Below, one piece after another: positions 1-64,000 of a stretch of DNA of 64,000 nucleotides (positions are counted from its first letter, which is position 1; each line of letters opens with the position of its first letter). The notes under the pieces were generated by a model. That model searched no databases. It was given only the letters and a program-made list of their open reading frames with translations, and was not told the DNA's origin. The position numbers were made by a program, and so were the translations under genes. Origin of the DNA: a virus (lineage: Duplodnaviria > Heunggongvirae > Uroviricota > Caudoviricetes). The stretch lies in IMG/VR virus record IMGVR_UViG_3300008111_001118, one strand, 5' to 3'.

Positions 1-1850
1 TTTTGCAGTGTAGAGAATGCACTAAAGTATACAGAGTCAGTATCACCGTAAATTATTGCCTTACCGACATGATCGTATTCGCCAGTGATAATTTCATTTA
101 CTTTACTAGCCATGTGCTTGGCAATCTGTCTACCAGTTAGTGTAGTGCTTTGTCCAATGCGTTTGTCGAAAAACCTGCAACCTGGATTAAGAATAGCACC
201 ATACAAACTGTTAAGGTTAATCTTCTTAACCAACTGACGCTTGTCCCAGAACGAAATTTCAGTTTCGTTTCCTGCATCCTTTGCTTTTTTAAGCATTGCC
301 TGTAGTTCTTTACGTTCTTTGTACCAACGTGCCAGTAGTCCGGGAATAACAGATTCGAACTCATGTGTAAAGATAGTACCGTTAGCACTGATCATCCAAG
401 GCATGTTGCTGTCAAACATTAGTTTATAAAGTTCAGCACCGCTTAACACGTCAGTACGACCATCTTCCCAATCAACTGTGATGGTCTTGTCTCTGCGTTG
501 TTCCATTACCCAAGTGTATTCAAATGTGCCAAACAGGCCTTCCCACGCTGCGGCAAATGATTTTTTATGCAGTGTCATCTGCTCGTGGATATATTGATCA
601 GTGTATTCTGGGCGTAACTGTCCAACAATACTTTCTGGAGCCATGTTTAATGCTCTAATTACTGAAGGATACAGACTGTTCAAGTCCATACTTCCAACCC
701 ACTGATGCAATCCTTTTTTGGGATATGCAACATATGCACCTGCTGCTTGTGTGTTGCCGCCGTGGTCACGTCTATTCGGAACCTGCATACCTCTACGGTG
801 TGCTTCGTTGATAATTGCTTGTTCTGTAACAGCAACCGCACCCATAATAGTTTGCAACAGAACAGTGTTGTCGTGAGCAATCTCATTTGCTAGATCAATA
901 AAGCGTAGTTTTTTGTCTAGTTTATCAAGTAGTGCAACGTCCTGTCTGTTATATTCTATAAAGGTTCTAAAGTCGTTATTGTAAAGTTGATCTAGTGTGC
1001 CTTCGTATTGTGTCTTGCGTTCATCTAGTTCGTACTCGCCAATTGCATCAAGTCTATAACTATGACGTTCTTCGTAAGTGTACTTACGATACAATTCTAG
1101 AGAGTCAATATGTACACGACCTACAAAGTCAAATGTCTCAGAAGTCTTGCCGTACTTTTCGTATTCGCGCTTCTTGGGATATTGATCCCATAAGCAAAAA
1201 CGTCTAGTATCGTTTTTACTCAACACTCTAGCAACTCTATTGACAGTGTACGGAACGTCATATCCTTCACTGTTCCAACCACTTAGAATATCTGCATCTT
1301 GTATCAAGTCAAGAAATGTATCCAACATGTCTGCTTCTTTTTCAAAAAGAATACAGTTCTCGCCCCACTCTACACAATGTTCACGGGCTTGCTCCATTGT
1401 TAGTGTCTTTGGTGGAACTGCTAGTGTTATAAGTGCATCCACCCACTGTAAACAAACAGTGATTGCAGTAATTGGCATAAACGGATCGCTAGTAGGAGCA
1501 AATCCACGTTCTGGATCAAAGTCGGTCTCGATATCCCAAAATGCTACGTTTAGTTTAGGAGCATCTTGATTTTCGTAGTTTTCACTTAGACACTGAAAGA
1601 TAGGATTAATATCGCTTTCAAACAGATTCTTATTTTTATTAATTGCTAATTCTTTTCTGTAGTCTTTGGTATTTTTACAAACAATGCGACTTAGCGGATC
1701 GCCATATACACTTTTATACTTTCCTTTAGGATCTTCGTAATAGAAAGTATACTTTACTGGATACTCTTGTTGTATTCGTTTTCCGTCTTTACGTTCAATA
1801 ACTCTAATAATATCAGAGTCTCTGTCAAACATTGCGTCGACATATGGCAT
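1..1850 (-). CDS. DNA polymerase, family B (T4 gp43-like); N-terminal ~617 codons, gene runs off the left edge of the window
   Basis: Manual translation from the ATG at 1848-1850 (SD AAGGAG upstream) gives MPYVDAMFDRD... and contains FWDIETD (exo I), DLNSLYPS (pol motif A) and YGDTDS (pol motif C). Not in the ORF track because the stop lies outside the window. Confidence 0.9.
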   Translation of the reverse strand, partial: MPYVDAMFDRDSDIIRVIERKDGKRIQQEYPVKYTFYYEDPKGKYKSVYGDPLSRIVCKNTKDYRKELAINKNKNLFESDINPIFQCLSENYENQDAPKLNVAFWDIETDFDPERGFAPTSDPFMPITAITVCLQWVDALITLAVPPKTLTMEQAREHCVEWGENCILFEKEADMLDTFLDLIQDADILSGWNSEGYDVPYTVNRVARVLSKNDTRRFCLWDQYPKKREYEKYGKTSETFDFVGRVHIDSLELYRKYTYEERHSYRLDAIGEYELDERKTQYEGTLDQLYNNDFRTFIEYNRQDVALLDKLDKKLRFIDLANEIAHDNTVLLQTIMGAVAVTEQAIINEAHRRGMQVPNRRDHGGNTQAAGAYVAYPKKGLHQWVGSMDLNSLYPSVIRALNMAPESIVGQLRPEYTDQYIHEQMTLHKKSFAAAWEGLFGTFEYTWVMEQRRDKTITVDWEDGRTDVLSGAELYKLMFDSNMPWMISANGTIFTHEFESVIPGLLARWYKERKELQAMLKKAKDAGNETEISFWDKRQLVKKINLNSLYGAILNPGCRFFDKRIGQSTTLTGRQIAKHMASKVNEIITGEYDHVGKAIIYGDTDSVYFSAFSTLQ

Positions 1851-1917
1851 TCATTTCTCCTTGTTGCTTCTTGGCCAACTAACCATCTACTTGCTCTTAA
1901 GTGAGCGACTCTATTCA

Positions 1918-2178
1918 TTACTTATTGTGTTTTAACATGTACAGTGTAATTTTAGGATCATCTACTACTAGTAAATCGCTTGGGTATTTCCTATCAGGCC
2001 ATGATCGTCCTACTGCTACAACATTAATCATTTTAGGATTAACTTTTTTAACTACTGCTATTTTAAGCCTGCTATGGTCGGGGTACACCACAGTGTCCCC
2101 GACATTAATGCTGTTTCCTAAAATATCTTTATGTATTATTTCCTCAGTCATCTTTATCATAACCGAGAGTAGCAACAA
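1918..2178 (-). CDS. hypothetical protein (86 aa)
   Basis: ORF in the minus-strand operon immediately downstream of the polymerase gene. Confidence 0.4.
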   Translation of the reverse strand: MLLLSVMIKMTEEIIHKDILGNSINVGDTVVYPDHSRLKIAVVKKVNPKMINVVAVGRSWPDRKYPSDLLVVDDPKITLYMLKHNK

Positions 2179-2458
2179 TAGTTTCGAGATCTTCGAATTC
2201 GTCTGTGTGACGTGTCCAATCTCTTTTCATTGCAACTTTGATTGCTTTGTTAATCAAACTTGGTTTGACATTAAGTTCTTCTGCAACACTTTTAATAGTG
2301 TCTTTTAAGCCACCTTGCAAGTCGGCAATTTCTTGTAGGACGCTAACACCTTCCTTAACAAGACGATCCAATTTTGCTTTTTCTTCAGGCCCGTAGACTC
2401 TGTCACTCATGTAATACTCCTTTTTTAAAACTTTAACAATAAATTGCTTGTTTGTCAA
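2144..2458 (-). CDS. hypothetical protein (104 aa)
   Basis: ORF, tight operon spacing; no recognisable motifs. Confidence 0.45.
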   Translation of the reverse strand: MTNKQFIVKVLKKEYYMSDRVYGPEEKAKLDRLVKEGVSVLQEIADLQGGLKDTIKSVAEELNVKPSLINKAIKVAMKRDWTRHTDEFEDLETIVATLGYDKDD

Positions 2459-2462
2459 CAGG

Positions 2463-3059
2463 TTATTTTACAAATGCACCTATTCTTCCGTGTACATCTG
2501 GATATTCTTTATAGGTATATCCTTCGGGAGGCTCTGTGCTTTCGCCCTCCCACACTGGTATAAAATGAACAATATTGTTTTCAAAATCTTGATTATGTCT
2601 AAAATGAACTTCTATTAGTTTGCCGCCAATGTATTCGCAGTTAATCCATTCATACTTTTCTACAAACGGTTTTAGTACATTAGGTAATCTTATTCTGTCA
2701 GCAACACGAACCCAATGTTCCCAACGTGTAAATGTTGTGTCAGGTTTATGTCCTTCTACTGCTAAAACTTGTTTTCCTTGATAGTAGTCTATACTTAGAT
2801 GTCTACCTTCAAACCATTCACACCAAAAATGTCCTACAGGTAAGTGAGTGGTATCACGTTCTAGATAAACTTTTTGTGTACCTAGTCCTAACCCTTGCAT
2901 ATTAACACAAGGCCGTACAATATAATGGCCCGGTAAAGTTACATCTAAACCTACCGGGCCGCAATTATAATCGAGTTTTTTTGAAAGTATAAGTTTATCT
3001 AGAACCCACATATCGTCCGGATCAATTGTTTTCCAAACTAGATTTTCTGCGTATTCCAT
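2463..3059 (-). CDS. hypothetical protein (198 aa)
   Basis: ORF; Trp/His-rich; no recognised motif. Confidence 0.5.
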   Translation of the reverse strand: MEYAENLVWKTIDPDDMWVLDKLILSKKLDYNCGPVGLDVTLPGHYIVRPCVNMQGLGLGTQKVYLERDTTHLPVGHFWCEWFEGRHLSIDYYQGKQVLAVEGHKPDTTFTRWEHWVRVADRIRLPNVLKPFVEKYEWINCEYIGGKLIEVHFRHNQDFENNIVHFIPVWEGESTEPPEGYTYKEYPDVHGRIGAFVK

Positions 3060-3061
3060 TT

Positions 3062-3787
3062 TTACTTTTTAACGTGTTCGGGTTTACCTTTGTGCTTGGT
3101 TTTAGCATAGTCTTTTGCGTCTGCTTTGCTCATGCCTTTAGCAGCCTTTGCTACTTCTTTACTAGCAGGCTTTTCGCCCGATTTTGCAGCGTAAACCATG
3201 CCCATAAACTTTTGTTGTGCTTTTGACTTGGCTTTTTCCAGCAACGACTTGTATGCTGTTGCTTCTGATTCTTTCATTTTTAAAGTTTTTGATTCAGCAG
3301 TAATAGGACTCATTACTTTTTCATCATACTCTAGTGCATGATATACACTGCCGATATAGTCTGCTGCTTTGGTAATCTTGCTTTGCTGCCAACCTTCGAG
3401 GCCTTCTGCTTCACTGATGTTTTTTAGCAATTCGTGTAGTTTAATTGCATACTTTGCAATTTTATAAAGTTCAGCACGAGCCATTTGTACTTCGTGATCT
3501 TGTTCTGCTGCACCAGCAAGTTCAGCAAGACCTTCAATTAGTTTAGATTCTGCCATAGCAGGCTGTCCGGCCTTGTTTGCTCTTGCTACAAGACCCTTGA
3601 TAATTTCTGGAGACATTCCAGTTTTTTGTGAAAGTTCTGCCATGTTCTTAGCACCAAACGGTGTGCCAAAGTTTTCCAAATGATCTGCTAGTCTTGCCAT
3701 TGCGTTAGCAATCATATCGTTTGGTTCTTTTACTGCTAGTTGTTGCAGTTTACGGCCTAGTGCAGCATACTTCATATTTGGTTCCAT
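3062..3787 (-). CDS. hypothetical Lys-rich protein (241 aa), probably a late/virion protein
   Basis: ORF preceded on the minus strand by CGATAAATA (T4-late-promoter-like, plus-strand 3811-3819); C-terminal K/A-rich tail. Confidence 0.5.
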   Translation of the reverse strand: MEPNMKYAALGRKLQQLAVKEPNDMIANAMARLADHLENFGTPFGAKNMAELSQKTGMSPEIIKGLVARANKAGQPAMAESKLIEGLAELAGAAEQDHEVQMARAELYKIAKYAIKLHELLKNISEAEGLEGWQQSKITKAADYIGSVYHALEYDEKVMSPITAESKTLKMKESEATAYKSLLEKAKSKAQQKFMGMVYAAKSGEKPASKEVAKAAKGMSKADAKDYAKTKHKGKPEHVKK

Positions 3788-3813
3788 TGGTATCTCCGAG
3801 ATCTTTTATATAT

Positions 3814-4650
3814 TTATCGTTTAATTGTTTTACCGCCGAACAAACTTACATCTTTCATATCCAATGCGTTGTCAGTTGGCTTTTGCATTTTTACTTTTGT
3901 TTTACTGTTTGCAACAGTTGCTACACCGCCTGCACTAGTACCGCCTGCTGTAGCAGTTTCGGCAATTTCTTCAGTAAATTTCTTAGTAATTTTAATATCG
4001 TCACGTCCAAAGGCAGTTACAAATGCTTGGAATTCTTTTGGACCCATAACAAATTCGTTTGCGTTTGGTTTAAAGTATTGCATCACACGATCGTTTCTAC
4101 GTAGTGTGCTCATTAGTCTCGGACTGGTAACTGTAAAGTGTCTTGTAATCTTCTTTGCTGCTGGTTCAACTCGTGCGTCGGCACTACCCCATGATCCATC
4201 TGATCCTTTTTTCTTACCTTTTACAGTAATCTTATTGTCAACTTTGTCAGACTTTTCTTTTTCTTTATATTCTACTTTTACTTTACCATTACTGGCTTTT
4301 TCAATCTGTCCAAGAAATTCGCCAAAATACGAAAATCTGTTAGCCAGTCCTGGAGCATCGATGGATATTGTTACACCACGTGCTGCTGTAAATGTTTTGT
4401 CGGCAAGCATTTTTTTAATTGCATTAACCAAATCTTCCTTGCTTTTAAGATTGTAAAACTTCCATTTAGCATCGGCAAATTTTAAATCTGCTGCACTTGG
4501 AACAAAACCTGCATAACCTACCAAGTATGGGTTGTCATCACCACCACCTGCTGCGGCAATTGGCTTCTTAATGCCAAATCTCATAAAGATATTGCCGGCT
4601 GTTTTTTCTTTTTCTACTCTGTCTAGTTCTACAATCTGATTAACTTGCAT
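3814..4650 (-). CDS. hypothetical protein (278 aa)
   Basis: ORF; Lys-rich central region. Confidence 0.5.
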   Translation of the reverse strand: MQVNQIVELDRVEKEKTAGNIFMRFGIKKPIAAAGGGDDNPYLVGYAGFVPSAADLKFADAKWKFYNLKSKEDLVNAIKKMLADKTFTAARGVTISIDAPGLANRFSYFGEFLGQIEKASNGKVKVEYKEKEKSDKVDNKITVKGKKKGSDGSWGSADARVEPAAKKITRHFTVTSPRLMSTLRRNDRVMQYFKPNANEFVMGPKEFQAFVTAFGRDDIKITKKFTEEIAETATAGGTSAGGVATVANSKTKVKMQKPTDNALDMKDVSLFGGKTIKR

Positions 4651-4816
4651 TGTTATCCACCTACTAATTTACCGCGCAATGGGTGTTTTTGTGTTGGTCC
4701 CATAGTGGGATGTACTTTTTTAGGCATAGGATCGGATCCTTTTGCTTGGTCTGGTTTTTTCTTTTCGCGACCAACATCTACATTAAGTAAAGCAGTTTCT
4801 GTTATTTCAAAAACTT

Positions 4817-5122
4817 TCATTTTGCTTTCCTTAGACCTGCAATTTTTGCATTGATACCGTACTGTGCTAGTATTTGTTGTTTTGCTTCTTGAACATTACG
4901 TGCAGATACTTGAACAGGGATCCATTGACTATAGAACTTCTGTTGCACTTGTACGTTTGCAACAAAAATGGAAAACACCTGTGTATCTTTTAATTCACGT
5001 ATTAGCATATTAATATTTATTCCAATCAAACGGTTTACGTTTTTTAGGAATTTCTTCAACTGCATGACCGCCCTGCATTGCTGCCCATTCACGTAAACTA
5101 TATTTAGGCTCAACGGATTCAT
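4817..5122 (-). CDS. hypothetical small protein (true start probably an internal Met)
   Basis: ORF overlaps the 3' end of the 5010-6956 gene by about 110 nt; likely shorter in reality. Confidence 0.25.
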   Translation of the reverse strand: MNPLSLNIVYVNGQQCRAVMQLKKFLKNVNRLIGININMLIRELKDTQVFSIFVANVQVQQKFYSQWIPVQVSARNVQEAKQQILAQYGINAKIAGLRKAK

Positions 5123-6956
5123 TTGGGTTACTAGTCCAAAATGCCTTCCCTTGACTAGTTTGACTGGTACTAGGTTTAATATCGTTGCCCATACTTTTCA
5201 CAAATTTGTACATTGCAGTAGCTATTCCGTTGCGTTGATATTCATCATTAACACGCAAATTGCCGGCTACCAAATATGGATCAGCCTTTTTAAATCGTTT
5301 AAACAAACCAGAAGGTTCATCGTTTCCTATAACGATAAATCTCACATATCCAATAGACTTATTATCTATAAATGCTTCAACTTTTATTTGCGGAATCATA
5401 TTACTAGGATAATGATTTGCAACTATTTTTACTTTGCCTATCTTAGTATCAACTACAGTTTCTTTATGAAAGTCTTTGTTTAATAATTCAGGATTTATGC
5501 TTTCAAAAAGTCCTATGTTAAACAAAACATTTGTGTTAGATTCATTTAGTTTAAAGAACGGACCTTGGATGATACTTTTGCTTTTTTCTTTTACTAATCC
5601 TCTATTGAGATTTTTCTTAAATTCATCTGTGATGTGTCTATTTCGCAGTCCTTGACTAAAGAACAAGTGCGTTTCTACAGGATTGTTCCCGAACACCTTT
5701 GCTATTGCTGCCATGCGATTTCTGCCTTCATGCCCTACTACTCTAGCAGGCATAGAAAAATCACCATTTTCCCACGATTCTGGTATTTCTATTCTAAGGA
5801 AAGGACTGCCGATAGTGCCGCCTTGTTCGAGATGTTGGGCTATTTTTTCAGAAGGTTCACCGTCTAATGGTGCTGCTAGATCTATAAAATGCTTAGGAGT
5901 CATAGTCACACGCAAACCTAAATAATCGACTTCTTGGTTGTTAGGAACAGCACCCCATCCATTTTTATTGTCAATTATATCTACATTGGTATTGACACCT
6001 TTTACAATACGATCGTCTTCTTTAAAAAACTCATTTTCTCTTATTGTAAGACGACCTTGCTTTGTTAAAAATTCTTGATATTTTGGATCAGAGTGTTTCA
6101 TTACAAAATTTATAGAACTATCTTTGTTAAAATCGTTGAACGTATAAAAATTGGTACTTGGCCCAATAAACTGATATTCGTCGAAAGTTTTGTGATAAAT
6201 TACAGAATCAATTCTTCTAAAAAATAATCCTCGGCCGTATCTAGATTGAGAAAATTTGTCAACTACGTAATATCGTTTTTCTATTTTAACAATATCGTTT
6301 ATTTCAATATCTTCTCGCCAGTTTTCTGTATTTTCTTTGACTTGTTTCTTACTCTTGCTGTCTTCATAAACTGGATTGTTATTGTTTAACTTTGATTCTT
6401 TATAGTACGGATTTTTTGGATCAGTGTCTCCGGTAACATCTGGCCACCAATCTAACTCGAAACGTTTTCCATCAGCAAACATCTTCTTCATTGACTTGAT
6501 GCGCTTTTCATATTCGGCTTTCGAAGGTTTAACATTGTTTTCAACAACGTCAAGCACATATTGTATAGTAACTGCATTGGCACTTAAACTTGCACATCTT
6601 GCACCCACTTCACCTTTTAGATGATCTATTAAAATACTTTCGCTGCTTTTTGCCAAGTCGTCGGAAAGATCATGCGGTACTCTCAAGTCAACATAGGAAT
6701 AAACATAATCGTAGTGTGGTAGTGGTGACGAGTGTAGAATGTATTCGTCCAACACTTCGATTCTTTTAAATCCGTCTTTGTTATACCAAATTGCTCGTTT
6801 ATGTGTTAATTCATCTGGATTTTTAAAAAACTTTACCAGTTGTTTTACATATCCGGCAGGTTCGTCATTTTTCCATTGAGATAAAACATTTAAAGATTCA
6901 GCAACTTTTTTTCCACGCTTATCGTTTACTTCAAACAGATCTTGTATTTTCATCAT
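5010..6956 (-). CDS. large hypothetical protein (648 aa) with T4-like capsid-targeting N-terminus (MMKIQDLFE) and C-terminal GNAT-like motif
   Basis: N-terminus resembles T4 internal-protein targeting peptides ending in (L/I)-x-E; C-terminal region has an acetyl-CoA-binding-like Q/R-x-x-G-x-A motif (YQRNGIATAMY). Confidence 0.5.
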   Translation of the reverse strand: MMKIQDLFEVNDKRGKKVAESLNVLSQWKNDEPAGYVKQLVKFFKNPDELTHKRAIWYNKDGFKRIEVLDEYILHSSPLPHYDYVYSYVDLRVPHDLSDDLAKSSESILIDHLKGEVGARCASLSANAVTIQYVLDVVENNVKPSKAEYEKRIKSMKKMFADGKRFELDWWPDVTGDTDPKNPYYKESKLNNNNPVYEDSKSKKQVKENTENWREDIEINDIVKIEKRYYVVDKFSQSRYGRGLFFRRIDSVIYHKTFDEYQFIGPSTNFYTFNDFNKDSSINFVMKHSDPKYQEFLTKQGRLTIRENEFFKEDDRIVKGVNTNVDIIDNKNGWGAVPNNQEVDYLGLRVTMTPKHFIDLAAPLDGEPSEKIAQHLEQGGTIGSPFLRIEIPESWENGDFSMPARVVGHEGRNRMAAIAKVFGNNPVETHLFFSQGLRNRHITDEFKKNLNRGLVKEKSKSIIQGPFFKLNESNTNVLFNIGLFESINPELLNKDFHKETVVDTKIGKVKIVANHYPSNMIPQIKVEAFIDNKSIGYVRFIVIGNDEPSGLFKRFKKADPYLVAGNLRVNDEYQRNGIATAMYKFVKSMGNDIKPSTSQTSQGKAFWTSNPNESVEPKYSLREWAAMQGGHAVEEIPKKRKPFDWNKY

Positions 6957-7339
6957 ACACCATACTTGTTGCGTTTTGGTTTGGCAACTGGACTGTTTTT
7001 ATTTGTACTGTCCATTTCTTTACTTTTTGTATCGCCGTTGTTTAAATCTTTATAATTTAAACCAATTACTTTATAACTTTGTTTAAGCATTTCGGCTTCG
7101 ACTTCTGTGTACGGGTGTGCAGTTTTTTTCTTGCCTATCCAACTCATTGAATCCATATCTGGCGGAGTTTTTCCATCAGAACTTGCAAGGGCCATCATCA
7201 ATCTGTACTGTCCGTAGTCACTACCAAATGTTCCTAAATTCGGACCATCATCATATGTATGCAAACCTGCGGTTGACTCTTGTTCTCGTTTTGATAGTTT
7301 ACTTCCGGCGGCTTCACTGATTATATCATGTATTTTCAT
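6953..7339 (-). CDS. hypothetical protein (128 aa), paralog of 7341-7748; candidate internal head protein
   Basis: N-terminus MKIHDIISE; shares C-terminal ...SPVAKPKRNKYGV with the neighbouring ORF. Confidence 0.5.
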   Translation of the reverse strand: MKIHDIISEAAGSKLSKREQESTAGLHTYDDGPNLGTFGSDYGQYRLMMALASSDGKTPPDMDSMSWIGKKKTAHPYTEVEAEMLKQSYKVIGLNYKDLNNGDTKSKEMDSTNKNSPVAKPKRNKYGV

Positions 7340-7340
7340 G

Positions 7341-7748
7341 TTAAACTCCGTACTTGTTGCGTTTTGGTTTTGAAACCGGGCTTGACTTATTTACGTCCGT
7401 GGTTTCTGTGCTTTTACTACTGGTGATTTGCACTGGTGTAACACCCATCAATCTTGAGGCCAAAGTAACAATTTCTTCTTCTTCTTTGGTGTACGCAACC
7501 TGTGTTAAATTTTCTGCATATTCAGATTCTTGCTCAAAGTCGTCATTGGTTAAATGACCATCTGCCATTGCTTTTGCGGCTGCAACTGCAACACCGTATC
7601 TGTACTGCATGTAAGGATCTGTATTTCTAAGTTGCTTTTGTATAAAGGTAGCAGGCATAGGATCTGTAATTCTAGCAGGAAGTTTTCTAGACTTGCCAGT
7701 AAGTTTTGGTTCGCGCTGTTGTTCGTTAATAATGTCTCTAATTTTCAT
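7341..7748 (-). CDS. hypothetical protein (135 aa), paralog of 6953-7339; candidate internal head protein
   Basis: N-terminus MKIRDIINE; C-terminus ...SPVSKPKRNKYGV; internal blocks also align with the neighbour. Confidence 0.5.
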   Translation of the reverse strand: MKIRDIINEQQREPKLTGKSRKLPARITDPMPATFIQKQLRNTDPYMQYRYGVAVAAAKAMADGHLTNDDFEQESEYAENLTQVAYTKEEEEIVTLASRLMGVTPVQITSSKSTETTDVNKSSPVSKPKRNKYGV

Positions 7749-7969
7749 TTTTTCTTACGCCCTCTAAAACCCGGCTTTGTATTTAGCGCACCTGTCATGT
7801 GTGGAAGATTAAACCATAATTCAAACCATTCTTTATCACCAGGCTTGATATTTTTTTCTCGTTCTATACGACGTTTTTCTGTTCCGGTTACAGAGATGTT
7901 TTCGTTGTAAGGAGTATATCCTTTAAACTCATTTATGCCTGCAAGACGTTTTAGATCATCGATATTCAT
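7745..7969 (-). CDS. hypothetical basic protein (74 aa)
   Basis: ORF with 4-nt start/stop overlaps to both neighbours. Confidence 0.4.
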   Translation of the reverse strand: MNIDDLKRLAGINEFKGYTPYNENISVTGTEKRRIEREKNIKPGDKEWFELWFNLPHMTGALNTKPGFRGRKKK

Positions 7970-8771
7970 TTTTACCTTCTTGCTCTTTTTCTTTCCACCA
8001 ATTTAAAAAATTCATTGTTGGATTGCTTAGATACCAAGCAACATCTTTATATGTTTTAAATCTTGCTTGTAGCAATTCTTGTTTAATTTTTCCGTATTCT
8101 GGGTCACGCATTGCTCTTCTATCAGATGGTAAATTAATAAGTTCTTTTGATTTTTTACCGGCATACTTGCTTAAAAATTCTTGTAGGTTCAGCATATAGT
8201 AGAATGGTGTATCTACTATTACTTCGCCGTCCCATTCGCTTTGACTAGGAATACCTTGCTTATAACCTGCTAAGGCACGGTTAACTTCTTCACTAGCATC
8301 ATAGTCTGTTGGCCGCGATAAAGTCGTTCGCGCACCGCCTCCTAGATCTTTTGGTTTATATTTGTCATTGTAGCCTTCAAAACTTCCTAAGTCTAGTATC
8401 TCTGGGTTCCAATATGCTTTAAATTTACCACCCGGTATCATAATAAAGTTTGTGCCATGAAATCCTGATATATTATCGGGTGTAGTAACCAACGCTTGTG
8501 TAGGGTGTTGTACACCTAAACCGTTGAAGATTTTTTGTTGAAAGAAGCTACTATTGCCTTTTACACCTTTGCGTTCTCCGCCTTCGTTATTAACTTTTAT
8601 CATAAGATTTGTAGCGCCTCTGCTTCGAGATTCACCGCCCTCAAACATTCTATATAATATAGGAGTATTGCCTAGTTTATTACACATTTCAGCAGCAACT
8701 TTTACACGCTCAATAGCGTGATCTGTATCGTTAATAAATGTAACTTTTTCAGTAATCTCATTTACTTTCAT
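7956..8771 (-). CDS. hypothetical protein (271 aa), N-terminus MKVNEITE (capsid-targeting-like)
   Basis: ORF; no catalytic motif recognised. Confidence 0.45.
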   Translation of the reverse strand: MKVNEITEKVTFINDTDHAIERVKVAAEMCNKLGNTPILYRMFEGGESRSRGATNLMIKVNNEGGERKGVKGNSSFFQQKIFNGLGVQHPTQALVTTPDNISGFHGTNFIMIPGGKFKAYWNPEILDLGSFEGYNDKYKPKDLGGGARTTLSRPTDYDASEEVNRALAGYKQGIPSQSEWDGEVIVDTPFYYMLNLQEFLSKYAGKKSKELINLPSDRRAMRDPEYGKIKQELLQARFKTYKDVAWYLSNPTMNFLNWWKEKEQEGKNEYR

Positions 8772-9592
8772 TTCTTTTTAGCTCTTCCTGATTTCATATT
8801 GGCACACCAGTGGTACATCTTTCCACGTTCGCCGCCAGAATTCTTTGCACGTTTGCGTAATGCTGTTACACTGCCACTGCAACTAGCACCGGCACGTTTT
8901 ACTCTACCAGGACGGCTTTTGCCTTTTATTTTACCATCTGCAAAGTTTTCGTTATATGCTTTGTCGGCGGCTGCTTTTGCACTTGCACCATCTGGGTGGC
9001 GTGGATTAATACTAACAACATCACCATTCATAAGGTCGCTTACACTAGCACTCTTTCCTACTTTGTCCAACAGTTGATGCAGTTTATCATTTGGGTCGTA
9101 GCCATTGGTTTCATATCCCATTTTGCCACGTACTTCTGTTCTTTTGCCTGTGTTTTTATCTAAAATATGCAATATTAACATATTGGCACGTTTGTCACGT
9201 TCCAGTTGTAACAAATAATTTTTGCTATCAGCAACATTTTCGTTTATATCTACGTCGGCACTTTTAAAAAATTCTGGATATTTTTTGTTGAACATTCGCA
9301 TAATGATGCCGGCTTTTGTGTGTGCTTGGTTTTCTTCGGAACTACCAGTTTTGCCGCTGTCTTGATTTAGATCACCATCTAGCGATTGTTTAAAATGTAC
9401 AAGTTCGTGTGCAAACGTTCTTAGTATGTCAATAGGATGACGATCCTTAATACCTAGATATATAGCACGGTCATCGTTTACAAAACGTCCAAACGATGGA
9501 ATACATCTGTTGAGCAAGTTTAGGATTTGGTACACCTTGTGTAAATGAATCAAAGTCGCCTGTTGCTGCTGCCGCTCGCATTTTACTAGCAC
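8768..9592 (-). CDS. hypothetical protein with HExxH motif (possible Zn-metallopeptidase)
   Basis: FAHELVHF motif. The ORF as called overlaps the upstream gene by about 120 nt and there is no in-frame ATG/GTG after the upstream stop, so the start is uncertain. Confidence 0.3.
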   Translation of the reverse strand: MLVKCERQQQQATLIHLHKVYQILNLLNRCIPSFGRFVNDDRAIYLGIKDRHPIDILRTFAHELVHFKQSLDGDLNQDSGKTGSSEENQAHTKAGIIMRMFNKKYPEFFKSADVDINENVADSKNYLLQLERDKRANMLILHILDKNTGKRTEVRGKMGYETNGYDPNDKLHQLLDKVGKSASVSDLMNGDVVSINPRHPDGASAKAAADKAYNENFADGKIKGKSRPGRVKRAGASCSGSVTALRKRAKNSGGERGKMYHWCANMKSGRAKKK

Positions 9593-10049
9593 TCATGCCT
9601 TCTGCACCATCGGCGTCAGGATCTCTTTCGCCAGCACTTACAACTGTAATGCTATCAAACTGAAATGGTACTTTTCCGCTCTTGTCTGGTTTTCCATTGT
9701 AGGTGTCGAACAGTTTCTGAAAACCATCTACTCTGTCGCTGCCTGCAACAAACACAACATCAGTGTAACCTAAACTTTGAATATATTCTAGTGCAACAAC
9801 AGGTGTGTTAATGCCCTCACGACCGATTTCTATACCAGGAAAGAATGCCTTAGCAAACTTTAATTTTGTACCAAAGTCAAGTGGATCTTTTTTTTTATCT
9901 TGACTGTGACTTAAAAAAAGAAAATGATCGCCGGGTATGCTTTTGATTTTATCAACTAATTTAGCATGACCGATAGTTGGAGGATTCATTCTGCCAAATG
10001 CGAGAACTGCAACTTTACTACTTTGTTCAAACAGTTCTCTCAGTAGCAT
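9471..10049 (-). CDS. nucleotidyltransferase, cytidylyltransferase-like (HxGH family; NMN/NaMN adenylyltransferase-like)
   Basis: AVLAFGRMNPPTIGH matches the GxFxPxHxGH signature of the (H/T)IGH nucleotidyltransferase superfamily. Confidence 0.45.
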   Translation of the reverse strand: MLLRELFEQSSKVAVLAFGRMNPPTIGHAKLVDKIKSIPGDHFLFLSHSQDKKKDPLDFGTKLKFAKAFFPGIEIGREGINTPVVALEYIQSLGYTDVVFVAGSDRVDGFQKLFDTYNGKPDKSGKVPFQFDSITVVSAGERDPDADGAEGMSASKMRAAAATGDFDSFTQGVPNPKLAQQMYSIVWTFCKR

Positions 10050-10384
10050 TAGTATTCTCCTTTTTTAAAGTTCTCAACTTCTGCTTCTAAAATTCTATTG
10101 ATAATTTCAATTTTATCGTTATCGGCCAACAAGTCTTCCGGACGCTTTTTAATATTAAACTTTTTAACATACTTTTTAACAGCCGCATCAATAATCGGGA
10201 TCATTTCTTTCTTAGAAAACTTACCACCGTTCTTAACTGCTTCTTGTACATTTAACATCATAGGATACATATGTCTTCTATAAAATGCAGGATCGTTACG
10301 CATAAAGACCATAAGGTCTTCGACCAAATCCCACGGAAGATTTTCGTTCATATCCATATTTGAAAAATCTGTTACTTTTACCAT
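10049..10384 (-). CDS. hypothetical protein (111 aa)
   Basis: ORF. Confidence 0.4.
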   Translation of the reverse strand: MVKVTDFSNMDMNENLPWDLVEDLMVFMRNDPAFYRRHMYPMMLNVQEAVKNGGKFSKKEMIPIIDAAVKKYVKKFNIKKRPEDLLADNDKIEIINRILEAEVENFKKGEY

Positions 10385-10941
10385 TTTCTACACGACCAAT
10401 ATCTTGCTTTTGTTCTAGGACCTGGGTTATCACAATTGTGTCTTGCTCTAAAACTACGACGACGAGCAGGATTTGATTTTTTAATTTTCATATTCGGATC
10501 GCCAAAGTTTACCTTTTTAATATTTCCTGTACCTGGGTTCTTAACATAAACCTTGAACTTTTTAACATCGCCACGCATGGGCTTGCCAAGCGGTACTTTA
10601 CGTCCTTGATATTCTGCTTCATCTAGTACATCATCTTCGTTGAACCACATAACACCGTAGGCTTCGTAAAAGTCGTCGCCATCGTATGTTTCTTCTTCAA
10701 CTACGTCACCTTCGGTTGAGATCTCAATATCAAAGTCTTCGAATCCCTGTTCAAACATATAATTTGCTAAACGATTAGCATATTCGTCTGATTCTTCTTC
10801 ACTCAATTGTCGAGGCAACGGTATTTCGTAAACAGTAGTATCCTGACTGCTTTCATAAATTTCGTGACTGGGGAAAATACTTTCATCTAACTTTTTAGAT
10901 GTTTGTTGCTTTTCCATAATTATTCTTACAAAATGTTCCAT
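10378..10941 (-). CDS. hypothetical acidic protein (187 aa) with basic Cys-containing C-terminus
   Basis: ORF. Confidence 0.45.
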   Translation of the reverse strand: MEHFVRIIMEKQQTSKKLDESIFPSHEIYESSQDTTVYEIPLPRQLSEEESDEYANRLANYMFEQGFEDFDIEISTEGDVVEEETYDGDDFYEAYGVMWFNEDDVLDEAEYQGRKVPLGKPMRGDVKKFKVYVKNPGTGNIKKVNFGDPNMKIKKSNPARRRSFRARHNCDNPGPRTKARYWSCRKW

Positions 10942-10948
10942 GTTTACC

Positions 10949-11311
10949 TCAGTGATTTAGTGTGATGCTGTTTATACTACCTTGAGTCCAAGAAGCAGTT
11001 GCTCGTACCCAAACATAATTTCCTATAAAATTCTTAATAGTTGTACTGGTTGTTGACCCAACCGCAGTGTATTCTGTAGTGGGTACTGTAAACCAGTCTG
11101 TTTCTACAGGTGATACTGCTAGTGTTGCTTGCATCTTAACAGTACCTATAAACCCTGCTACTGAATATTGAACAGTATGGTAACCATCTGTTTTACCGTA
11201 ATAGCCGTCGGCCTTGTATTGTTCGCCGGTAACAGACTTGGTACCTGTACCGGAATATGCTTGATTTGATAAAATTGTTTCACTTGTAGACGACATATAA
11301 CTATTTATCAA
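10949..11311 (-). CDS. hypothetical Ser/Thr-rich beta-type protein (120 aa)
   Basis: ORF. Confidence 0.4.
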   Translation of the reverse strand: MINSYMSSTSETILSNQAYSGTGTKSVTGEQYKADGYYGKTDGYHTVQYSVAGFIGTVKMQATLAVSPVETDWFTVPTTEYTAVGSTTSTTIKNFIGNYVWVRATASWTQGSINSITLNH

Positions 11312-12011
11312 TGTTTGCTTTATAGATTAACTTATCTATTCTGGTGATATTATCACCAACAATCATTTGCACCAGCATTACTACATGTTCATTACGTACA
11401 TACATGTAAGTTCCTTGAATCCAGCGATATTCGTTTTCGTGATGATCTAATGCAACTTTGCCAATTGAAACATTTTTAGAATTTTTCTTAATCCAGTCGG
11501 CTAATATCTTACTGCCCGGTTTCTTTCCAAATGTCAATTTCCAAGGAAACTTTGGTTCTTGATTTACTAAGATAACATTTTGATTGTTGGTTAGAAAGTC
11601 AATTGCTGACTCAGAAGGTTCCCATATTTCGACGTTAACAGAAAGTTTTGATGATACTTTTTTTAATAAGTCGTGGTCGTTTGTGTAAATTATAAGTGTA
11701 CGACTTTCACAACGAATCATATATTCGCCGGCATTTTTTAAACACTTGTATATGTGATAGGCTTCATCAACTTCGTGTGAATGTATAACTGTGGCTTTAG
11801 AAAATCTATTTCTAAGAGTTAAAATTTCATTGGATTTATTACGCTGAACAAATTCTTTTAAACGTTGTTCAGCGTAAGACAATTTACCATTACGTTGTAA
11901 ATCTGTACGGAAAATACTTGTAAGTGTATTTGTAGTTTTTAACTTATACAAATATTTCCCGTAATGCAATCGCTTTGCTTCATGCAGTTTCAGATTGCTC
12001 ATGTGTTTCAA
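11301..12011 (-). CDS. hypothetical protein (236 aa)
   Basis: ORF. Confidence 0.45.
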   Translation of the reverse strand: MKHMSNLKLHEAKRLHYGKYLYKLKTTNTLTSIFRTDLQRNGKLSYAEQRLKEFVQRNKSNEILTLRNRFSKATVIHSHEVDEAYHIYKCLKNAGEYMIRCESRTLIIYTNDHDLLKKVSSKLSVNVEIWEPSESAIDFLTNNQNVILVNQEPKFPWKLTFGKKPGSKILADWIKKNSKNVSIGKVALDHHENEYRWIQGTYMYVRNEHVVMLVQMIVGDNITRIDKLIYKANIDK

Positions 12012-14229
12012 CTACTAATTTAATCTCGTTATCATTGATATCGATATGTACTTCGCCGCCATCTTTTAGGCTTCCAAACAACATAAGCCTTGAAAGAGGA
12101 CGTTTAATATCTTTGTCAATCACACGTTGTAGCGGTCTTGCACCCATTTTAGGATCAAAGCCTTTGTCAACCAAGTAATCCAGTGCTTCGTCACTAACCG
12201 TAATTTTAACATTCTTGTCTTTGACTTGATCCATGAGTTCTTTCAAGAACTTTCCTACAATTTTCATCATAACAGGCTTGCTAAGTTTTGAGAATGTAAT
12301 TACACCATCGAGACGATTTCTAAATTCCGGACTGAAGTACTTCTTTAGTTCGCCGTCTTCGTAATCTCTGTCAAGACTTTGACTAAAACCAATAGTATTT
12401 TTCTCTGCTTCTTTAGCACCAAGGTTAGTGGTTAGGATAAGAACGCAGTTACGAGCATCTGCTTCTTTGCCGTTGGACCCTGTGATTTTACCATTGTCCA
12501 TCAACTGTAGAAGCACTGCACTAACATCAGGATGTGCTTTTTCAATTTCGTCTAGCAACAGTACACAGTTAGGATTCTCTTGTAGTTTGATGATGAGTTG
12601 TCCTGCATCATCTTCAAATCCAACGTAGCCCGGAGGTGCACCGATAAACTTTGCAATACTGTGCTTTTCTTGGTATTCACTCATATCAAAACGAATTAGT
12701 TTAACACCAAGGTGATGTGCAAGTTGTTTTGCTGTTTCAGTTTTACCAGTACCTGTTGGCCCCATAAACACAAACGAACCGATTGGTTTGTTTTCAGGTT
12801 TAAGTCCTGCTTGAGCAACAAGAATTTTGTCAACAATACTTTCAATTGCACTGTCTTGACCATAAACACTTGATTTTAGATTTGTTTCTAGATTGACAAG
12901 ATTTTCTGTTTCGCGTTCGGCAATTTGATCTTCGGGAATCTTTACAAGTTTAGCAAGTTCGTACTGAATATTTTCAGCAGTTACAACCTTGTTGTCAACT
13001 TGATCCAGCACTTTGAATCTGCTACATGCAACGTCAATGAGATCGATTGCTTTATCAGGAAGTTTTTTATCTGCTTGATACTTGACTGAAAGTTTAACAG
13101 CGGCTTCGATTGCATCATCAGTGATTACTACACTATGATAATCCTCATAGTACTTGCGAATACCATCAAGAATTTTAACAGACATTTCTGGTGTAGGTTC
13201 ATCAACATTTACACGCTGGAAACGACGCATAAGTGCGCGATCTTTTTCAAAATACTTGCGATACTCTTCCCAAGTAGTGCTTGCAACAACCTTAACGTTG
13301 CCTTTTGATAGGGCAGGTTTGAGCATGTTTGCAAGATCGTTAGCACTGTTTCCACTGCCAGCGCCTGCACCACTGATCATGTGTGCTTCATCAATAAACA
13401 TAATGGTCTTGCCCTTTGTTTGTAGGGCTTGAAGAACAAGTTTAAAGCGTTCTTCAAAGTCGCCGCGGTACTTACTGCCGGCAAGCATACTACCAATGTC
13501 CAGTGCATAAACATTATAGTCTTGTAAAAACTTTGGTACTTGTTTGTTAACAATTTTCCAAGCAAGACCTTCTGCAATTGCAGTTTTACCTACACCAGGA
13601 TCGCCAACCATTAGTACGTTTGACTTGGTTCTACGTCCAAGTGCAAGAGCAACTTGTTCTACTTCTTCTTCACGTCCAATAACAGGATCAATCTTGTTTT
13701 TCTTTACTTCGCTGTTCAAGTCTGTGGTAAAGGAACGAAGTGCCTTGTTAGCAACGCCTTGATTTTCCTGTTGTTCTTCTTCGTCAACCATGCTATCAAA
13801 TTCAGTACTCATGTAAGTAACAAATTTGTCTTTTGAGATACCGGCTTGTTGTGTTACAAAGTATGCATACGAACGTTTTTCGTTTAGAATACTAACAAAT
13901 ACGTCACCAACGTCAATGTTATTACGTCCATTAAACAATACCTGTGTAAATGCTCTATTCAATACACGTTCAACAGTTTGTGTCTTTTTAGGCTTGTACC
14001 TTGTGCCTTCGATCTTAATCTCATCTAGTTTTGTCTTGAGATAGTTTTCAAGATTCTTTTTCATTAGTTCAGGGTCGGCACCAAACCCAATAATAACTTT
14101 TTCAAAGTGTTCTTCACACAGTATTGCATACAAAAGATGCTCAAGTGTAATGTACTCATGCTGTAGTTTTTTAGCATCGTTCATTGCTTTGTCAAAAACA
14201 ACTTGTAGTACTTGGCTAGGTTCAACCAT
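11980..14229 (-). CDS. clpA: ClpA-like AAA+ unfoldase (Clp N-domain plus two AAA modules)
   Basis: Clp_N-like EYITLEHLLYAIL; Walker A GDPGVGKT (D1) and GPTGTGKT (D2); the segment KNTIGFSQSL...FSPEFRNRLDGVITF aligns with the E. coli ClpA ClpP-docking IGL/IGF loop region. Confidence 0.85.
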   Translation of the reverse strand: MVEPSQVLQVVFDKAMNDAKKLQHEYITLEHLLYAILCEEHFEKVIIGFGADPELMKKNLENYLKTKLDEIKIEGTRYKPKKTQTVERVLNRAFTQVLFNGRNNIDVGDVFVSILNEKRSYAYFVTQQAGISKDKFVTYMSTEFDSMVDEEEQQENQGVANKALRSFTTDLNSEVKKNKIDPVIGREEEVEQVALALGRRTKSNVLMVGDPGVGKTAIAEGLAWKIVNKQVPKFLQDYNVYALDIGSMLAGSKYRGDFEERFKLVLQALQTKGKTIMFIDEAHMISGAGAGSGNSANDLANMLKPALSKGNVKVVASTTWEEYRKYFEKDRALMRRFQRVNVDEPTPEMSVKILDGIRKYYEDYHSVVITDDAIEAAVKLSVKYQADKKLPDKAIDLIDVACSRFKVLDQVDNKVVTAENIQYELAKLVKIPEDQIAERETENLVNLETNLKSSVYGQDSAIESIVDKILVAQAGLKPENKPIGSFVFMGPTGTGKTETAKQLAHHLGVKLIRFDMSEYQEKHSIAKFIGAPPGYVGFEDDAGQLIIKLQENPNCVLLLDEIEKAHPDVSAVLLQLMDNGKITGSNGKEADARNCVLILTTNLGAKEAEKNTIGFSQSLDRDYEDGELKKYFSPEFRNRLDGVITFSKLSKPVMMKIVGKFLKELMDQVKDKNVKITVSDEALDYLVDKGFDPKMGARPLQRVIDKDIKRPLSRLMLFGSLKDGGEVHIDINDNEIKLVVETHEQSETA

Positions 14230-14740
14230 TTTTAATCCTTTTGATTCTGCGCTTTTCGGCCATTTTATATTTTAGTTTACTAACTCTGTCGATGTACTGA
14301 ATACCATGTAAATGATCGTATTCATGTAAGAATATACGTGCATCTATATCATCAAACTTTGTTTCTACATGTATAACATTTTTAAAGTCACTTGTCAAGG
14401 TATCAAATTCAACAATGCAACTAATTGGACGTTTTACTTTTAAAAACAGCCCAGGATGACTTAAACAGCCTTCGGGTCCTTCTTCAGTTTCTTTGCTTAA
14501 TCCTTTAATAACAGGATTCATCACAACAGTTATCTCACCGTATTGTCTATTTAACACAGGTTTCATAACAAAAATCTGATACGGTACTCCTACTTGATTA
14601 GCACTTAACCCTAGACCGCCTTCTTTAACCACAAGGTCGATCATATCTAATGCAATCGGTGCAGGATGCAGTTGATTAAACGGCCAAGTTTGCGTTGGCG
14701 TTTCTAGCATAACATTAGGTGCTAGTATTAATTGCATCAT
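14222..14740 (-). CDS. def: peptide deformylase
   Basis: [18 protein letters not shown] and HEYDHLHG motifs. Confidence 0.85.
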
Positions 14741-15521
14741 TTATAACTTTTATCCTTTCGATTATGATATCGTCTGATATCTTTGGAACAAAACCTTTTA
14801 CTGTTAGATAAAGATGGCCAGTTATTCCTTTAGCAGGGTCTATTAAACCGTATCCTGCAATAGAAAAAACAGTTCCAGGTTGAGTTCCTTTAGGTATTTT
14901 AACATTTATTTCGTTGCCAGTCAATGACTTAATAACAACGCTTGTTCCTAAAATAAGATCAAAAACACTAACTTCTTTTGTGCATTTTAGATTCTTACCA
15001 TCTCTTTCAAACACTGAATGTTTCTTTACTCTAACAAGAACAATTAAATCACCTCTAGGTATTGAAGCGATACTGTTGTCGCCTAGACCTTTAAAACGTA
15101 TGGCTTCGCCGTCTTGTATACCAGCATGTATTTTAATTGTAGCAATAGTACTTTGTCCATTAAACAAATTGTAATTTGCAATTAAATCTTTGCCAGTAAC
15201 TACTTCTTCTAAGTCTAGCGTAATTGCTATTTTAATATCTCGATTTTTTCTAACATTAGGATATCCACGCATAGTTCCAAAGAATGCATTTAATATGTCA
15301 TCCATGTTTGTTGAATTGAAGTTGTATTCCTGTTTAGGTTGATCATACTCTGCACGTTTTGTAGTATCTTTTAACGTTTCGTATGCTTCGTTTATTTCAG
15401 CAAAACGTATGGTATCACCACCCCTGTCAGGATGGTGTTCCATTGCTAATTTTCTATATGCTTTTTTTATTTCATCTTGTGTAGCAGTTTTTGAAACACC
15501 AAGTACTTTATAATAATCCAT
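14715..15521 (-). CDS. J-domain (DnaJ-like) co-chaperone
   Basis: N-terminal DYYKVLGV...HPDRGGD J-domain containing the HPD tripeptide. Confidence 0.7.
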
Positions 15522-15555
15522 TGCTTATTATATATCGTCTATACGTATAGCGATA

Positions 15556-16035
15556 TTAGTTAAATGGATTTAATCTTTGCAATGCTGTTTCTTGTTGTTG
15601 TGTAGCGTTTGTTGCCTGTTCTGTTGCTGCCGCAATTTCTGCATTTGCAGCCTCTAAAGCACTATTACTATCTTTGTAATAGCCTTCGTATGCAATTATA
15701 ATTGCCTGTTGCTGTTGAATAAATGCTCTTAAATCACTAAGGTTAAGGGCAAGTGCTTCATAGCCCTCATCAGTTAGTGCAAAGAACACAACAGGTTTTC
15801 CTTTTGCTTTTAATTTTTCAATTTGTGCTTGAAAGTTTTCTGGTGTTACTACATACCACTCAACATTTCTAGTTTGTACTCTATCAACTCCGGGCAAAAC
15901 CAGTTCTGGTTTTTCAACTGGTTTTGCCGATATTTGTATAGGTTGTGGTTTTGGAGCACCACAGGCACTAACGACGAATAAGATCGTCGTAAAGCCAAGG
16001 ACATTCACTATTGAACGAACGTGCATCTTTTGCAT
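15556..16035 (-). CDS. outer-membrane lipoprotein, o-spanin-like
   Basis: Signal peptide with lipobox (LFVVSAC|G), Pro-rich linker; overlaps the 3' end of the upstream i-spanin-like gene. Confidence 0.5.
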   Translation of the reverse strand: MQKMHVRSIVNVLGFTTILFVVSACGAPKPQPIQISAKPVEKPELVLPGVDRVQTRNVEWYVVTPENFQAQIEKLKAKGKPVVFFALTDEGYEALALNLSDLRAFIQQQQAIIIAYEGYYKDSNSALEAANAEIAAATEQATNATQQQETALQRLNPFN

Positions 16036-16534
16036 TCCTTTCTTCTTCTGTTAATTCTGCCCCACTTAGTAGTTCGAAACATCTTCCTACTTTATTGCTT
16101 GCCCCGTTAATAATGCGTTCGACCAATGCAGGTTTTTCGTTGCCCAATACACCCAAGTCATGTTTAGCCAATCTGTTTGACAGTTCTCTATTTTGTTCTC
16201 GAATGGCTTGAAACTCTCGGTTGATACGAGTTATTTCTGCATTAGCCTTAGCAAAATCTTGTTGTAGTACATTTATAGTTTCTTCATTGGTTTGTACTGC
16301 TATTTCTAACTTAGCATTATTTTCAGTTAACGTAGCAATTCTAGACTGACTGTCTTTGTAATACCAAGCAAAAGCCCCTGCCATTGCTAGCATCAAGACT
16401 CCCATCATTGCCATACCTTTTAATCCTAACATAGACGGTACTCCAATTTTAAAACCACTGGTTAGCCTAGTAACTTTGACAATGTCTTTGGCCCGGCCAC
16501 TCCATCGGCTGTTAAGCCATTCTTTGTCTGCCAT
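15968..16534 (-). CDS. i-spanin-like protein (TM segment plus coiled coil)
   Basis: Hydrophobic segment MAMMGVLMLAMAGAFAWYY followed by a long heptad/coiled-coil region; position between endolysin and lipoprotein. Confidence 0.5.
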   Translation of the reverse strand: MADKEWLNSRWSGRAKDIVKVTRLTSGFKIGVPSMLGLKGMAMMGVLMLAMAGAFAWYYKDSQSRIATLTENNAKLEIAVQTNEETINVLQQDFAKANAEITRINREFQAIREQNRELSNRLAKHDLGVLGNEKPALVERIINGASNKVGRCFELLSGAELTEEERNAKDARSFNSECPWLYDDLIRR

Positions 16535-17397
16535 GCTTTTAATGCTGACTCTGTTCCAGGGCCAAATGAGCCGTCTGCTGTAACTCCAAGTGCTTTTTGC
16601 AATTTTGCTACTGAAGGGCCGCTTGATCCTTTTTTCAATGTTTCTGTAACGCTGGCTGATGCACCACCAGTACCACTTGATACGGAACTGGCTGATGGTG
16701 TAAAATTTCCACCAAGTACTTTCAATGCTTCTTCAAAACGTTCTTTACGATCAGCAAGGCCGATGTCACCACCGTTGATGATTTTTGTCATCTTAACAAT
16801 GTCTTTGGTGTCAGCAACTGCATTTAGTTTCTTTGCGTTCCAGAACCAGCAAGCACTCTCGATAGCACCTTTTTCAGTTGCAACATAATCAGCAGCCTGT
16901 TCTGCTGTCATGTTAACACTTTTACCAAAGTTGGTATAGTTCTCACGGCCAGTAAGTTGCTTTAGACCACGACCACGGAATCTCCATCCGTCGCCTTCTT
17001 TTACGTTGCCCATCTTGGAAGTTCTGAACTCGTCCATGTAAACATAGTTAGCAATCATCTCTGGGTTTTTAGCATACTCTTTTGCGTTACGCTTGCCTGG
17101 ACCAAAATAGCGAGGGAATATTTTTAACAGAGTTTCTTCTCTATAATTCAAATTCTCTTCGAGCATCTTGAAGTTACCTGACTCGTGAGCACACTGAGCC
17201 ATAAATCCTGCAACACGCTCGATTGTGTTAATTTCGTACTTAGGAAATATCTCTATCATTGCGGCATGCCACTTTTCGGCATCCGGATTTCCTTTTAAAA
17301 TTTGTTTTACTTGTTCAACTGTAAATTTGAACTTTAAGTCTTCTGCGCCCATAGTAAATTCCTTTCTTGACACTCGCGACATTGGCAGTTGTCGCAC
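16462..17397 (-). CDS. endolysin: glycoside hydrolase family 19-like catalytic domain plus C-terminal peptidoglycan-binding domain
   Basis: FMAQCAHESGNF...E catalytic region typical of GH19 lysozymes; C-terminal LQKALGVTADGSFGPGTESALKAWQ...GLTADGVAGPKT PG_binding_1 repeat. Confidence 0.7.
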   Translation of the reverse strand: MRQLPMSRVSRKEFTMGAEDLKFKFTVEQVKQILKGNPDAEKWHAAMIEIFPKYEINTIERVAGFMAQCAHESGNFKMLEENLNYREETLLKIFPRYFGPGKRNAKEYAKNPEMIANYVYMDEFRTSKMGNVKEGDGWRFRGRGLKQLTGRENYTNFGKSVNMTAEQAADYVATEKGAIESACWFWNAKKLNAVADTKDIVKMTKIINGGDIGLADRKERFEEALKVLGGNFTPSASSVSSGTGGASASVTETLKKGSSGPSVAKLQKALGVTADGSFGPGTESALKAWQTKNGLTADGVAGPKTLSKLLG

Positions 17398-17512
17398 ACT
17401 TTCATTTGACCAAATAGTCTTAGACTATCGCTGTCTCTATAATCTTCCCACAAACTAATGCCACAATGTGCAGATCTTCCGCAATTATTGCAACGCTTAT
17501 CGATAGATTCCA

Positions 17513-18232
17513 TTAAATTCTTTCTAAAACTAATGTATGTCCAGCATTTTCGAAGGTTAGTATAGTATTACCATATTTTGTAACATTGTAATCGCCTACG
17601 TATTTTGTAAGAAAAAGTATCTCTGCATAATCGTTAATATTTATTTTTTCTTTAATACTTTCGTTAACTTGCACGGTATTTCCGAAATCCTTAACTTTAA
17701 ATCCAATAGGATCTGCAAACACTTTTTTAATAATTAATTCTTCATCTTCGGTTAACTCGATAGAATCCAAGTAACTTTTGTTAAAGAAATTTTTAAAGTT
17801 GTTCATATTAGATTCTGTAACTGTTTGATTGTACGAATCTGTATCCAGTGGTATTTCTGCTGCTAGGTTTTCAACAGTCAACGGCTGACTGCGAAATCCT
17901 CTGTAGTATCTAAATTTCCAATTTTTCTTAGCAGTTAGTTTTGTAATACCATCCATTAGTTCCATGATTTGTTCTGGAACACTGTTGTCTCTTTCGATTT
18001 CAACAAACACACGATACATACCGTCTTCTAGTTCACCTGGCGAAACATCTGCATCCAGTACAAAACTATAACCTTTTTCGATAAAGTCAGATAAATCTCT
18101 AGCAGGTTGTTCTTCGTTTACAGTGAAACTTACAACAACGATATCTTCGTCGCTGCCCATTTTACTTTTATAAGAATCGATTTCAATGATTCTGTAGACT
18201 AAATCTACCAAATCGCCTTCTTTAAGTCCCAT
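17513..18232 (-). CDS. hypothetical protein (239 aa)
   Basis: ORF. Confidence 0.45.
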   Translation of the reverse strand: MGLKEGDLVDLVYRIIEIDSYKSKMGSDEDIVVVSFTVNEEQPARDLSDFIEKGYSFVLDADVSPGELEDGMYRVFVEIERDNSVPEQIMELMDGITKLTAKKNWKFRYYRGFRSQPLTVENLAAEIPLDTDSYNQTVTESNMNNFKNFFNKSYLDSIELTEDEELIIKKVFADPIGFKVKDFGNTVQVNESIKEKININDYAEILFLTKYVGDYNVTKYGNTILTFENAGHTLVLERI

Positions 18233-18771
18233 TATATTCCAACCTCTCCTGCTGGTGCGATCTGATCTTGTGCTTCTGGCGGAGTATCCTGTGCCATTGC
18301 AGTTTGCTCAGGATTTTCTTGCGCCATATCCTCAACTTCCGAATCTTCTATCTCTGTATTATACATATCAGACAATAGTTTTTTTGGCATACGTATTTCT
18401 ACAATCCATATTGGATGTCTTTCGAGTTTGCCTTTTTTAGTACCAGGACGAAAATCGTCAGGATCCATTACAGTTCTTGGTTTAATGATGTAAGATTTCT
18501 GATAAAATACTTTGCAGTCGTAATCTAGGAGACGCTTGCCACCCATTGGATCTGGCATTTGATCAGCAGACCAAAAGAATTTTGCACTAACCCAGTGACG
18601 ATCAATAATAGGACCTTCAGCTAACTCGCCATCTTCCCAATTTTTGTAAACATATAGATCGAGTTCGTCTAATACACGCTCAAAGTCTTTTAACACATTG
18701 AAGGCAGTATTGCTTTCGTACATGCTTTCGATGTTTTTAATTACATCTATGGAATCAAGAATGTTTGCCAT
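18232..18771 (-). CDS. hypothetical acidic protein (179 aa)
   Basis: ORF. Confidence 0.45.
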   Translation of the reverse strand: MANILDSIDVIKNIESMYESNTAFNVLKDFERVLDELDLYVYKNWEDGELAEGPIIDRHWVSAKFFWSADQMPDPMGGKRLLDYDCKVFYQKSYIIKPRTVMDPDDFRPGTKKGKLERHPIWIVEIRMPKKLLSDMYNTEIEDSEVEDMAQENPEQTAMAQDTPPEAQDQIAPAGEVGI

Positions 18772-18923
18772 TGTATTTCCTATTCTTTTCTATACTTATT
18801 TAGTCGTTTTGCTGTTCAATATGCGCGGTTTTCTTTATGCCTCAAAGGTTAAATAAGTGTGCAGGGGAGGAAGTTTCCTGCAAAGGAAACTAACCCTGTG
18901 TTCCAAATCCATAGGAGGACTTA

Positions 18924-19658
18924 ATGGGTAAAGCTAGAGCCGCTAAGAGGCAAGCAAACTTTTCAACTAACAACACCAATAATGTTGTTAAATTTAACAA
19001 TTTCCTTCCAAAAAAGAATCGTACAGTAGATATACTTCCACGAAATAAAAGCCAAGAAAACTACGTGTTAACACTGTTGGATCCGGGTAAAGACATAGTC
19101 TTTGGTATTGGTCCAGCGGGAACCGGTAAGACTATGTTAGCCTGCCAGGTGGCCGTAAAGAAGTTTTTAGAAGGTGAAGTAGATCGCATTGTTGTAACTC
19201 GTCCTGCTGTCAGTGCAGACGAGGATCTAGGATTCTTACCAGGTACGCTAGAAGAAAAAATGGCACCGTGGACTAGACCTATCTTCGACGTTTTTAGAGA
19301 GTATTTTTATGCTAACGAAATCGAAGGTATGATTCAGGAAGGTGTTATTGAAATATCACCTCTTGCATACATGCGTGGTAGAACATTTAAAGATGCTTAT
19401 ATCATTGCAGACGAAATGCAAAACGCAACACCAAATCAAATGAAAATGTTACTAACACGAATTGGTAACAATAGTAAGATGGTTGTTACAGGTGATTTGG
19501 CCCAAGCAGACCGACTTAAAGATAATGGACTTATTGACTTTATAGGTCATTTAAAAGACACCGAGACTAGACGTATCGAAGTATGTGAATTTGCCTACAA
19601 AGATATTGAGCGACATCAAGCCGTTAAAGAAGTTCTTAGAGTTTACGGAGACGAATAA
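18924..19658 (+). CDS. phoH: PhoH-like P-loop ATPase
   Basis: GPAGTGKT Walker A and PhoH-type architecture; AGGAGG RBS; plus-strand gene followed by a hairpin terminator. Confidence 0.85.
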   Translation: MGKARAAKRQANFSTNNTNNVVKFNNFLPKKNRTVDILPRNKSQENYVLTLLDPGKDIVFGIGPAGTGKTMLACQVAVKKFLEGEVDRIVVTRPAVSADEDLGFLPGTLEEKMAPWTRPIFDVFREYFYANEIEGMIQEGVIEISPLAYMRGRTFKDAYIIADEMQNATPNQMKMLLTRIGNNSKMVVTGDLAQADRLKDNGLIDFIGHLKDTETRRIEVCEFAYKDIERHQAVKEVLRVYGDE

Positions 19659-19660
19659 TA

Positions 19661-19690
19661 GTAAAGGGCCTTAACGGGCCCTTTACTTTT
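19661..19690. terminator. bidirectional rho-independent terminator between convergent phoH and a minus-strand gene
   Basis: GTAAAGGGCC-ttaacg-GGCCCTTTAC perfect 10-bp stem followed by TTTT. Confidence 0.6.
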
Positions 19691-19961
19691 AATAAGATAT
19701 TCTCTTTCCACTCGTCGGTGGAATTGTATTTGGTTTTGGATTTTTTATAAGCCAAATTAAATATTCATTTTTATTTAATATAGATTTCCAATAAAGTGTC
19801 TTGATTGGAGGTTTTCCGTTTTCGTCATAGTGAGTTTGAATCTCATAAAACTCGTCAAGCCAAACCCATTTTCCTCTGGTTGTTTTTATCGGAAGATACG
19901 CATATTTTTTAACAACTGTTTCTCTAGGACTGGGTTGATAACCCATGTTAACGCCCATCAT
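19689..19961 (-). CDS. hypothetical protein (90 aa)
   Basis: ORF. Confidence 0.4.
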   Translation of the reverse strand: MMGVNMGYQPSPRETVVKKYAYLPIKTTRGKWVWLDEFYEIQTHYDENGKPPIKTLYWKSILNKNEYLIWLIKNPKPNTIPPTSGKRISY

Positions 19962-20824
19962 ACTGCCATGGGTGCCTTGATAGTATCATGATAACGATAA
20001 TCTACAAGAACATAATCACTGGCTTTTGTTTTGACTAACTCATCAAGTGTTGTAAAGTATGGCATCTTTAGTCCTGGGCCGGAATATATTTGTCGTGACA
20101 GTTGTTCTTCTACCGCATCGACGTGATTTTGATAGATGTGACAGTCACCGCCAGTCCAAACAAAGTCACCAACCTTGAGTTCCAGCAATTGGGCAAACAT
20201 ATGTGTAAGCAAACTGTAACTAGCAATATTAAACGGCACACCTAAGAACATATCAGCACTGCGTTGATAAAGTTGACAACTTAGTTCGCCATCTTGTACA
20301 TGAAATTGAAAAAGTGCATGACAAGGAGGAAGTGCCATAACATCAATCATGTCTGCGTTCCACGCACTTACAATATGACGTCTACTATCAGGATCGTTGT
20401 GCAGGTTTTCTAAAACATTTGCAATTTGATCTACAAATCCTAGTTTAGCATCCCAACTACGCCATTGGTGGCCGTATACTGGCCCAAGTTCTTTAACAGT
20501 ATCGTTGTTTTTGTATCCAAGATTTCGACCTTGTTTGTCTGCATTGGCAGTCCAAATAGTTGTTTTATCTACTAGTTCTTCACGCGGTTTTTCATAGTGA
20601 ATTTCAGCAAGTCTACGTTCGTCGGTACTGCCTTCTAGGAACCATAGCAGTTCGCTAACTACGCTACGCCAGGCAAGTTTCTTTGTAGTTACTGCTGGAA
20701 AACTATCTCGCAAATCAAAACGCATTTGATAACCAAACACGCCTCGAGTACCTACTCCAGTGCGGTCATCACGATCCTTGCCGTGGTTCATAATATATTC
20801 TAGAGCATCATGATATTGCTTCAT
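19958..20824 (-). CDS. thyA: thymidylate synthase (ThyA type), uninterrupted (no intron)
   Basis: RTGVGT, LPPCHALFQFHV and QLYQRSADMFLGVPFNIASY signatures. Confidence 0.9.
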   Translation of the reverse strand: MKQYHDALEYIMNHGKDRDDRTGVGTRGVFGYQMRFDLRDSFPAVTTKKLAWRSVVSELLWFLEGSTDERRLAEIHYEKPREELVDKTTIWTANADKQGRNLGYKNNDTVKELGPVYGHQWRSWDAKLGFVDQIANVLENLHNDPDSRRHIVSAWNADMIDVMALPPCHALFQFHVQDGELSCQLYQRSADMFLGVPFNIASYSLLTHMFAQLLELKVGDFVWTGGDCHIYQNHVDAVEEQLSRQIYSGPGLKMPYFTTLDELVKTKASDYVLVDYRYHDTIKAPMAV

Positions 20825-21302
20825 CGTTTTTCCTTCTATACTTTTCAGTAGTTAGTTTGCCGTCAAAGTAATGCTCATAAAATTCAAATTTTGTCAAGAC
20901 TAAATCTTTGGATAAAAAGGTATCACAATTATATGTACCTTCAATTCGACTTAGCCAAATTTCGTCAATGATGTCTATGCAACTTTCAAATAGTTGAGCA
21001 CCACCGATGATCCATTTGGACTTGTCTGACATGTGAGGCAATACTTGTGTTATAGCGTTTATGTTCATAACAGCATCTGCACCTGGAAAATGAGACAAAT
21101 CATTTGTGGAACATACTATGTTATTTCTTTTTGGCAACGGCTTAACTGGTAAACTTTCCCAAGTTTTTCTACCCATTACCACAGTACTTTCACTGGTACA
21201 GTTTTTAAACCACTTTAAGTCGTCACTGTTATGCGGCCACGGAAGACTGTTGTTTTTACCAATGCCCCAGTTGTCATCACAGGCAAATATTGCGTATATC
21301 AT
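20808..21302 (-). CDS. folA: dihydrofolate reductase
   Basis: N-terminal IYAIFACDDNWGIGKNNSLPW DHFR signature; adjacent to thyA. Confidence 0.8.
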   Translation of the reverse strand: MIYAIFACDDNWGIGKNNSLPWPHNSDDLKWFKNCTSESTVVMGRKTWESLPVKPLPKRNNIVCSTNDLSHFPGADAVMNINAITQVLPHMSDKSKWIIGGAQLFESCIDIIDEIWLSRIEGTYNCDTFLSKDLVLTKFEFYEHYFDGKLTTEKYRRKNDEAIS

Positions 21303-21303
21303 G

Positions 21304-21552
21304 TTATCCTCTAATCCTACGCATCATATCTCGATTTTCTTCTTCGACTTTCTCTTTGGCATCACGCCACATATCTCTTACTAGCCAACCTACAACAGGA
21401 ATAATAAAAGTAACACCAAAAAACAAAAGTCCCGCAAAATCACTGTAATTGTGCTTCAAATACTGTGCACCTCCTGTTACAAAAAGAATATACACTACAA
21501 ACCCAACGGGCCATGCAATATTTTTTAAAAAGTGTTTCCAAACTCTATTCAT
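21304..21552 (-). CDS. small membrane protein (82 aa)
   Basis: Two hydrophobic segments. Confidence 0.4.
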   Translation of the reverse strand: MNRVWKHFLKNIAWPVGFVVYILFVTGGAQYLKHNYSDFAGLLFFGVTFIIPVVGWLVRDMWRDAKEKVEEENRDMMRRIRG

Positions 21553-21553
21553 T

Positions 21554-22468
21554 TCAAAGTCTTCCTAGCCTAATAAGTGTTGCTGCCAAGTTAATTTCTG
21601 GATCCACAACCAGCGTATGATCCACAAGCCCTTGTTTGATAATAAGGATTGCTGACTCTTGCTTTTCGTTGTCTCCAAACAACGAAATATTGTCATACAA
21701 CCACCGATAAACATCTTCCATTTCTTCAGCACGAATTGTTCCGCAAAGTAGTTTACGTGCTTCAAAGATCTTACCTTCTTTGAACAAGTCAACCATTTGT
21801 ATTTTCCAATCGGCTTGTCCGGAATCGCCCTGACTTGCAGAGATTAACGATCCTGCTGTGCTGTTTTGTTGTACCATATTGATACATTTACGCAAGTCAG
21901 GATAAGTTGCTTTTACATAAGTATCAAGTACATCTAAATCAAATGTAATGTCTTCGCTAAGAAGAATTTCTGCAACTCTAGCAGTAAACTCAACTTGATC
22001 GGTTTTTGCAATATGGAAACTCTGACAACGACTGTGGATCGCTGGAATTACTTTGTTAGGATAGTTACAGGTTAGAATAAATCTTACTGTATTATGGTAT
22101 TCTTCCATAATACCACGCAATGCAGCCTGTGCGTTGATTGACAAATAGTCTGCTTCGTCTAGTAGAATTACTTTAAAATCACCAAATGGAATCATCTGTG
22201 AAAAGCCAGTAATTCTATTACGCATTTCGTCTACGCCAGTTTGACGACTGCCGTTTACTTCTAGAATGTCCAGTGGATTAACTTTTAATTCGTTAAGTAA
22301 TAGTTTTGCGAGTGTAGTTTTACCAATGCCTGCATTACCACTAAACAGCAAATGAGGAATACTTCTTTCATTGATCCACTGCAATACTTGCGATCGTTGT
22401 GTTTCATCTCGAAACACATAACCATCAACTGTGTTTGGCCTGTATTTTTCTACCCAAAGTTCTTTCAT
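21554..22468 (-). CDS. clamp-loader ATPase subunit (RFC small subunit / T4 gp44-like)
   Basis: WVEKYRP N-terminal RFC box, Walker A GNAGIGKT, DEAD-like LLDEAD, SRC motif (SRCQSF). Confidence 0.85.
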   Translation of the reverse strand: MKELWVEKYRPNTVDGYVFRDETQRSQVLQWINERSIPHLLFSGNAGIGKTTLAKLLLNELKVNPLDILEVNGSRQTGVDEMRNRITGFSQMIPFGDFKVILLDEADYLSINAQAALRGIMEEYHNTVRFILTCNYPNKVIPAIHSRCQSFHIAKTDQVEFTARVAEILLSEDITFDLDVLDTYVKATYPDLRKCINMVQQNSTAGSLISASQGDSGQADWKIQMVDLFKEGKIFEARKLLCGTIRAEEMEDVYRWLYDNISLFGDNEKQESAILIIKQGLVDHTLVVDPEINLAATLIRLGRL

Positions 22469-22710
22469 TGTTCTAGCCTTTTTAATTTATTTTCAAGTTC
22501 TTCAATATAGTCTGCAATCTTCCAATCAATCGAGTCCATACATTTAAATTTATATTCTTCGCCCGCACGATTACGCAGAAAACGAACCATCGGACTTGGA
22601 TCGATCATAGGAGTAAGTTCGGCATACACTTTGTCTACAACATCGTGTTCGTTTTCTTCTTCAAACCCATGTGTATTATGCGGTGAACTCATTTTATTAA
22701 ATTGCTCCAT
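22465..22710 (-). CDS. hypothetical protein (81 aa)
   Basis: ORF directly downstream of the clamp-loader gene. Confidence 0.4.
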   Translation of the reverse strand: MEQFNKMSSPHNTHGFEEENEHDVVDKVYAELTPMIDPSPMVRFLRNRAGEEYKFKCMDSIDWKIADYIEELENKLKRLEQ

Positions 22711-23039
22711 ATAGATAGTTTTTTACGCTTAACAATTACTCTAGCATCCAATTCTTCGTTTGTCAAGAGTCCGTGTTCTACCATCAGTTCTAACATGCAT
22801 AGAACATCACCTGCTTCTTCAATCAGTGAGTCTCTATACTTGTCTCCGTATATTTCTTCAATTGTAGTATACTTTCGCATGATTTTCATGCATACTTGCG
22901 TAAGTTCGCTAGATTCCTCTGCGGTGATTGCCATAAGTTGCTGTACAGCATTAAGTGGTGACTCTAGTTCTTCGTTACTTACCATGTTTTTGTCTTTTTC
23001 TAAAATCGCAATAATCCACAGTCCAGAGAGAGTACACAA
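22689..23039 (-). CDS. small MazG-like NTP pyrophosphohydrolase domain protein (start probably internal Met MVSNEE)
   Basis: EESSEL ... EEAGDVLCML resembles the MazG EExxE / E-x-GD-x-L motifs. Confidence 0.4.
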   Translation of the reverse strand: MCTLSGLWIIAILEKDKNMVSNEELESPLNAVQQLMAITAEESSELTQVCMKIMRKYTTIEEIYGDKYRDSLIEEAGDVLCMLELMVEHGLLTNEELDARVIVKRKKLSIWSNLIK

Positions 23040-23483
23040 ATCCTGCTAGTAGACCGTTTAAAATGTTTATCCAAACGTTATCACCAGTTATGCTGGCTAT
23101 ACTAAAAGCAAGCATCAAATCTGCTGCAAGAATAGCAACTGCCCAATCATACCAACGTATTATTCTTAACTCCTGTGGTCATTTAATCTTCTACTGCTTT
23201 GTATATGTGTTTTGATGAATACAAACGTGCAGGACCAAACATAAGTTCTACCTTTTTAATAGCATCTTCTGGAGAATTTGCCCTTACTAAATCTATATGT
23301 TTTTGTCCTAAAATCACGTGAAAGTATATCATTTCGACAGTGCTTTACGCAGTTCTGATCCTTCGAAGTTTTTCATATCTGTATAGTGTTTAAGAACAGT
23401 ATTGTCAGGATCAAGGCGTTTGATTTCACGAGCAAAACGTTCAATCATATCATAGTCCAATTGAGTTTTAATGTGTTTACCCA

Positions 23484-24020
23484 TTATTTTGTCCATCCGT
23501 GATGTTTGAAGATAATTTGTACACTCTTGGCTTGGAAGTAAGCGTCAGCAAGAGCGTTGTGTAGATTGGTTTGCATGTCTTTGCGAGGATCCTTGGGCAT
23601 ACGTTTGGTAATTGTACGAGCGTCTGAAATTTGCCAAAACTGCCACGGAATAGGTTTACCTATGCTGCGATACATGTCTTCTAGCATTGTAATATCGAAG
23701 CCATATCCTTGACCCCAAATTTCGTCAACACCGACTGCCCACTTGTTAAGTTGACGCAGTGCTTCTTCTACTGTAACTGCACCAGTCTGATCAAATGCTT
23801 CTTCCATAACGGCAGGATCTTGTTGACTCCACCATTCAATGGTTTTATCACTGCTGGTACGACCAAGACGGTCTTGATCGTCTACTAGAATCTTAAAGTA
23901 AAGTTCGTCGTAGGGTTCGTCGTTGGTAAGTGGATTAAATTTAACTGCACCAAATGAAAGCACTGTTGCAGTTGGAATGACATCTAATGTCTCTAGGTCG
24001 ATCATGCCATGTACGGCCAT
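23484..24020 (-). CDS. 3'-5' exonuclease, DEDDh family (T4 DexA-like)
   Basis: IDLETLD (exo I) ... HNALADA (exo III with His) motifs. Confidence 0.6.
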   Translation of the reverse strand: MAVHGMIDLETLDVIPTATVLSFGAVKFNPLTNDEPYDELYFKILVDDQDRLGRTSSDKTIEWWSQQDPAVMEEAFDQTGAVTVEEALRQLNKWAVGVDEIWGQGYGFDITMLEDMYRSIGKPIPWQFWQISDARTITKRMPKDPRKDMQTNLHNALADAYFQAKSVQIIFKHHGWTK

Positions 24021-24082
24021 AAAAAAAACTCCTTGTTACTCTTATGCATACTAGCACAAAAATAACAAGGAGTCAATGTTTT
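24021..24082. terminator. long inverted repeat (possible bidirectional terminator or processing hairpin)
   Basis: AACTCCTTGTTA ... TAACAAGGAGT 11-bp IR flanked by an A-run and a T-run. Confidence 0.3.
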
Positions 24083-24382
24083 TTATGGGCGTGATGGCCA
24101 AAGACCATTTACACAAATAATGTAGTGTAGTCCTTTAGAAGGACTTTCTAGTTTTGGCAATGCAAAAGTAGTTATTCCATCGCCGCCAAAAGTACATCCT
24201 AGCAATGCAAAGAGGGCTTGATACTGAGAAATATTTAGTATTCTACCGTCACAGGCCATGAAGCCTTCTGGGTCATAGTTAAATGCAACAAGTTTAATTG
24301 CTCCAATAAATTCTTCCATGTTTTTTCCTTTATAAAATTTACAAATCGCCGACTTTGCGATTCTCACTATATTGTACATCAA
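24083..24382 (-). CDS. stand-alone phage tail-collar domain protein (99 aa)
   Basis: FNYDPEGFMACDGRILNISQYQALFALLGCTFGGDGITTFALPKL matches the tail-collar fibre domain consensus. Confidence 0.5.
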   Translation of the reverse strand: MMYNIVRIAKSAICKFYKGKNMEEFIGAIKLVAFNYDPEGFMACDGRILNISQYQALFALLGCTFGGDGITTFALPKLESPSKGLHYIICVNGLWPSRP

Positions 24383-24743
24383 ATTGTCCGCCTGGGTAAC
24401 GTGCTTCTAGTTTGCGAACGTTTTCAGCAATCACTTCATTTGGATCAATACCAATTGCTCTACAAGCATTAACCCAATACCAAGCAATGTCTCCGAGTTC
24501 GCGTTTCATATGAAAAACTGTTTCGTCGTTCATTGGCTTGCCTTGAAACACACATTTCTTAACAATTTCGGCAAATTCGCCACCTTCTGCTGCTATACCA
24601 GTACTACCAGTCATTAGCAATGCAATATTAACTACTTCGTTTAGTTCGCGAAGCCTAACAATCATGGCTTCGAGATCATTTGAAGGACCGCTTGTGACTT
24701 CTGCAACAAAATCACGATATTTATTTAGGTCGACTTGTGTCAA
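24339..24743 (-). CDS. mazG: MazG-type nucleoside triphosphate pyrophosphohydrolase
   Basis: AEGGEFAE and ELGDIAWYWV motifs; size typical of phage MazG. Confidence 0.6.
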   Translation of the reverse strand: MTQVDLNKYRDFVAEVTSGPSNDLEAMIVRLRELNEVVNIALLMTGSTGIAAEGGEFAEIVKKCVFQGKPMNDETVFHMKRELGDIAWYWVNACRAIGIDPNEVIAENVRKLEARYPGGQFDVQYSENRKVGDL

Positions 24744-24752
24744 ATTTTCCTC

Positions 24753-25157
24753 TTATCTGTTAATAAAATTTTCTGGGCGTATATCCACGCCTGCACCGTT
24801 TTCGTACTCTTTACCAAATATTACATCGTTGGGCTTTTCTTTGCTCCAACCAACAATACTAGTAGTTTCGATCATTCTTAGTTCTTTGCTACCAGTGCCG
24901 TCATCTACGTCAAACGCTCTAGTCCAACGTCCGTGTTCAACTAGAACCCAATCTCCAACTTGATAATCTTCGTTGTTTTCAGGCCCTTTAGCATGAACTC
25001 GACCCCAGCGTGGGTAAATTCCACGTGTAGTGCCGTCATCATCTTTGATAATCAATCCGCTCTTGGTTTTTTGTTCTCCAAAAAACATATCAGTTACAAT
25101 AACATGATCCTTAATAGGAGTCAATTTACCTTTAATTGTATTGATATTTAAAACCAT
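24753..25157 (-). CDS. GroES / T4 gp31-like co-chaperonin
   Basis: N-terminal LTPIKDHVIV...KSGLII mobile-loop/beta-barrel signature of the Cpn10 family. Confidence 0.55.
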   Translation of the reverse strand: MVLNINTIKGKLTPIKDHVIVTDMFFGEQKTKSGLIIKDDDGTTRGIYPRWGRVHAKGPENNEDYQVGDWVLVEHGRWTRAFDVDDGTGSKELRMIETTSIVGWSKEKPNDVIFGKEYENGAGVDIRPENFINR

Positions 25158-25160
25158 AAG

Positions 25161-25526
25161 TTATCCTTTTCGTGTTGTGGTTTTATTAGCAGTAGGAAGT
25201 TCTTTTTTAACAAAATTGCCATCAGTGTCTTCCTCCCAATCGGCTACTTCCGCCGCAGTTGTACCGGTAATATCTTCGTTTACTTTTTCATCTTGTCTCT
25301 TGACATTTTCTTCTTTGACGCCAGTAGACTTAGCATAATAATCTCGAAGAATATCTTCTTTTTTTCTAATTATTTTACCGCCAGGTCCTAACTCGTCTCC
25401 GCGAGCATTAACTCTAGCATTTCCTACTGCTGGAGTTAGTTCGTTTCTACTAATCAAGAGATCAAGATCAACGTTTTTACCGTTGGCCGTTCTATAAATT
25501 TTACGACCTTGTTGTTTCATTGTCAT
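25161..25526 (-). CDS. hypothetical protein (121 aa)
   Basis: ORF. Confidence 0.4.
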   Translation of the reverse strand: MTMKQQGRKIYRTANGKNVDLDLLISRNELTPAVGNARVNARGDELGPGGKIIRKKEDILRDYYAKSTGVKEENVKRQDEKVNEDITGTTAAEVADWEEDTDGNFVKKELPTANKTTTRKG

Positions 25527-25549
25527 GATAATCTCCTTACTTTATAACA

Positions 25550-27445
25550 TTACTTATGATCATTGTCAACCGATAGATTTCCATCTGATACAGTGCAACG
25601 CCAATAACTTGCTTTACGGTTCCAATGATATGCCTTATGATAAAAGGTTCTGTTATCAACAGGTTCTTTGTCCGCATGATCAATAACTAAATCATTGGAA
25701 CGTATTCCTAGCATACTTTCTGTTAAGTCTGCGTCTATATCATTGAGAATTATTGGATACTGCGCTGTATTGTTTTTGCACATTAGTATGTTTAAGAATA
25801 CAGATGGAAGTGCTGGTAACGATGGGTAATACTGCCGCATAAAAGCAACAAGATCATCAACTAACTTACGTGTGTTCTTGTGTAACACAACACTGGAAGC
25901 ACCTTTGTATTCCCAATAGATATCGTCTTCACCTAAAACCTTGCGACCCCAAAAACCTTGACTTTCGAATGTGTTTTTTAAATGAGAAAGTGTTTCTTGA
26001 TATTCACTATGTAAAATAGTATCGGGATTCTGCTTAATAAACTCCAATATATTTTCAAATACATCAGTTTCTTTGCAGCCAGTTTCTTTACAGATGTATT
26101 TTGTTAGATAATGTCCCCAACCATAATAATACATTAGGATAGAGATCCAACTAAACATATGCCCAGCAAGCATGGTTTCATAATCTACAGTTCTTGTGCT
26201 GCAAACAGCGTCAGTGTATTCAACAATATAGTCTTTTAAGTCCTTGGTACTTAGATAATATGTATCAAGAGGAACAGTTTTAGTTTTTATGCCCCAGCGT
26301 TGTTGATATTTAGGATCTCCCATTGTGGCATTATTGGTAATAACCAGTGGATGTATCATTAAGAAACTATCCTGCCCTAGGTCGATTAACTTTTGTATGC
26401 CTGTTTTAAGAGATTCGTAAGTTTCTTCAGGCATTGGCCATATAAGTTCGCTGTACGTTGGAATGTTTTCTTCTTTATAACGTTCTAAGTAATGCTTTAC
26501 TTCGTTTTCTTTTATATTAAAACGTTCACTGGCTTCAAGAGTAGGGTCGTTAAAACTTTGCATAGCAAACGTAACACCTTTGAATATGTCAACGCCGTTT
26601 GCTTTATTCATCATTGCTATTTCAAAGTTGCGATCGACATTGTTTTTAGCCCAAGTAGCATCCCACCAACGTGGATAACCGTACTTCTTTTTAGTGTCAA
26701 TAACATATTGTGTTATTTCAACGTCTCTTTCTAGTAATCCCCAATTGCTATCGCATACACTGACATATTCTATTCTATTGCGACCCATCCAGTCAATTTC
26801 TGCTTTGACACGATTTATATCAAACAGTGTTAGTTTATTCCAGTAACCGTCGCCGATATCACAGAACGCACAATGATAAGGACAGCCTCTTAGTGTTTCA
26901 AATGTGACTTGCCACATAGTATCTTCAGGATAATTGGCCATAATAGGTTCATAAAACCCTTCTAGTATAGGACTTGGTATGTCTGATATATCTAGAACTC
27001 TAGCAGCCATTTTTGGCATGTGAGTGCGAGTTTGCACATGAGGAATGTCGTTGTAGTTGTCCTCTCTTGCTAATATTTCTTTAAAGGCACGTTCTCCTTC
27101 TCCGTGAACTGCTAGATCAAACATAGGATATCGGTCAAAAAACTCAGGATCACGTTTGTGAATTTGTGGTCCGCCTACAACAATCTTACAATTGGGCCAT
27201 AATTTTTTAATTTCACGTGCCAGTGTTTGATTATATTCCCAATTCCATACGTAACTACTCATAGCAACCATCGAAGGATTGTCCATAGTTTTTACATAAT
27301 CAGTAGGAGGTATTTTTTCAATAAGTGTGTCTTTGAGATTCCAGTTTTCATTGCGAGCGTATAGCCATTGATAAGCAATTGCCAATGGTAAAAACTTATT
27401 AGGTCCGTAAGCATCAACAACTTGTACTAGATAAATGTTTTTCAT
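25550..27445 (-). CDS. radical SAM enzyme with N-terminal B12-binding-like domain (631 aa)
   Basis: CPYHCAFCD (CxxxCxxC) radical SAM cluster motif preceded by a KIVVGGPQ-type B12-binding-like domain. Confidence 0.7.
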   Translation of the reverse strand: MKNIYLVQVVDAYGPNKFLPLAIAYQWLYARNENWNLKDTLIEKIPPTDYVKTMDNPSMVAMSSYVWNWEYNQTLAREIKKLWPNCKIVVGGPQIHKRDPEFFDRYPMFDLAVHGEGERAFKEILAREDNYNDIPHVQTRTHMPKMAARVLDISDIPSPILEGFYEPIMANYPEDTMWQVTFETLRGCPYHCAFCDIGDGYWNKLTLFDINRVKAEIDWMGRNRIEYVSVCDSNWGLLERDVEITQYVIDTKKKYGYPRWWDATWAKNNVDRNFEIAMMNKANGVDIFKGVTFAMQSFNDPTLEASERFNIKENEVKHYLERYKEENIPTYSELIWPMPEETYESLKTGIQKLIDLGQDSFLMIHPLVITNNATMGDPKYQQRWGIKTKTVPLDTYYLSTKDLKDYIVEYTDAVCSTRTVDYETMLAGHMFSWISILMYYYGWGHYLTKYICKETGCKETDVFENILEFIKQNPDTILHSEYQETLSHLKNTFESQGFWGRKVLGEDDIYWEYKGASSVVLHKNTRKLVDDLVAFMRQYYPSLPALPSVFLNILMCKNNTAQYPIILNDIDADLTESMLGIRSNDLVIDHADKEPVDNRTFYHKAYHWNRKASYWRCTVSDGNLSVDNDHK

Positions 27446-27963
27446 CTTAAGAATTCACGCCAATCTAACTCGTACTTTATCGAATCAATCTTATGTATAC
27501 CAATAAGATAAAGAACGTAAGAAGCAACACTACTACCACGACCGACTCCCCAAACAATATTGTTTTCTCGCATAAAATCCACAAGATAGATCATGTACCT
27601 AAGTAGATTTTCTAAATCACGATCTAAGTAGGCAGATAATTCTTCTGCCATACGCTGAACTTGTACGTGATTGTCGCAGCGTTTATAAAGATATTCTAGT
27701 ACGTCTATATCTTTATAGTTATCTGGCATATACCAGTCTTTTTGACAAAGATTGTCAAATTCAGATTTATTCACGTCTAACGGTACATAGGCAGTTAACG
27801 TTGGCAACCCTAGTTCTTCCGATGCTTGATTAAATTTTTCTACATCGTCACTGGGATCGCAAAGTACAACATGACACATGTCCTGTCGACCCGAATATAT
27901 CATATCAATTAAGTCGCGATTACTGAATCGCGGAATACCGAGATTGTCTGTTTTCAAAAGCAT
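27442..27963 (-). CDS. hypothetical protein (173 aa), translationally coupled to the radical SAM gene
   Basis: ORF with 4-nt overlap. Confidence 0.45.
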   Translation of the reverse strand: MLLKTDNLGIPRFSNRDLIDMIYSGRQDMCHVVLCDPSDDVEKFNQASEELGLPTLTAYVPLDVNKSEFDNLCQKDWYMPDNYKDIDVLEYLYKRCDNHVQVQRMAEELSAYLDRDLENLLRYMIYLVDFMRENNIVWGVGRGSSVASYVLYLIGIHKIDSIKYELDWREFLR

Positions 27964-27971
27964 ACCTTATT

Positions 27972-28202
27972 TTAGTTGATTTTGATTAAATCGTCAAGAT
28001 CATCTTTGCCTTGTTCTTGCTGTTTACGTTTTGCAGCAACACGGCGTTCTTCTAAATCTAATTTATATGTATCCATCAACAAAATCATTTGTTGTCTCAC
28101 GGCGTCATTGTCAGTCATAAAGTATATAGAATTCAATCTCAACAACTTTTGCTCAATCTGAGACTCAGTTAGTTTCGATAAGTCTTCTGACATAGGGTGC
28201 AT
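27972..28202 (-). CDS. hypothetical coiled-coil protein (76 aa)
   Basis: ORF. Confidence 0.4.
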   Translation of the reverse strand: MHPMSEDLSKLTESQIEQKLLRLNSIYFMTDNDAVRQQMILLMDTYKLDLEERRVAAKRKQQEQGKDDLDDLIKIN

Positions 28203-28765
28203 TATGCAAACATTCCAAGATATCTTACAAATGCAGTTACGCCGCCGTCAAATGTACTAACTTCAATTAATTTTGGTTCAGTTGACGATGTTGCAGTAAG
28301 AGGGGATGGATAGCCAGTAGCATACTTAACAGTTCCGCCTTCTGATGTTAGTGTAACATTCCATACATTGTCGTCACTGTATAAGAACAGTCTCATAACC
28401 GAATAGTTTTCTGCGGCAAAGTCAGTGAATCTTAGTGTAACATCCGATTCTACTTTTATAACATGAACGTGTCCAGTTCCCCAAGAAATATCTACGTTTG
28501 TAGTACTGCTCAATCCAGTAGCATAAGTTTCATTGGTAAGTTGTGTGGTTGCTAATAATGCTGCTTCGATGATTTGATTTCCACCAAAGTTATTGTTTTG
28601 ATCTACTCTTGCAACACCGTCCTGCAGATCACCTATTTCATTTCTTGCTGTATTTAACGCAGTCTTGATAATATTAAAATTATCACGGAACCCCTGACTA
28701 TCGTTGTCAACCCCGGCTACTGGGAAGTTTTCATCTATTGTACTTGCTATAATTGTACTTGCCAT
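28202..28765 (-). CDS. fibre/baseplate-associated protein (187 aa) with weak similarity to the shared fibre N-domain
   Basis: AGVDNDSQGFRDNFNIIKTAL resembles the NDGTGDxLRxAFxKINxNF block of downstream fibre genes; preceded by a CGATAAATA late-promoter-like motif. Confidence 0.45.
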   Translation of the reverse strand: MASTIIASTIDENFPVAGVDNDSQGFRDNFNIIKTALNTARNEIGDLQDGVARVDQNNNFGGNQIIEAALLATTQLTNETYATGLSSTTNVDISWGTGHVHVIKVESDVTLRFTDFAAENYSVMRLFLYSDDNVWNVTLTSEGGTVKYATGYPSPLTATSSTEPKLIEVSTFDGGVTAFVRYLGMFA

Positions 28766-28798
28766 TTTAAATTCCTTAATTTGTAATATTTATCGTTG

Positions 28799-31700
28799 TT
28801 ATACGTTAAATTGATAATTTGCGAACAATATATACTGTTCTGTGCTGTTGCTGGTTGTTGCATCTATGATATATCTGTCAACTTCAAAGTTCAGTAAACT
28901 AAAGTCAAACCCAGAATTTGTGATATTATTTTTTATAGTGCTGCTGTAACCAGGCTTTGTATATACCAACGGTAATGCTAATACATAGTCGATTTCCGAT
29001 AAACTGCCATTTTGTGCAGTACGCATCCACAGTGGTAAAAAGTCTCTAGAACTTTCTCCAGTTTCTTTTATATTTGCTCTCATATTATCAATATTTGATA
29101 TGTATTTTTTAACATCGTTTTGCTGTGATGATTTTATTGCGTTACTGTCTGCTGTAATAGTGTTTGTAGTTGGTTTATATCTAAATCTCCACGGAGCACC
29201 GGCATCTCCCGAAGGCTGAACAATAGTAGCATTGAACACAATATTTGTACCATCTCTTGTTAGAACTCTCAGTGCGCCGTTTGCGTTGTAAATAACTTCA
29301 CTGCCGTCTCTTACAATAATAATCAAGTCCTCAGACACAAGTGGTATTGCAATTCCACCGTCTCTACCGCCAAGGTCTATAGTAATAGAACCATCACGTC
29401 CGCCAAATATGTCGTCTAATGGTTCGTACTTAACACTGTCTACTGTAATTTTTCCAGATCTATTTACAGTTTGGAAGAATTGTTTTGCTTTTCCAGACCT
29501 CGGTTTAGCCGGGTCTATTAGATCAACATATACAACTTCGTAGATTACTTCGTTGCTGCCTGGGTTTTTAGCAACCGCAGTTTTCAATTCTCCAAACAAG
29601 AAACGTTTCTTTTTGTGATTTTTTGCTGTTGCACTAACAAAAGTTGCAATATCGTTTGTTTCAATTCCTGCATATATCAACGCACGTAATTTTTTCTGTA
29701 TACCAAAATTAGAATCGCTGGGTCTGTAAACACTTCTAGGATCGAAAATCCGTGAGTCATTGATAAATTCGTCAAAAGATTGTTTTTGAGCAGGTATCAA
29801 AAATGGCTGAACAAAAATATTACTGTAAGTAAGATTGTCTTTGTCGTTTATTGATAGAGTAAATGTTCTAGAAACAGCACTAAATCCAAATCGATCTCTT
29901 GCCAATACTGTAAATGTATAGTCTCTGTCCAGTGAAGTAGTACTGCCGTCAAAAGTAGTAGTGCCGCCATCAAAGAAAGTAAGTCCAGGGTTTTCTACTG
30001 TGCCCGATATCGGAACTTTACCTACAATTTCTCCATCTAGTTTCAGTGTTAATCCTGGTGGCAATCTGCCTGAAACTAGATTATATTTCATATTTGCATC
30101 AGGGACTGTACTTTCTGCTTGAACAGACAGTGTGCTAATTCTGTTGGCCGGTAAAACACCAAGATTGCTGTCAGTGATCCATGTAATTGTACTGTCAATT
30201 TCTCCAAGCAGTTTCAGTGTAAATGTTTTGCTTTTTGATGCAGTATCGACTTCTGCACGTGGAAACGATTTACTAAATCCAGCACCAACATAGGTAGCCA
30301 AACTCAATTGTCTGCCAACGTCAAATGTTCTAGTCAGTGGTTGATCTAATAGTATTCTATCATTTAATCCAATTTGTGTTAGAACAATGGCAGTGCTATC
30401 GGAAGTATGAAATAGGCTATTAATGTAACTGGTATTTCTATTTTGTGCAGTTGCAGGAATAACCAATCTTATTTCAGTAATATTAGATCCGCCTGTTATA
30501 GTAACATAAGCAGGATTACCGTTGGAAGTTAACAGTTCATTTAATTTATTTGCAATTGTAGTAGTAACTGGTCCGGTTACACCTTCGTTAAGTTCGATAT
30601 ATGATGTAAGACTGTTGGTTGAAATTTTCCATTCAACATAAGGATAGATACTTCCGATTCTATAAACTTCGGAATCACTGAACTTTAAATTCTTTCCAGA
30701 GTAAAATAATTTATCCGACTCGCTGAGTGTAGTAACAAAGAAATAGTCTGTTCCTGTTGCAGTTTTTGTAACATTTAGTGGTGTTGCTGCTGGAGTAGGC
30801 TGCAATGTTTCAGTAAGAGTAATTGTGTCATACAATACGTTACTACCGTCAACACTTTCTACAGTATACGATCTTTGTTCTATAGCAATTTCTTTGCCCA
30901 CCAACGACTGCAAATCGTCTAAGCCATCGACGAGAGTTCTTGGTAGTTTTGCAACTCGGAATGTGCTTGTTCCAGAAAAGGCATCTTCGTAAAAACTAGC
31001 AAATACAGTAACCACACCTTGTTCTGCATTAAATCGTGTAGCAGTAATAGTAAACTTATATTCTTTGGTAATTGCTGGTTGGTATGGAACAATACCGGCA
31101 ATTTCTCCAGTTTCGGAATCTAGAGTCATACCTGGCGGCAGTTCGCTCTTAGAATTGTCGTCGTTAATAGTTTCTAAAAAGTAAAGTATATCGCCTTCGA
31201 CGTTTGTAGGATCTAATACGTCAAGGTATACTGTTATAAAATTGTTTGCTCTTCTAACACCCAGATCTGCTGGTGTTAACCATACCGGAGTTCTAAAGTA
31301 TGTAATGTCGGCTGTAAATACTCCATCGGCAGCCTTCATAATTGTGTTGTCTGCTCTTGTAAAGTCGTCGCCTACAACATAAATTTCAAATCGACGTTTT
31401 GCAAATGACACATTATCTGCAACTGTTACATAAAACTCGTATACTCTGTTTAATTTTTTAGGTGCTCTTGTAGGTATGTTATAGTCATAGCCTTTGGTGT
31501 CATAGTAGTATGTGTCTAAACCGTTATCACTTGGAATAGTATAATCAAAAGGATACTTTCCGTATTCTACAACGTCGTACCCTGCATTTAGTGCATTTAC
31601 ATCTAACGCTAAAAGTGGATCAACTACGCCAACAAGTCTGCCATCTCTTGTTAACTCAATGCCAGGTGGTAATTCACCTGCGCCGTCGGCAACAAAAAAT

Positions 31701-32377
31701 TCTAAGTTGTCGCCTGCTGGTAAGTCTGTATCAGTAGCAAGAAGTTGAAAATCAATAAAACTGCTGTCTAAAATAAACAGTACGTTATTTGGACCAACTG
31801 GTAGTCTGCCCTCAGGAGTTAACCACTGTGGATTATCCGGACCTTTGGTAACAATAGTAAATGTTCTATCTAATTCGCTTGATGACGTTTTTGCTCTAAT
31901 TACAAAAGTACTTTGTGTAGTTCTTGCAACTTCAAATAGAGTACCTACAATTGAGTTATTTTCTAGTCTTAGTCCTGCAGGCAATTCCCCGCTGATCACT
32001 TCAGTTGTTATATCAGAGGTTTCTTCTAGTGGAAGTGCAATATTAACAGTTGTTCTTTCTTCAAAATTACCTAGTTCTGTATTATTTGGTACTGTCCATC
32101 TTGGATAATTTTCAACTATTAATCTAAAAGTTCTATCTAGTACTCCGGCAGGTGTTTGTGCTCTTATTACAAAAGAAAAGTTTGTGTTGTAAACAACTGT
32201 AGGAGCAGTGCCTACTATTGCATTTCTTTCTATTGCTAGACCAGTTGGCAAACTACCACTTAAAAAAAAGGTATTGAGTTCTGGCATTTGCACTACCGGC
32301 AAAGGAATGTAAACTTCAGAATTTTCTGGTAATCTTCCTAGTTCTGTATTATTTGGTACTGTCCATTGTGGTAGCAT
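28799..32377 (-). CDS. large structural protein (1192 aa) with two tandem N-terminal Ig-like repeats
   Basis: Repeats PQWTVPNNTELGRLPEN... and PRWTVPNNTELGNFEER... of about 95 aa each; Thr/Ser/Asn-rich beta composition typical of fibre/baseplate proteins. Confidence 0.55.
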   Translation of the reverse strand: MLPQWTVPNNTELGRLPENSEVYIPLPVVQMPELNTFFLSGSLPTGLAIERNAIVGTAPTVVYNTNFSFVIRAQTPAGVLDRTFRLIVENYPRWTVPNNTELGNFEERTTVNIALPLEETSDITTEVISGELPAGLRLENNSIVGTLFEVARTTQSTFVIRAKTSSSELDRTFTIVTKGPDNPQWLTPEGRLPVGPNNVLFILDSSFIDFQLLATDTDLPAGDNLEFFVADGAGELPPGIELTRDGRLVGVVDPLLALDVNALNAGYDVVEYGKYPFDYTIPSDNGLDTYYYDTKGYDYNIPTRAPKKLNRVYEFYVTVADNVSFAKRRFEIYVVGDDFTRADNTIMKAADGVFTADITYFRTPVWLTPADLGVRRANNFITVYLDVLDPTNVEGDILYFLETINDDNSKSELPPGMTLDSETGEIAGIVPYQPAITKEYKFTITATRFNAEQGVVTVFASFYEDAFSGTSTFRVAKLPRTLVDGLDDLQSLVGKEIAIEQRSYTVESVDGSNVLYDTITLTETLQPTPAATPLNVTKTATGTDYFFVTTLSESDKLFYSGKNLKFSDSEVYRIGSIYPYVEWKISTNSLTSYIELNEGVTGPVTTTIANKLNELLTSNGNPAYVTITGGSNITEIRLVIPATAQNRNTSYINSLFHTSDSTAIVLTQIGLNDRILLDQPLTRTFDVGRQLSLATYVGAGFSKSFPRAEVDTASKSKTFTLKLLGEIDSTITWITDSNLGVLPANRISTLSVQAESTVPDANMKYNLVSGRLPPGLTLKLDGEIVGKVPISGTVENPGLTFFDGGTTTFDGSTTSLDRDYTFTVLARDRFGFSAVSRTFTLSINDKDNLTYSNIFVQPFLIPAQKQSFDEFINDSRIFDPRSVYRPSDSNFGIQKKLRALIYAGIETNDIATFVSATAKNHKKKRFLFGELKTAVAKNPGSNEVIYEVVYVDLIDPAKPRSGKAKQFFQTVNRSGKITVDSVKYEPLDDIFGGRDGSITIDLGGRDGGIAIPLVSEDLIIIVRDGSEVIYNANGALRVLTRDGTNIVFNATIVQPSGDAGAPWRFRYKPTTNTITADSNAIKSSQQNDVKKYISNIDNMRANIKETGESSRDFLPLWMRTAQNGSLSEIDYVLALPLVYTKPGYSSTIKNNITNSGFDFSLLNFEVDRYIIDATTSNSTEQYILFANYQFNV

Positions 32378-32386
32378 TTTTAGTCC

Positions 32387-33121
32387 TTATACAACTGTAC
32401 CTAGATCAACTGTTCCTGCTGTAGGTGAAACAAATGATCCAAAATCTACTCCAACTTGGTTGATTACCCAACTTAAAATACTGTTGCTAGTAATACTTGA
32501 AAATTCTCCAAAATCAAAACTCTCAATATAACGTCCTATAGAGTCGTAGTAATTTACTGTTTCGCTTCCTGTTTCTGAACTTTGTATATCAGTCAGTGTC
32601 ACTTTTGTTGCAACGACACTAGGTGTTACAATACTTTGTGTAGCAATATAATTAACATTTGTAATTTGTTTATTATTAGCATTAAGGTTTCCACCAAGTA
32701 CTGGTGTTGTTTCATTAACCAAGGCACCGTTGATTGTAATAGTTTTATTATTTTCGTTAATTCCTACAACAATTCCGCTGGCACCAAAGATATTGTAGTT
32801 TAAGCCAGGACCTGCAATCAAACTTCCAGCATCGCCTGTGATAATAAAGTTACCAGTAGGGGATATGGTATCAATAACAATAGTATTGTCAAGTTCTTGT
32901 AATGTTACACTGTTTCCAGCAACTAAACGTCTAAAATTTAAAACGTTGTCAACTGTGTTAGCGTACACTCTAGCACCAGCAGAACCTAAGTTTGCTGCAC
33001 TTTGAAATGCAATCAGTTCAATCTCTTGAAAGTTTTGATTTATCTTGATAAAGGCTTCTCGAAGATCATCACCTGTTCCGTCGTTAGCCGAGTTGCCCAC
33101 ATTGATATTTTGAATAGCCAT
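32387..33121 (-). CDS. tail-fibre-like protein (244 aa) with conserved N-terminal domain
   Basis: N-terminus MAIQNINVGNSANDGTGDDLREAFIKINQNF is shared with three other genes; late-promoter-like motif upstream. Confidence 0.55.
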   Translation of the reverse strand: MAIQNINVGNSANDGTGDDLREAFIKINQNFQEIELIAFQSAANLGSAGARVYANTVDNVLNFRRLVAGNSVTLQELDNTIVIDTISPTGNFIITGDAGSLIAGPGLNYNIFGASGIVVGINENNKTITINGALVNETTPVLGGNLNANNKQITNVNYIATQSIVTPSVVATKVTLTDIQSSETGSETVNYYDSIGRYIESFDFGEFSSITSNSILSWVINQVGVDFGSFVSPTAGTVDLGTVV

Positions 33122-33151
33122 TTTAATCCCCGTTTTAAGTATTTATCGATA

Positions 33152-34447
33152 TTACGGAGCCGCAGGAGGGTTGTACAAGTTAACCCATCCTGCTGTAGGT
33201 ACAAAACTAACATAGGACGCTATACCAACGTATACTTGAACTTGACTTGTAGTTTCATTGTAAATTATGTCACCCAATTGCGGGGTTAATGCATTTCTTT
33301 GTGTAGTAGTTAATACTGGCAACTGAAACACACCTGCAAATATGCTAACTCTACTTGTTGCAGTTCCTGGAGTAATATTAATACTACCAGCCGCGCCAAT
33401 AGTTACATTAGACTTTCCAGGAATACCTTGTAGATCACCGTAGTAAACTGTATTTTGAACATACGAATTACTAAAATATCTCGAGTCTGACCCTAGGTCA
33501 TAGACATTGGTTGTATCGGGTATGATACTGTTATAAAATGAAATTGCACTTTGACTTTTTATCTGTAGTGTGCTAGTGCCGCCGATGATCAATATTCCAG
33601 CGTTTGAATCAACAGTTATTGTTTCATTGGTGTCAAACAATAGATTTCCTGTACTTCTTAGTGATGTACCGGAAACTTGCCCATTTGCAGTCAACCCTCC
33701 TACTGTAATACTATTTGTAGTTGCGTTACTGCGATCTGTAATAGCATCTAGTGTATCTGCTTCGGCAGTTAGATAATTGTTTGGGTTAGTAAGACCGTTA
33801 TAAGGAGTATACCCTAGAGCATCTATAACATCTCCTGATGTTAAAGTAAAACTTGTTGTTGAAAATTGAATGCCATTTTCTGATCCATTAATTTGTAAAA
33901 ACTTACCAGCCTGACCTGAATAGGTGTTGGGTGTATCAGTTAAACCAGTTAATGAAAGTTCACTTATGTATCCTTCGGGGTTAAAATCATCGTAAGGAGT
34001 ATATCCTAGAGCATTAATAATATCGCTGCTAGATAGTACGGGCTTATTGTTTAAGTCGTTGTAATTTCCAGTTGTTGCAACAGTTGCTAGTACGGGCTTA
34101 TTGTTTAAGTCGTTATAATTTCCAGTTGTTGCAACATTAGCAAATGCAGGAACATTATTTAAATCGTCCCAGTCTACTAGTTCTAAGATGTTAGTATCGT
34201 TTATTCTAACCACACCTGTGACATTTAAGTTAGCGTTAGTAGAAATACTACCTGTAACAGTAACAGATCCACCTATAGTTGCGTTGCCCGATGTTTGAAC
34301 AGTTGCAGAACTTATACTGTTAATCACTGATAAACTAGTAACGCCTACTAATCCGTTGCCAGTTAAATTAAGATTATCTCCAGACGGCAATTCTTTAATT
34401 TGGTTACCCGAACTAGTGTCAACAATAAGTGGAAATCTATTTGCCAT
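33152..34447 (-). CDS. tail-fibre protein (431 aa) with internal tandem repeat
   Basis: N-terminus MANRFPLIVDTSSGNQIKELPSGDNLNLTGN; exact tandem repeat ATTGNYNDLNNKPVL x2; Gly/Thr/Ser/Asn-rich. Confidence 0.6.
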   Translation of the reverse strand: MANRFPLIVDTSSGNQIKELPSGDNLNLTGNGLVGVTSLSVINSISSATVQTSGNATIGGSVTVTGSISTNANLNVTGVVRINDTNILELVDWDDLNNVPAFANVATTGNYNDLNNKPVLATVATTGNYNDLNNKPVLSSSDIINALGYTPYDDFNPEGYISELSLTGLTDTPNTYSGQAGKFLQINGSENGIQFSTTSFTLTSGDVIDALGYTPYNGLTNPNNYLTAEADTLDAITDRSNATTNSITVGGLTANGQVSGTSLRSTGNLLFDTNETITVDSNAGILIIGGTSTLQIKSQSAISFYNSIIPDTTNVYDLGSDSRYFSNSYVQNTVYYGDLQGIPGKSNVTIGAAGSINITPGTATSRVSIFAGVFQLPVLTTTQRNALTPQLGDIIYNETTSQVQVYVGIASYVSFVPTAGWVNLYNPPAAP

Positions 34448-34479
34448 TTTTTATTCCTATTTTATGTATTTATCGTATC

Positions 34480-35343
34480 TTACCAAGTGTCGCCCGACCA
34501 AGCAACTCGTTTCCAAATGTTAGTGACACCGTCATGGTTTTGTGTGCAGTAGTACATATATGTACTGTCAAATGCTACTGATCCCACGTAATCATCGCTA
34601 ACACCTATACTTGTAGATGGCACCGCGGAAAGTATTCTTACATATTCCGTAATAAGAACAACGGTTTTACCACCGCTAGTATTTCCATCTCCGATTTGTA
34701 CTTGCGATATTCCATCTTGGGAAACTATAAAGTTTGTATAGACGTTGTTATTATCAACTTCCCCGACAATCTTACCTGCCACACCATCTACCAGTAGTGT
34801 GCTGTCGTCAGCGAATACACTACCAGTGACATCACCATCTAGTGAAGTTTGTGGTCCTGTATAGGCAGTAATCTGTACCGTGGCATCTGGAAATGTCAAC
34901 GCTCCTGCACTATCAAATTTCCAGATTCGACTTCCGCCGACATACGTAACTTCGATTCCGGCTCCGTAGCCATCCTCCACCCAAATGTAAGTACCGTCTG
35001 TACTTTGTAACTGAGCGAGCGGTGCTTGGATATCAATAATTTCGCCTGTAGGGTTAGTTATACCATTGGCATCAAAAACAATATTACCCAAACTGGGTAT
35101 AGTCGGTTTATTGGTTAAATCATTGTAACTGCCACTGAATGTGGAATATTGACTAAGACTAACGCTGTTGCCACCACTTATAGCTAATGTGTTTCCTACT
35201 AAAGTCAATGTTTGAGCATCAGTGTTTACTGCACGATCATACAATTCAGTAAAGTTGCTGTTGATCTTAGTAAAGGCTGTACGTAGCGGATCGCCATCGC
35301 CTTTGTTTGCACTCGACCCTATGTTAATGTTCTGCTTTGCCAT
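34480..35343 (-). CDS. tail-fibre-like protein (287 aa) with conserved N-terminal domain
   Basis: N-terminus MAKQNINIGSSANKGDGDPLRTAFTKINSNFTELY. Confidence 0.55.
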   Translation of the reverse strand: MAKQNINIGSSANKGDGDPLRTAFTKINSNFTELYDRAVNTDAQTLTLVGNTLAISGGNSVSLSQYSTFSGSYNDLTNKPTIPSLGNIVFDANGITNPTGEIIDIQAPLAQLQSTDGTYIWVEDGYGAGIEVTYVGGSRIWKFDSAGALTFPDATVQITAYTGPQTSLDGDVTGSVFADDSTLLVDGVAGKIVGEVDNNNVYTNFIVSQDGISQVQIGDGNTSGGKTVVLITEYVRILSAVPSTSIGVSDDYVGSVAFDSTYMYYCTQNHDGVTNIWKRVAWSGDTW

Positions 35344-38300
35344 TATACTCTTCCTACTACTACTTCAACAACGCCTCTAACATCGTCTAACTTGTTAGAA
35401 ACTGCTTTACCTATTACAGTACCAACACGAGGATCATTGTCAACTATGCCGTATCCTGGTATTGCACTTGTAACAATCAAGTCACCTTTTTGTACCTTGC
35501 CAAGAACCTTAACTGGTACACGCCCTTGCAGTGCAACCCCAGTTACAAAATCGCCTTCTAATGCACTGTTCATCAAGTGCGCTGGATTGGTTGTAACAAC
35601 ACCTGCTACACGTCGATCGCCCTTAACATTGGTTACAGTAACTTCTTGTTCGCCACCAAACACCAGTACAGTACCGGGTTCGTATGCTACGTCAGAAAGA
35701 TAGTTTTCTGCCAAGTCAGCATACAATGCTTCTGTAGCAGTACCGTTGAATGTTGTAGCATAAACAGTATTCCAACGTCTTGTACTTAGACCCAGCATCT
35801 GTCCGCTGTCTGTTGGACTGTTTAACCCAGGTATAATATTACCACCCATAGTAAGTATACCAGCAACAGTAACGTTATTAGGAAGACCTATAGTAACTGT
35901 TCCACCTGCTTGTGCTACTGTGGTTTCGTTTGCAGTTGCAGCAAATGTCAGTGTTCCTCCTAGAGCGATACTACTTGCTGTAGTGCCATCTGTTACAGAA
36001 ATGCTGCTGTTTGCAAGTTTGCTATTTGCAATTCCGCTTGTTAGTATTGATATCCATCCACTGCTAGCAGTAAATTCTGCACTGTTAAAACTAGCAAGAC
36101 CTCTATCGCCTTGTGTGATTCCAGTTGCGTTTGCTCTAGTTGTGGCAGCGTTCATACTCAATTTACTTTGAGCAATTGCTGCTGATGCACTTACATCAGC
36201 ATTAACAATAGATCCTGAGTTGTATTGTGCGCTTAATACACCTGCAGAATAAGTAAATGTAACGTCGCTAACCAACGGATCTGAAGAAAATGCTTCGTTG
36301 GTCCACTTGCTAGTAGATCCGTTATAAACTAAAATCTCAGCATTTGCAGGAGTTACAATTGCAACATCGTCTAGTTCTGACAATTCATCTTGTGCTGCTA
36401 GTAATCCATCAACATAATTTTTATTAACAGCATCTGTTCCAGCAGTCGGGGATCCTAGGTTAGTAATTTGATTACCACCCATACTTAGATTGCCAGTCAT
36501 AGTATCGCCGGCTTTTCTAATAGCGCCGCCGCCGATGATGTCTCCTAATAGTAGTGCATCACCGTCTCTGTCCCATCCTAAACGTTTGTTAATGTAACCT
36601 TCGACTGCGGTTTCAGTAGGTACACTATCGCCAGTTGCGTTAGTAAATGTAGTATCTGGTGAAAACTCGTTAACTCTAACACCACGTTTGAAACCAATAC
36701 CGTCGATGTTTGTTAGAACAAGTGCAGCGTTAAATGTAACACGACCGGTGCCTTGGTCAACTGTAAAGAATCTACCTACACGGAAGAAACCGTCTTGGTC
36801 AGTACTTGCAAAGAACACACGTCCTCTTACACGTTCTTGTACCTGTGCTTTGGTATTGAATCCGTTGCTATCCACTGCTTGTTCGTCAGTTACTGCGGCT
36901 TCAATTGGTGCACCGTAAATTCTATCAGGATAGTTAGAAGTGTTGTATCCACCAGTACCGATATCCAGGAAGTCATGACTTGTTGCACGAGTAGTACTGA
37001 TATTAACAGTGATATTGGCAGTTGCCCCAGTATCTAAACCTGCTTTGAGTGTGATATTGTCACCTATTGAACTGTCTGCTCTTACAGCAATACCTGTTCC
37101 AACATACGTAGGGTGAATACTGTACACATCAGTAAATGTAATAATACCTAGAGTATCACCGTTTAATCCAGATGTTCCGCTGGTATCAACAATTTCAGAA
37201 TAACCTGTAATTTCAAACTGTTTGCCGCCCCAAGTAAATACCATTCCTAGTATTCTTGTTTTATCAACAGTATCGAGTCTTGCAATTACAATATTAAGAT
37301 CTCCTACTGTTCTTCCAAGTGTAGTTCCACCTGTAGGAGCAGTTCCTATAGTGCTGCTAACTGTGTAGTTTACACCTAAGTTGTAACTGGCTCTATCATT
37401 GTCCACATTCAAGTCAATGTAAGAAAAGTTATCATCAACACCAACAACTGCCTGTGTACCAACAACCGGAATACCACTAACAATTGTATTTTCAAATGCA
37501 ATTGTTCTGTATGTATAAACTGGATACTCGTTAAATATAAAAGCAGTACTAGGTCTTGTTAGAACGTCTGAAGTGATTCCGTTTACATAGAAGTTTTGTT
37601 TTGCACGATAAACTGCCAACGTGCCAAACCCAGTAAGTTCTTGGATACCAGTGTCTGCGGTTGCAACACCACTGGTTAGATCAAGTCTCCATATTTTTGC
37701 ACGAATAGTACTTGTACTGTCGCACAATGAACTTACAAGGTTTGATGGAATTTCTAATCCTGTATCGGTAACGCTTACAACTTCGTAAGGTTGATACAAT
37801 CCAGTGGTATGAAGAATTTCAATTTCGCTGGCATTTAGCGGATAGTCGGTTAAGTCGTAAACATAAACAGCAACATCGTTTTCATTTGCAGTAAAGTTTC
37901 TATTTACAACTGTATATGGTGCAGTTCCTAGAGCAGTGCTGCCGCCTTCAACTATTTGATCACTAGCATTAAAACTACCACCGGTTATGTTTTCAATATA
38001 CAGTATGGTATTGCCGCCCACTACATCAAAAAATGCCAATTGACCTGTAACTGTTCCAGTTACTTGATCTTGCTTGATATTTTCGCCAGCAGTGAGCAAT
38101 GCACTTACATCGCCTGTTACTGTTACTTCTTGTTCAACTACATATATTTTTGCAGGCTGTACAAGAGGCTGTACAAGACTTGCTACTCTTGAAACTTCGT
38201 CAGGATCGCTGCCTTCTGCAACCATACCAAACGTACCGTAACTGTTGTTACCAGTTAGTGATCGTATCTGCGAACCGTTGCGTGAATAATAACCTGTGTG

Positions 38301-40931
38301 ACAATAATAAGTAAACACACTTACAAGTTCTGATAATGCGTTGTTTGTTGCAATTACACCATAACCTAAATCATTGATTTGTGTGTAGTCGTTTGCAAGC
38401 ATACTCTTGTTACCAGAACCCTGGAGAACAGTATCTATTTCCCCAAGAGCACTATCAACCATGTTGTCTAAACCAATGCCGTTGTTGCTGGTTTCATCAA
38501 GGATAAGTGTCGCTGTAGCAAGACCAGCACCGTCGTTGGGCACATAATTGGCAATTGCATTAACTTGATATCTTGCACCATTAATAAAGAACGAACACGG
38601 AGTTCTAGGTTTTCTAATACCAAGTCCACTTGTTGCAGGTGCTTCGATTTGTAGTGTAAAGTTGTCGTCTTTGTCTACAATAGTAATTGGCATGTTGTAA
38701 ACATAACCGTCAATAAACATACCACCGCGGAATGCCTTGCGATTCAAACTTCCGCTAAAACTAGTACAAGTTTGTGCATATGGTGATCTAGTTAAAATAC
38801 TACCAGTTGGATCCAACGCCATCATAAATCCACCATGACGTTGACCAGTAATATTACGTAACAGTGTGGCGTCGTTCATTAAGAAGACATCCATTTCGTT
38901 GTTGTTCTTTGGCGTACTATTTGGGTTACTTGGATCTGTTAGATAGTGATAACCATAATAACCAATTGTTGAACTGTCACTAGGATCAACATGCATATCG
39001 CCGCCTGTTGCAGTAGTTAACCCGTCGATTGTAGCATCTCTATAGAAATAAGTTCTAGCATGTATCGAAGTCGACACACCTGCTGCTGGACGAATAATCA
39101 CACGACGGAATTCATCACCCTTGATAGATACGTTTTCAGGAACACGTATTGGTAGTTGTTCATCGTAAATTCCAGATTCGACTCTGATTGCAATTTGATC
39201 TCTTTTTACAAAGTTTGCATATTCAAGTTCTTCATTGGCAACAAATTCTTTGGTGTCAACTAATTGAAGTTGCACAGTATCATATGTTGGTGCACCAACA
39301 GTATCGGCACCTCTTTGATAAGTTACAACCTGTCCAACTGCACCAGATGTTTTACCTCTAATTAACTTTCCTGGAATAATGTCGACATTTGGGTTAGCAA
39401 TACTTGGATTTCCTGACTGTGTGGTGTACTTGTCAGGACCACTGAATACAAAGATAGTATAATAGTTTGATGATTCAACTAAACTTGGGTCAGCAACTGC
39501 TGGGTTAATCATTGCAAGAACATCATCAAATCTGTTTGATGCTGCTGTATACCAAGGATTTGATATAGTTCCTAGTGCAGTTGCAATTTCAGCAAGCATT
39601 CTTGTTTTCGCTCTTTGTATTGCATATGCAGTTTCAGTATATTGACCTTGACTGCTAATTGCAAATTCAGCACTTGGATTCGAAAAGTATCTTAAACCTG
39701 CGTAGCGTGATAGATAATTATGTTTTATCAATCCTGTGCTTGCACCAATATCGAGTTTGATAGAATCTAAAATTAAACCTAGATCTCTGCGGCAAATAGA
39801 CTCTGTATAGATAAATGTAGGATATTCATCGGCAATATCAGCAATTACATCATCAATAATACCAGACTTTTCCAGTGCAATAGTATCGTAAACTGTTTCC
39901 TGATCGCCACTGATTGAATATCCAAACGGATTACCAGATGTGTCTGTAGCAACAATATACGAAGTTGGTTCATCTAAACCATCTGTGTATGTAATATCCA
40001 TAACATATGGTCCAAGGTCGACTGGCGATGCTTCTTGAATTCTTTCTGCTTTAGCACAAGCCGCAGCAATACTTGCAAATGAGTATGCTTCACTTCTGCC
40101 TTGTTTTCCGGGCGGGGTAGTTAATTGGTCATCACTGCCATTTTTAGTAACAAACAAATTAACAGTTGACGAATACGATGTACTGTCTACATAAAACTTT
40201 GTTGCTGCTTGGAGATCTGCGGTACTGTTTGGAGTACCAAAACCCTGGAATGGAAATGGATGGTCCGAAAGTGTTAGAGCACCGGTCATAGTGTCCCCAG
40301 ACTTCTTTACCACTTCTTGTACACGAGGTACTTGTGTACCACTTGCGCCTGCAGGAACATTTAATGCTCCGGTCATAGTATCGCCGGTAACATTTATATA
40401 TTTGTTATCTGCATATCCTTTGGTTATTACTAGATTTGCGGTAGTAATAGGATCTCCAGGATGTGCAGCGTTCCAGTCTGTTACAAGAGTGCCAATTGTG
40501 GCATCGTTTGTTAACAAGTTTTGTGTTGTATTATTATATGCTGCTACAGAACCTAATTGTAATGGATTGGTAGTTTCTGGTGACGGATCGTCTGCAAGTT
40601 TGGTATTAACTGCACGGACAACAAGTTTATTGTCAACAACGTTAAATGCTATGGTGTTGGCGGTATCCAACGGATTGTTTGTTCCTGCATCAGAAACTAA
40701 ATCATAAAAGTCAACTCCTGTGCCATCTTGTTTAACTAAAACAACTTTGCCTTCGTTACCCAAGTAGGTATCTGGTGTATCGTTTAGTGTTGTAAATCCA
40801 ATTTGACCACCTAGACCAAAAACTGCATAAAGTTCGCCGAAGTTTTCATTTACTTTGCGAAACGACTCACGAATACTGTCGCCTGTGCCGTCATTGCCCT
40901 CTACGCCGATATTGACTTCTTGTTTTGCCAT
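35343..40931 (-). CDS. giant fibre/structural protein (1862 aa) with conserved N-terminal domain
   Basis: N-terminus MAKQEVNIGVEGNDGTGDSIRESFRKVNENFGELY; very long Thr/Gly/Ser/Asn-rich beta-type sequence. Confidence 0.6.
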   Translation of the reverse strand: MAKQEVNIGVEGNDGTGDSIRESFRKVNENFGELYAVFGLGGQIGFTTLNDTPDTYLGNEGKVVLVKQDGTGVDFYDLVSDAGTNNPLDTANTIAFNVVDNKLVVRAVNTKLADDPSPETTNPLQLGSVAAYNNTTQNLLTNDATIGTLVTDWNAAHPGDPITTANLVITKGYADNKYINVTGDTMTGALNVPAGASGTQVPRVQEVVKKSGDTMTGALTLSDHPFPFQGFGTPNSTADLQAATKFYVDSTSYSSTVNLFVTKNGSDDQLTTPPGKQGRSEAYSFASIAAACAKAERIQEASPVDLGPYVMDITYTDGLDEPTSYIVATDTSGNPFGYSISGDQETVYDTIALEKSGIIDDVIADIADEYPTFIYTESICRRDLGLILDSIKLDIGASTGLIKHNYLSRYAGLRYFSNPSAEFAISSQGQYTETAYAIQRAKTRMLAEIATALGTISNPWYTAASNRFDDVLAMINPAVADPSLVESSNYYTIFVFSGPDKYTTQSGNPSIANPNVDIIPGKLIRGKTSGAVGQVVTYQRGADTVGAPTYDTVQLQLVDTKEFVANEELEYANFVKRDQIAIRVESGIYDEQLPIRVPENVSIKGDEFRRVIIRPAAGVSTSIHARTYFYRDATIDGLTTATGGDMHVDPSDSSTIGYYGYHYLTDPSNPNSTPKNNNEMDVFLMNDATLLRNITGQRHGGFMMALDPTGSILTRSPYAQTCTSFSGSLNRKAFRGGMFIDGYVYNMPITIVDKDDNFTLQIEAPATSGLGIRKPRTPCSFFINGARYQVNAIANYVPNDGAGLATATLILDETSNNGIGLDNMVDSALGEIDTVLQGSGNKSMLANDYTQINDLGYGVIATNNALSELVSVFTYYCHTGYYSRNGSQIRSLTGNNSYGTFGMVAEGSDPDEVSRVASLVQPLVQPAKIYVVEQEVTVTGDVSALLTAGENIKQDQVTGTVTGQLAFFDVVGGNTILYIENITGGSFNASDQIVEGGSTALGTAPYTVVNRNFTANENDVAVYVYDLTDYPLNASEIEILHTTGLYQPYEVVSVTDTGLEIPSNLVSSLCDSTSTIRAKIWRLDLTSGVATADTGIQELTGFGTLAVYRAKQNFYVNGITSDVLTRPSTAFIFNEYPVYTYRTIAFENTIVSGIPVVGTQAVVGVDDNFSYIDLNVDNDRASYNLGVNYTVSSTIGTAPTGGTTLGRTVGDLNIVIARLDTVDKTRILGMVFTWGGKQFEITGYSEIVDTSGTSGLNGDTLGIITFTDVYSIHPTYVGTGIAVRADSSIGDNITLKAGLDTGATANITVNISTTRATSHDFLDIGTGGYNTSNYPDRIYGAPIEAAVTDEQAVDSNGFNTKAQVQERVRGRVFFASTDQDGFFRVGRFFTVDQGTGRVTFNAALVLTNIDGIGFKRGVRVNEFSPDTTFTNATGDSVPTETAVEGYINKRLGWDRDGDALLLGDIIGGGAIRKAGDTMTGNLSMGGNQITNLGSPTAGTDAVNKNYVDGLLAAQDELSELDDVAIVTPANAEILVYNGSTSKWTNEAFSSDPLVSDVTFTYSAGVLSAQYNSGSIVNADVSASAAIAQSKLSMNAATTRANATGITQGDRGLASFNSAEFTASSGWISILTSGIANSKLANSSISVTDGTTASSIALGGTLTFAATANETTVAQAGGTVTIGLPNNVTVAGILTMGGNIIPGLNSPTDSGQMLGLSTRRWNTVYATTFNGTATEALYADLAENYLSDVAYEPGTVLVFGGEQEVTVTNVKGDRRVAGVVTTNPAHLMNSALEGDFVTGVALQGRVPVKVLGKVQKGDLIVTSAIPGYGIVDNDPRVGTVIGKAVSNKLDDVRGVVEVVVGRV

Positions 40932-40943
40932 ATTTCTACTCCA

Positions 40944-41309
40944 TTAAATAGCAGGTACTGCTAATTTATCCATATCAAAATTTACACTCACACCACAACC
41001 ACAACTGCTCTTGGCATTTGGATTGCGAATTTCAAAATTGCTGCCTACTAGACTGCGAATGTAATCTACTTCAGTTCCTATTAAAAACATAAGGCTGTGT
41101 GAGCCTACTACAAATCTACCAGCGTTATCTGTGTGTATAACAACGTCGTTGGGTTCTAGATCTGACGGATGTGCTACAGTTCCCCAATCATATTCAAACC
41201 CTGCACAGCCACCACCACGTAGATTCAAACTAATTGCATAGCAATTGTTTTCCTTGCATAGCATATCGATTTGTTTTTTAGCAGATTCTGTAAGAGTGCA
41301 AACTTCCAT
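40944..41309 (-). CDS. IscA/HesB-family A-type Fe-S cluster carrier
   Basis: GGGCAGFEY and C-terminal NPNAKSSCGCGVS align with the IscA SGCSGMAY / NPNVKDECGCGES Cys triad. Confidence 0.75.
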   Translation of the reverse strand: MEVCTLTESAKKQIDMLCKENNCYAISLNLRGGGCAGFEYDWGTVAHPSDLEPNDVVIHTDNAGRFVVGSHSLMFLIGTEVDYIRSLVGSNFEIRNPNAKSSCGCGVSVNFDMDKLAVPAI

Positions 41310-41325
41310 AACATTCCCTTTCTAA

Positions 41326-41333
41326 TATTTATA
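41326..41333 (-). promoter_or_regulatory. T4-type late promoter (TATAAATA on the minus strand) upstream of the IscA-like gene
   Basis: Plus-strand tatttata = minus-strand TATAAATA, about 20 nt upstream of the ATG. Confidence 0.5.
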
Positions 41334-41370
41334 GGTATTTTTTATAATCTTAATGTAACTAAATACATAT

Positions 41371-41658
41371 ATGTTTATCAAACAAAGCATAGTCGAAACC
41401 TCACACGTGAGAAAAAGCAAGTCCGGTGTTGAACATACCTACACACGCAAGAAAACTGTTGTTCACTTTAGATGTGATAACTGCGGTGAAGAATTCACAC
41501 GTGAAAGAGGATCTATGGATCCCAAGCGATTAAGCAATAATTATTTTCACGTATGTTCTGAGTGCGATATAAAAAAATTCGCCCAACGCAAGGGCGTTGA
41601 GCGTAAACGTGTATGGACATTAAATGCCAGTTCAGATTTGCCTATTAGCAAACTTTAA
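41371..41658 (+). CDS. small zinc-finger-like protein (95 aa; CxxC...CxxC)
   Basis: CDNCGEEF ... CSECD Cys pairs; one of only two plus-strand genes. Confidence 0.45.
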   Translation: MFIKQSIVETSHVRKSKSGVEHTYTRKKTVVHFRCDNCGEEFTRERGSMDPKRLSNNYFHVCSECDIKKFAQRKGVERKRVWTLNASSDLPISKL

Positions 41659-41981
41659 TCAGAACGTCTATTAAATGCTTGTATTGCTGTTTTGCGTTCG
41701 TTGCTTTCAATTCGTAGTTTACGTTCTAATGTGGCTAGTCTAGCATCTTGCTCTCTAACCTTCTGTTCAAGACTTTGAACATACTTTTGTGTAGGCACAC
41801 TACGTTCGACACCATCTTCGCCGAGTATAGAATAGTGGTCAGCGCCTTGTCCGCGCAAACCACCTAGTACACGATTGGTGTTTTTTGTTTCCTGTGACGG
41901 TCTGTTGCCGCCATACATGCGATTTAAATAACTCATACAGTATTTATTTTTTAGACTGTTCAAACAACTCAATAGAGGCAA
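41655..41981 (-). CDS. hypothetical protein (108 aa)
   Basis: ORF, convergent with the zinc-finger gene. Confidence 0.4.
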   Translation of the reverse strand: MPLLSCLNSLKNKYCMSYLNRMYGGNRPSQETKNTNRVLGGLRGQGADHYSILGEDGVERSVPTQKYVQSLEQKVREQDARLATLERKLRIESNERKTAIQAFNRRSD

Positions 41982-43014
41982 GATTTTTGCACTTTGCCTC
42001 TACCATAATGTCTGCCCACGTCCAATGACTCAATGCCCAATCATTACATGCTGTATTCCAACAATAATCACTGTGTGCTCTTAGTTTGGCTTTTTTGTAT
42101 CCACTTTCGAGCAGTGTTGCCATGTCTGGTCGTACACTTGTATCAAAATTCTGTAATACATCTTCACGGCTAATGCTATAATGCATAGCAGGACGTACAC
42201 CGCGCCAACTATCAACAATGCGTTCAATACGACTGTCATCGGGCTCGATGTATTCACCTGTCTTGACCCAATGGTGATGAATGTCCAGCACCAATGCTAC
42301 ATGATCAGCAAGTTCTAGGCTTGCGTCGAGTCCCCAGGAGTTTTCGTCGTTTTCGATAGTAATACAGTTTCTTGCCTCTGGAGACAGTCTTGGAAGTACG
42401 TCGATGATACCGGCTGGACCTTTTCTACCGGAGATGTGGACGTTACACTTGAAGTCTTGCCAACTCTTACCGTAGCCCATCCACCTGATGAGATTCGCAT
42501 GATATTCAAACTCCTCAATACTACGTTCTACAATTTCCGGATTCTCACTGGCCAACACAGTAAACTGACCAGGATGCATACTGACTCTTACATCCAATGC
42601 TCTAGCAGTTTCGCCAACCATTCCGTAGTGTTTTTCGCAGTATGCAACTACGTCTGGCTTGCCCCAAAAATAACTCCAACTGGCCTCAGTAGCACAAGGA
42701 AGTTGATTACTACCCAGTCGCACCATTCTAAGTTCAGGAGCCAAACTGCCTACATATTCCACTAGCCGTTTTGCTGCGTCAGCGTTATGTTCCATGATGT
42801 CCCAAAGACGTTGTTCAGCAACATCACGAGTTTGTCTGTTGAGCCATGCAACAGTTGTGCATTTTTCTGTTAAAGGACGTTGTAATTCTTCAAGCAATTT
42901 AGGCTTGAGTGTTTGATCCTCATGAAGATATTTACAAGCAAATCCTATACGTTTGTGCATTCTAGTTCCTCTCGCCAAACAATAATGTTGGCAGTATACT
43001 CTGTTACATTCCAA
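41944..43014 (-). CDS. uvdE: UV-damage endonuclease (UvdE/UvsE family)
   Basis: SMHPGQFTVLASENP, YHANLIRWMG, CNVHISG, IENDENSWG and LDIHHH blocks match conserved UvdE (B. subtilis YwjD / S. pombe UVDE) motifs. Confidence 0.75.
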   Translation of the reverse strand: MECNRVYCQHYCLARGTRMHKRIGFACKYLHEDQTLKPKLLEELQRPLTEKCTTVAWLNRQTRDVAEQRLWDIMEHNADAAKRLVEYVGSLAPELRMVRLGSNQLPCATEASWSYFWGKPDVVAYCEKHYGMVGETARALDVRVSMHPGQFTVLASENPEIVERSIEEFEYHANLIRWMGYGKSWQDFKCNVHISGRKGPAGIIDVLPRLSPEARNCITIENDENSWGLDASLELADHVALVLDIHHHWVKTGEYIEPDDSRIERIVDSWRGVRPAMHYSISREDVLQNFDTSVRPDMATLLESGYKKAKLRAHSDYCWNTACNDWALSHWTWADIMVEAKCKNLASIELFEQSKK

Positions 43015-43229
43015 TTGTTAGGATCGCCAAATTTTGAACGAGTTCTAATCAATACTTCATCTTTGGTCTCGCCGTACTCGTAGCCGAGGAACGTAAGACC
43101 TGCATATATCATGTATGTTCTTATCATGCTTTCACTATATGCGACTTCTCTAGTTTTGTCAATACCAATTTGATCTAGGCCAGTTATCAACGCAATCAGG
43201 TATGTTTGGTTCTCCGTGAAATACTGCAA
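42945..43229 (-). CDS. hypothetical protein (94 aa)
   Basis: ORF. Confidence 0.35.
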   Translation of the reverse strand: MQYFTENQTYLIALITGLDQIGIDKTREVAYSESMIRTYMIYAGLTFLGYEYGETKDEVLIRTRSKFGDPNNWNVTEYTANIIVWREELECTNV

Positions 43230-44046
43230 TATTTGTATTTTGTGAAATATTAGGAGTTCCGGATTTTGTAAAATTACGTTTACCGTTTACAAACCCTAAT
43301 TCTTTACGACCGCGCATTTCCCATTTATAACTTTGTATCCAATCGTCCGGCCAAAACACATGGTCTGTAATAGATTTAAACATCCAGTCTTGATCACCTT
43401 GATATCTTGCAACATTTCTTTGTGTATTTTGTTTGAATTCTTGATAAGCCGCGTTGTAATGTCCTATTTTAAATCTAAAAACACTACTGTTCATTCTGTC
43501 CCAGTTAGGACGTATTTGTCTATTAAAGTCTCTTATAATTACAAATGACTTTTCTGAACGATAAGCAAACAAATTATCAATGTTTCTAAAAACAATCAAG
43601 TCTAAATCTAAAAACAATGCTGTACCGTGTATGCCCAATTCATTGCTCAAAAACCAAGGCTTATACCACCAGCCACTAACTGGCAACACGGGCAACGGCA
43701 TTGTTTTAATATGACTATCTATACCTTTGGAATTTTCAGTATAACATACAAATTCGTAGTCTATTGTAAGATTACGTTTAACCATGTTGTAAAGTTTGTT
43801 TACGTATTCAGGTCCGTATTTGTTACCCCATTTTAAACAAACCACATAGTTCTTGTTTGTAGATTGTTTGTATGCTTCGAGATAGCCTCTTACATAATCG
43901 GTTCGCTCAACAGTAGAAAGGCCCTGTTTTTCTAGGGCCTTTCTTGCTTTTCTTTCACTTTTGGATTCAGTCCACTGTTTCATCAAACGACATCTTCTGT
44001 GTTGTGTAGGGTGTATAGATTGCACTGTTAGCACCGTGCTCTGCAC
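43159..44046 (-). CDS. putative nucleotide-sugar glycosyltransferase (DXD type)
   Basis: FLDLDLIVF DXD-like motif preceded by a hydrophobic beta-strand; overall pattern of GT-A sugar-transferase region. Confidence 0.4.
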   Translation of the reverse strand: MQSTVLTVQSIHPTQHRRCRLMKQWTESKSERKARKALEKQGLSTVERTDYVRGYLEAYKQSTNKNYVVCLKWGNKYGPEYVNKLYNMVKRNLTIDYEFVCYTENSKGIDSHIKTMPLPVLPVSGWWYKPWFLSNELGIHGTALFLDLDLIVFRNIDNLFAYRSEKSFVIIRDFNRQIRPNWDRMNSSVFRFKIGHYNAAYQEFKQNTQRNVARYQGDQDWMFKSITDHVFWPDDWIQSYKWEMRGRKELGFVNGKRNFTKSGTPNISQNTNIAVFHGEPNIPDCVDNWPRSNWY

Positions 44047-44533
44047 ATTCTACACTTTCACACCAGCAGCGTCCGTTGGTTTTTGCACGAACTAGTTCGT
44101 CAGCAAACTTCCACGCATGATATGCAAAACGTTCTGCACCTACACCGTCAAACACACGGATCTCTGCTAGATCCAATGCTTCAAGTTCACGGAACTTCTC
44201 AATATGAGGATCGTCGACATCCAGTGCTACTTTATGATCAAAGTTGTCTTCAAGCCATGCTTTAAGCGGTTTAAGTCCACCAAAGTCTACTGCCCAGTTT
44301 TTGTTGTCTAGTTCACTGCATCCAAATGTAAATTTAAACTGTAAACTATAACCATGCAGCAAATGGCAATGTGAATGATCTGCGTTAGGTTGACGGAACA
44401 CTGCACTCAAACCAATGTTGTGTCCGTATGTTTTTGTACTATAATATTTTCCCATAATTTTTCCTCGTTGGGTGAGGGGGCGGAATGTTTTAAGTGGGTC
44501 GATCCCTATATAGTCCACTGTATTACTTATCAT
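43967..44533 (-). CDS. queD: 6-pyruvoyl-tetrahydropterin synthase family enzyme (QueD-like)
   Basis: C-x5-HGH (SHCHLLHGY) zinc/catalytic motif and LEDNFDHKVALDVDDP block resembling the PTPS LDHKNLD region; start probably the internal Met (MGKYY). Confidence 0.55.
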   Translation of the reverse strand: MISNTVDYIGIDPLKTFRPLTQRGKIMGKYYSTKTYGHNIGLSAVFRQPNADHSHCHLLHGYSLQFKFTFGCSELDNKNWAVDFGGLKPLKAWLEDNFDHKVALDVDDPHIEKFRELEALDLAEIRVFDGVGAERFAYHAWKFADELVRAKTNGRCWCESVECAEHGANSAIYTPYTTQKMSFDETVD

Positions 44534-44840
44534 CGACTGATGTTAGTTGTTGAGAATCTAAAATAGCTCTACGCATGTCTTTGACTTCTTGAATAACTAT
44601 TTCGATTTCATTAGTTGACTTGGTTAACACTTTTGCAAGATATATGATGTTTTTCATTGTCCACCACCACCAAGTAATTGCAGTTACAATGTATAAACTC
44701 AATGCAATATAAAATAGAATCTGAAGTTCAACAACATCTAATCTATAAAATAATAGCAAAATTGCAGTCGAAACTATAGGAAGCATTACGGCTGCACGAT
44801 TCCACCAAATAATTTCTTTTTCAATTTTTTCTAAATCCAT
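44523..44840 (-). CDS. small membrane protein (105 aa)
   Basis: Two to three hydrophobic helices. Confidence 0.4.
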   Translation of the reverse strand: MDLEKIEKEIIWWNRAAVMLPIVSTAILLLFYRLDVVELQILFYIALSLYIVTAITWWWWTMKNIIYLAKVLTKSTNEIEIVIQEVKDMRRAILDSQQLTSVDDK

Positions 44841-44858
44841 TGTACAATATTTATTTTA

Positions 44859-45167
44859 CTACTGTTTCTCTAAATAGTCTACGTTTATTACACGTTCATA
44901 TACAAACGATCTCCAGCCGTTGGCATTAACGTCCCACACTGTAATAGTGCCAGGTTTGCCATCTTTTACACCCTTAGGATGATTTACTTCAGGAATGTGC
45001 AATAGATTTTTTGTACAGGTCATTACACGTTCGTCACCATCTAATTTTTTGAAGGTGACTACAACTGTGTTTTCTTGTAAAACTTCAACCAACTTTTCCT
45101 CTGTTGGAATATTTTTAATTTTTGCTATTGTATCTTTTACTATATTCGTCATAGAACATTTTTCCAA
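44859..45167 (-). CDS. hypothetical protein (102 aa)
   Basis: ORF. Confidence 0.4.
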   Translation of the reverse strand: MEKCSMTNIVKDTIAKIKNIPTEEKLVEVLQENTVVVTFKKLDGDERVMTCTKNLLHIPEVNHPKGVKDGKPGTITVWDVNANGWRSFVYERVINVDYLEKQ

Positions 45168-45723
45168 TTAACTTGTGTGTTTCGATTCCTGGGTGGCTTA
45201 GATCTCTAGCACTTTTGCAGTTACAAACTTCATAGTTATCTTCAAAATCAAGGTCAACAATTTCTATATTGTTTTCATAACAGATATGTTTTATTGCTAA
45301 CATATGCACTTGACGAAATTTATCAAGAGATTCATCGTTTAACAGATATTTTTTAATATTGTTAGAGTGGTCTGTCCACCATGCTACCGGTGTCCATATA
45401 GACTCAACAGTATTGTAAACTTCGTATCTTTCTTTTGAAGGTATAAACATAAAAATTCTTTTTACTTTCATACCTTCGTTTAAAAGTCCAGTTAAAGATC
45501 TATAGCACCCTCCTAAACTGCCACCAGGTATACCTGCATTATAAAATGGTTCAGAGAAGTGCTTTTTTAAATGATTGTACCAAACATCTTGTTCGTTAAC
45601 TCCAATTCCAAACGTATTACTACAACCTAACGCCAAATTGTAGTAATCATCGGAGAAGTCTGCGTCATTTCTAAAACCATACTTGTCAGTTTTATACATT
45701 ATATTCTTACCAGTCCATCCCAA
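45115..45723 (-). CDS. hypothetical protein (202 aa)
   Basis: ORF. Confidence 0.45.
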   Translation of the reverse strand: MGWTGKNIMYKTDKYGFRNDADFSDDYYNLALGCSNTFGIGVNEQDVWYNHLKKHFSEPFYNAGIPGGSLGGCYRSLTGLLNEGMKVKRIFMFIPSKERYEVYNTVESIWTPVAWWTDHSNNIKKYLLNDESLDKFRQVHMLAIKHICYENNIEIVDLDFEDNYEVCNCKSARDLSHPGIETHKLIGKMFYDEYSKRYNSKN

Positions 45724-45840
45724 CTTTTTTAAAAGTTCAGGGTTTAATTTTAAGTTTTTTTTTAAAATTTTCTCGTGAGTCGGACGGCAGCCAATCCGAC
45801 TCGAAATTTGTAGGTAATTTATTGTTAAAATTTGTATTCA

Positions 45841-46458
45841 TTATCTTTTTTCAACAACCTTATCGGCCAACCCATATTCTACTGCTTCTTCTGCTGATAG
45901 GAATGTGTCAAACTTCATGGTGTCGAACATGTCTCCGTAGGTCTTGCCTTTTGCATTGTGTTTTACATACAGTTCTGTAAGACGCTGGTTAATGCGTTGG
46001 CTCTCTTCAAAACTACGACGAGCATCTTCAAACTGTAGTTCTTGCACGTGAACACTACCGCGTGTTCCTGGTGTACCCGAACTTACACGGTGAATCATTG
46101 TACGTGATTGAGGCAATACATAACGCTTGCCTGCTGCACCTGCTTGTGCAAGAAAACTGCCCATGCTAGCGGCTTGACCCATAACAATAGTGCTAACGTC
46201 TGGTTTGATAAACTGCATGGTATCGTAGATAGCAAGACCAGCAGTAACCAGTCCGCCTGGGCTATTGATGTAAAGATTGATGTCTTTTTCAGCATCTACA
46301 CTTTCAAGAAACAGCATTTGTGCTACAACAAGATTGGCCATGTTGTCTTCAACTGGTCCGTTGAGCATGATAATGCGATCTTTAAGCAAACGGCTATAGA
46401 TGTCGTAAGAACGTTCGCCGCGTGATTCTTGTTCGATTACGATAGGTACTAGTGGCAT
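45841..46458 (-). CDS. clpP: ATP-dependent Clp protease proteolytic subunit ClpP
   Basis: Canonical ClpP sequence with active-site GQAASMGS (Ser), His and Asp in conserved positions; 205 aa. Confidence 0.9.
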
Positions 46459-46472
46459 TGTATTTCCTTTTA

Positions 46473-47660
46473 TTATAGTGCTTTTAGTAGAATAGTGTCT
46501 TCGTTGATACGTCCGCTGAGTTTAGTGTCAGTGGTTTTAATTTCGTCTAAGAAACGACGCAACTTGATCTTGCCTGCTGCCTTAAATTCTTTCAGTGTTT
46601 CTTCGGGCTTGCGAAGTGTCTTTTGCACACTTTTTTCTTCGTCGTAACCAATAAGAGCACTGCCCTTAACAGTCATTACGCTAGCATCTTCAGCAGCAAC
46701 ATACTTGCCAAGTTTGCGTGTCTTGATGTTGAATACCCAGATTTCTGCGGCTCCAATCAAGTCCAGCGGGTTAACACTTGCAAGTTGATACTTTTCGTCC
46801 ATTGCTTTGAATTTCAACTTAGCAACGATCTTGTCCTTGCTAGGTGCTTTCTTCACACGCGGCTTACGAGTTGCTTTACTGGTGTCAATAACCAGCATAC
46901 AAGCGCCTACAAGCGTCTCTAGTGCAGTTAGGTATGCTTGTGCATCTTTTTTACTAAGGTGGCTGTAGCCTTCGCGCAATTGCTGTGCCATATCCTTTTC
47001 ACGCTCGTCTTTGATCTTGGCAATGGTTTGCGGAGTAGGCAAGTTCTGAATCAAACGTACTTCTTCAAGTTCGCTTTGATAGTTAGACATGATCTTACGT
47101 GCATGAGCCTGCGTCACTTTATACTTTGCAAAGTGAGCAGTAAAGTCAAATCCTTTAGGATCAAAGGTTGTCTTATCCGTAACAAAACCTTCCAGCCACG
47201 CTTCGATGTCTTCCATTGCTTCTGCGGCTTGATCAGCAATACGTTCTTGAATTGTAGGCACAGGTGCAGAGGATTTAGCCGTCTTTTCTGCTGCACGATC
47301 CTTTTTAGCAACCTCTTTGCCTTCTTCGATAAGACCGTCAAGATAACGTTTAAAACCGTTAACATAATCTGTAGGAGGAGCAAGATTATTCAGCAGCCAG
47401 TGTGCAGTGATTGCCCAATGACTGTAATTAGCCGTCTTCCATTCTGGCAAACGGTTAATGTGTGCAGCATCAGTCTTAGGAAGAAATCTCTTCACGTATT
47501 CTTTGATCTTATTGCTCCATTCGCGGCTTTCAATTTCGTAATGAACGAAATGCTTTGCCTTCCAGAATGTGTCAGTTGGAGCAAGTGCAAAGCCACTAAG
47601 ACGACGAGTTGCACGAACAGTTGCTTTTTTCTTGGGTTTAAGAGCGGTAGTACGAGCCAT
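46473..47660 (-). CDS. hypothetical protein (395 aa) co-transcribed upstream of clpP
   Basis: ORF with a strong sigma70-like promoter upstream; Lys/Ala-rich with coiled-coil-like segments. Confidence 0.5.
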
Positions 47661-47683
47661 GTAGATCTCCTCTGTGTTTATAA

Positions 47684-47712
47684 AATATACGACACTATAC
47701 AGTAAATGTCAA
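47684..47712 (-). promoter_or_regulatory. sigma70-like promoter (TTGACA-N17-TATATT, minus strand)
   Basis: Read directly from the sequence upstream of the 46473-47660 gene. Confidence 0.55.
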
Positions 47713-47969
47713 CCGCCGTATTTAATCCTATAGAAGGTTTCATACTTGCCATCAAGTTCAAATCCTACTACATATGTAGTCATGAATGTTGCAGCATTGG
47801 CATAATTTTCTAACACTTTTACTTCCGTTGCGTGATCTGCTAGATACTTGAACCATTCCATGGTTCTGTATGCGTTGTCTAGTGTTTTGTCAAGTTCGAC
47901 ACTGTTTAATATTTGTCCACGCATACTCGAGCCGTGATAGCCTTCTACATCAAACGGCACTTTAATCAT
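47709..47969 (-). CDS. hypothetical protein (86 aa)
   Basis: ORF. Confidence 0.4.
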   Translation of the reverse strand: MIKVPFDVEGYHGSSMRGQILNSVELDKTLDNAYRTMEWFKYLADHATEVKVLENYANAATFMTTYVVGFELDGKYETFYRIKYGG

Positions 47970-48339
47970 ACTGACTATCTACTAATTTTAATAGCATTTG
48001 ATACCTTTCGTAAGCAATTTTTGCTGCGGGATTGTTGTTACGAATACGTAATTCTTTTTCGTGACCGTCAACAATCGATTTAGCATAACCAGAATAATGA
48101 TGAGTATCTCTCCAGTTTAGTTGTTCCTCCCAGTATTTTTCCATGCCAATCAGTGTTTCGAAGTCACGCTTGGGCATGTCAATTTGAACACTGGGTTCGT
48201 ATTCGAAGTCGAGATCAAACGGTTCGTAATTAGGGGTTAGAGAGTCCATGCTCATACGCTTGGGCACAGCATAGCGTCTATGCCCAGGTTGTACGTGAGC
48301 ACGGTACTTTTTCTTAAAATGTTCTACTTCATCTGTCAT
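47962..48339 (-). CDS. hypothetical protein (125 aa)
   Basis: ORF. Confidence 0.4.
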   Translation of the reverse strand: MTDEVEHFKKKYRAHVQPGHRRYAVPKRMSMDSLTPNYEPFDLDFEYEPSVQIDMPKRDFETLIGMEKYWEEQLNWRDTHHYSGYAKSIVDGHEKELRIRNNNPAAKIAYERYQMLLKLVDSQYD

Positions 48340-48601
48340 TAACTAATGTTCCGTATTTCATAGCAAATATGCTGCCGTATTTGGTGTTGTTAGGCACAAA
48401 GAAAACATTGTGGTAAGTTTCGTAAGAATCAACTGCACGGCCAAATTTATCCACTACTGGTACTTCTTCAAAGTAGAGTTTTTGTACTGCTTTACGAGCA
48501 AGTGCAGTGTCAATACCCAATACTGCGACGGCAGCAAATGGACTAGACTCCGGCGGAGGATGCCCAATATGTCCCATAATTCTACCAAGTTTGTAGATCA
48601 C
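48329..48601 (-). CDS. hypothetical protein (90 aa)
   Basis: ORF. Confidence 0.4.
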   Translation of the reverse strand: MIYKLGRIMGHIGHPPPESSPFAAVAVLGIDTALARKAVQKLYFEEVPVVDKFGRAVDSYETYHNVFFVPNNTKYGSIFAMKYGTLVNDR

Positions 48602-49923
48602 AGTTTTTCTCCAGGTGCAAATCCACGGAATGTTTTGAAACGTGGAAAACGTAGGCTGTAGGTGCCATCTTGATTCTGTGTTACTGCATCAGCCCTAACT
48701 TCCACAAGAGATCCAGCAAGACTATCACGGTCAGCCCAAAAAGCAATACGCTGCTCGTCTGTGAGACCGCTACCAACATTGACCCTAATATCTTTCCCGT
48801 CATCCTGCCCAGCGCATACCAAAGCCCCGAGTCTTCCTGTGTTTTTTCCTGTGCCTTCTTCATAGCCAACAATCTCCAGTGTTACTTCGATAAACGGTTT
48901 TGCTTTAAGCCAACTTGCACTGCGCTTGCACTCGTAAGGTGCATCAACGTCTTTGATCATCACACCTTCATACCCACCGTCTACAGCCGCCTTATTAAGT
49001 GCTACAAAGCGTAGGTAGCCTTCTGCGGTATCCAGGTCTACAGTTTCCCAACCCAGTGCTGTAACGTGCTGTAGCGTGTTTGCGTGGTCTTCAACCCAAT
49101 GACTGACCATTTCACTGCGAACACTTTGGTTAAAACTATAAACTTTGTTCTTAAAATTACCCAGCGGAATAATGTCAAACAAGTTCAACACTGCATCCTT
49201 TGCATCGACATCTTTCTTACGCTGCACTTGACGCATAAGATCTTGAAAACTAGCACTCATAATTTCGCCATCAAGTACCAACGGATACGGTGCAGGATGA
49301 TCTTTCAACACAGCACGAATTTCTTCAATGATGTGATCAAAGTTATGAAACTGTTTGCCATTACGACTAAACATTTCAATGCTTTTACCGTGTACATCAT
49401 TGATAACAACGAGCACACGAACGCCGTCTAGTTTAACTTCAATCTGTTTCTTGCCACGCATTTTATCTTCGTGGTTAGCACTGTCGTGAGCAAGTTGGCA
49501 TTCAAATACCGGCACTTGATACTCAGGGTGTTTTTTACACACTTTGTTAACAGTTTTTTCGCTCATGCCACAACGCAGGTCTTTGATAAGAATACGACGA
49601 TACCAATCATTCCACTGTCGCTGTGTAGCAACGTTCATTGCTAGTTCGATAGCATCACGTGCAGCATGACCTGTTAAGTTTCGATACTGCAAATCTTGGG
49701 CAAGTTTCAGGAAAACAGTCCACGGTAGCCCTTGGCCTGCATCCGCGTTTTTAAATGGCACCTGCTTGACACCGTATGTGATCAATGGGTCCAGTGCCAT
49801 TCTAACACCTTCAAAAAACTCGTCAAGACCTTCTGCAACTGCTGCCGCTAGAATTGCTTCTTTGTCCAGTCGGCTGTTGTGATTTTCAAGGTTGCGAATA
49901 ATCACGTCTGGTTGTGTACGCAT
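48598..49923 (-). CDS. ATP-dependent DNA ligase
   Basis: KLDGVR nucleotidyltransferase motif I (EVKLDGVRVLV) and overall size/motif order of ATP-dependent ligases. Confidence 0.8.
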   Translation of the reverse strand: MRTQPDVIIRNLENHNSRLDKEAILAAAVAEGLDEFFEGVRMALDPLITYGVKQVPFKNADAGQGLPWTVFLKLAQDLQYRNLTGHAARDAIELAMNVATQRQWNDWYRRILIKDLRCGMSEKTVNKVCKKHPEYQVPVFECQLAHDSANHEDKMRGKKQIEVKLDGVRVLVVINDVHGKSIEMFSRNGKQFHNFDHIIEEIRAVLKDHPAPYPLVLDGEIMSASFQDLMRQVQRKKDVDAKDAVLNLFDIIPLGNFKNKVYSFNQSVRSEMVSHWVEDHANTLQHVTALGWETVDLDTAEGYLRFVALNKAAVDGGYEGVMIKDVDAPYECKRSASWLKAKPFIEVTLEIVGYEEGTGKNTGRLGALVCAGQDDGKDIRVNVGSGLTDEQRIAFWADRDSLAGSLVEVRADAVTQNQDGTYSLRFPRFKTFRGFAPGEKL

Positions 49924-49945
49924 GGAAACTCCTTTGGTTAGTTTG

Positions 49946-49973
49946 ATTATAACTTAAACGATATTTTAGTCAA
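49946..49973 (-). promoter_or_regulatory. sigma70-like promoter (TTGACT-N16-TATAAT) for the ligase gene
   Basis: Read from the sequence; overlaps the 3' flank of the upstream terminator hairpin. Confidence 0.5.
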
Positions 49974-49976
49974 GAG

Positions 49977-50003
49977 AAAAGGCACCCTAGGGTGCCTTTT
50001 GTA
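49977..50003 (-). terminator. rho-independent terminator downstream of tRNA-Leu(TAA)
   Basis: AAAAGGCACCC-tag-GGGTGCCTTTT hairpin with U-tracts on both strands. Confidence 0.6.
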
Positions 50004-50013
50004 TCTGTTGCGT

Positions 50014-50097
50014 TGGTGCCCACTGCCGGACTCGAACCGGCACTCCAGAGGAAGCAAATTTTAAGTCTGCCGCGGCTACCAATTTCACCAAGCGGGC
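50014..50097 (-). tRNA. tRNA-Leu(TAA), class II
   Basis: Hand-folded: acceptor GCCCGCT/AGTGGGC, anticodon stem GCAGA/TTTGC with loop CTTAAAA, long variable arm, T-arm CCGG-TTCGAGT-CCGG, encoded CCA. Confidence 0.8.
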
Positions 50098-50100
50098 ATT

Positions 50101-50496
50101 TTATTTTTTATACTTATCACCGGTAACTTGACCGGCACTCATTATAATAACTGGAATACGTTTAATATTCATTTCACGAAATGCAAAGTAACGATGATGT
50201 CCATCAATTACTTGATAAGTGTTTTCTCGTGGAATTCTTCTTACTAGTATTGGAGGTATCTTGCTGATATCTCGTTTTATCTGTTTTTTAATACTGTTTA
50301 TATTTGCTCTAGCATCAACATCTTTAGTATCACCTTTACCGTCTCCTTCGAATCTAGATCGGATCTGATTCATAGGCATTACAACAACTCGGTTGTATTC
50401 GTTTTTAAAATCAGTTACATTGGCACCGACAGTACTGTCACCAGTTTCAGGATCAACGTCTTTGGTTATTTTTGCTACTACTTCAAATATTTTCAT
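50101..50496 (-). CDS. ParB-like nuclease domain protein (about 131 aa from the internal Met MKIFEV)
   Basis: DGHHRYFAF motif of the ParB/sulfiredoxin fold. The ORF as called (to 50553) would overlap tRNA-Leu(CAA), so the internal start is preferred. Confidence 0.5.
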   Translation of the reverse strand: MKIFEVVAKITKDVDPETGDSTVGANVTDFKNEYNRVVVMPMNQIRSRFEGDGKGDTKDVDARANINSIKKQIKRDISKIPPILVRRIPRENTYQVIDGHHRYFAFREMNIKRIPVIIMSAGQVTGDKYKK

Positions 50497-50512
50497 ATAG
50501 TATTTATTATTT

Positions 50513-50595
50513 GGTGCCCCAGGAGGGACTTGAACCCCCACGCCTTGCGGCAAAAGATTTTGAATCTTCCGTGGCTACCATTACACCACTAGGGC
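50513..50595 (-). tRNA. tRNA-Leu(CAA), class II
   Basis: Hand-folded: acceptor GCCCTAG/CTGGGGC, anticodon loop TTCAAAA, long variable arm, T-loop TTCAAGT, CCA encoded. Confidence 0.75.
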
Positions 50596-50820
50596 AAAGT
50601 GTTGTTTAAAGGTGGCATCAGCACTTGTCTAGTACAAATTTATCGGGCCCAGCTGCGTTCAAACAACTATGTGTCTGTTTTTACACCTACGTAAGGACTA
50701 GAATGTTTTTTATCCTTACTCCTTTAAACAATATAGTAATTAGCCTAGCAATAACCTATAGCATATCGCCGGGTCGCGGTCGACTCACTTCCCTTACACC
50801 CCCAAGGTGCAGGCTAAAAT

Positions 50821-50896
50821 TGGTTGCGGTGGGCAGGACTCGAACCTGCGATTTACTGGTTATGAGCCAGTCGAGATGCCGCTTCTCTACCCCGCA
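50821..50896 (-). tRNA. tRNA-Met/Ile2(CAT)
   Basis: D-stem GAGA/TCTC, anticodon stem ACTGG/CCAGT with loop CTCATAA, T-arm GCAGG-TTCGAGT-CCTGC; acceptor has one mismatch. Confidence 0.65.
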
Positions 50897-51397
50897 ATAA
50901 ACTTAACTAGTAGAACAGTCTCGGAAATGGAGTAGTCGCCTACAGCCAAATGGGTCTGTACTCGAAAACTGTTCAACTAGTTAAGTTAAAAGATATGCCA
51001 ATCCTCTTATCACTTTCCACAAACGGTACCGGTTTTTGAACTAACATATCGTTAAACTTAATTTTTGCATAGGCTGAGATTATGCCTTGCTGTAGGAGCC
51101 TTTGACCATTACCGTTAGCCTTGCGAGCCACGTTCTGTCGTTATCCACAAGAGCCTTTTACGGTCATCTTGTATCTCCCAGTGGTGCCTTTTTTGGAGAG
51201 TGGCGTTTCTCTCGTCGCACGTTGCTACTCGTCCTTCTATCCTTCGTCTGCCTTGCGAGCAGTTCACAGTCGCTAAACCGTTACGCTATCTTTCCGAACA
51301 ACTACATCAGCCTTGCGAGCATCCGTAGACCACATTCTCTTGCGAGTGTGGCATTAACCACCTTTCACAACGTACCGGGACAGTCTTTCGCTTTTGT

Positions 51398-51468
51398 TTA
51401 TCAAAGAAGGGATTGAACCTTCGCCGATTCCGTTCAATGGAATTGCTCTACCGCTGAGCTATTTGCGA
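51398..51468 (-). ncRNA. aberrant tRNA-like element (anticodon loop ATTGAAC = UGA anticodon, short variable arm, 2 mismatches in acceptor stem, no CCA)
   Basis: Good D-arm (GCTC-AGCGGTA-GAGC), perfect anticodon stem ATTCC/GGAAT, T-arm GAAGG-TTCAATC-CCTTC, but acceptor TCGCAAA vs TTTGATA pairs only 5/7. Confidence 0.4.
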
Positions 51469-52133
51469 ACCTACTTCGATGTGCTGTCCCAGTTGCTTCA
51501 CGTCTTGTTAGACGCAAAATACAACACACCGACTGTCTTTTGCCTTGCGGGCTACTCAACGTCTTTTTAAGTATCCGGGGCCTAACCCTTCCACTCTCAA
51601 GATGCTAACTTGCCTTTGCTTGCGGGCTCAGACTAGTTAACTACCTGTTAACTTTCAGCATTCGTTAGTTTGGCTGAACAGTGTTTGGGCGCCAACCCTC
51701 TTATCGCTCACCGACCGGCTCTGCGACTATCCTTTCGGACACTATTCCTAACTTACTGCCTACCGCCTTTCTACGGACGGGAGTTGCTTTCGGTACCCGA
51801 GTCAACTCTAGTTCAGGCTTGCTTAGATGGACCATTGCTGGCGCAAGTTTATAGGAAACCTTGCTTTGGGTGCATTACTGCACTTACCCTTACGTGGACG
51901 CTAAGCCGCCCATCTTACTGTGTTTACAACGATATATTGTTTATCTTATCGTCAGTCGATAGACATAGTGGTTAGCATTGCCATTTCAACTTATTGTCAG
52001 TAGCGTGTGGCCCTGTTGTTTCGCTAGGAACCACCCTAGTTACTTGACAGTGCTACTACCCAATATACCTGTGTAAACACAGTGTTTACCAAATTATCAA
52101 AGAGCGTGTAAACAACTTCTTGCTTACTTGTTT

Positions 52134-52162
52134 AATATAGTGCATGTTGCACCAAAGGTCAA
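52134..52162 (-). promoter_or_regulatory. sigma70-like promoter (TTGACC-N17-TATATT) firing leftward into the 1.3-kb ORF-free region
   Basis: Read from the sequence; copy 1 of a duplicated promoter-leader module (see 54979-55008). Confidence 0.55.
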
Positions 52163-52191
52163 CCACTTTTTTATCTTTTTTTATTTTTTTT

Positions 52192-52266
52192 TGGAGCGGG
52201 TAACGGGATTCGAACCCGTGACCTGGTGCTTGGCAAGCAGCCGCTCTACCCCTGAGCTACACCCGC
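52192..52266 (-). tRNA. tRNA-Gly(GCC)
   Basis: Acceptor GCGGGTG/TACCCGC, anticodon loop TTGCCAA, T-arm ACGGG-TTCGAAT-CCCGT, CCA encoded; one C-C mismatch in the anticodon stem. Confidence 0.7.
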
Positions 52267-52313
52267 ATTTTAAGTTTGTAGTGATTATTAAATTCACTAT
52301 GTAGACAATTTAA

Positions 52314-52389
52314 TGGTGCCGGTAGAGAGATTCGAACTCCCCACCTGATGATTACTAATCAACTGCTCTACCAAATGAGCTATACCGGC
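52314..52389 (-). tRNA. tRNA with anticodon loop TTAGTAA (AGT anticodon, nominally Thr; unusual A34)
   Basis: Perfect acceptor GCCGGTA/TACCGGC, D-arm GCTC-ATTTGGTA-GAGC, T-loop TTCGAAT, CCA encoded; one T-T mismatch in the anticodon stem. Confidence 0.6.
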
Positions 52390-53093
52390 AAATTATTATA
52401 AAATGGAATAACCACATTTTCAGCAAATGCTTCGTGTTGTTTTCCTGAAGGATGATCATCTCCCGGTGTAGGAAAGTCGTTGGGCATGTTATCTCTAGAC
52501 CATTCGTAGCAACCCTTAACTGGTACAAATCTTGTCCAGTCTACCATTTCTTTTAAATATTCTGTTTGCATAGTATTGACATTACTCTCATCAAATGTGC
52601 TTTGATTCATATTACTAAAAAAGTATTTTATATTATTTACTTTCAAGTAATTTTGCAATCTTAGAATATTTTCATAGGTTCTGATTAAATCAAATGTGTT
52701 GTTTGTATAAATCTTATAATGATTCGTTGAAAATCGACTAGGAAAACTTGCATTAATCAATACCCATTTGCCTGCAGGATCATTTTTTGGCCACGCTAGG
52801 TGACTGGCTTCGGATATGTTTGGCTTTGATAATTGATTTAATACAAATGAGTTTTCTACATAAAATGATGCTCTGTTGGCAGCACTCCACATAACCCCAA
52901 CTACTATATCTTTCGATTCTACATTGTTTTTGAATAAATCATTAACTTGATAAATTGCACGTCTAGCGATATGCTCATTTCCATTACTGCCCAATCCCAT
53001 TGGGTAATGGGCATATTTCATTTTTTTTGCAAAATGAAAGGGCCAAGTATGATTGTCGTATGTAAATGAGCATCCGCTTGATACAAAGTGCAT
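52380..53093 (-). CDS. hypothetical protein (237 aa) embedded in the tRNA array
   Basis: ORF flanked by tRNAs on both sides; no recognised motif. Confidence 0.5.
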   Translation of the reverse strand: MHFVSSGCSFTYDNHTWPFHFAKKMKYAHYPMGLGSNGNEHIARRAIYQVNDLFKNNVESKDIVVGVMWSAANRASFYVENSFVLNQLSKPNISEASHLAWPKNDPAGKWVLINASFPSRFSTNHYKIYTNNTFDLIRTYENILRLQNYLKVNNIKYFFSNMNQSTFDESNVNTMQTEYLKEMVDWTRFVPVKGCYEWSRDNMPNDFPTPGDDHPSGKQHEAFAENVVIPFYNNLPV

Positions 53094-53185
53094 ATTTTAT
53101 TTATCCCTCATATAGATCTTCGTAATCAATATCGTCATCGTCTTCTAACCAATCGGTATCGGACGAAGTTTGATCAACAGTTTAA

Positions 53186-53262
53186 TGGTCGGAGTGACAG
53201 GATTTGAACCCACGACATCTTGGTCCCAAACCAAGCGCTCTACCAAACTGAGCTACACTCCG
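53186..53262 (-). tRNA. tRNA-Pro(TGG)
   Basis: Acceptor CGGAGTG/CACTCCG, anticodon stem CTTGG/CCAAG with loop TTTGGGA, T-loop TTCAAAT, CCA. Confidence 0.8.
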
Positions 53263-53268
53263 ATATAC

Positions 53269-53344
53269 TGGCTGGGAAGGGTGGATTCGAACCACCAACC
53301 AACGGATTCAAAGTCCGGTACTCTACCAATTGAGCTACTTCCCA
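53269..53344 (-). tRNA. tRNA-Gln(TTG)
   Basis: U1:A72 acceptor TGGGAAG/CTTCCCA (typical of Gln), anticodon loop CTTTGAA, T-arm GGTGG-TTCGAAT-CCACC. Confidence 0.8.
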
Positions 53345-53350
53345 ACATTT

Positions 53351-53432
53351 TGGTGCGGATAGAGGGACTCGAACCCCCACGCTTACGCACTAGTTCCTAA
53401 GACTAGCGTGGCTACCATTACACCATATCCGC
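53351..53432 (-). tRNA. tRNA-Leu(TAG), class II
   Basis: Acceptor GCGGATA/TATCCGC, anticodon stem CTAGT/ACTAG with loop CTTAGGA, long variable arm. Confidence 0.8.
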
Positions 53433-53437
53433 ATTAA

Positions 53438-53513
53438 TGGTGCCCCCAGCAGGACTTGAACCCGCGACCCCCTGATTACAAATCAGGTGCTCTACCAGCT
53501 GAGCTATAAGGGC
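53438..53513 (-). tRNA. tRNA-Thr(TGT)
   Basis: Anticodon stem CCTGA/TCAGG with loop TTTGTAA, T-arm GCGGG-TTCAAGT-CCTGC, CCA. Confidence 0.8.
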
Positions 53514-53523
53514 AAAAACTTTT

Positions 53524-53597
53524 TGGAGCGGGTAACGAGATTCGAACTCGTGACAAGAGCTTGGAAGGCTCGCATGTTACCGCTACACCATACCCGC
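53524..53597 (-). tRNA. tRNA-Gly(TCC)
   Basis: Acceptor GCGGGTA/TACCCGC, anticodon loop CTTCCAA, T-loop TTCGAAT, CCA. Confidence 0.8.
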
Positions 53598-53604
53598 ATT
53601 ATAT

Positions 53605-53680
53605 TGGCGACCTGTACCGGGATCGAACCGGTGTTCTTCTGCGTGACAGGCAGACGTATTAACCACTTTACCAACAGGCC
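53605..53680 (-). tRNA. tRNA-Asp(GTC)
   Basis: Anticodon stem TCTGC/GCAGA with loop CTGTCAC, G73 discriminator, T-loop TTCGATC, CCA. Confidence 0.8.
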
Positions 53681-53870
53681 AAAAGCATCACACACGGCTT
53701 ACAAGTTCCGTCCCACCACTATGTGAAAGGTGTGATGCAACACTGTATACTACGCCGTTCCAAACCAACATCTAGTGTTGATATGCTATTTAAAGCCACG
53801 CACTGCTATTTCAAACAGTTACTCACGATGCTATGCTTACGCTACTAGGAGGTTCACAGTGTGTTTATTA

Positions 53871-53958
53871 TGGCGGAAGCGGTGAGATTCGAACTCACGG
53901 TACCTTGCGGTACGCTGGTTTTCAAGACCAGAGCCATCAACCACTCGGCCACACTTCC
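53871..53958 (-). tRNA. tRNA-Ser(TGA), class II
   Basis: Acceptor GGAAGTG/CGCTTCC, anticodon stem CTGGT/ACCAG with loop CTTGAAA, long variable arm, CCA. Confidence 0.8.
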
Positions 53959-53965
53959 GTATATT

Positions 53966-54041
53966 TGGCACAGGAGCAAGGACTTGAACCCTGGACATTC
54001 GGTTTTGGAGACCGACGCTCTACCAACTGAGCTACACCTGC
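53966..54041 (-). tRNA. tRNA-Trp(CCA)
   Basis: Anticodon stem TCGGT/ACCGA with loop CTCCAAA; acceptor with one mismatch and one G-U. Confidence 0.7.
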
Positions 54042-54047
54042 ATATAT

Positions 54048-54122
54048 TGGTGCGGAATGAGAGGGTCGAACTCCCGACAACCTCGGTGTAAACGAGGGGC
54101 TCTACCACTGAGCTAATTCCGC
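54048..54122 (-). tRNA. tRNA-Val(TAC)
   Basis: Acceptor GCGGAAT/ATTCCGC, anticodon stem CCTCG/CGAGG with loop TTTACAC, CCA. Confidence 0.8.
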
Positions 54123-54345
54123 ATATCACTGTTTACCGCGTGACTAGAAAACTTGCCATCAAAGCGGGATTTGTTAATTGCTTGTTAATCTCTGGGCTTC
54201 CCCGTTAATCTTCAAGTTCTTAACTGGTCTCGGACTGCAACTTTGATACCGTGTTTACTGATTGTGCAGTACTGTTCAAGTTAAACAACTTACACAATGT
54301 TCAACGCGGCTTTTCTAGCCCCTCGGAAAACAGTGATTATATTAA

Positions 54346-54421
54346 TGGTGGACCCTGCCGGGATCGAACCGGCGACATTATGCTTGCAAAGCATACGCTC
54401 TCCCAACTGAGCTAAGAGCCC
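54346..54421 (-). tRNA. tRNA-Ala(TGC)
   Basis: G3:U70 Ala identity pair present, anticodon stem TATGC/GCATA with loop TTTGCAA, CCA. Confidence 0.8.
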
Positions 54422-54427
54422 GTATAT

Positions 54428-54515
54428 TGGCGGAGCGTCTGGGAGTCGAACCCAGTCTACCCTTGCGGGTAGTGCAGATTAGCAATCTGGTGCCTTACCG
54501 TCCGGCCCACGCTCC
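54428..54515 (-). tRNA. tRNA-Ser(GCT), class II
   Basis: Acceptor GGAGCGT/ACGCTCC, anticodon loop TTGCTAA, long variable arm, CCA. Confidence 0.7.
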
Positions 54516-54522
54516 GTATATT

Positions 54523-54598
54523 TGGCTCCTCGTGCTGGGCTCGAACCAGCGACACTTTGATTAACAGTCAAATACTCTACCAACTGAGCTAACGAGGA
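54523..54598 (-). tRNA. tRNA-Asn(GTT)
   Basis: Acceptor TCCTCGT/ACGAGGA, anticodon stem TTTGA/TCAAA with loop CTGTTAA, CCA. Confidence 0.8.
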
Positions 54599-54978
54599 AC
54601 ACTAACTCTACTTACAGCTACACAGAAACTTAGCATAACGACCTCCGGACGGCCCTCTGCGAGTATATCTGTGTATGTGTAAATAAACTCTACTTACAAC
54701 TGCTAACGTGTAGGATTTGCACCTACAAGCGGACCGCCGTCCTATTTGCTACACCGCGTAGTTAAGCTGACTCGAACAGCACACCGCAACCCAACGGACC
54801 ACGGACTCGAACCGTGTTTACTTCTATTCATTAGCATGTGTAAGTAGAGTCATTCTCTACTTACCCCACAATTATCGACTTTCGTCTATGTAGGTGTTGT
54901 TTGAAGTTTCTAAACGAAACAAAACAACTGATCTAAATTTTCAAAGAGCGTGTAACTTGCGTTACTGTTTGTTTAGTT

Positions 54979-55008
54979 AACATAGCGTATATTTTTTACT
55001 GTGTCAAC
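54979..55008 (-). promoter_or_regulatory. sigma70-like promoter (TTGACA-N18-TATGTT) for the 13-tRNA operon and its structured leader
   Basis: Read from the sequence; copy 2 of the duplicated promoter-leader module; downstream leader shares UACACGCUCUUUGA with copy 1. Confidence 0.5.
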
Positions 55009-55119
55009 TGTTTTTTTCTTTTTTATTTTCGGAGCATCTAAACTGTTGTTCTTTGCGTCCTATGTATGTGTTATATAGTGTGTGCCTGTACTTGTCAACC
55101 GTCTTTTTGAACTACTAAT

Positions 55120-55152
55120 GAAAAAACCCTCCCAGTTTTGCTAGGAGGGTTT
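55120..55152 (-). terminator. strong bidirectional rho-independent terminator
   Basis: AAAAAACCCTCC-cagttttgcta-GGAGGGTTTT; on the minus strand the stem is followed by UUUUUU. Confidence 0.7.
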
Positions 55153-55329
55153 TGAAACTTTGCGAACTCGGTTTGTTCTTAGTCTCGTACCCCTCCAGAG
55201 CATAGGTCAACGCCTGGATTACTTGATCCGGCTGTCCATAACTGCACTGTTGTGGTCGAGAGTTTCATTGAACTTCTTTGTCCTTTGTTGTATTATATTT
55301 ATCTCTTTGAGACAAAAACTCAAATTTGG

Positions 55330-55713
55330 TTAACGCTTGTCTAGAGACTTTTGTACCAGTTGTTGATAGATAGCATGTAACACATCACTGTTGTCTTTGA
55401 TTTCATCTTTGTTTTGATAATCAACTAATTGGCGTTCTGCTAAGATATGTGTTGTATATTGGTACGGAAAACTTTTATCAGAATCTTCGCCCCAGTAACT
55501 GTGTTTATCTGCTTCGTTCAACAGGACATGTGCAGAAGCATAAATGCCGTCTTTACTGATGTCATATGCTATAGCAATATCACCAGTTGCTGATCCTGTT
55601 ATTTTTTTCTTTCTTCCTAAGACACCAATTGCAACACTTACGTTGTGCAGATTTTCTGACTCAACTGTGTTGTGGTCGTATGTAAAAGCGTAAAGTTTAA
55701 TATTTGCAGGCAT
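55330..55713 (-). CDS. hypothetical protein (127 aa)
   Basis: ORF. Confidence 0.45.
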   Translation of the reverse strand: MPANIKLYAFTYDHNTVESENLHNVSVAIGVLGRKKKITGSATGDIAIAYDISKDGIYASAHVLLNEADKHSYWGEDSDKSFPYQYTTHILAERQLVDYQNKDEIKDNSDVLHAIYQQLVQKSLDKR

Positions 55714-55768
55714 AGTGTTCCCCTTTAAACTACTTATCCAAGTAAGTCAACAATATTAATAAATTTGA

Positions 55769-56149
55769 TCAACTATAGTTGTAGTGGAAAGAACCAGTCC
55801 AATGAAATCCTGGAGGATTATCATTGCCTTCTGGATCAGTGAGTTTGTAAAGTACTTCTGGTACAAATTTTCCAGCACGGTCAAAAAACTCTACACGATC
55901 TAGTACCTCTGCGCCCATAGCATAATAGTCTCCAAAGTGTTCTTTGAACTCGTTAAGGGCACGTTCCTCCGGTGTGTTTTTAGTAGTTTTGTCAAATTGC
56001 CAACGCCCGTTTTCGTCAATATAACTCTTGTTTACATAGTCGTCCTGACGCGGGCTAGCACGAGTCACCATTGTCATTACAGTGCGACCTTCACCAGTAG
56101 CACCATAATCACAGAGTACGTATACGTTTGGATCTGTTTTTTCTTGCAT
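55769..56149 (-). CDS. hypothetical protein (126 aa)
   Basis: ORF. Confidence 0.45.
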   Translation of the reverse strand: MQEKTDPNVYVLCDYGATGEGRTVMTMVTRASPRQDDYVNKSYIDENGRWQFDKTTKNTPEERALNEFKEHFGDYYAMGAEVLDRVEFFDRAGKFVPEVLYKLTDPEGNDNPPGFHWTGSFHYNYS

Positions 56150-56150
56150 G

Positions 56151-56480
56151 TTATCCTCCAGTAGATGATCCTGTGCTTGGATTGTCGAAGTGTTGTACGC
56201 TGGTTAGTTTGGTTTTCCAATAGCCAAAGCCTGTGCCGGTTGTGCCATCGTCCCAGGTTTCTAGGGCATAGTAGTGTTCTAGCCAAACAGTGTGTCCGTC
56301 GTTTAGTTCAGTAGGACAAAATGCAAAGTACTTTACTACACGTCTGTCGCCTGTTTTTTGTTTGTCAGTTTTCCAACGCATCATCTTCATCCAATGTAAC
56401 CCATTTGGTTTCTTCATAGTAAGACATAAAGAAAGTATCGTTGTGATCAGGTTTTCCGTAAACCATAATCGCAGGGCCAT
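56151..56480 (-). CDS. hypothetical protein (109 aa)
   Basis: ORF; overlaps the next ORF, start uncertain. Confidence 0.35.
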   Translation of the reverse strand: MALRLWFTENLITTILSLCLTMKKPNGLHWMKMMRWKTDKQKTGDRRVVKYFAFCPTELNDGHTVWLEHYYALETWDDGTTGTGFGYWKTKLTSVQHFDNPSTGSSTGG

Positions 56481-56631
56481 CTGTATCTTCAGTAAGCCAG
56501 ATGTGATGGAAGATTAGGTCACTGGGCTGATCCAATTCTTCTGTTAGATGAGCAAGTTCTTGAGCGATCTTTTTACGCTGATTTTCTGTGAACTCAGGGT
56601 GTTCACTTTCCCATTCAATGTTGTGTGTCAT
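56365..56631 (-). CDS. hypothetical protein (88 aa)
   Basis: ORF. Confidence 0.35.
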   Translation of the reverse strand: MTHNIEWESEHPEFTENQRKKIAQELAHLTEELDQPSDLIFHHIWLTEDTDGPAIMVYGKPDHNDTFFMSYYEETKWVTLDEDDALEN

Positions 56632-56954
56632 TGTGAATTCTCTGCGGCTTCCATAATAAAGTCAATTGCATCGTTGATTACAAACTCGTTAAAGATGCCG
56701 TGATAGTTGTTCCAAATCTCAGCAGCAACCCAGTCCCATACTACAGCACCATCTTTCATGTAATGTGCTTGATTTTTACCAATAGTGCTGATAATCCAAA
56801 CTGCAAGACGGTGTACGTTTTCAAAATCACTCATTGATATTCTCCACAGTGTGTTCTCCAATTTCAATACGCACAATCTGATCAGGTGCATACCAAGTTT
56901 TATCAATTGTAATGCCTTTAGTAGCACGTTTGTCAAGCCACTCTCGAACGTCAT
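56628..56954 (-). CDS. hypothetical protein (108 aa)
   Basis: ORF. Confidence 0.35.
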   Translation of the reverse strand: MTFESGLTNVLLKALQLIKLGMHLIRLCVLKLENTLWRISMSDFENVHRLAVWIISTIGKNQAHYMKDGAVVWDWVAAEIWNNYHGIFNEFVINDAIDFIMEAAENSQ

Positions 56955-57156
56955 CTTCGAGATGAACTCGCATCATAAAATTGCCAAAACTCGCATCATC
57001 AAATTCGATAACGCGATTAAACGGCGTGTCCACGCCTTTGATGTAAATACGGAAGTTTTGTGTATAACGACGCAGTGGATCAGTTTCGTAACGTTTCTGA
57101 TCCTCAGTACGAGGATCCCACATCCATTTCAAAGTATCAAGCAGTTTCATCAGCAT
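56827..57156 (-). CDS. hypothetical protein (109 aa), first gene after a sigma70-like promoter
   Basis: TTGACA-N16-TATATT at 57175-57202 (minus) upstream. Confidence 0.4.
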   Translation of the reverse strand: MLMKLLDTLKWMWDPRTEDQKRYETDPLRRYTQNFRIYIKGVDTPFNRVIEFDDASFGNFMMRVHLEDDVREWLDKRATKGITIDKTWYAPDQIVRIEIGEHTVENINE

Positions 57157-57261
57157 TGCTCCTTGTATGTGTTTAATATACAGTATTTGTGTTAGTTGTC
57201 AATTAGATTAAAACGTGTAAGAACAAACATTTGCAATTTTGTTCTACAACCGGTCAAGAGA

Positions 57262-57288
57262 AAAGGGCCCTAAGGCCCTGATCTTTTT
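57262..57288 (-). terminator. rho-independent terminator (AGGGCC-ttag-GGCCCT plus U-run) fused to a TTGAC -35-like element
   Basis: Same GTCAAGAGAAAAGG-hairpin architecture as at 49966-50003. Confidence 0.5.
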
Positions 57289-58699
57289 ATTGCTTTACAG
57301 GAGTAGCAGCAACAGTTGGATCCACTTGCAGATCTTTGGCAGTCTTGATCATCAACATCTGCATAAAAGTATCTACAGTGCCCAGTGCATTACCTGCCGT
57401 TCCACCTTCGCCGCCAATCACAGTGGCAGGAACATTGATCTTGCTGGCAGCGTCTGCCCAAACTTTTTGTGCTTCTGTCCATGCAGCCAGTTTTTGTGCA
57501 AGAGCACCGTCAGCAAGTAGAATTGCTTCTTTGGCGTAGGCTTCAGCATCGGCAGCAACAGTTACGGCTTCGGCATCGATTCGCGCTCGGTCTAGATTGA
57601 TTGCAGCCGTTTGCTTGGCAATTTCTGCTTCTTCACGAACACGTTCTGCTTCAATCAGTGCCAATTTCTTGGTAGTTTCGGCATTAGTGGTCTTTTCAAT
57701 TTGCTCAACTTTTGCTTCTGCTTGACGCTTGGCAATATCAGTTTCACCTTGTTGGATAGCAAGCAAACGCTGTTCTTCCTGTTCAAGACGCTGTTCACGT
57801 GCTACAACTCGACGACTTGCTGCCTTCTTACGCTCGCCAATTTGACGTTCATATTCGTCATCAGGATCAATGTTTTCAAGAATAGCACTTGCTACAGTAA
57901 CACCAATTTCAGTAAAGTCGTGCGGTGTGCGAACATCATTACCAGCAGTGTCTGTAATTTTTTCCATCAACACTTTACGAACTTCAGTATCGCCTACGTC
58001 GCTGGTATCCTGTGCTACATCACTGTCACTAGCAGCAGCACGACTACGAATCACACCACCTGCTTGGTTAAGACTGATTTGACGAACTTGGGCACGACCT
58101 TTTTCAATTGCATCTTTGAATTCGCTCTTAAACTGGTCACGCTTACCGCCGCTGTAGTATTCTTCCATGGTAAACATGTTAGACACACTGTCAAGACTTG
58201 CAGTAACAGCAGGCTTTAGAGTAGTGTTAATCAGACGCTCGGGTGTACGGAAGGTACGTGCCATTTCAAGAAACTGTGCAGAGTCTTGCGGAATACCAAA
58301 GCGAGTAGTTTGAGTTACATCACCGGTCCAGTTGTCTGCTAGACGAACACGGTAGGGCTCTGCAATCGAACCTTGGAACACAGTGCCTGCATTTTCACCA
58401 GTTGCATCAAGAGTATGTGCTACAGTAATGTAATGCGGCCACGCAGTGCTAGTACCCCATCCTGCAAAATACCAACCGGTTTCGCAAGTTGAAGTTTCGT
58501 TACCAAAAATAGTTCGAGTGTGCTGGCAAAAACCAGCGTCGTTATAACCAACAGATCCGCCAAGGCTAAACACACCAGCCAAAGCAAACATTACAACAGA
58601 TCCAAGCGTTTTTACTTTGCGTAGCATAGGATCGACTGGAACAAACAGAACTGCAAAAGCACCAAGCAAGAACAGAACTCCAACAAAAATACCGAACAT
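57287..58699 (-). CDS. membrane protein (470 aa) with two N-terminal TM helices, SPFH/band-7-like region and long coiled coil
   Basis: Hydrophobic N-terminus, Ala/Glu/Gln-rich heptad region (REQRLEQEEQRLLAIQQ...); HflK/stomatin-like organisation. Confidence 0.4.
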   Translation of the reverse strand: MFGIFVGVLFLLGAFAVLFVPVDPMLRKVKTLGSVVMFALAGVFSLGGSVGYNDAGFCQHTRTIFGNETSTCETGWYFAGWGTSTAWPHYITVAHTLDATGENAGTVFQGSIAEPYRVRLADNWTGDVTQTTRFGIPQDSAQFLEMARTFRTPERLINTTLKPAVTASLDSVSNMFTMEEYYSGGKRDQFKSEFKDAIEKGRAQVRQISLNQAGGVIRSRAAASDSDVAQDTSDVGDTEVRKVLMEKITDTAGNDVRTPHDFTEIGVTVASAILENIDPDDEYERQIGERKKAASRRVVAREQRLEQEEQRLLAIQQGETDIAKRQAEAKVEQIEKTTNAETTKKLALIEAERVREEAEIAKQTAAINLDRARIDAEAVTVAADAEAYAKEAILLADGALAQKLAAWTEAQKVWADAASKINVPATVIGGEGGTAGNALGTVDTFMQMLMIKTAKDLQVDPTVAATPVKQ

Positions 58700-58735
58700 G
58701 TATATCTCCTTTTGTTACGGTGTCGTTTAAGTGTT

Positions 58736-58899
58736 TTATGTATACTTTAGTTTCTTCTTGAAGTCAAGAAGTTTTTGTTGATATTTGTCATAGTTGTCGA
58801 TATGATCTTGAACAGCATTTTCAACAACTCGGCAAACAACATAGATGCCACCAAACAGTGCAATGTTAGGCAACACATACCATAGAACGATTTCCAGCA
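58736..58899 (-). CDS. small membrane protein (54 aa; below the ORF-track cutoff)
   Basis: Manual translation MLEIVLWYVLPNIALFGGIYVVCRVV... with one TM helix. Confidence 0.3.
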
Positions 58900-58900
58900 T

Positions 58901-59449
58901 TTACTTAATCCTCAATTCTTCAATGTTAACGGGCGTGTAGTCAACGGCTTCTACACTCATATTGCGATATGGTCCTTCTGGACTAGGGTTTTGATGGATA
59001 TGTCCGTGGACATTAAGGAATGTCTTTTGAACTGTTCCTACATCACCTTCTGCAACAAAAACCCGTAAGTTGCTAGGATGAACAGGAACGTGTGTTAGTA
59101 GCAAGCCAAATTCAGAGAACATACGCCACATGTGAACTTTGGAGAAGAATCCGCCGCTGCTCAAATACTTGATGTCATCGTGATTGCCCACAATCAGCCG
59201 CTTTTGGCCATGCAGTTTAGGCCACAACTTTTGAAAGTATTCACGGTCGCCAAACATCACGTCACCCAAGTGATATACTTTGTCACCGGGTTTCACACGG
59301 CTGTTCCACTGTTCAACCATGTAGTCATCCATTTCCTTTACAGAGGAGAATCTAGCACCACGGACGAGTTTGCCAGTGGTGCTGTCTGTAAACGTTAGAA
59401 TATTTGCGTGATTGAAGTGTGTATCACTGATTACCCAAATATCACTCAT
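58901..59449 (-). CDS. calcineurin-like metallophosphoesterase (Ser/Thr phosphatase / phosphodiesterase family)
   Basis: ISDTHFNH, GDVMFGD, GNHD and HGHIH metal-binding motifs in canonical order. Confidence 0.7.
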   Translation of the reverse strand: MSDIWVISDTHFNHANILTFTDSTTGKLVRGARFSSVKEMDDYMVEQWNSRVKPGDKVYHLGDVMFGDREYFQKLWPKLHGQKRLIVGNHDDIKYLSSGGFFSKVHMWRMFSEFGLLLTHVPVHPSNLRVFVAEGDVGTVQKTFLNVHGHIHQNPSPEGPYRNMSVEAVDYTPVNIEELRIK

Positions 59450-59450
59450 G

Positions 59451-59939
59451 TTAATCTCCTTTTAGTTTGAACACACCAAGTACCAGTCTGCTTTCCGGTT
59501 GACGAATACCAGCACGAACTACCATTTCGTTGTTTTCGTTGTAGCGAATCAACCAGTTCAAGTAGTCAGTGCTCCACAGAGGAATGTTGGTAATACGCTG
59601 CAACATATCCTTAGGATAGTCATGCATTGCATATTGATCACCCAGATACTTTTTGTTCTTAAGATAAAAGAAAGTTTTTCTACGCTCAAAGTAATCTTTG
59701 GTAAGAGGCTTGAATGAGATCTCGTAATCTTTGCGAATGTCAGCAGGCAACTTTTTAATAGCACTCTCACGAATGATATAGTGCTTCTTGAGTTTGCCTT
59801 TGGCACGGCTTTTGAGATCACTCTTATGAGTCTGTTGCTGTTGATAGGTTAACATAGCAAACTCCTTTCTAATAAAATCTGCTTCTAGTTTCTCGTATTC
59901 TTCTTCTAGCATACTTTCGATATCTTTAAATGTCAACAT
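59451..59939 (-). CDS. hypothetical protein (162 aa)
   Basis: ORF. Confidence 0.45.
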   Translation of the reverse strand: MLTFKDIESMLEEEYEKLEADFIRKEFAMLTYQQQQTHKSDLKSRAKGKLKKHYIIRESAIKKLPADIRKDYEISFKPLTKDYFERRKTFFYLKNKKYLGDQYAMHDYPKDMLQRITNIPLWSTDYLNWLIRYNENNEMVVRAGIRQPESRLVLGVFKLKGD

Positions 59940-60612
59940 CTTTGTACTTTCCTTCTCGACTCCATTCGTCTAATACATCTGCAATTTCTAACATTGCTGC
60001 GGCTACTGCATGATTATCACCCCAATAACTGTAAACGTGAATGTTAATTCCCATAAGTATACCTCTCTATGATTCAACATACAACTCAATCACAGTTCTG
60101 TCAAGTCAGAACTTGCCTTAAATCCATTTTGAATTATTATAGTGTGATCAACGTAGTTGATCAGTTAAGTCTTTCGCAGGCTCAATCCTTAACATATTAT
60201 TCTTTTAGAGAGATTCTATCTAGATTTGGATTCACACTTAGCCTTCTTACAGGCTAAGGCAAGTAAGACTCTATCTGAGTTCTTTCATCACACTCATATT
60301 CAAAAACCTACTGTGTAAGGAAAAGGCGGTTGTGCTGTACCTTTTTACTTTGTGCTTAATTACAACGCGGATTCGCAAAACAATAATATGAGCAATTGTT
60401 TTGCTGTCTGTAGGTTCCAAACGTCAGGAGAGCCTACTCATTTTCTCCAGTCACGGAGACACGAATTACGGACTTACAAGGCGTGCGAGAACCACGCCAG
60501 GAACACCACCAGATCCAACCGCATCTGCGGGCTCAAGGTGACCTTACGGCTAAACTGTGCTGTATATAGCCTTTGCTTGCCTAGTTGTGCCTAATACTAA
60601 GACCGGACAATC

Positions 60613-60975
60613 TTAGTCGTTTCTTTTTGCCTTACAACGGTTGATGTATTCTTCTGCTTCATCTTTTGTATAGAACCAATGTTCTAGATGATGTTCGTCC
60701 TCGCCCGCCCACTCATCATAGATCTGTCCATCTGGATAGCGGAAATGGTATTCGGTGATACGATCTTCATCAAAACGAACATCGCCTTCTTCGATGTGTG
60801 TTACCTTGCCGCAATATTCGATAACGATGATGTTATATTCCCAATGATCTCGATCATACCGAAACCATTCAACACCATCAATTACAGTTTTGATTTTATT
60901 TTTTGTAAATGCATTGTTTTTTTCGTCGGCAATATAAACTTTATCGCCAAACTTTAAAGTGTTAAATTTGATCAT
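60613..60975 (-). CDS. hypothetical acidic protein (120 aa)
   Basis: ORF. Confidence 0.45.
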   Translation of the reverse strand: MIKFNTLKFGDKVYIADEKNNAFTKNKIKTVIDGVEWFRYDRDHWEYNIIVIEYCGKVTHIEEGDVRFDEDRITEYHFRYPDGQIYDEWAGEDEHHLEHWFYTKDEAEEYINRCKAKRND

Positions 60976-60986
60976 TTTAACTCCTA

Positions 60987-61400
60987 CTACTTTGTTTCCT
61001 TGGCAATCATTTTGTATCCGTTTCCTGTTGGATGTACACCGTCCTTGCTCATTGGATATGCCCTAGTATCTACGACACTGTCACCAAACTGTTTAGCAAT
61101 GACAAGTGCAGCATACCTAGATTCTTCGTTGTTTGCACTGAGAATCCAAATAACGTCACCCGAGATAAGTTCACGCAAGGCCAGCATTGGCCCATAGGAC
61201 TCTACGTAGCCATCATTGGAACCTAGACTAATAATGGTCTTTTTGGATTCAGTTAACACAAAATGTCTATACAAGCCGTTGGCATAATCCTCGGAATTGA
61301 TACCCGATTTAGCCTGCACAACACATTCTGGCCGCATCTGGCCGATGCCAACTGCAATACTATCGCCTAAAATCAAACATTCAATCATTGTTATCTCCAA
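60987..61400 (-). CDS. minimal SGNH/GDSL-type hydrolase (137 aa)
   Basis: Block I LILGDSIAVG, block III LGSNDG, block V DGVHPT. Confidence 0.55.
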   Translation of the reverse strand: MEITMIECLILGDSIAVGIGQMRPECVVQAKSGINSEDYANGLYRHFVLTESKKTIISLGSNDGYVESYGPMLALRELISGDVIWILSANNEESRYAALVIAKQFGDSVVDTRAYPMSKDGVHPTGNGYKMIAKETK

Positions 61401-61728
61401 TTAAATTAGACTCTTTGACCGTCTTAAATCGTTCATGATATTCTCGGTCATCAAACGTTTTCTTGTATTGCTCTGCACCAAGGTTGATCAAGTATTCAAC
61501 GTGAGCAAGATCACAGTTGGCAGAGGGTTCCTTCAAGTAAGCCAAGTTCCAGCCGTGCCGGTGAACGCAACGACCATAGTAGAGAGCATACCCGTCGCCA
61601 TGCAGTTCGATGGTGTATTGCGGTTCACAAGCACAAGGCTTCAACAGTGTTTCCCAGTCAGTCATAGCATTACTCCTAATACGATTCCAAAAGCAAACAC
61701 AAGACCTATAGCACTGATCACATACCAA
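61381..61728 (-). CDS. hypothetical Cys/His-rich protein (115 aa)
   Basis: ORF. Confidence 0.4.
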   Translation of the reverse strand: MVCDQCYRSCVCFWNRIRSNAMTDWETLLKPCACEPQYTIELHGDGYALYYGRCVHRHGWNLAYLKEPSANCDLAHVEYLINLGAEQYKKTFDDREYHERFKTVKESNLIGDNND

Positions 61729-61791
61729 AATGCTGGACCTAAAATCATACCAGCAGCATAGAAAACAAAGTAAGGAAACTCAATAATTTTT

Positions 61792-62214
61792 TTAATCATG
61801 GTCATAAGCCTTCAAAAAGTTTTCCATATACTTGCGAATGTTCTCTGCTCCTACGGGATTCATACTATGAACATGATATCCAAATCCCACAGGCAACCGT
61901 AGTTTGTTATCCATCACATGGTCACAAAACCATTTGGCAAAGGTGTAGCCAGTTTTCTCGCCTGTGTCTTTTTCGTAATGTTCGTCTGCCAAGTCATGGT
62001 CAAAACTGATCATAGTGGGCAAGCCATACTTTTCCACACACCAAACAGCATCATCCATGCTGCGGCAGATCACTACGTTTTTGTAAGGTCCGTAGTTGTA
62101 ACGCACATCACCGGGGAAGCGAATGTCATCTAAAAACAGTGTCCAGGTCATTTTACATTCCCATCCAAGCAGCACATTCATCCCAACGAACGTTGGTAGT
62201 GATTGACTTTTCAA
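61792..62214 (-). CDS. hypothetical protein (140 aa)
   Basis: ORF. Confidence 0.45.
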   Translation of the reverse strand: MKSQSLPTFVGMNVLLGWECKMTWTLFLDDIRFPGDVRYNYGPYKNVVICRSMDDAVWCVEKYGLPTMISFDHDLADEHYEKDTGEKTGYTFAKWFCDHVMDNKLRLPVGFGYHVHSMNPVGAENIRKYMENFLKAYDHD

Positions 62215-63307
62215 TGTGATCCAATATCATAGCACGACCGTCACGATCACCAAAACGACCAAACACATACACAGCCGCAAACGGATCGCGGTTCTTGATC
62301 GTAGGCATCCACTCCTGTGCATAACGCTTGCGATCAAGTCCTGACGCAACAACAGTGTTCCAGTAACGATCATACTTTTCCACAGTGTTGTGCAAACGTT
62401 CTGCAAATCTGCGTTCAAAGTCACGCACACGATCTGCCTGCACTTTAGGCAACATAGGAACAACATCATCAACTTCTTCGTTGAGGATCAAGTTCACAAT
62501 GTTACGATCAAACACAATACGATCCACAGTCTTGTGAATACGCACGTACCAGTCGTTCTTGATTTTGCACATGTGACCATCTGCAAAGCGGATGATGTCG
62601 CCTTCACGACCTTCTGCACCACGCTGACGAGCAATGTAGTCAACAAGATTGCCTGCTACACTACCATACTGCGTAACAGTGTTGAACGGACAAGAGATAT
62701 CCATTGCATATTCGCCAGTCAAGTTGTCACGAGTACCAAGATACACAAGGTCTGCTGCCTCATAAGCCAGCACAATCTGGTTAAATGGGCTTACCCACTC
62801 AAACAGCGGAGTTAATCCAAGATCAACCATAGTGCGAAGCCATTCCTTCAATCTGCGGTCCTGAGCAGCAAGCCACGCCTCGGCATCCATAGCAACCGAC
62901 GTCACTCCCATTTTGGTAGCCAGTCGCAGGTGCCCATCAACCAAGATCGGACGGATCATACTACCATCCATCTTTTCCATGATTACATGAGGCTGCGACA
63001 TGTCCACAGTATGAGTTTGAGTCTCTTCACGCTCGTTCACGTTGAAGAACTTGTGGAACGGACGGCTCATAAGAGCACCATCAGGACCAAAGATAAGACC
63101 ACGGCATTCACGACGAATCGCACCGCCCAAGTCGTCTGGGCCAGTCATGTCAAAGGTATCGGCCATAGCCACCACATAGTTGACCACAGTATAGCCTTCA
63201 CGTTCGGCTACGACAAATTCGTCACGGCCTTCTACGTGCGGCAGCACATCACTGATGTGACGGATCAGAGGAAAACGGTAGTTCATGATTTTATCCTTGT
63301 GTATCAC
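62153..63307 (-). CDS. rnlA: RNA ligase 1 (T4 RnlA-like; tRNA repair)
   Basis: ECRGLIF, RPFHKFFNVNE, lysine-adenylylation motif EKMDGSMI (KxDG), NQIVLAYE and KIKNDWYVRIH blocks align in order with T4 Rnl1. Confidence 0.8.
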   Translation of the reverse strand: MIHKDKIMNYRFPLIRHISDVLPHVEGRDEFVVAEREGYTVVNYVVAMADTFDMTGPDDLGGAIRRECRGLIFGPDGALMSRPFHKFFNVNEREETQTHTVDMSQPHVIMEKMDGSMIRPILVDGHLRLATKMGVTSVAMDAEAWLAAQDRRLKEWLRTMVDLGLTPLFEWVSPFNQIVLAYEAADLVYLGTRDNLTGEYAMDISCPFNTVTQYGSVAGNLVDYIARQRGAEGREGDIIRFADGHMCKIKNDWYVRIHKTVDRIVFDRNIVNLILNEEVDDVVPMLPKVQADRVRDFERRFAERLHNTVEKYDRYWNTVVASGLDRKRYAQEWMPTIKNRDPFAAVYVFGRFGDRDGRAMILDHIEKSITTNVRWDECAAWMGM

Positions 63308-63342
63308 CTACCCTAGTGTTATAGCACAAGGATAGGCAGTTG

Positions 63343-63861
63343 TCAATCACTGATTCTGTTGCCATACATGTCGTAGCAGCGAACAGCATCGAATCCTTCG
63401 TCAACAGTAGGGCGAACAAAACTATCCATCATTGATTCAATTACATGATCAGGAATAGTTTTGCCTGGACGGCTAGCCATACGGTGCTGCCAATCTTCCC
63501 ACTGGCTATCACCCGCTGGCAAGAGGATGCACTCGCACTCAACACGATAGCCAGCGTTACGCATACGATTAATGATCTTACGACGCTTGCCAACACCAAG
63601 GTTGGTCTGATCCCAGATGACATCCTTACGAAGAGTAACTATCGAGTTCAACTTCCGTTCGTTGAACTCCGTCGCAGCCTTAATGTTTAAAGAAAACGCC
63701 TCGTTATAAGTGATGCCGTTGTCTTCAGCAACCGTATCGATATACATATCGGTGCTGTAGATCCAAGTGTCTTCAGAGATCATTCTCTGAATGAGAGTGC
63801 TCTTACCGGTAGCGGGTAGACCGACCATCACAGTACAAGTAGGCATGTTTTCTCCAATCAA
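63343..63861 (-). CDS. polynucleotide 5'-kinase (T4 Pnk kinase domain only; no phosphatase domain)
   Basis: P-loop VMVGLPATGKST, VIWDQTNLGVGKRRKI and IPDHVIESM align with the T4 Pnk kinase domain; the protein ends after about 172 aa. Confidence 0.6.
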   Translation of the reverse strand: MIGENMPTCTVMVGLPATGKSTLIQRMISEDTWIYSTDMYIDTVAEDNGITYNEAFSLNIKAATEFNERKLNSIVTLRKDVIWDQTNLGVGKRRKIINRMRNAGYRVECECILLPAGDSQWEDWQHRMASRPGKTIPDHVIESMMDSFVRPTVDEGFDAVRCYDMYGNRISD

Positions 63862-63871
63862 TACTTAAAGT

Positions 63872-64000
63872 TTCCCATCGCTTCGTTATCTTTGAAACCA
63901 GCCATATATGCTTCGATTTCATCGGATGTCATGCGATCTTCAGGAACTAATTCGCTGGTTCCAGTGCCACCAACGTAGTAGTGAGGAACACATGGACGAC
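63872..64000 (-). CDS. C-terminal fragment of a gene extending beyond the right edge (function unknown)
   Basis: Manual translation ...VPHYYVGGTGTSELVPEDRMTSDEIEAYMAGFKDNEAMGNFKY* ending at the TGA (63869-63871). Confidence 0.4.

Follow-up and report, generated by a model that had tools for sequence, protein, structure and literature searches.

Proteins that a phage injects along with its DNA are at work before its own genes are expressed and are therefore prime candidates for countering host defences; to our knowledge, very few of them have been found outside T4, P1 and phiKZ-like phages. The T4 N-termini that serve as reference here read, as sequenced, MKTYQEFIAE in IPII and IPIII, MAKINELLRE in gp24 and MELITELFDE in Alt. 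The prohead protease gp21 cuts after L/I-x-E, and a tag of ten residues is enough for loading (PMC9026906; PMC3012670). In giant phages of the phiKZ-like kind, some of the head-internal proteins are cut at several sites, and the review that treats them describes no short common N-terminal tag (PMC9026906). The cyanophage papers on which this analysis draws list the cytidylyltransferase among the auxiliary metabolic genes and say nothing of capsid targeting. LC-MS of virions purified on CsCl has detected one cyanophage protein of this kind, S-SZBM1_140 (PMC9146016).

A row of nine leader-bearing genes

The window, that is the whole stretch of 64,000 nucleotides that was analysed, contains nine consecutive genes on the minus strand, running from position 10049 down to 3814, that begin with a short leader of the pattern M-[KQL]-[IVL]-x-[DEQ]-[IL]-x(1-2)-E or with a longer form of it. 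The original prediction named five of them, which are real and have the predicted positions and N-termini, and the row is extended to nine by the genes at 9471-10049, 4817-5008, 4653-4820 and 3814-4650. When all six frames were scanned (569 Met starts with at least 40 codons), the pattern matched the starts of the cluster genes and nothing else in the window, and the sole match to the extended form was the 74-aa gene. Against these nine consecutive genes, about 0.2 would be expected in the whole window, so that the pattern is far beyond chance. In T4 (147 ORFs in 61 kb) a single regular expression found only gp24, Alt, IPII, IPIII and gp2, and among the 146 ORFs of the window it found only the leader cluster.

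The first gene is in two parts, both on the minus strand. The 5' part (9471..10049) has the leader MLLRELFE followed by a nucleotidyltransferase of the cytidylyltransferase/NMNAT-like type, and the 3' part (8768..9500) has a metallopeptidase-like HExxH region and, at its C-terminus, a basic tail that ends in HWCANMKSGRAKKK. In three other assemblies they are fused in frame into one protein of 486 aa; the window lacks 179 bp between 9500 and 9501, and this puts the 3' part out of frame. The nucleotidyltransferase matches PHROG 3041 'cytidyltransferase' (E 4.6e-52), scores 19.9 bits with Pfam PF01467, just below the cut-off of 21, and has the motif PPTIGH; profile and HxGH motif together point to a cytidylyltransferase-like nucleotidyltransferase. 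S-SZBM1_140 is homologous to it (36% identity, E 1e-25). The homologous nucleotidyltransferase of phage PA5oct has no leader, and its record has no ESI-MS/MS note, unlike those of its neighbours; belonging to this enzyme family therefore does not by itself make a protein part of the virion.

The next gene on the same strand encodes a 271-aa protein (7956..8771, leader MKVNEITE) and is followed by that of a basic protein of 74 aa (7745..7969), whose longer and less typical N-terminus, MNIDDLKRLAGINE, is the poorest fit of all, with a longer spacer and without a basic residue at position 2. A related cargo (IKPGD..WF.LWF) starts with MKIRDIITE in another phage (locus L081). The 135-aa protein (7341..7748, minus strand, leader MKIRDIINE, tail SPVSKPKRNKYGV) is a member of a widespread small family with the motif Y.QYRYG.A.A..DG, and has a paralogue of 128 aa directly downstream (6953..7339, minus strand, leader MKIHDIISE). 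After the 648-aa protein described below there is a basic 63-aa protein (4817..5008, minus strand) that starts at an internal Met with MLIRELKD, and which is called as 63 aa in another locus (L032) as well; the Glu at the cleavage position is replaced by Asp, and in a relative by Gln. The row ends, still on the minus strand, with two basic proteins, one of 55 aa (4653..4820, leader MKVFEITE) and one of 278 aa (3814..4650, leader MQVNQIVE, pI 9.8). The C-terminal module of the latter, TSAGGVATVAN...QKPTDNALDMKDVSLFGGKTIKR, recurs in other phages, in small proteins where it comes immediately behind the leader.

The largest cargo is the multi-domain protein of 648 aa (5010..6956, minus strand), with the leader (M)MKIQDLFE and a conserved tail ending in KPFDWNKY. 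Its residues 20-185 (nt 6402-6899, minus strand) form a domain that is strongly conserved and weakly matches a type III secretion chaperone or YbjN fold, and residues 335-470 (nt 5547-5954, minus strand) form a putative ParB/sulfiredoxin-like domain with the motif GHEGRNR. At about residues 497-600 (nt 5157-5468, minus strand) there is a weak GNAT-like region, where the acetyl-CoA motif that had been pointed out is indeed present as QRNGIA (motif A, Q/R-x-x-G-x-G/A). The GNAT assignment as a whole is weak, with Foldseek E-values of at least 0.08 in a part of the model where confidence is low. By curated profile thresholds the protein would not be called a GNAT acetyltransferase, as it scores below the cut-off in both Pfam (16.8 bits against 20.7, and 16.7 against 27) and NCBIfam (22.3 bits against 194). 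In homologues the domains of the 648-aa protein are fused, in variable order, with GH19+LysM, PF01467, zeta-toxin/AAA, ParBc+amidoligase, NT5C and HAD-like modules. Functions of the cargo proteins of the cluster are suggested by weak matches.

An all-against-all comparison gave one paralogous pair, the 128-aa and 135-aa proteins (E 4e-14; 3.9e-14), and the leader is the sole similarity that the remaining proteins share. An [I/L]-x-E occurs within residues 6-14 in eight of the nine, the exception being the 63-aa protein with its Asp. Different codons are used at 38% of the identical leader residues and the mean nucleotide identity is 52%, from which it follows that selection has acted on the peptide and not on the DNA; the leader is shown here to be selected as a peptide at the N-terminus and to be portable among unrelated cargos. 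With pI values of 8.6-10.2 the nine proteins are all basic, and five are small. In a structure model confidence is low over the leader, and pLDDT is <50 for residues 1-3 and 6-18. Neighbouring genes of the cluster stand very close to each other (gaps of -14 to +2 nt) and are probably translationally coupled. They had been regarded as early genes, but this label is unsupported: neither promoters nor intergenic gaps were seen in the region, and loading into a prohead needs late synthesis.

The cluster lies between ClpA and DNA polymerase, far from any head module, with ClpA, DnaJ and Pdf directly upstream, as in every close relative. Between these conserved flanks the relatives differ in which genes they have and in the order of the domains. 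On the downstream side the variable locus has a conserved border, a leaderless 241-aa gene (3062..3787, minus strand) whose product has DUF3008 as its C-terminal domain. On the other side, a 111-aa gene (10049..10384, minus strand) starts with MVKVTDF, in relatives MVKINEF or MVKINDF, and may be compared with MAKINELLRE of T4 gp24; this is possibly a degenerate leader, and whether the gene should be counted in the cluster is uncertain. The window also carries T4-like replication and tail genes; gp21 and head genes were not found in the window or in the flanking sequence that was fetched. The best reading is that the source is an uncultured freshwater jumbo (giant) T4-like myovirus.

Conservation and exchange of the leader

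The N-terminal similarity is conserved in orthologues. In the 271-aa family, 20 orthologues with identities as low as 50% show almost no change at M1, K2 and E8, and the leader is also kept in close and distant relatives. In other lineages, homologous cargo is found behind another type of N-terminus. The domain at residues 20-185 of the 648-aa protein follows MIGFKQYIKE or MKSFKQF.. in Kyanoviridae-like contigs (78-86% identical), the middle domain of the same protein is preceded by MQTFKQFLSE in Ralstonia phage RsoM2USA, and a cargo of the 271-aa family, 65% identical, starts with MKGFASFSE in P0136. These cases show that the leader is exchangeable for the canonical T4 tag (MKxFKxF[IL]xE) on homologous cargo.

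A leader-first scan of IMG/VR with a degenerate DNA pattern gave at least 118 loci, 102 of which have the match at the first Met of an ORF. The unrelated proteins that were thus found to start with MKIxDIIxE number more than 100; the cargo candidates include peptidoglycan hydrolases, kinase-like and sigma-like proteins, and many are of unassigned function. T4-type genes for gp17, gp18, gp20, gp21 or gp23 are present in 26 loci. Some leader ORFs belong to head modules, where they adjoin Peptidase_S77 (PF03420), Portal_T4 and Gp23, and stand at the position of gp22 in one locus (L093) and of gp67/68 in another (L097); the gp21-type PF03420 scores 86 bits against a cut-off of 27 in L076 and L097. 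In a control scan for the peptide K-I-x-D-I-I-x-E, 21 of 123 matches follow an ATG and the others are inside proteins, so the peptide is enriched about tenfold at ATG, yet is not exclusive to it.

Interpretation and alternative explanations

We think it probable that 3814-10049 is a hypervariable, domain-shuffled internal-protein locus, and that the leaders are variant T4 capsid-targeting propeptides. The comparative evidence gives good support to the prediction that these N-termini, on diverse cargo, are of a T4-style capsid-targeting kind that a gp21-type protease could cleave. Each of the nine genes would encode an N-terminal propeptide of 8-14 residues with the consensus M-K-Φ-x-[D/E]-Φ-Φ-x-E. 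By analogy with T4, the leader would bind to the scaffolding core during prohead assembly, so that the protein behind it becomes part of the head, and a gp21-type prohead protease would then cut after the Glu of [I/L]-x-E; the basic mature proteins would remain with the DNA in the head and be carried into the cell alongside it. A head module and a gp21 are to be expected in the source phage because of its T4-like gene content and because of the other leader-bearing phages. The cargo is modular and fast-evolving, with a nucleotidyltransferase-HExxH fusion, a putative ParB/sulfiredoxin-like domain, a possible GNAT, small basic proteins and a very conserved domain whose fold resembles, by a weak match, that of secretion chaperones. 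For the source phage, it is by this analogy that we infer packaging, cleavage, injection and any effector role.

Another explanation is that the leader is a motif for assembly into the prohead core and for cleavage there, and that the cluster encodes scaffold-like or DNA-condensing proteins, comparable to gp67, gp68, IPII and IPIII, which are structural or expelled and not enzymes that act on the host. The occurrence of the leader in head modules of T4 type, at the places of gp22 and gp67/68, agrees with this, as do the basic nature of all nine proteins, the small size of five and the weak enzyme assignments. Scaffold genes are however conserved and syntenic as a rule, while this locus is distant from head modules and hypervariable, and its shuffled domain partners include some of enzyme type (nucleotidyltransferase, ParB/Srx, GH19, zeta-toxin-like, HAD). 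In T4, moreover, the leader-bearing proteins that are not scaffold, Alt and IPI, are injected effectors (PMC3012670; PMC9026906), and we regard this explanation of the cluster as unlikely. It is less probable still that the leader is a tag for the phage's own chaperone and protease set (DnaJ, peptide deformylase and a ClpA-like unfoldase, with ClpP elsewhere), serving for unfolding, turnover or delivery. The genes just upstream in all close relatives suggest such a link, but the leader is also found in T4 head-module contigs without a nearby ClpA, homologous cargo in cyanophages and RsoM2USA bears the proven T4 tag, and PA5oct has ClpA and yet a leaderless nucleotidyltransferase.

We can hardly believe that no functional peptide is involved and that the similarity is a nucleotide-level feature, such as an initiation region, an A-rich 5' bias or a recombination site, or the trace of recent duplication. 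An AAA second codon is common in well-expressed genes, and tight packing with probable coupling would fit a signal of that kind, but the codon differences and low nucleotide identity of the leaders speak against it. The motif is also absent from other genes of the window, some coupled as tightly, it is retained from lineage to lineage, a different class of peptide can take its place on the same cargo, and duplication would have to be reconciled with a single paralogous pair among the nine.

The capsid-targeting reading could be taken one step further, although here we are doubtful ourselves. Multi-domain leader proteins may be polyproteins, in which the leader loads the whole chain and the prohead protease also cuts at [I/L/M/V]-x-E between domains, freeing the injected modules. 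The module DGRIVKGVNTTVDV has a Glu before it in 20 of 20 relevant cases (three further matches, where LVTH-DGRV is a different context, are left out of this count), usually with I, L, M or V at P3, and in relatives it comes directly after an N-terminal leader (MRLREIFE, then DGRIVKG). If true, and combined with leader classes that are interchangeable, this would amount to a simple grammar of leader, cleavable linker and module, by which environmental T4-like phages reshuffle their injectome. One very conserved module among those concerned has, by a weak match, a type III secretion chaperone-like fold.

Relation to known systems

The nine neighbouring genes probably encode cargo that is injected with the DNA, and offer a route to finding such cargo in sequence data. 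If the leader is a loading signal, the cargo can be read from the sequence, the injectome of environmental T4-like and jumbo phages becomes searchable, and there would be new tags for loading engineered proteins into phage heads for delivery. The leader as a loading signal would further suggest for the cyanophages that their cytidylyltransferase, which is usually placed among the auxiliary metabolic genes, is an enzyme packaged in the head. In Kyanoviridae the region of this gene (S-SZBM1_140, and PRSM4_191 in P-RSM4) has a homologous nucleotidyltransferase with a T4-type leader and leader-bearing neighbours; the leaders differ from those of the window in being of the aromatic T4 type (MRFRQFIIE in S-SZBM1 and MKKFNAFLIE in P-RSM4).

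The polyvalent proteins of phages and conjugative elements, said to have been described by Iyer et al. in 2017 (J Bacteriol), show a possible similarity in their combinatorial fusions of ParB-like, zeta-toxin-like, metallopeptidase, peptidoglycan-hydrolase and nucleotide-enzyme domains, and in being predicted to enter the new host along with the DNA. The proteins of the cluster are smaller (55-648 aa), often with one or a few modules, and a T4-type leader stands at the start of every one of them; they showed no MuF or portal-associated head domain. In phiKZ, 201phi2-1 and SPN3US a protease related to gp21 cuts many head-internal proteins behind a Glu (PMC9026906), but the phiKZ cleavage motif is S/A-x-E and the lineage is unrelated.

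The greatest likeness is to IPI, IPII, IPIII and Alt of T4. Both have a short propeptide (about 7-20 residues in the T4 class) of the form Φ-x-[D/E]-Φ-Φ-x-E with a terminal [I/L]-x-E site, on the present proteins a putative one, both place one leader on otherwise unrelated basic proteins at a locus that varies among relatives, and some of the cargo is an enzyme, as in the case of Alt. Compared with the IP tag, the leader is one residue shorter and has an aliphatic residue (I/V/L) in place of Tyr/Phe, and the propeptides of gp24 and Alt are closer to it than the IP tag is. The T4 genes are at separate sites (ipII and ipIII at about 65-66 kb, ipI at about 74 kb, alt at about 124-125 kb), whereas the nine genes described here, known from sequence, are clustered, and their cargo, unlike the T4 internal proteins, is multi-domain and shuffled.

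Nine genes with a common leader

Every gene of the cluster that runs on the minus strand from position 10049 down to 3814 starts with a short N-terminal peptide of aliphatic type, here called the leader. The five ORFs named in the original prediction have exactly the N-termini claimed for them (648 aa, 5010-6956, MMKIQDLFE; 128 aa, MKIHDIISE; 135 aa, MKIRDIINE; 271 aa, MKVNEITE; 74 aa, MNIDDLKRLAGINE), but the pattern is wider and is carried by nine genes, the others being ORFs of 192 aa (9471-10049, MLLRELFE), 63 aa (start at 5008, MLIRELKD), 55 aa (MKVFEITE) and 278 aa (MQVNQIVE). Among the 569 Met starts in the six frames of the window, the leader motif matches those of the cluster only, and the nine-gene feature is real and statistically clear. 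Adjacent genes abut or overlap, at spacings of -14 to +2 nt; the cluster and its upstream neighbours form one transcription unit. They had also been called early genes; promoter and terminator scans of the window were uninformative, with TATAAATA present only once in it, and we have dropped the word since no expression class can be assigned.

A shared N-terminus could simply be inherited through gene duplication, and the 128-aa and 135-aa proteins are indeed paralogues. The all-against-all comparison found no further likeness beyond the leader among the other cluster proteins, and paralogy was rejected as its source. A motif acting at the nucleotide level was also rejected: 38% of the identical leader residues use different codons, and it is therefore the peptide that is conserved. 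Nor does the leader fit a signal peptide, being short, acidic and without a long hydrophobic stretch.

The first gene of the cluster, the 192-aa nucleotidyltransferase ORF, forms in three other assemblies a single 486-aa gene together with the following 274-aa ORF (8768-9500), laid out as leader, nucleotidyltransferase, HExxH region and basic tail. Between positions 9500 and 9501, a stretch of 179 bp found in these three independent assemblies (compare L034:7278-7456) is missing from the window, and the loss causes the frameshift that splits the gene in two. Microhomology at the junction is limited to TA/T, and the junction lies at a round-numbered coordinate; the loss could be either a natural variant or an artefact of assembly or editing.

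All nine leader proteins are basic. Unrelated leader proteins and their relatives (loci L003, L028, L029 and L031) repeatedly end in short, basic tails, which in the window are found on the genes at 8768, 3814, 6953, 7341, 7745 and 10378. The types are ...HW(C/L/Q)ANMK(S/A)GR(A/K)KKK, ...GG(K/S)(T/P)IKR, ...KPKRNKYGV, ...GFRGRKKK and ...ARYWSCRKW; they might bind DNA or act as an ejection signal.

The original prediction hinged partly on the leader being conserved in orthologues, and these keep it in close (L001-L003) as well as more distant relatives (L009-L012, L022, L028-L031). In 20 sequences of the 271-aa family, with identities down to 50%, M1, K2 and E8 hardly vary. In some relatives the 648-aa protein is encoded by separate genes, each with its own leader, for instance MKIHEILAE before domain 1 (residues 20-185 of the 648-aa protein) and MRLREIFE before DGRIVKG... 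In other lineages, homologous cargo has the canonical T4 tag in place of this leader. Kyanoviridae-like contigs have MIGFKQYIKE or MKSFKQF ahead of domain 1 (78-86% identical), and their neighbouring genes share the tag; the middle domain (residues 335-470) is preceded by MQTFKQFLSE in Ralstonia phage RsoM2USA; the nucleotidyltransferase starts with MKKFNAFLIE in P-RSM4 and MRFRQFIIE in S-SZBM1; and MKGFASFSE opens one protein of the 271-aa family. The class of leader therefore tracks the phage lineage and not the cargo, as would be expected if each phage's head-assembly machinery recognised its own signal. We rejected PA5oct as a cultured proxy, as it is not syntenic and its homologous nucleotidyltransferase has no leader; the leader is therefore an add-on specific to certain lineages.

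Cargo domains and their junctions

Most of the cargo gave nothing, or only sub-threshold matches, against Pfam, PHROG and NCBIfam, and the PDB held no match by sequence. Structure prediction had been proposed for both the 648-aa and the 271-aa protein, and it was informative for the larger one. Its AlphaFold model, built on an alignment of 78 sequences, has two confident domains, domain 1 (pLDDT about 95) and the middle domain (about 92), with low confidence in the leader, linkers and C-terminus, and Foldseek gave no significant match to it in the PDB. The 271-aa model reached a mean pLDDT of only 40.7 and was left out of the fold search. For the GNAT domain suggested at the C-terminus of the 648-aa protein, the signals were consistent but below threshold. 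The predicted middle domain is similar to sulfiredoxin and to the N-terminal domain of ParB, in agreement with a GHEGRNR motif and with a homologue in BFVD that bears the name ParB/Sulfiredoxin (E 1e-17).

Domain 1 (6402-6899) is strongly conserved within a fast-evolving locus, and spans phage lineages that are otherwise unlike in leader class and gene content. It is 58-95% identical in more than 100 proteins, and at E ≤ 1e-3 the family widens to 958 cluster representatives, mostly more divergent at about 27-45% identity. Pfam has no model for domain 1, and the fold predicted for it is similar to that of a type III secretion chaperone or YbjN. The fusion partners include GH19+LysM, nucleotidyltransferase, zeta-toxin/AAA, ParBc+amidoligase, NT5C and HAD-like modules, an architecture that recalls the polyvalent proteins reportedly described by Iyer et al. 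in 2017. Domain 1 was considered as a trafficking module and rejected, because it occurs at any position in its homologues whereas the leader is always N-terminal.

The junctions between domains have a regularity of their own. In the homologous proteins compared (P-series), a Glu stands before DGRIVKGVNTTVDV (window about 5990-6030) in 20 of 20 relevant cases, mostly as I/L/M/V-x-E and leaving out three LVTH-DGRV matches of a different context, and before NFADGK in 13 of 13. The module after such a junction directly follows an N-terminal leader in relatives. An [I/L/M/V]-x-E followed by either motif suggests that the junctions may be internal prohead-protease sites, and that the proteins may be processed as polyproteins.

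The phage and its relatives

The window is AT-rich (GC 35-47% in 2-kb windows, about 36-39% near the leader cluster) and holds almost all its genes on the minus strand. A DNA-level similarity search gave no match among GenBank phages, the nearest of which are the jumbo myoviruses PA5oct, Atu_ph07, Phosso and XaC1 with at most 44% protein identity. The 648-aa protein was found identical on at least 23 contigs, one a 263-kb scaffold, and is indexed in 48 blocks of the collection; related contigs reach 337 kb. The distant GenBank relatives, the many contigs with an identical protein and the size of the related contigs together show that the source is an abundant, uncultured jumbo T4-like phage. 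Sample and record names suggest that it may come from freshwater.

It encodes a clamp loader, DNA ligase, RNA ligase, thymidylate synthase and gp9/gp10-like tail-fibre connectors, as well as an array of 18 tRNA genes (50014-54598, minus strand) and a 470-aa Band_7/SPFH-domain protein (57287-58699). The phage has its own proteostasis set. In all close relatives, DnaJ (14715-15521), peptide deformylase (14222-14740) and a double-AAA unfoldase of ClpA type (11980-14229) stand just upstream of the leader cluster; a ClpP-like protein is encoded at 45841-46458. A second set of shared N-termini, MAIQNINVGNSANDGTGD, MAKQNINIGSSANKGDGD and MAKQEVNIGVEGNDGTGD, is found on tail-fibre/baseplate-connector proteins at 32387-33121, 34480-35343 and 35343-40931, which match PHROGs of the gp9/gp10-like connectors, and is probably a common baseplate-attachment module. 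A small cREC_REC-domain protein (PF20274, L041:8820-9209) adjoins the T4-type RNA ligase, and in L044 (ENA ERZ27248008 k141_1670186), a closely related variant of the region near 62-64 kb, cytochrome c (PF00034) and alternative oxidase (PF01786) genes, which are unusual auxiliaries in a phage, adjoin the RNA-ligase region (502-1528).

A search for a gp21-type prohead protease elsewhere in the genome had been proposed. Extending the flanks from a gene close to the end of the window did not recover gp21 or the rest of this phage's head module, nor did a local tblastn of all loci with head proteins of T4 and S-SZBM1, and the best 120 hits of a capsid-protein search were relatives on other contigs and did not reach the 263-kb scaffold. 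The Gp23-family capsid protein of L076, a locus from the leader scan, is 87-100% identical (87-91% outside the query's own cluster) in the best 120 of more than 8000 hits, which lie on contigs of up to 371 kb; the capsid of this group of jumbo phages, an abundant environmental clade, is therefore very highly conserved.

The leader as a probable variant of the T4 capsid-targeting signal

A scan of IMG/VR with a degenerate DNA pattern encoding MKIxDIIxE gave at least 118 loci; among the matches listed, 102 coincide with the first Met of an ORF that is 40 aa or longer. The cargos among these matches are very diverse, some being homologous to the 128/135-aa family, the tail module of the 278-aa protein or the 74-aa cargo, and about 85% are without known family; the remainder includes GH19 and SLT hydrolases, sigma-70 region 4, DnaA-type HTH, GNAT, polynucleotide kinase and, in three matches, a T7 gp0.7-like kinase. 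T4-type gp17, gp18, gp20, gp21 or gp23 genes lie within a few kb in 26 of the listed loci, and Peptidase_S77, Portal_T4 and Gp23 are above Pfam thresholds in leader-bearing head modules. In L093 one leader ORF takes the scaffold position between gp21 and gp23, two stand between portal and gp21, the gp67/68 position (MKIKDIIDE and MKARDLLVE in L097), and in L076, L057, L069 and L107 a 78-80-aa ORF starting MILRELFY follows the portal. When the ATG was left out of the pattern as a control, the peptide was also found inside proteins, with ATG preceding 21 of 123 matches; N-terminal use is thus enriched, about tenfold, but not exclusive. About 50 of the 123 belong to a conserved viral GGHKICDIIEEED family with the internal motif GGHKICDIIEEEDKY (L164-L234).

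In T4 (NC_000866), IPII and IPIII start with MKTYQEFIAE, IPI with MKTFKEF...ITE, gp24 with MAKINELLRE and Alt with MELITELFDE, and all have Φ-x-E-Φ-Φ-x-E at residues 4-10. The window leaders have the same pattern but at residues 3-9 and with aliphatic residues. As a positive control, one regular expression picked out only gp24, Alt, IPII, IPIII and gp2 among 147 ORFs in 61 kb of T4, and seven of 146 ORFs in the window, all in the cluster. T4 gp2 is carried in the head and goes into the cell along with the DNA. The other four are classed as head or head-internal proteins (PMC9026906). In T4, gp21 cleaves after L/I-x-E, IPIII residues 1-10 are enough for loading, tag positions 4 and 7 serve targeting and 8 and 10 processing, and an Asp at position 10 prevents cleavage yet permits loading; apart from the tag, T-even internal proteins are diverse (PMC9026906; PMC3012670). 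The Asp result bears on the 63-aa protein, the motif of which ends in Asp. The leader-bearing homologue of the first gene in S-SZBM1 was detected by LC-MS in CsCl-purified virions, and is described as the sole enzyme of the structural proteome (PMC9146016).

The leader is best explained as a putative variant of the T4-type capsid-targeting and propeptide signal, marking a nine-gene hypervariable locus of candidate internal proteins. The T4-style N-termini of the original prediction stand as a probable variant tag, argued for by the leader pattern, the swaps and the head-module context, but the tag is of an aliphatic class. The concept of a capsid-targeting leader is already known from T4; new are the aliphatic class, how large and modular such a locus is in an environmental jumbo phage, the use of the leader for mining candidate injected proteins, and the link to the cyanophage cytidylyltransferase.

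Follow-up and report, generated by a model that had tools for sequence, protein, structure and literature searches.

Does a jumbo phage that carries its own genes for a ClpA-type unfoldase, a ClpP peptidase, a peptide deformylase (PDF) and a J-domain protein encode a single dedicated module for remodelling or degrading proteins during infection, as an earlier note on this DNA had suggested, or a looser set of proteostasis factors? The window, i.e. the whole stretch of 64,000 nucleotides analysed here (IMGVR_UViG_3300008111_001118), belongs to a freshwater jumbo myovirus, an uncultured member of the PA5oct / RaK2 / Atu_ph07 supergroup, and the gene order of the window is colinear with that of Pseudomonas phage PA5oct. 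All four open reading frames are present on the minus strand, dnaJ at 14715–15521, def at 14222–14740, clpA at 11980–14229 and clpP at 45841–46458, and Pfam matches together with motif evidence established that they are real and intact. They are accompanied by a gene for a GroES/Cpn10-like co-chaperonin (24753–25157, minus strand), which was recognized by Pfam Cpn10 with 23 bits (cut-off 21.1, E=8e-5) and is 34.5% identical to PA5oct EST35_0290, annotated as ‘chaperonin’. The catalytic and docking motifs of the gene set are intact and kept across hundreds of environmental homologues, relatives of ClpA and ClpP being found on at least 534 and at least 597 viral contigs, respectively; the catalytic motifs of dnaJ, def, clpA, clpP and the GroES-like gene are under purifying selection.

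The ClpA-like protein comprises 749 residues (E. coli ClpA 758) and gave Pfam matches to Clp_N (1.6e-6), AAA, AAA_lid_9, AAA_2 and ClpB_D2-small. Residues 6–735 align in one colinear stretch to residues 4–739 of E. coli ClpA (pdb-code: 1ksf; E=3e-201); the alignments with ClpB and ClpC, by contrast, are each split into two separate pieces. The architecture, consisting of an N-domain, D1 and D2 without a coiled-coil M-domain, is accordingly of the ClpA type and distinguishes the protein from ClpB and ClpC; a full-length double-AAA+ unfoldase, as previously claimed, is thereby confirmed. Walker A (209–216, GDPGVGKT), Walker B (278–283, FIDEAH) and the pore loop KYR (253–255) of D1 and their counterparts in D2 (490–497, GPTGTGKT; 557–566, LLLDEIEKAH; 534–538, GYVGF) are intact and kept in the homologues. 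In comparison with the E. coli ClpAP complex (ClpA 1ksf/6w1z; ClpP 1tyf), domain order, length, both ATPase rings, the pore loops and the IG[F/L] loop are the same. The ClpP-docking loop predicted for D2 was likewise found: the tripeptide IGF (residues 613–615; 12385–12393, minus strand) aligns with the IGL of E. coli ClpA and recurs in 82 of 87 phage ClpA homologues, the exceptions being LGF, VGF (twice), IGM (121Q) and IGY (SCTP-2). The protein matches phrog_4871 with 4.9e-249; its score against the ClpA equivalog TIGR02639 (889 bits) is below the cut-off of 993, and we therefore refer to it as ClpA-like. A literature search for experimental data on any phage ClpA or ClpAP retrieved none.

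The ClpP of the window (205 residues) is, as judged from its sequence, of the canonical cellular type. It was recognized by Pfam CLP_protease (E=1.6e-65) and by the NCBIfam subfamily NF001368 (259.5 bits, cut-off 249), although not by the stricter equivalog TIGR00493 (243.7 bits, cut-off 308.6), and it shares 60% identity with the mature E. coli protein. The triad Ser98/His123/Asp184, embedded in GQAASMG, MIHR and KFDTF, is present in 83 of 83 homologues, in agreement with the earlier assignment. The first residue of the chain corresponds to the N-terminus of mature E. coli ClpP, so that a propeptide is absent, and residues 2–25, forming the N-terminal axial loop, are nearly identical to those of mature E. 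coli ClpP. Alignments inspected by eye indicated that the docking pocket retains Tyr62, Phe82, Ile90, Met92 and Leu114 and carries the exchanges F112Y, L189V and Y60N. Besides the missing propeptide and Y60N, the phage protein differs from E. coli ClpP by an insertion in the handle (helix E region), which in ClpP tetradecamers connects the two heptameric rings. The insertion is composed of ten residues at about 139–148 (46015–46044, minus strand) and two further residues at 168–169. The insertion is common to the ClpP clade of the window and to PA5oct ClpP; its clade consensus is ..VQeLqfEDa.R.., with several positions conserved to at least 90%, and all matched solved ClpP chains are about 12 residues shorter across the aligned range. 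An AF2 model of the monomer (pLDDT 51) is too poor to be interpreted.

The PDF (172 residues) was identified by Pfam Pep_deformylase (1.5e-32; 112.8 bits, cut-off 22.8) and phrog_2890 (8e-32), while the NCBIfam cut-offs were not reached (100 versus 125 bits). It contains all three motifs that define the family (GxGxAAxQ, EGCLS and HExxH, with Cys, His and His as metal ligands) as GLGLSANQ (42–49), EGCLS (90–94) and HEYDH (139–143), and the metal-binding motifs EGCLS and HExDH are each present in 45 of 45 homologues. Active-type PDFs encoded by phages, such as cyanophages and a Vibrio phage, are an established class of auxiliary genes; unlike those, the PDF of the window retains a basic C-terminal helix. 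The J-protein (268 residues) combines a J domain (Pfam DnaJ, 2.1e-24) with DnaJ_C (1.9e-33) and scores below the equivalog cut-offs for DnaJ (189 versus 377 bits) and CbpA (130 versus 403). Its HPD motif (residues 30–32) is present in 74 of 74 homologues. As the translation contains a single cysteine, CxxCxGxG repeats are absent, and the protein, having no zinc finger, thus belongs to class B (type II, CbpA/Sis1-like).

Along the direction of transcription the order of the cassette is dnaJ-def-clpA. Given their minus-strand location, def and dnaJ lie upstream of clpA and not downstream, as had been stated. The coding sequences overlap by about 23–26 nt (dnaJ/def) and 8 nt (def/clpA), no credible terminator was found from about 18.8 kb to clpA, and the three genes are probably co-transcribed. 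The cassette sits within a block of structural and lysis genes and is flanked by s179 and p120, homologues of PA5oct virion proteins detected by mass spectrometry; expression late in infection is inferred from this genomic context. The gene for ClpP has the same orientation, as noted before, yet its distance from clpA has to be corrected from 30 to about 32 kb; its neighbours are ligase, small open reading frames, tail-fibre and baseplate genes and tRNAs. In 65 of 65 environmental loci dnaJ is found directly upstream of clpA, whereas def is inserted between them in 39 and absent in 26. A single dedicated module is therefore not upheld, as only dnaJ-clpA forms a conserved pair and clpP is unlinked and, in relatives, located nearer to a phage clpX. 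The suggestion that the 395-residue protein encoded at 46473–47660 serves as ClpP adaptor also failed, its gene lying beside clpP in only 1 of 68 loci; homologues occur in the T4-like phage records Cr30, phiM12 and ACP17, which are absent from the canonical-ClpP matches. ClpS or another adaptor, ClpX and Hsp70 were searched for in the window and not found there, and some relatives encode an Hsp70 (phage DnaK).

The same annotated genes are known from cultured phages. In the PA5oct/MIJ3 group (Arenbergviridae, Wroclawvirus) dnaJ also immediately precedes clpA, clpP lies apart from them in the vicinity of DNA ligase, and PA5oct shares with the window the order ligase, clpP, MazG, polIII fragment, GroES-like gene, clamp loader, PhoH (on the opposite strand), two structural genes, dnaJ-clpA and a further structural gene. 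The IGF loop and the ClpP handle insertion are common to both; the identities are only about 41–42% for ClpA and 62% for ClpP. The PA5oct block differs by lacking the deformylase and the lysis cassette, by a distance of 13 kb between clpP and clpA and by an FtsH gene adjoining ligase, which was not seen in the window. Agrobacterium phage Atu_ph07 likewise contains dnaJ (gp293) directly upstream of clpA (gp292; about 41% identical), an IGF loop and a canonical ClpP with 56% identity to that of the window. In contrast to the window, Atu_ph07 has no deformylase between dnaJ and clpA, most of the handle insertion is missing from its ClpP (193 versus 203 aligned residues), and its genome also contains genes for ClpX, ClpB, ClpS and a further Clp ATPase. 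Its Clp proteins and chaperones were proposed to act in assembly of the virion, control of replication and removal of aggregates (Attai et al. 2018, PMC6102473). By their published description, the moraphages also resemble the window; these jumbo phages from freshwater, whose structural genes are T4-like, have ClpA, PhoH and an S77-type prohead protease in their core, DnaJ is frequent among them, and some encode DnaK and Hsp20, with ClpP, deformylase and a dnaJ-clpA linkage unmentioned (Perez-Hernandez et al. 2025, PMC12619734).

On balance, we slightly favour a proteostasis kit inherited within the phages, in which ClpA docks on ClpP and which acts in late quality control and assembly support. 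The kit would consist of the dnaJ-def-clpA cassette, the unlinked canonical clpP and the GroES-like gene. On the basis of the conserved motifs, ClpA hexamers are predicted to dock via their IGF loops onto phage ClpP tetradecamers, possibly also onto host ClpP, yielding an ATP-dependent ClpAP protease, while the class-B J-protein would stimulate an Hsp70, namely the DnaK of the host or one that the phage encodes outside the window, and the deformylase would allow more nascent phage proteins to be processed at their N-termini. Together they might remove misfolded or unassembled proteins while a very large virion is mass-produced; degradation of particular host proteins would be possible in addition. 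The late role is considered most likely because the cassette lies between homologues of PA5oct virion proteins and beside lysis genes. The separate S77 prohead protease of PA5oct, which also belongs to the core together with ClpA in the similar moraphage lineage, speaks for this scenario; the lack of syntenic linkage across the 32 kb between clpA and clpP and the proximity of clpP to clpX in sister phages speak against it, as do Asn in place of pocket Tyr60, the handle insertion and the detection of PA5oct ClpP in virion preparations.

A rather less probable arrangement, which we nevertheless take seriously, is that ClpA works with the J-protein and Hsp70 as a ClpP-independent, or host-ClpP-dependent, unfoldase/chaperone in virion assembly, and that phage ClpP mainly serves ClpX, of the host or encoded elsewhere on the phage genome. 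ClpA is located among structural genes in 121Q, XbC2, PA5oct, Atu_ph07 and the window. The 121Q/RaK2-like records inspected keep ClpA, and no record of this group is among the canonical-ClpP matches, so that the core role of ClpA may be independent of ClpP or make use of that of the host; the moraphage data point in the same direction. Moreover, a phage clpX is located 2–5 kb upstream of clpP in sister phages (48 of 80 ClpX loci), ClpX-Hsp70-ClpP clusters, sometimes with a methionine aminopeptidase, occur in relatives, and an assembly or translocase role was proposed for phage ClpA and ClpX (Iyer et al. 2021). However, the 82 of 87 ClpAs with IGF derive from ClpP-bearing lineages and the ClpP-less 121Q and XbC2 have IGM and MGM; the window contains no ClpX, and ClpX within 6 kb of a window-type ClpP was found in only 2 of 80 loci. 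A single bacterial ClpP works with ClpA as well as with ClpX, and the two partnerships are thus not mutually exclusive. A function in host take-over or counter-defence, with phage ClpAP and the J-protein selectively destroying or sequestering host defence proteins or regulators, appears unlikely. The cassette is embedded in the structural and lysis block and not in an early region, neither ClpS nor another adaptor was found in the window, the proposed 395-residue adaptor is not linked to ClpP, and the C-terminal domains of the J-protein are generic substrate-binding modules like those of housekeeping class-B proteins. Such a function would nonetheless be in line with the argument that patchy peptidases such as jumbo-phage ClpP are turned on the host (Iyer et al. 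2021), and a counter-defence role of phage chaperones was raised with reference to the DnaJ-dependent host sensor bNACHT25 (PMC12619734). It has a characterised parallel in Rki, a J-protein encoded by an ORFan gene of phage RB43, which acts on host DnaK and sigma-32, working through DnaK and rewiring sigma-32 (Perrody et al. 2012, PMC3486835). Rki and the J-protein of the window share a phage-encoded J domain with HPD; unlike Rki, the window protein has the full class-B architecture with DnaJ_C and a gene fixed beside clpA. The C-terminal part of Rki is unrelated to DnaJ.

A role of ClpP as a virion-associated protease or in capsid maturation is highly improbable, in accordance with the earlier view that it is probably not a maturation enzyme. 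The idea is fed by the best PHROG match (phrog_94, ‘head maturation protease’), by the use of this name in RefSeq and in some GenBank entries for Atu_ph07 and PA5oct-like phages, and by the ‘ESI-MS/MS’ note on PA5oct ClpP, indicating detection in virion preparations; the earlier note had regarded stoichiometric ClpP in proheads as decisive against its reading, a point that this detection partly touches. The authors of the PA5oct study class such MS-detected enzymes, including the adjacent FtsH, ligase and MazG, as virion-unrelated. Furthermore, the protein passes the cellular NF001368 profile and fails the ClpP-related head-maturation family NF045542 (83.4 bits, cut-off 120), it possesses the full axial loop and a docking pocket, and its gene lies outside any portal-protease-scaffold-capsid module. 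In PA5oct the T4-type S77 protease is encoded between the genes for portal and capsid, and among relatives the distribution of ClpP is patchy; capsid maturation is also required in the 121Q/RaK2-like phages, which are missing from the canonical-ClpP matches. A search for a prohead protease encoded on one genome with the window-type ClpP did not establish one.

Improbable in our estimation, and somewhat more so than host take-over, is a direct coupling behind the invariant dnaJ-clpA pair, whereby the J-protein and Hsp70 would act as substrate-delivery adaptor for ClpA, and clients would pass on to a ClpP specific to the phage, the modified handle of which may prevent mixing with host ClpP rings. 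The partner gene of clpA in bacteria such as E. coli is clpS (clpS-clpA operon) and not dnaJ, and the phage dnaJ holds the position beside clpA that clpS holds there. The pair is retained, amid changing neighbouring genes, across lineages in which ClpA identity is only about 41%. Coupling to DnaK is mediated by the M-domain in ClpB, which the ClpA-type unfoldase of the phage lacks, and we know of no such direct dnaJ-clpA coupling in bacteria.

Of the earlier functional interpretation, the intact, phage-borne genes, the docking loop and the type of ClpP have thus stood, while the single module and the 395-residue adaptor have not. Neither has the implied novelty, since PA5oct and Atu_ph07 have the same genes, already annotated, and phage ClpA, ClpP, ClpS, ClpX and DnaJ have been described (Attai et al. 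2018, PMC6102473; Iyer et al. 2021; Perez-Hernandez et al. 2025, PMC12619734). Specific to the present analysis are the dnaJ-clpA adjacency in all 65 environmental loci, the facultative def between them and the 10+2-residue handle insertion of ClpP. The gene set adds a new, well-conserved example to a kind of system that is already known.

The window carries four intact ORFs for a ClpA-like unfoldase, a peptide deformylase, a J-protein and a ClpP peptidase at the positions claimed in the earlier note, and as domain, family and motif evidence agree, the observation of these genes is confirmed. They lie, as does nearly all coding in the window, on the minus strand. The ClpA-like protein of 749 aa (clpA, 11980-14229, minus) contains the Pfam domains Clp_N, AAA, AAA_lid_9, AAA_2 and ClpB_D2-small, and E. 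coli ClpA aligns with it in a single colinear stretch (residues 6-735 onto 4-739, E=3e-201); with ClpB and ClpC, the alignment is split in two by the M-domain of those proteins. The Walker A and B motifs are intact in both rings, likewise the KYR loop of D1 and the GYVGF loop of D2, and the IGF tripeptide (residues 613-615) is aligned to the IGL of the E. coli ClpP-docking loop. The score against the ClpA equivalog model is 889 bits, slightly below the cut-off of 993. The deformylase (def, 14222-14740, minus) possesses all three catalytic motifs, and the J-protein (dnaJ, 14715-15521, minus) belongs to class B, with an HPD-containing J domain and DnaJ_C and without a zinc finger. ClpP (45841-46458, minus) is of the canonical type (NCBIfam ClpP subfamily, 259.5 bits vs a cut-off of 249), shares 60% identity and exactly the same start position with mature E. 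coli ClpP and has the catalytic triad Ser98/His123/Asp184. These motifs are conserved among the homologues, IGF in 82 of 87 ClpAs, HPD in 74/74 J-proteins, EGCLS and HExDH in 45/45 deformylases and the triad in 83/83 ClpPs. Judged from their sequences, the window genes comprise an intact, conserved unfoldase with docking loop, a peptidase predicted to be docking-competent, a J-protein, a deformylase and a GroES-like protein.

The earlier note placed def and dnaJ downstream of clpA; the transcription order is in fact dnaJ, def, clpA, with both genes upstream. The three coding sequences overlap by 8 nt and ~23-26 nt, the next gene overlaps the end of clpA as well, and no credible terminator was found between the divergent PhoH intergenic region (~18.8 kb) and clpA. 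The promoter/terminator scan was not enriched over shuffles and therefore gives no evidence on timing. Directly upstream of dnaJ lies a lysis cassette (15556-17397, minus), which is present in most relatives and not at the PA5oct position. It consists of an endolysin with GH19-like and PG_binding_1 domains (16462-17397, minus), a membrane-anchored coiled-coil protein resembling an i-spanin (15968-16534, minus) and, overlapping the latter gene, an o-spanin-like lipoprotein with a ...VVSAC lipobox (15556-16035, minus).

A search with an alignment of six phage ClpAs yielded relatives on at least 534 viral contigs, the best 80 of which share 66-79% identity. All 65 loci with sufficient upstream sequence have a dnaJ homologue as the immediate upstream neighbour of clpA, in the same orientation; these loci form one clade of strong overall synteny and do not represent 65 independent observations. 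The deformylase gene is inserted between dnaJ and clpA in 39 of these loci and missing in 26. More telling than the within-clade count is the retention of the dnaJ-clpA pair in the Pseudomonas phages PA5oct/MIJ3 and the Agrobacterium phage Atu_ph07 amid different surrounding genes. In contrast, phages 121Q, XbC2 and SCTP-2 possess clpA alone, without an adjoining dnaJ.

At the nucleotide level, a megablast search with the cassette sequence retrieved nothing from 50,697 phage records, and relatives are detectable at the protein level only. The closest cultured phages with both Clp genes are PA5oct/MIJ3 (ClpA 42%, ClpP 62% identity), followed by Atu_ph07 (41% and 56%). The JGI metagenome contig Ga0315909_10000328, 63 kb long, encodes an identical ClpA; in the assembly collection, 42 blocks contain this ClpA and 65 an identical ClpP. 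The window is colinear with PA5oct in the order ligase, clpP, MazG, polIII fragment, GroES-like gene, clamp loader, PhoH (opposite strand), two structural genes, dnaJ-clpA and a further structural gene; it differs by the lysis cassette and def inserted in this block and by a tail-fibre/baseplate block inserted between the two Clp genes. Close ClpP relatives (76-85% identity) occur on at least 597 viral contigs and are found on contigs of 300-374 kb; the window therefore derives from a jumbo phage, of whose genome it would represent only about one fifth at that size. It also encodes T4-like baseplate and tail-fibre proteins, a T4 Rnl1-like ligase, endolysin and spanins. Freshwater moraphages, with predicted Bacteroidota hosts, have ClpA, PhoH and a T4-type prohead core protease among their core genes, commonly encode DnaJ and in some cases DnaK (PMC12619734). 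The window fits this description and may belong to that lineage.

Several further genes of the window, all on the minus strand, deserve mention. Beside the GroES/Cpn10-like gene (24753-25157) lie genes for MazG (24339-24743) and a B12-binding radical-SAM enzyme (25550-27445), and an IscA/HesB-like Fe-S assembly protein is encoded at 40944-41309. Eighteen tRNA genes (50014-54598) are located between the DNA ligase gene and the 55-57 kb region. An SPFH/Band-7 protein (57287-58699) matches phrog_11908; bacterial SPFH proteins are partners of FtsH- or NfeD-type proteases, and PA5oct, as a difference, has FtsH adjoining its ligase. A candidate RNA-repair trio (61792-63861) is composed of a cyclic-phosphate-processing receiver domain protein (cREC_REC, 61792-62214), the Rnl1-like RNA ligase (62153-63307) and an AAA_33 kinase-like protein (63343-63861), possibly analogous to T4 tRNA repair, which acts against host anticodon nucleases.

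The handle of ClpP contains a conserved insertion of 10+2 residues (46015-46044 and 45952-45957, minus), which is shared by PA5oct ClpP, mostly missing from Atu_ph07 ClpP and seen in none of the solved ClpP structures matched. An AlphaFold2 model based on a 22-sequence alignment reached a mean pLDDT of 51, with values below 50 across the insertion, too low for interpretation.

As to the surroundings of clpP, the 395-aa protein encoded directly upstream (46473-47660), previously advanced as a Clp adaptor candidate, is rejected as such: it directly precedes clpP in just 1 of 68 informative loci, is 64 kb away in PA5oct, has homologues in the T4-like records Cr30, phiM12 and ACP17, all outside the canonical-ClpP match list, and contains no detectable Pfam domain. 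In the relatives, clpP is most often followed immediately by the gene for a small WYL_2/Sm-like SH3 barrel protein (44859-45167, minus; PF10902, 46 bits), which is 2 nt from ClpP on the 329-kb NCBI contig VFQS010000017.1. It is the better candidate for a ClpP-associated factor, and shared ancestry alone may account for the adjacency. In the phage species of the window a 241-aa gene (45116-45841, minus) intervenes. Further contigs of this phage carry it intact, e.g. at locus L457 (10618-11343), with its ATG overlapping the stop codon of clpP. The window copy is frameshifted after about codon 34 (near 45735-45745), which points to a pseudogene or to an error of assembly. Inspected by eye, the 241-aa protein has motifs of SGNH type (GCSNT..., DLSHPG) and is similar to the DUF6071 protein encoded at 52380-53093.

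A function of ClpP as prohead protease, already doubted in the earlier note, appears highly improbable. Its best PHROG match is the broad 'head maturation protease' family phrog_94, and this label recurs in several public records. ClpP nevertheless passes the cellular subfamily cut-off and, with 83 bits against the 120 required, falls short of the ClpP-related head-maturation family, its axial loop and docking pocket are intact, and its gene is remote from any head gene. Moreover, PA5oct has an S77 (T4 gp21-type) protease between its portal and major capsid genes, S77 is a core gene in moraphages (PMC12619734), and no canonical ClpP match was obtained among the 121Q/RaK2-like records, a group with ClpA. 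In searches of viral contigs and of genome contigs with PA5oct gp152 and its alignment, no contig among the best 80 of more than 500 matches per list combined an S77 protease with this ClpP/ClpA. Also on the other side stands the 'ESI-MS/MS' note on the PA5oct homologue (MK797984.1, EST35_0272; L009:4350-5021), which was thus detected in a virion preparation together with FtsH, ligase and MazG; PA5oct ClpA and DnaJ lack such a note. The authors of that study list seven MS-detected 'virion-unrelated enzymes', and either packaging or carry-over would account for the ClpP signal. ClpP homologues are also present in NC_071039.1, NC_042013.1 and OR805292-OR805295 (matches H45, H55, H41 and H48-H51), some named head maturation protease, a name that looks like a transfer from phrog_94; the widespread use of this label for canonical ClpPs of the present kind is probably an artefact of the broad family.

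Consistent with these data we propose that ClpA would dock on phage ClpP and perhaps also on host ClpP, that the J-protein would drive an Hsp70 supplied by the host or encoded by the phage outside the window, and that the deformylase would add N-terminal processing capacity. Because the genes flanking the cassette have PA5oct homologues whose products were confirmed in virions by MS, and because lysis genes adjoin it, we favour a presumed role late in infection, in quality control and in support of assembly; the gene set may also act on the host or against its defences. The main rival to the ClpA-ClpP pairing is that ClpA works without phage ClpP, while ClpP serves ClpX. A ClpX with zinc finger is encoded 2-5 kb upstream of ClpP in two loci of the window's ClpP type and in many loci of a sister group whose ClpP is ~62% identical. 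ClpP lies downstream in 48 of 80 ClpX loci and ClpX just upstream in 30 of 80 Hsp70 loci; in some, ClpX, methionine aminopeptidase and Hsp70 follow consecutively, and the order ClpX-Hsp70-...-ClpP recurs. The proteins concerned are ClpX (zinc finger plus AAA_2), an M24 methionine aminopeptidase and a full Hsp70/DnaK (837 bits), with ClpX relatives on at least 523 and Hsp70 relatives on at least 596 viral contigs of up to 383 kb, and part of the Hsp70 matches could be cellular contamination. None of the three is encoded in the window, about one fifth of the genome. ClpA-ClpP and ClpX-ClpP partnerships may coexist, by analogy with bacteria. Examples of ClpX/M24/Hsp70 just upstream of ClpP are the loci L149:49-3872 (IMG/VR contig 3300042988_000374), L148:2689-3885 (IMG/VR contig 3300031813_000012) and L297-L456. 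The window was searched by tblastn with E. coli ClpS, and all its remaining minus-strand ORFs were scanned against Pfam after being joined into pseudo-proteins; neither ClpS nor ClpX, Hsp70, Lon, FtsH or a prohead protease came to light. The idea that IGF strictly tracks possession of a phage ClpP holds only partially in a small sample: IGF is found in the window, PA5oct and Atu_ph07, IGM in 121Q and MGM in XbC2, yet SCTP-2 has ClpP and IGY.

The gene set is of a known kind. ClpA, ClpP, ClpX, ClpS, ClpB and DnaJ of Atu_ph07 were described in 2018 (Attai 2018, PMC6102473), phage Clp/DnaJ genes were surveyed across 224 jumbo phages (Iyer 2021), and moraphage ClpA, DnaJ and DnaK were noted in 2025 (PMC12619734). 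Clp/DnaJ genes are already annotated in PA5oct-like genomes, and phage deformylases form an existing PHROG family. One phage J-protein, Rki of RB43, has been characterised (PMC3486835); our literature search found no experimental or biochemical work on phage ClpAP. The window thus provides an abundant new example, to which three modest novelties belong: dnaJ and clpA are strictly linked, def is inserted facultatively, and the ClpP handle has its insertion. Hundreds of viral contigs from freshwater and other metagenomes attest to the abundance of the lineage. Its strictly conserved dnaJ-(def)-clpA unit is well suited to studying why phages of such size encode protein quality control of their own, and could reveal whether a J-protein can feed a ClpA-type machine.

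Follow-up and report, generated by a model that had tools for sequence, protein, structure and literature searches.

A probable peripheral baseplate and fibre module with T4 gp9/gp10-type anchors and two exchangeable slots in an uncultured freshwater jumbo phage

Organization of the module

Six consecutive genes in the window (the 64,000-nucleotide stretch of IMG/VR record IMGVR_UViG_3300008111_001118 analysed here) probably constitute a peripheral baseplate and fibre module, in which gp9/gp10-type anchors and a fixed scaffold are combined with two slots exchanged by recombination. The genes, called here after the lengths of their products, are all located on the minus strand, and the ORF coordinates and lengths given for them in an earlier note on this DNA were reproduced (Table 1). 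The fixed scaffold comprises the giant fibre g1862, g244, the Ig-rich g1192 and g187; the exchangeable positions are slot 2, occupied by g287, and slot 3, occupied by g431 with its different anchor. Comparison of the architecture across 79 related loci demonstrates the same arrangement of a fixed scaffold (giant fibre, 186–285-aa protein, Ig-rich protein of ~1,000–1,800 aa and ~190-aa protein) and two variable positions, slots 2 and 3. The module is flanked by DNA-metabolism genes, and no homologues of gp7, gp8, gp11 or gp12 adjoin it.

Table 1. Features of the module and their positions in the window.
Feature	Coordinates	Strand	Basis
TATAAATA, T4-type late-promoter-like motif	41326..41333	-	Sole TATAAATA in window; 17 nt upstream of HesB-like gene
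HesB/IscA-like gene (Pfam Fe-S_biosyn)	40944..41309	-	Pfam annotation on identical contigs
g1862, giant fibre-like, 1862 aa, gp9/gp10-type anchor	35343..40931	-	PF07880 at residues 3-39
g1862 anchor block, codons 1-35, 'giant' subfamily vEGNDGTGDSIRESFrKVNeNF	40827..40931	-	Block alignment
g1862 central part, ~residues 900-1600, strain-level differences cluster	36132..38234	-	Comparison with variant L003
g1862 conserved C-terminal domain, ~residues 1693-1862, YADLAENY...GRVPxKV...VVVGRV	35346..35855	-	Relatives
g287, slot 2: gp9/gp10-type anchor and exchangeable distal part, 287 aa	34480..35343	-	PF07880, T4 gp10
g287 anchor, codons 1-35, 'slot 2' subfamily N.GdGDPLR.AF.KiN.NFtElY; left cassette boundary	35239..35343	-	blastn vs L072
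CGATAAATA late-promoter-like motif	34467..34475	-	20 nt upstream of g431
g431, slot 3 fibre, anchor MANRFPLIVD...ELPxGDxLNLTGN, internal repeats	33152..34447	-	Cyanophage virion proteins
CGATAAATA late-promoter-like motif; right cassette boundary vs L072	33140..33148	-	19 nt upstream of g244
g244, slot 4: gp9/gp10-type anchor, short beta-rich body, conserved C-terminal domain	32387..33121	-	PF07880, PHROG
g244 anchor block, codons 1-35, 'slot 4' subfamily, motif ending.NF	33017..33121	-	Block alignment
g1192, conserved Ig-rich structural protein, 1192 aa	28799..32377	-	He_PIG E 2.6e-15
CGATAAATA late-promoter-like motif	28787..28795	-	22 nt upstream of g187
g187, small conserved protein, third N-terminus type FPVAGxDNDSQGFRDNF, 187 aa	28202..28765	-	HMM, profile comparison

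The N-terminal block

The first 35 residues of g1862, g287 and g244 are identical pairwise at 19–23 of 35 positions (54–66%). Sixteen columns are invariant in the three-protein alignment (M1, A2, Q4, N7, G9, N13, G15, G17, D18, R21, F24, K26, N28, N30, F31 and E33), in agreement with the consensus proposed in the earlier note. Four genes were thought to share the block; three of them do, whereas g187 has a conserved N-terminus of its own. An HMM of the block retrieved only g1862, g287 and g244 (E 1e-24 to 1e-28) among the 606 six-frame ORFs of the window; since these proteins were used to build the model they match by construction, and the informative result is the E of ~1 for the next best ORF. 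Profile–profile comparison of the g187 family with the g244 family gave nothing at the N-terminus (E 0.41). Missed by the block HMM and bearing a different conserved N-terminal motif, g187 was excluded from the gp9/gp10-N set.

The Pfam family PF07880 (T4_gp9_10_N) is matched by g1862 with E 1e-5, above the gathering score, and by g287 (1.7e-4) and g244 (2e-3), both below it. The Pfam model was matched over its first 37–71 of 175 positions only, and XD1 was not detected after the block. T4 gp10 in the PDB is matched by the block proteins with E 7e-5 and 7e-4 (the latter for g287); the alignment covers gp10 residues 2–36, and the block is ~64% identical to residues 3–34. The block HMM built from the clade, in turn, matches T4 gp10 (6e-14), T4 gp9 (2e-3) and cyanophage gp9 (6e-14). 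These similarities identify the block as the known T4 gp9/gp10 N-terminal domain, PF07880.

In T4 a short N-terminal segment precedes XD1. In gp9 it binds gp7 (PMC3004832) and docks the trimer onto a loop of this wedge protein (bioRxiv 10.64898/2026.03.06.709160); in gp10, as in CBA120 TSP4, the segment preceding XD1 is in the anchor position (PMC8825819, PMC10253068). By analogy, the block would plug three different trimers into the baseplate periphery. According to an older cryo-EM reading the N-terminal domain of T4 gp10 is the attachment point for fibre gp12, and on that reading the block might link fibres to each other and not to the wedge.

The block is carried by 13,503 cluster representatives, nearly always at residue 1, in proteins ranging from 50 to >4,000 aa. 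It falls into three subfamilies with identity of 0.68–0.78 within and 0.52–0.55 between classes, and 99 of 104 sequences have their nearest neighbour within their own class. Each of the three proteins has its own subfamily, which suggests three distinct sockets. Beyond the block g1862, g287 and g244 are mostly unrelated and have only weak common fibre motifs; with this reservation, the remainders of the block carriers do differ from each other as claimed.

Cassette exchange in slots 2 and 3

Slot-2 relatives of g287 keep the anchor (mean N-terminal identity 0.68, minimum 0.51), have total lengths of 67–605 aa and end in at least 10 different C-terminal tip types. A further relative, of 1078 aa, shares its first 85 and last 48 residues with g287. 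Those of 67–99 aa are too small for a conventional fibre.

The boundary of the exchange is seen in comparison with the co-occurring relative L072, in which codons 1–35 of g287 are preserved with 91% nucleotide identity (80% at third codon positions). The blastn match stops at window position 35239, i.e. at codon 35, where the block ends, and the sequences are homologous again from the g244 promoter on. Cassette exchange at this domain boundary, for which a search of relatives had been proposed, is real. Divergence of slot 2 in place was also considered; the abrupt change from 91% nucleotide identity to undetectable homology speaks against it. The conserved flanks used for exchange would be the DNA encoding the anchor on one side and the late promoter that follows on the other.

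The earlier picture of a shared anchor with swapped distal domains is correct for the slot-2 gene in relatives but not for g1862 and g244, which are conserved, unswapped orthologues. Swapping is limited to g287 and to g431, whose anchor is different: its N-terminal 33 aa are 59–67% identical to the starts of cyanophage virion structural proteins, e.g. S-PM2p177. The g431 relatives span 182–1128 aa and form 14 distal clusters.

Constant parts of the module

The giant protein g1862 matches PHROG tail fibre phrog_9851 (E 8e-52), and its central part resembles tail-fibre proteins of cyanophages and Pelagibacter phages. Its orthologues (1820–2722 aa) are 40–62% identical over the full length, with insertions, and it is a conserved scaffold component of the clade. 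Comparison with the 97.8%-identical variant L003 places 74 of 83 amino-acid differences in residues 900–1599 and 9 in residues 400–899, with none in the first 400 or the last 260 residues. The C-terminal domain is 60–85% identical in relatives; it belongs to PHROG tail-fibre and unknown families, is found by tblastn in the jumbo phages Phosso, Atu_ph07 and PA5oct, and gave no match to Pfam or PDB sequences.

The g244 protein matches PHROG 677 (gp9 connector) and 958 (gp10), and its family profile matches T4 gp10 (1.4e-8) and the gp9-type connector in PDB 9f4a (5e-4). Among the loci analysed, 76 have an orthologue (186–285 aa), whose gene always directly precedes that of the Ig-rich protein, and g244 is a conserved constant scaffold part of the clade. 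The monomer model (pLDDT 66, low confidence) gave no match to the gp9 fold; it contains a 22-residue helix at residues 17–38 that is compatible with a coiled coil.

The tandem Ig-like repeats reported for g1192 are borne out by three stretches matching Pfam He_PIG and by the AlphaFold model (pLDDT 74), in which tandem Ig/cadherin-like domains match cadherin and Ig arrays. Homologues of g1192 are numerous (n=1705), many of them on contigs of 250–380 kb. It has no profile similarity to T4 gp7, and a gp7 homologue was not found. The g187 orthologue reaches 579 aa in L063 and L064.

Late-promoter-like motifs

The window contains 4 copies of the CGATAAATA motif (0.67 expected), every one on the minus strand; three of them precede the ATG codons of g431, g244 and g187 by 19–22 nt. 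Among distinct orthologues ATAAATA is found upstream of g431 in 31/39, of g244 in 32/58 and of g187 in 51/53 cases, versus none for the two coupled genes, giant (0/24) and slot 2 (0/36). The start codon of g287 and the stop codon of g1862 overlap (TAATG), g1192 follows g244 at a distance of 9 nt, and the HesB/IscA-like gene lies 12 nt upstream of g1862, close enough for translational coupling, in an arrangement that relatives keep. Both late-promoter-like motifs and translational coupling, noticed previously, are thus present and conserved. The T4-type motifs would define four units (HesB-g1862-g287, g431, g244-g1192 and g187), presumably expressed late.

Comparison with known systems

In T4 the block proteins gp9 and gp10 likewise carry the block at residue 1, are several in one phage, and are encoded side by side and expressed late, a further likeness to the present module. 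They are baseplate connector (gp9) and wedge (gp10) proteins and not fibres. T4 has two such paralogues and the present phage three, so that the comparison in the earlier note, far more fibre types than in T4, was misplaced. In contrast to T4, XD1, XD2, XD3 and the gp9/gp10 C-terminal domains are not detected here, and the block is fused to an 1862-aa fibre-like protein and to short proteins.

Branched multi-RBP complexes (TSP1-4 of Ackermannviridae phage CBA120, G7C gp63.1/gp66 and Alcyoneusvirus RaK2 gp526-534; PMC8825819, PMC10253068, PMC11414711) resemble the module in having several RBP/fibre genes in a row, conserved N-terminal domains related to the T4 baseplate and exchangeable distal modules. 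Those complexes branch via gp10-like XD2 and XD3 and are attached as a whole by a single sequence-unrelated anchor domain, whereas here every block protein is equipped with a gp9/gp10 block of its own at the extreme N-terminus. Neither XD domains nor depolymerase beta-helix domains were detected in the module.

In T4-like cyanophages (Kyanoviridae) gp9, e.g. of S-RIM2, begins with the same block, and the MANRFPL-type start of g431 recurs at the N-terminus of cyanophage proteins annotated as virion structural. S-RIM2 has one block-bearing gene in the 36-kb region examined, against three here. In the Agrobacterium jumbo phage Atu_ph07 the g1192 homologue gp329 (27% identity over 49% of g1192) is followed, as here, by a protein whose N-terminus is of the g187 type; this protein, gp328, has 876 aa versus 187 aa in g187. 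Both were detected in virions, gp329 by mass spectrometry with low coverage, and their genes adjoin those for tail fibre and sheath. The 25 kb of Atu_ph07 examined contained no gp9/gp10-N genes.

Alternative interpretations

It is possible, though rather unlikely, that g1862, g287 and g244 are wedge/connector proteins that hold fibres without binding receptors, the true adhesins being g431 and proteins encoded elsewhere in the genome. The only block carriers of T4, gp9 and gp10, are not fibres; g244 keeps a constant size and two conserved ends throughout the clade, as a connector would; and many slot-2 proteins of 67–99 aa have a conserved helix-like tail (...ATLKTEVAAATDFADFQARIAAL) that looks like an adaptor rather than a receptor-binding tip. 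However, the matches of g1862 to tail-fibre families extend over hundreds of residues and its strain-level variation clusters in the central region, slot-2 proteins reach 605–1253 aa with diverse tips, and neither XD1–XD3 nor the gp9 C-terminal domain is detected in the block proteins. The block itself is very short and always at residue 1, as a generic non-structural signal (export, chaperone-recognition or translational) unrelated to baseplate attachment might be. This seems very improbable: the homologous segment is resolved in T4 baseplate structures (gp10 chains, 5iv5 and 5hx2) and forms the gp7-binding domain in gp9, the helix of the g244 model is compatible with a coiled coil, and the block, being hydrophilic and Gly/Asp/Asn-rich, has no secretion-signal features. 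The homology to the gp9/gp10 N-terminal domain favours a structural docking domain, as was assumed in the earlier note.

The same note suggested a shuffling system for host-range diversification. An active system of this kind might be a shufflon with invertible segments or a diversity-generating retroelement that targets the fibre genes. All that speaks for it is the general pattern, in which the N-terminus stays constant and the distal parts vary, and the idea is already largely refuted, with hardly any probability left to it. Neither inverted repeats (≥45 nt) nor template/variable repeat pairs, of the invertase or DGR type, are present anywhere in the window, the module included, and long direct repeats are confined there to tRNA genes and in-frame protein repeats. 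At the DNA level the three anchor blocks do not form repeats within the genome, contigs from three different samples encode module proteins that are 100% identical, and no recombinase or reverse transcriptase was found among the 26 ORFs scanned.

Conclusions

The phage has a genome of 263 kb, and contigs of its relatives reach 250–380 kb; no megablast match to it was found. It is a member of an uncultured freshwater jumbo-phage clade distinct from cyanophages, probably a myovirus. The module does not indicate a new kind of system and is a good instance of a known design, in which recombination between related phages would replace everything distal to the anchor over evolutionary time.

Organization of the module and its source phage

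The module is made up of baseplate and fibre proteins of modular build, in which the N-terminal anchor is conserved, and belongs to a clade of uncultured jumbo phages. All six ORFs claimed for it are present, with exactly the coordinates and lengths of the earlier note; the proteins are named here by their length in residues (g1862 to g187). The G+C content in the window is 35-47%. Almost all of its genes are on the minus strand, and the module is flanked on both sides by DNA-metabolism and auxiliary genes. Identical copies of the module were found on contigs of several freshwater metagenomes, the longest being GROS21-1 scaffold_4 of 263 kb (ENA ERZ19570656), and the contigs bearing relatives are 250-380 kb long, which points to an uncultured jumbo phage as the source. 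When the 12.7-kb module was compared by megablast with 50,697 phage records, none matched; a close cultured relative is thus absent from them. A conserved 470-aa protein used for taxonomic placement produced scattered distant matches only, and NCBIfam had no match for any of the six module proteins.

Positions of the module and of other features of the window
Feature	Position	Strand	Description
Fibre module	28202-40931	minus	Six consecutive ORFs of 1862, 287, 431, 244, 1192 and 187 aa
Giant gene (g1862)	35343-40931	minus	
End of the segment shared with L072	35239		
Resumption of homology with L072	33145		
Tandem duplication in g431	34034-34141	minus	54-nt duplication in perfect register, 94% identical, encoding the repeated peptide ATTGNYNDLNNKPVL
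HesB/IscA-type gene	40944-41309	minus	Fe-S cluster assembly gene
Small ORF after g187	27972-28193	minus	Conserved 73-79-aa ORF (MHP...L.DL...IE.KI..LNS.YF...)
DNA polymerase III alpha fragment and radical-SAM gene	25550-27963	minus	Stand-alone 173-aa fragment (PF07733) overlapping a 631-aa B12-binding radical-SAM gene
Collar ORF	24083-24319	minus	78-aa ORF with a Pfam Collar (phage tail collar) domain
tRNA cluster	50014-54598	minus	18 tRNA genes with small ORFs interspersed, including tRNA-Leu (three), tRNA-Ser (three), tRNA-Thr (two) and tRNA-Gly (two)
Genes upstream of the module			UvdE-like endonuclease, HesB/IscA-like, QueD, glycosyltransferase, ClpP-type prohead protease, DNA ligase
Genes downstream of the module			DnaE fragment, radical-SAM enzyme, MazG, exonuclease, clamp loader, ThyA, PhoH

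Several features of the surroundings can be added. The HesB/IscA-type gene heads the fibre operon, and the same order, HesB/IscA followed by the giant gene, occurs in the relatives checked by gene call (L005-L007). The small ORF following g187 is found directly after the g187-type gene also in the relatives with listed genes, and may encode a small assembly factor. The radical-SAM gene is present in L006 and absent from L005 and L007. The Collar ORF, assigned from the annotation of identical contigs, stands alone amid nucleotide-metabolism genes; L006 has a similar gene of 88 aa.

The shared N-terminal block

An N-terminal block of about 35 residues had been ascribed to four genes of the module. 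The claim holds for g1862, g287 and g244, the first 35 residues of which are 54-66% identical in pairs with 16 invariant positions, but not for g187. The block HMM, searched against the 606 six-frame ORFs of the window, retrieved g1862, g287 and g244 only; as it was built from these proteins, their own matches are by construction, and it is the E value of the next ORF (~1) that is informative. The signature of PF07880, INIG..(N/D)DGTGD.LR...KIN.NF.ELY beginning at residues 1-4, is found in the same three proteins and not in g187. The Pfam gathering score of 25 bits is exceeded by g1862 only (26.1 bits), though g287 (22.1 bits) and g244 (18.7 bits) match as well. Beyond the block these proteins have only weak fibre-type motifs in common, in agreement with the claim that their remainders differ. 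The motif YNDL(T/N)NKP occurs in the duplicated peptide of g431 and also in g287.

The small protein g187, missed by the block HMM, has an invariant motif of its own, P15-G18-N21-Q24-G25-F26-R27-D28. A comparison between the profiles of the g187 and g244 families gave no N-terminal match. The placing of g187 in the anchor family, even as a weak member, was rejected, and so was a relationship with gp11.

The block is the known N-terminal domain of T4 gp9 and gp10. An HMM built from the clade alone recovers T4 gp10 (6e-14), T4 gp9 (2e-3) and gp9 of cyanophage S-RIM2 (6e-14), and the g244 family profile matches T4 gp10 with E 1.4e-8. In the PDB search residues 4-35 of g244 align with residues 3-34 of T4 gp10 (QNINIGNVVDDGTGDYLRKGGIKINENFDEL). 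Among PHROG families, g287 and g244 hit those of the gp9 connector and the gp10 wedge protein, their match to PHROG 677 being mainly N-terminal. The earlier comparison with the long and short fibres of T4 was thus mis-framed, since T4 itself carries the block in two proteins. Annotations of the block in cultured phages read gp10 for Tevenvirinae and gp9 for cyanophages. The block profile matched 13,503 representatives of 50%-identity clusters, 4,039 of them at E <=1e-10; with few exceptions the matches are located at residue 1, and the proteins range from ~50 to >4,000 aa. Three database proteins (P0001, P0006 and P0010) carry 3-4 tandem copies of it in one chain of 200-1000 aa, which is odd for a domain thought to be trimeric at the extreme N-terminus.

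Comparison with the T4 baseplate and with branched fibre complexes

In T4 gp9 is a homotrimer that docks by its N-terminal domain on the wedge protein gp7 (PMC3004832); it binds the docking loop of gp7 domain III, residues 258-292 (bioRxiv 10.64898/2026.03.06.709160). In gp10, XD2 binds gp12 and XD3 binds gp11, while XD1 is without a trimeric partner; in the related TSP4 of phage CBA120 the baseplate anchor domain is the segment ahead of XD1 (PMC8825819, PMC10253068). The 35-residue block precedes XD1 both in gp9 and in gp10, i.e. it occupies the anchor position, and secondary descriptions suggest residues 1-36 of gp10 as a baseplate contact. The module proteins would presumably form trimers, dock, bind receptors and be expressed late.

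The likeness to T4 is confined to this segment. PF07880 matches cover profile positions 1-37, 1-68 and 2-71 of 175, and the XD1 beta-sandwich, the middle domain of gp9, was not detected by them. T4 gp9 has three domains in ~290 aa, with a C-terminal domain that binds the long tail fibre coaxially; g244 and g287 show no match to this plan. It was considered whether g244 could nevertheless be a full gp9 homologue. Its profile matches the gp9-type connector 9f4a with E 5e-4, up to chain residue 135 only; hhalign of the g244 family against T4 gp9 aligned residues 4-36 alone. A monomer model of g244, predicted from an alignment of database homologues and of low confidence (pLDDT 66), gave no gp9 or gp10 match in Foldseek, the best E being 0.2, with weak matches to triple-beta-helix spikes. 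The hhalign and fold results do not support this reading. T4 gp10 likewise continues with XD2, XD3 and a C-terminal domain, whereas the PDB alignments of the module proteins reach only gp10 residues 2-36 (up to 61). Branched multi-tailspike complexes of the CBA120 and RaK2 type possess gp10-like XD2/XD3 domains and enzymatic beta-helix tailspikes; neither was detected in the six proteins by Pfam, PHROG or PDB searches, sequence methods that distant XD folds could escape. The C-terminal domain of g1862 had no Pfam or PDB match.

No homologue of gp7 was identified. The Ig-rich g1192 was tried as its equivalent and, on present evidence, rejected: PDB phmmer and profile searches were empty, and hhalign against T4 gp7 gave E 0.53. 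The tandem Ig-like repeats noticed earlier in g1192 are borne out by Pfam and by the structure model, and in fold searches it matched nothing beyond generic arrays of Ig and cadherin domains and phage 'Ig' proteins that are uncharacterised. A distant homologue of g1192 is gp329 of the jumbo phage Atu_ph07; the following gp328 starts with the g187-type motif and adjoins tail fibre and sheath genes. Mass spectrometry of purified Atu_ph07 virions revealed both proteins and also gp327, with gp329 poorly covered (3 peptides, 2.08%; PMC6102473 supplement). In g431 the N-terminus shares 59-67% identity with the beginnings of cyanophage proteins that carry a virion-structural annotation, S-PM2p177 among them. 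These matches speak for a structural role.

Fixed and variable genes among relatives

Homologues of g1192 number 1,705, with >570 IMG/VR loci. The ORFs of 79 g1192-type loci and of three from other assemblies were classified with three N-terminal HMMs. The constant components are a giant block-bearing protein, mostly of 1820-2722 aa; a block-bearing protein of 186-285 aa directly upstream of the Ig-rich protein (76 loci; slot 4, occupied here by g244); the Ig-rich protein itself, 1022-1803 aa; and a g187-type protein, mostly of 181-225 aa. Slot 2, the block-bearing protein directly after the giant gene (here g287), is missing in some loci and otherwise spans 67-605 aa. Its 30 distinct sequences are 51-97% identical (mean 68%) over the first 35 residues; by their last 30 residues they divide into at least 10 classes unrelated to one another. 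The database protein P0021 shares with g287 the first 85 residues (~88% identical) and the last 48, with ~800 additional residues between. Slot 3 (here g431), recognized by the N-terminus MANR(F/Y)PL, varies from 182 to 1128 aa with 14 distal clusters; often an additional gene of 500-1360 aa, left unclassified, comes next. The swapping of distal domains proposed earlier therefore applies to slots 2 and 3, but not to the giant protein, which is orthologous over its whole length (40-62% identity, with domain insertions), nor to the g244 family, which is conserved at both ends.

The three copies of the block cannot simply stand in for one another: across the clade they fall into three subfamilies, with the signatures vEGNDGTGDSIRESF in the giant protein and N.GdGDPLR.AF in slot 2, and a distinct one in slot 4. 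Identity is 0.68-0.78 within a class and 0.52-0.55 between classes, and the nearest neighbour belongs to the same class for 99 of 104 sequences. Three such subfamilies would fit three distinct docking sites, compare gp9 and gp10 in T4.

Late-promoter motifs and coupling

The module genes had been said to carry late-promoter-like motifs or to be translationally coupled, and this description proved correct. The motif CGATAAATA occurs four times in the window against 0.67 expected, always on the minus strand, and three of the four copies lie 19-22 nt upstream of g431, g244 and g187; TATAAATA occurs once, in front of the HesB-like gene. The placement of CGATAAATA or TATAAATA 17-22 nt upstream of ATGs is that of the T4-type late -10 element (TATAAATA-like). 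As to coupling, g1862 starts 12 nt after the HesB-like gene, the start of g287 overlaps the stop of g1862 (TAATG), and g1192 starts 9 nt after g244. The core ATAAATA is found upstream of 31 of 39 slot-3, 32 of 58 slot-4 and 51 of 53 g187-type genes, and of none of the 24 giant and 36 slot-2 genes, both of which are coupled to the preceding gene. In the window ATAAATA occurs 14 times, all on the minus (coding) strand and several times just before start codons; this count is not above chance (19 expected).

Cassette exchange and strain variation

Exchange of a cassette at the domain boundary, for which the earlier note suggested a search of relatives, was found by comparison with L072. This related phage (g1192 60% identical) comes from metagenome 3300008267, which also gave L002, a contig with module proteins identical to those of the window. 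The overall nucleotide identity between L072 and the window is 65-77%. One segment, running from the C-terminal domain of the giant gene into the slot-2 gene as far as nucleotide 105, is 84% identical and ends exactly at codon 35; the 105 nt themselves are 91% identical, and 80% at third codon positions. Homology is resumed at the g244 promoter region. The stretch in between measures 2.1 kb in the window, where it comprises g431 and the distal part of g287, and 144 nt in L072, where it codes for a different tip. The exchange is flanked by conserved sequence, the anchor-coding block on one side and the next promoter on the other.

Variation of another kind is seen in L003, a 97.8%-identical variant. 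Over the giant gene (L003 2170-7779) it differs from g1862 at 83 residues, 74 of them within residues 900-1599 and none in residues 1-400 or the final 260. In the remaining five proteins of the module there are 0-4 differences. Residues 900-1599 look like a hypervariable or recombinant patch, and the central region of g1862 is a candidate host-interaction surface.

A shuffling system for host-range diversification had been suggested as an alternative. Shufflons of the Mu/P1 type and DGRs need repeats together with an invertase or a reverse transcriptase. No inverted repeats of at least 45 nt occur in the module or the whole window, and no template/variable-type (TR/VR-like) direct repeats in the window, where long direct repeats are confined to tRNA genes and to repeats that are in frame within proteins. 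Neither a recombinase nor a reverse transcriptase is present among the 26 ORFs scanned, and contigs of three separate samples encode identical module proteins. The suggestion was abandoned on these grounds. As for the exchange of distal parts onto constant anchors, we consider it possible, if on balance unlikely, that slot 2 serves a very large clade of aquatic jumbo phages as a dedicated 'hot-swap socket'. Its 35-residue plug would take anything from a 67-aa blank, in which a 30-aa helix follows the anchor, to a fibre of >1,000 aa. Two conserved stretches of DNA, the block that codes for the anchor and the next late promoter, would channel the exchange, and each of the three plug subfamilies would have a socket of its own.

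Biological meaning

A conserved N-terminal anchor joined to a variable distal receptor-binding part is textbook phage biology, and the mechanism revealed is not new. What is gained is a map of fixed and exchangeable baseplate and fibre genes for widespread uncultured jumbo phages of freshwater and marine habitats. The use of the short N-terminal segment of gp9 and gp10 extends well past the T4-like phages: it forms the constant end of tail proteins that are extremely diverse. The codon-35 boundary and the three plug subfamilies are concrete handles, which could help in designing chimeric fibres and in predicting what determines host range in metagenomic phages. If the socket reading is true, the gp9/gp10 N-terminal block would be a general plug-in standard for baseplate accessories, found in >13,000 protein clusters, and would be usable for host-range engineering.
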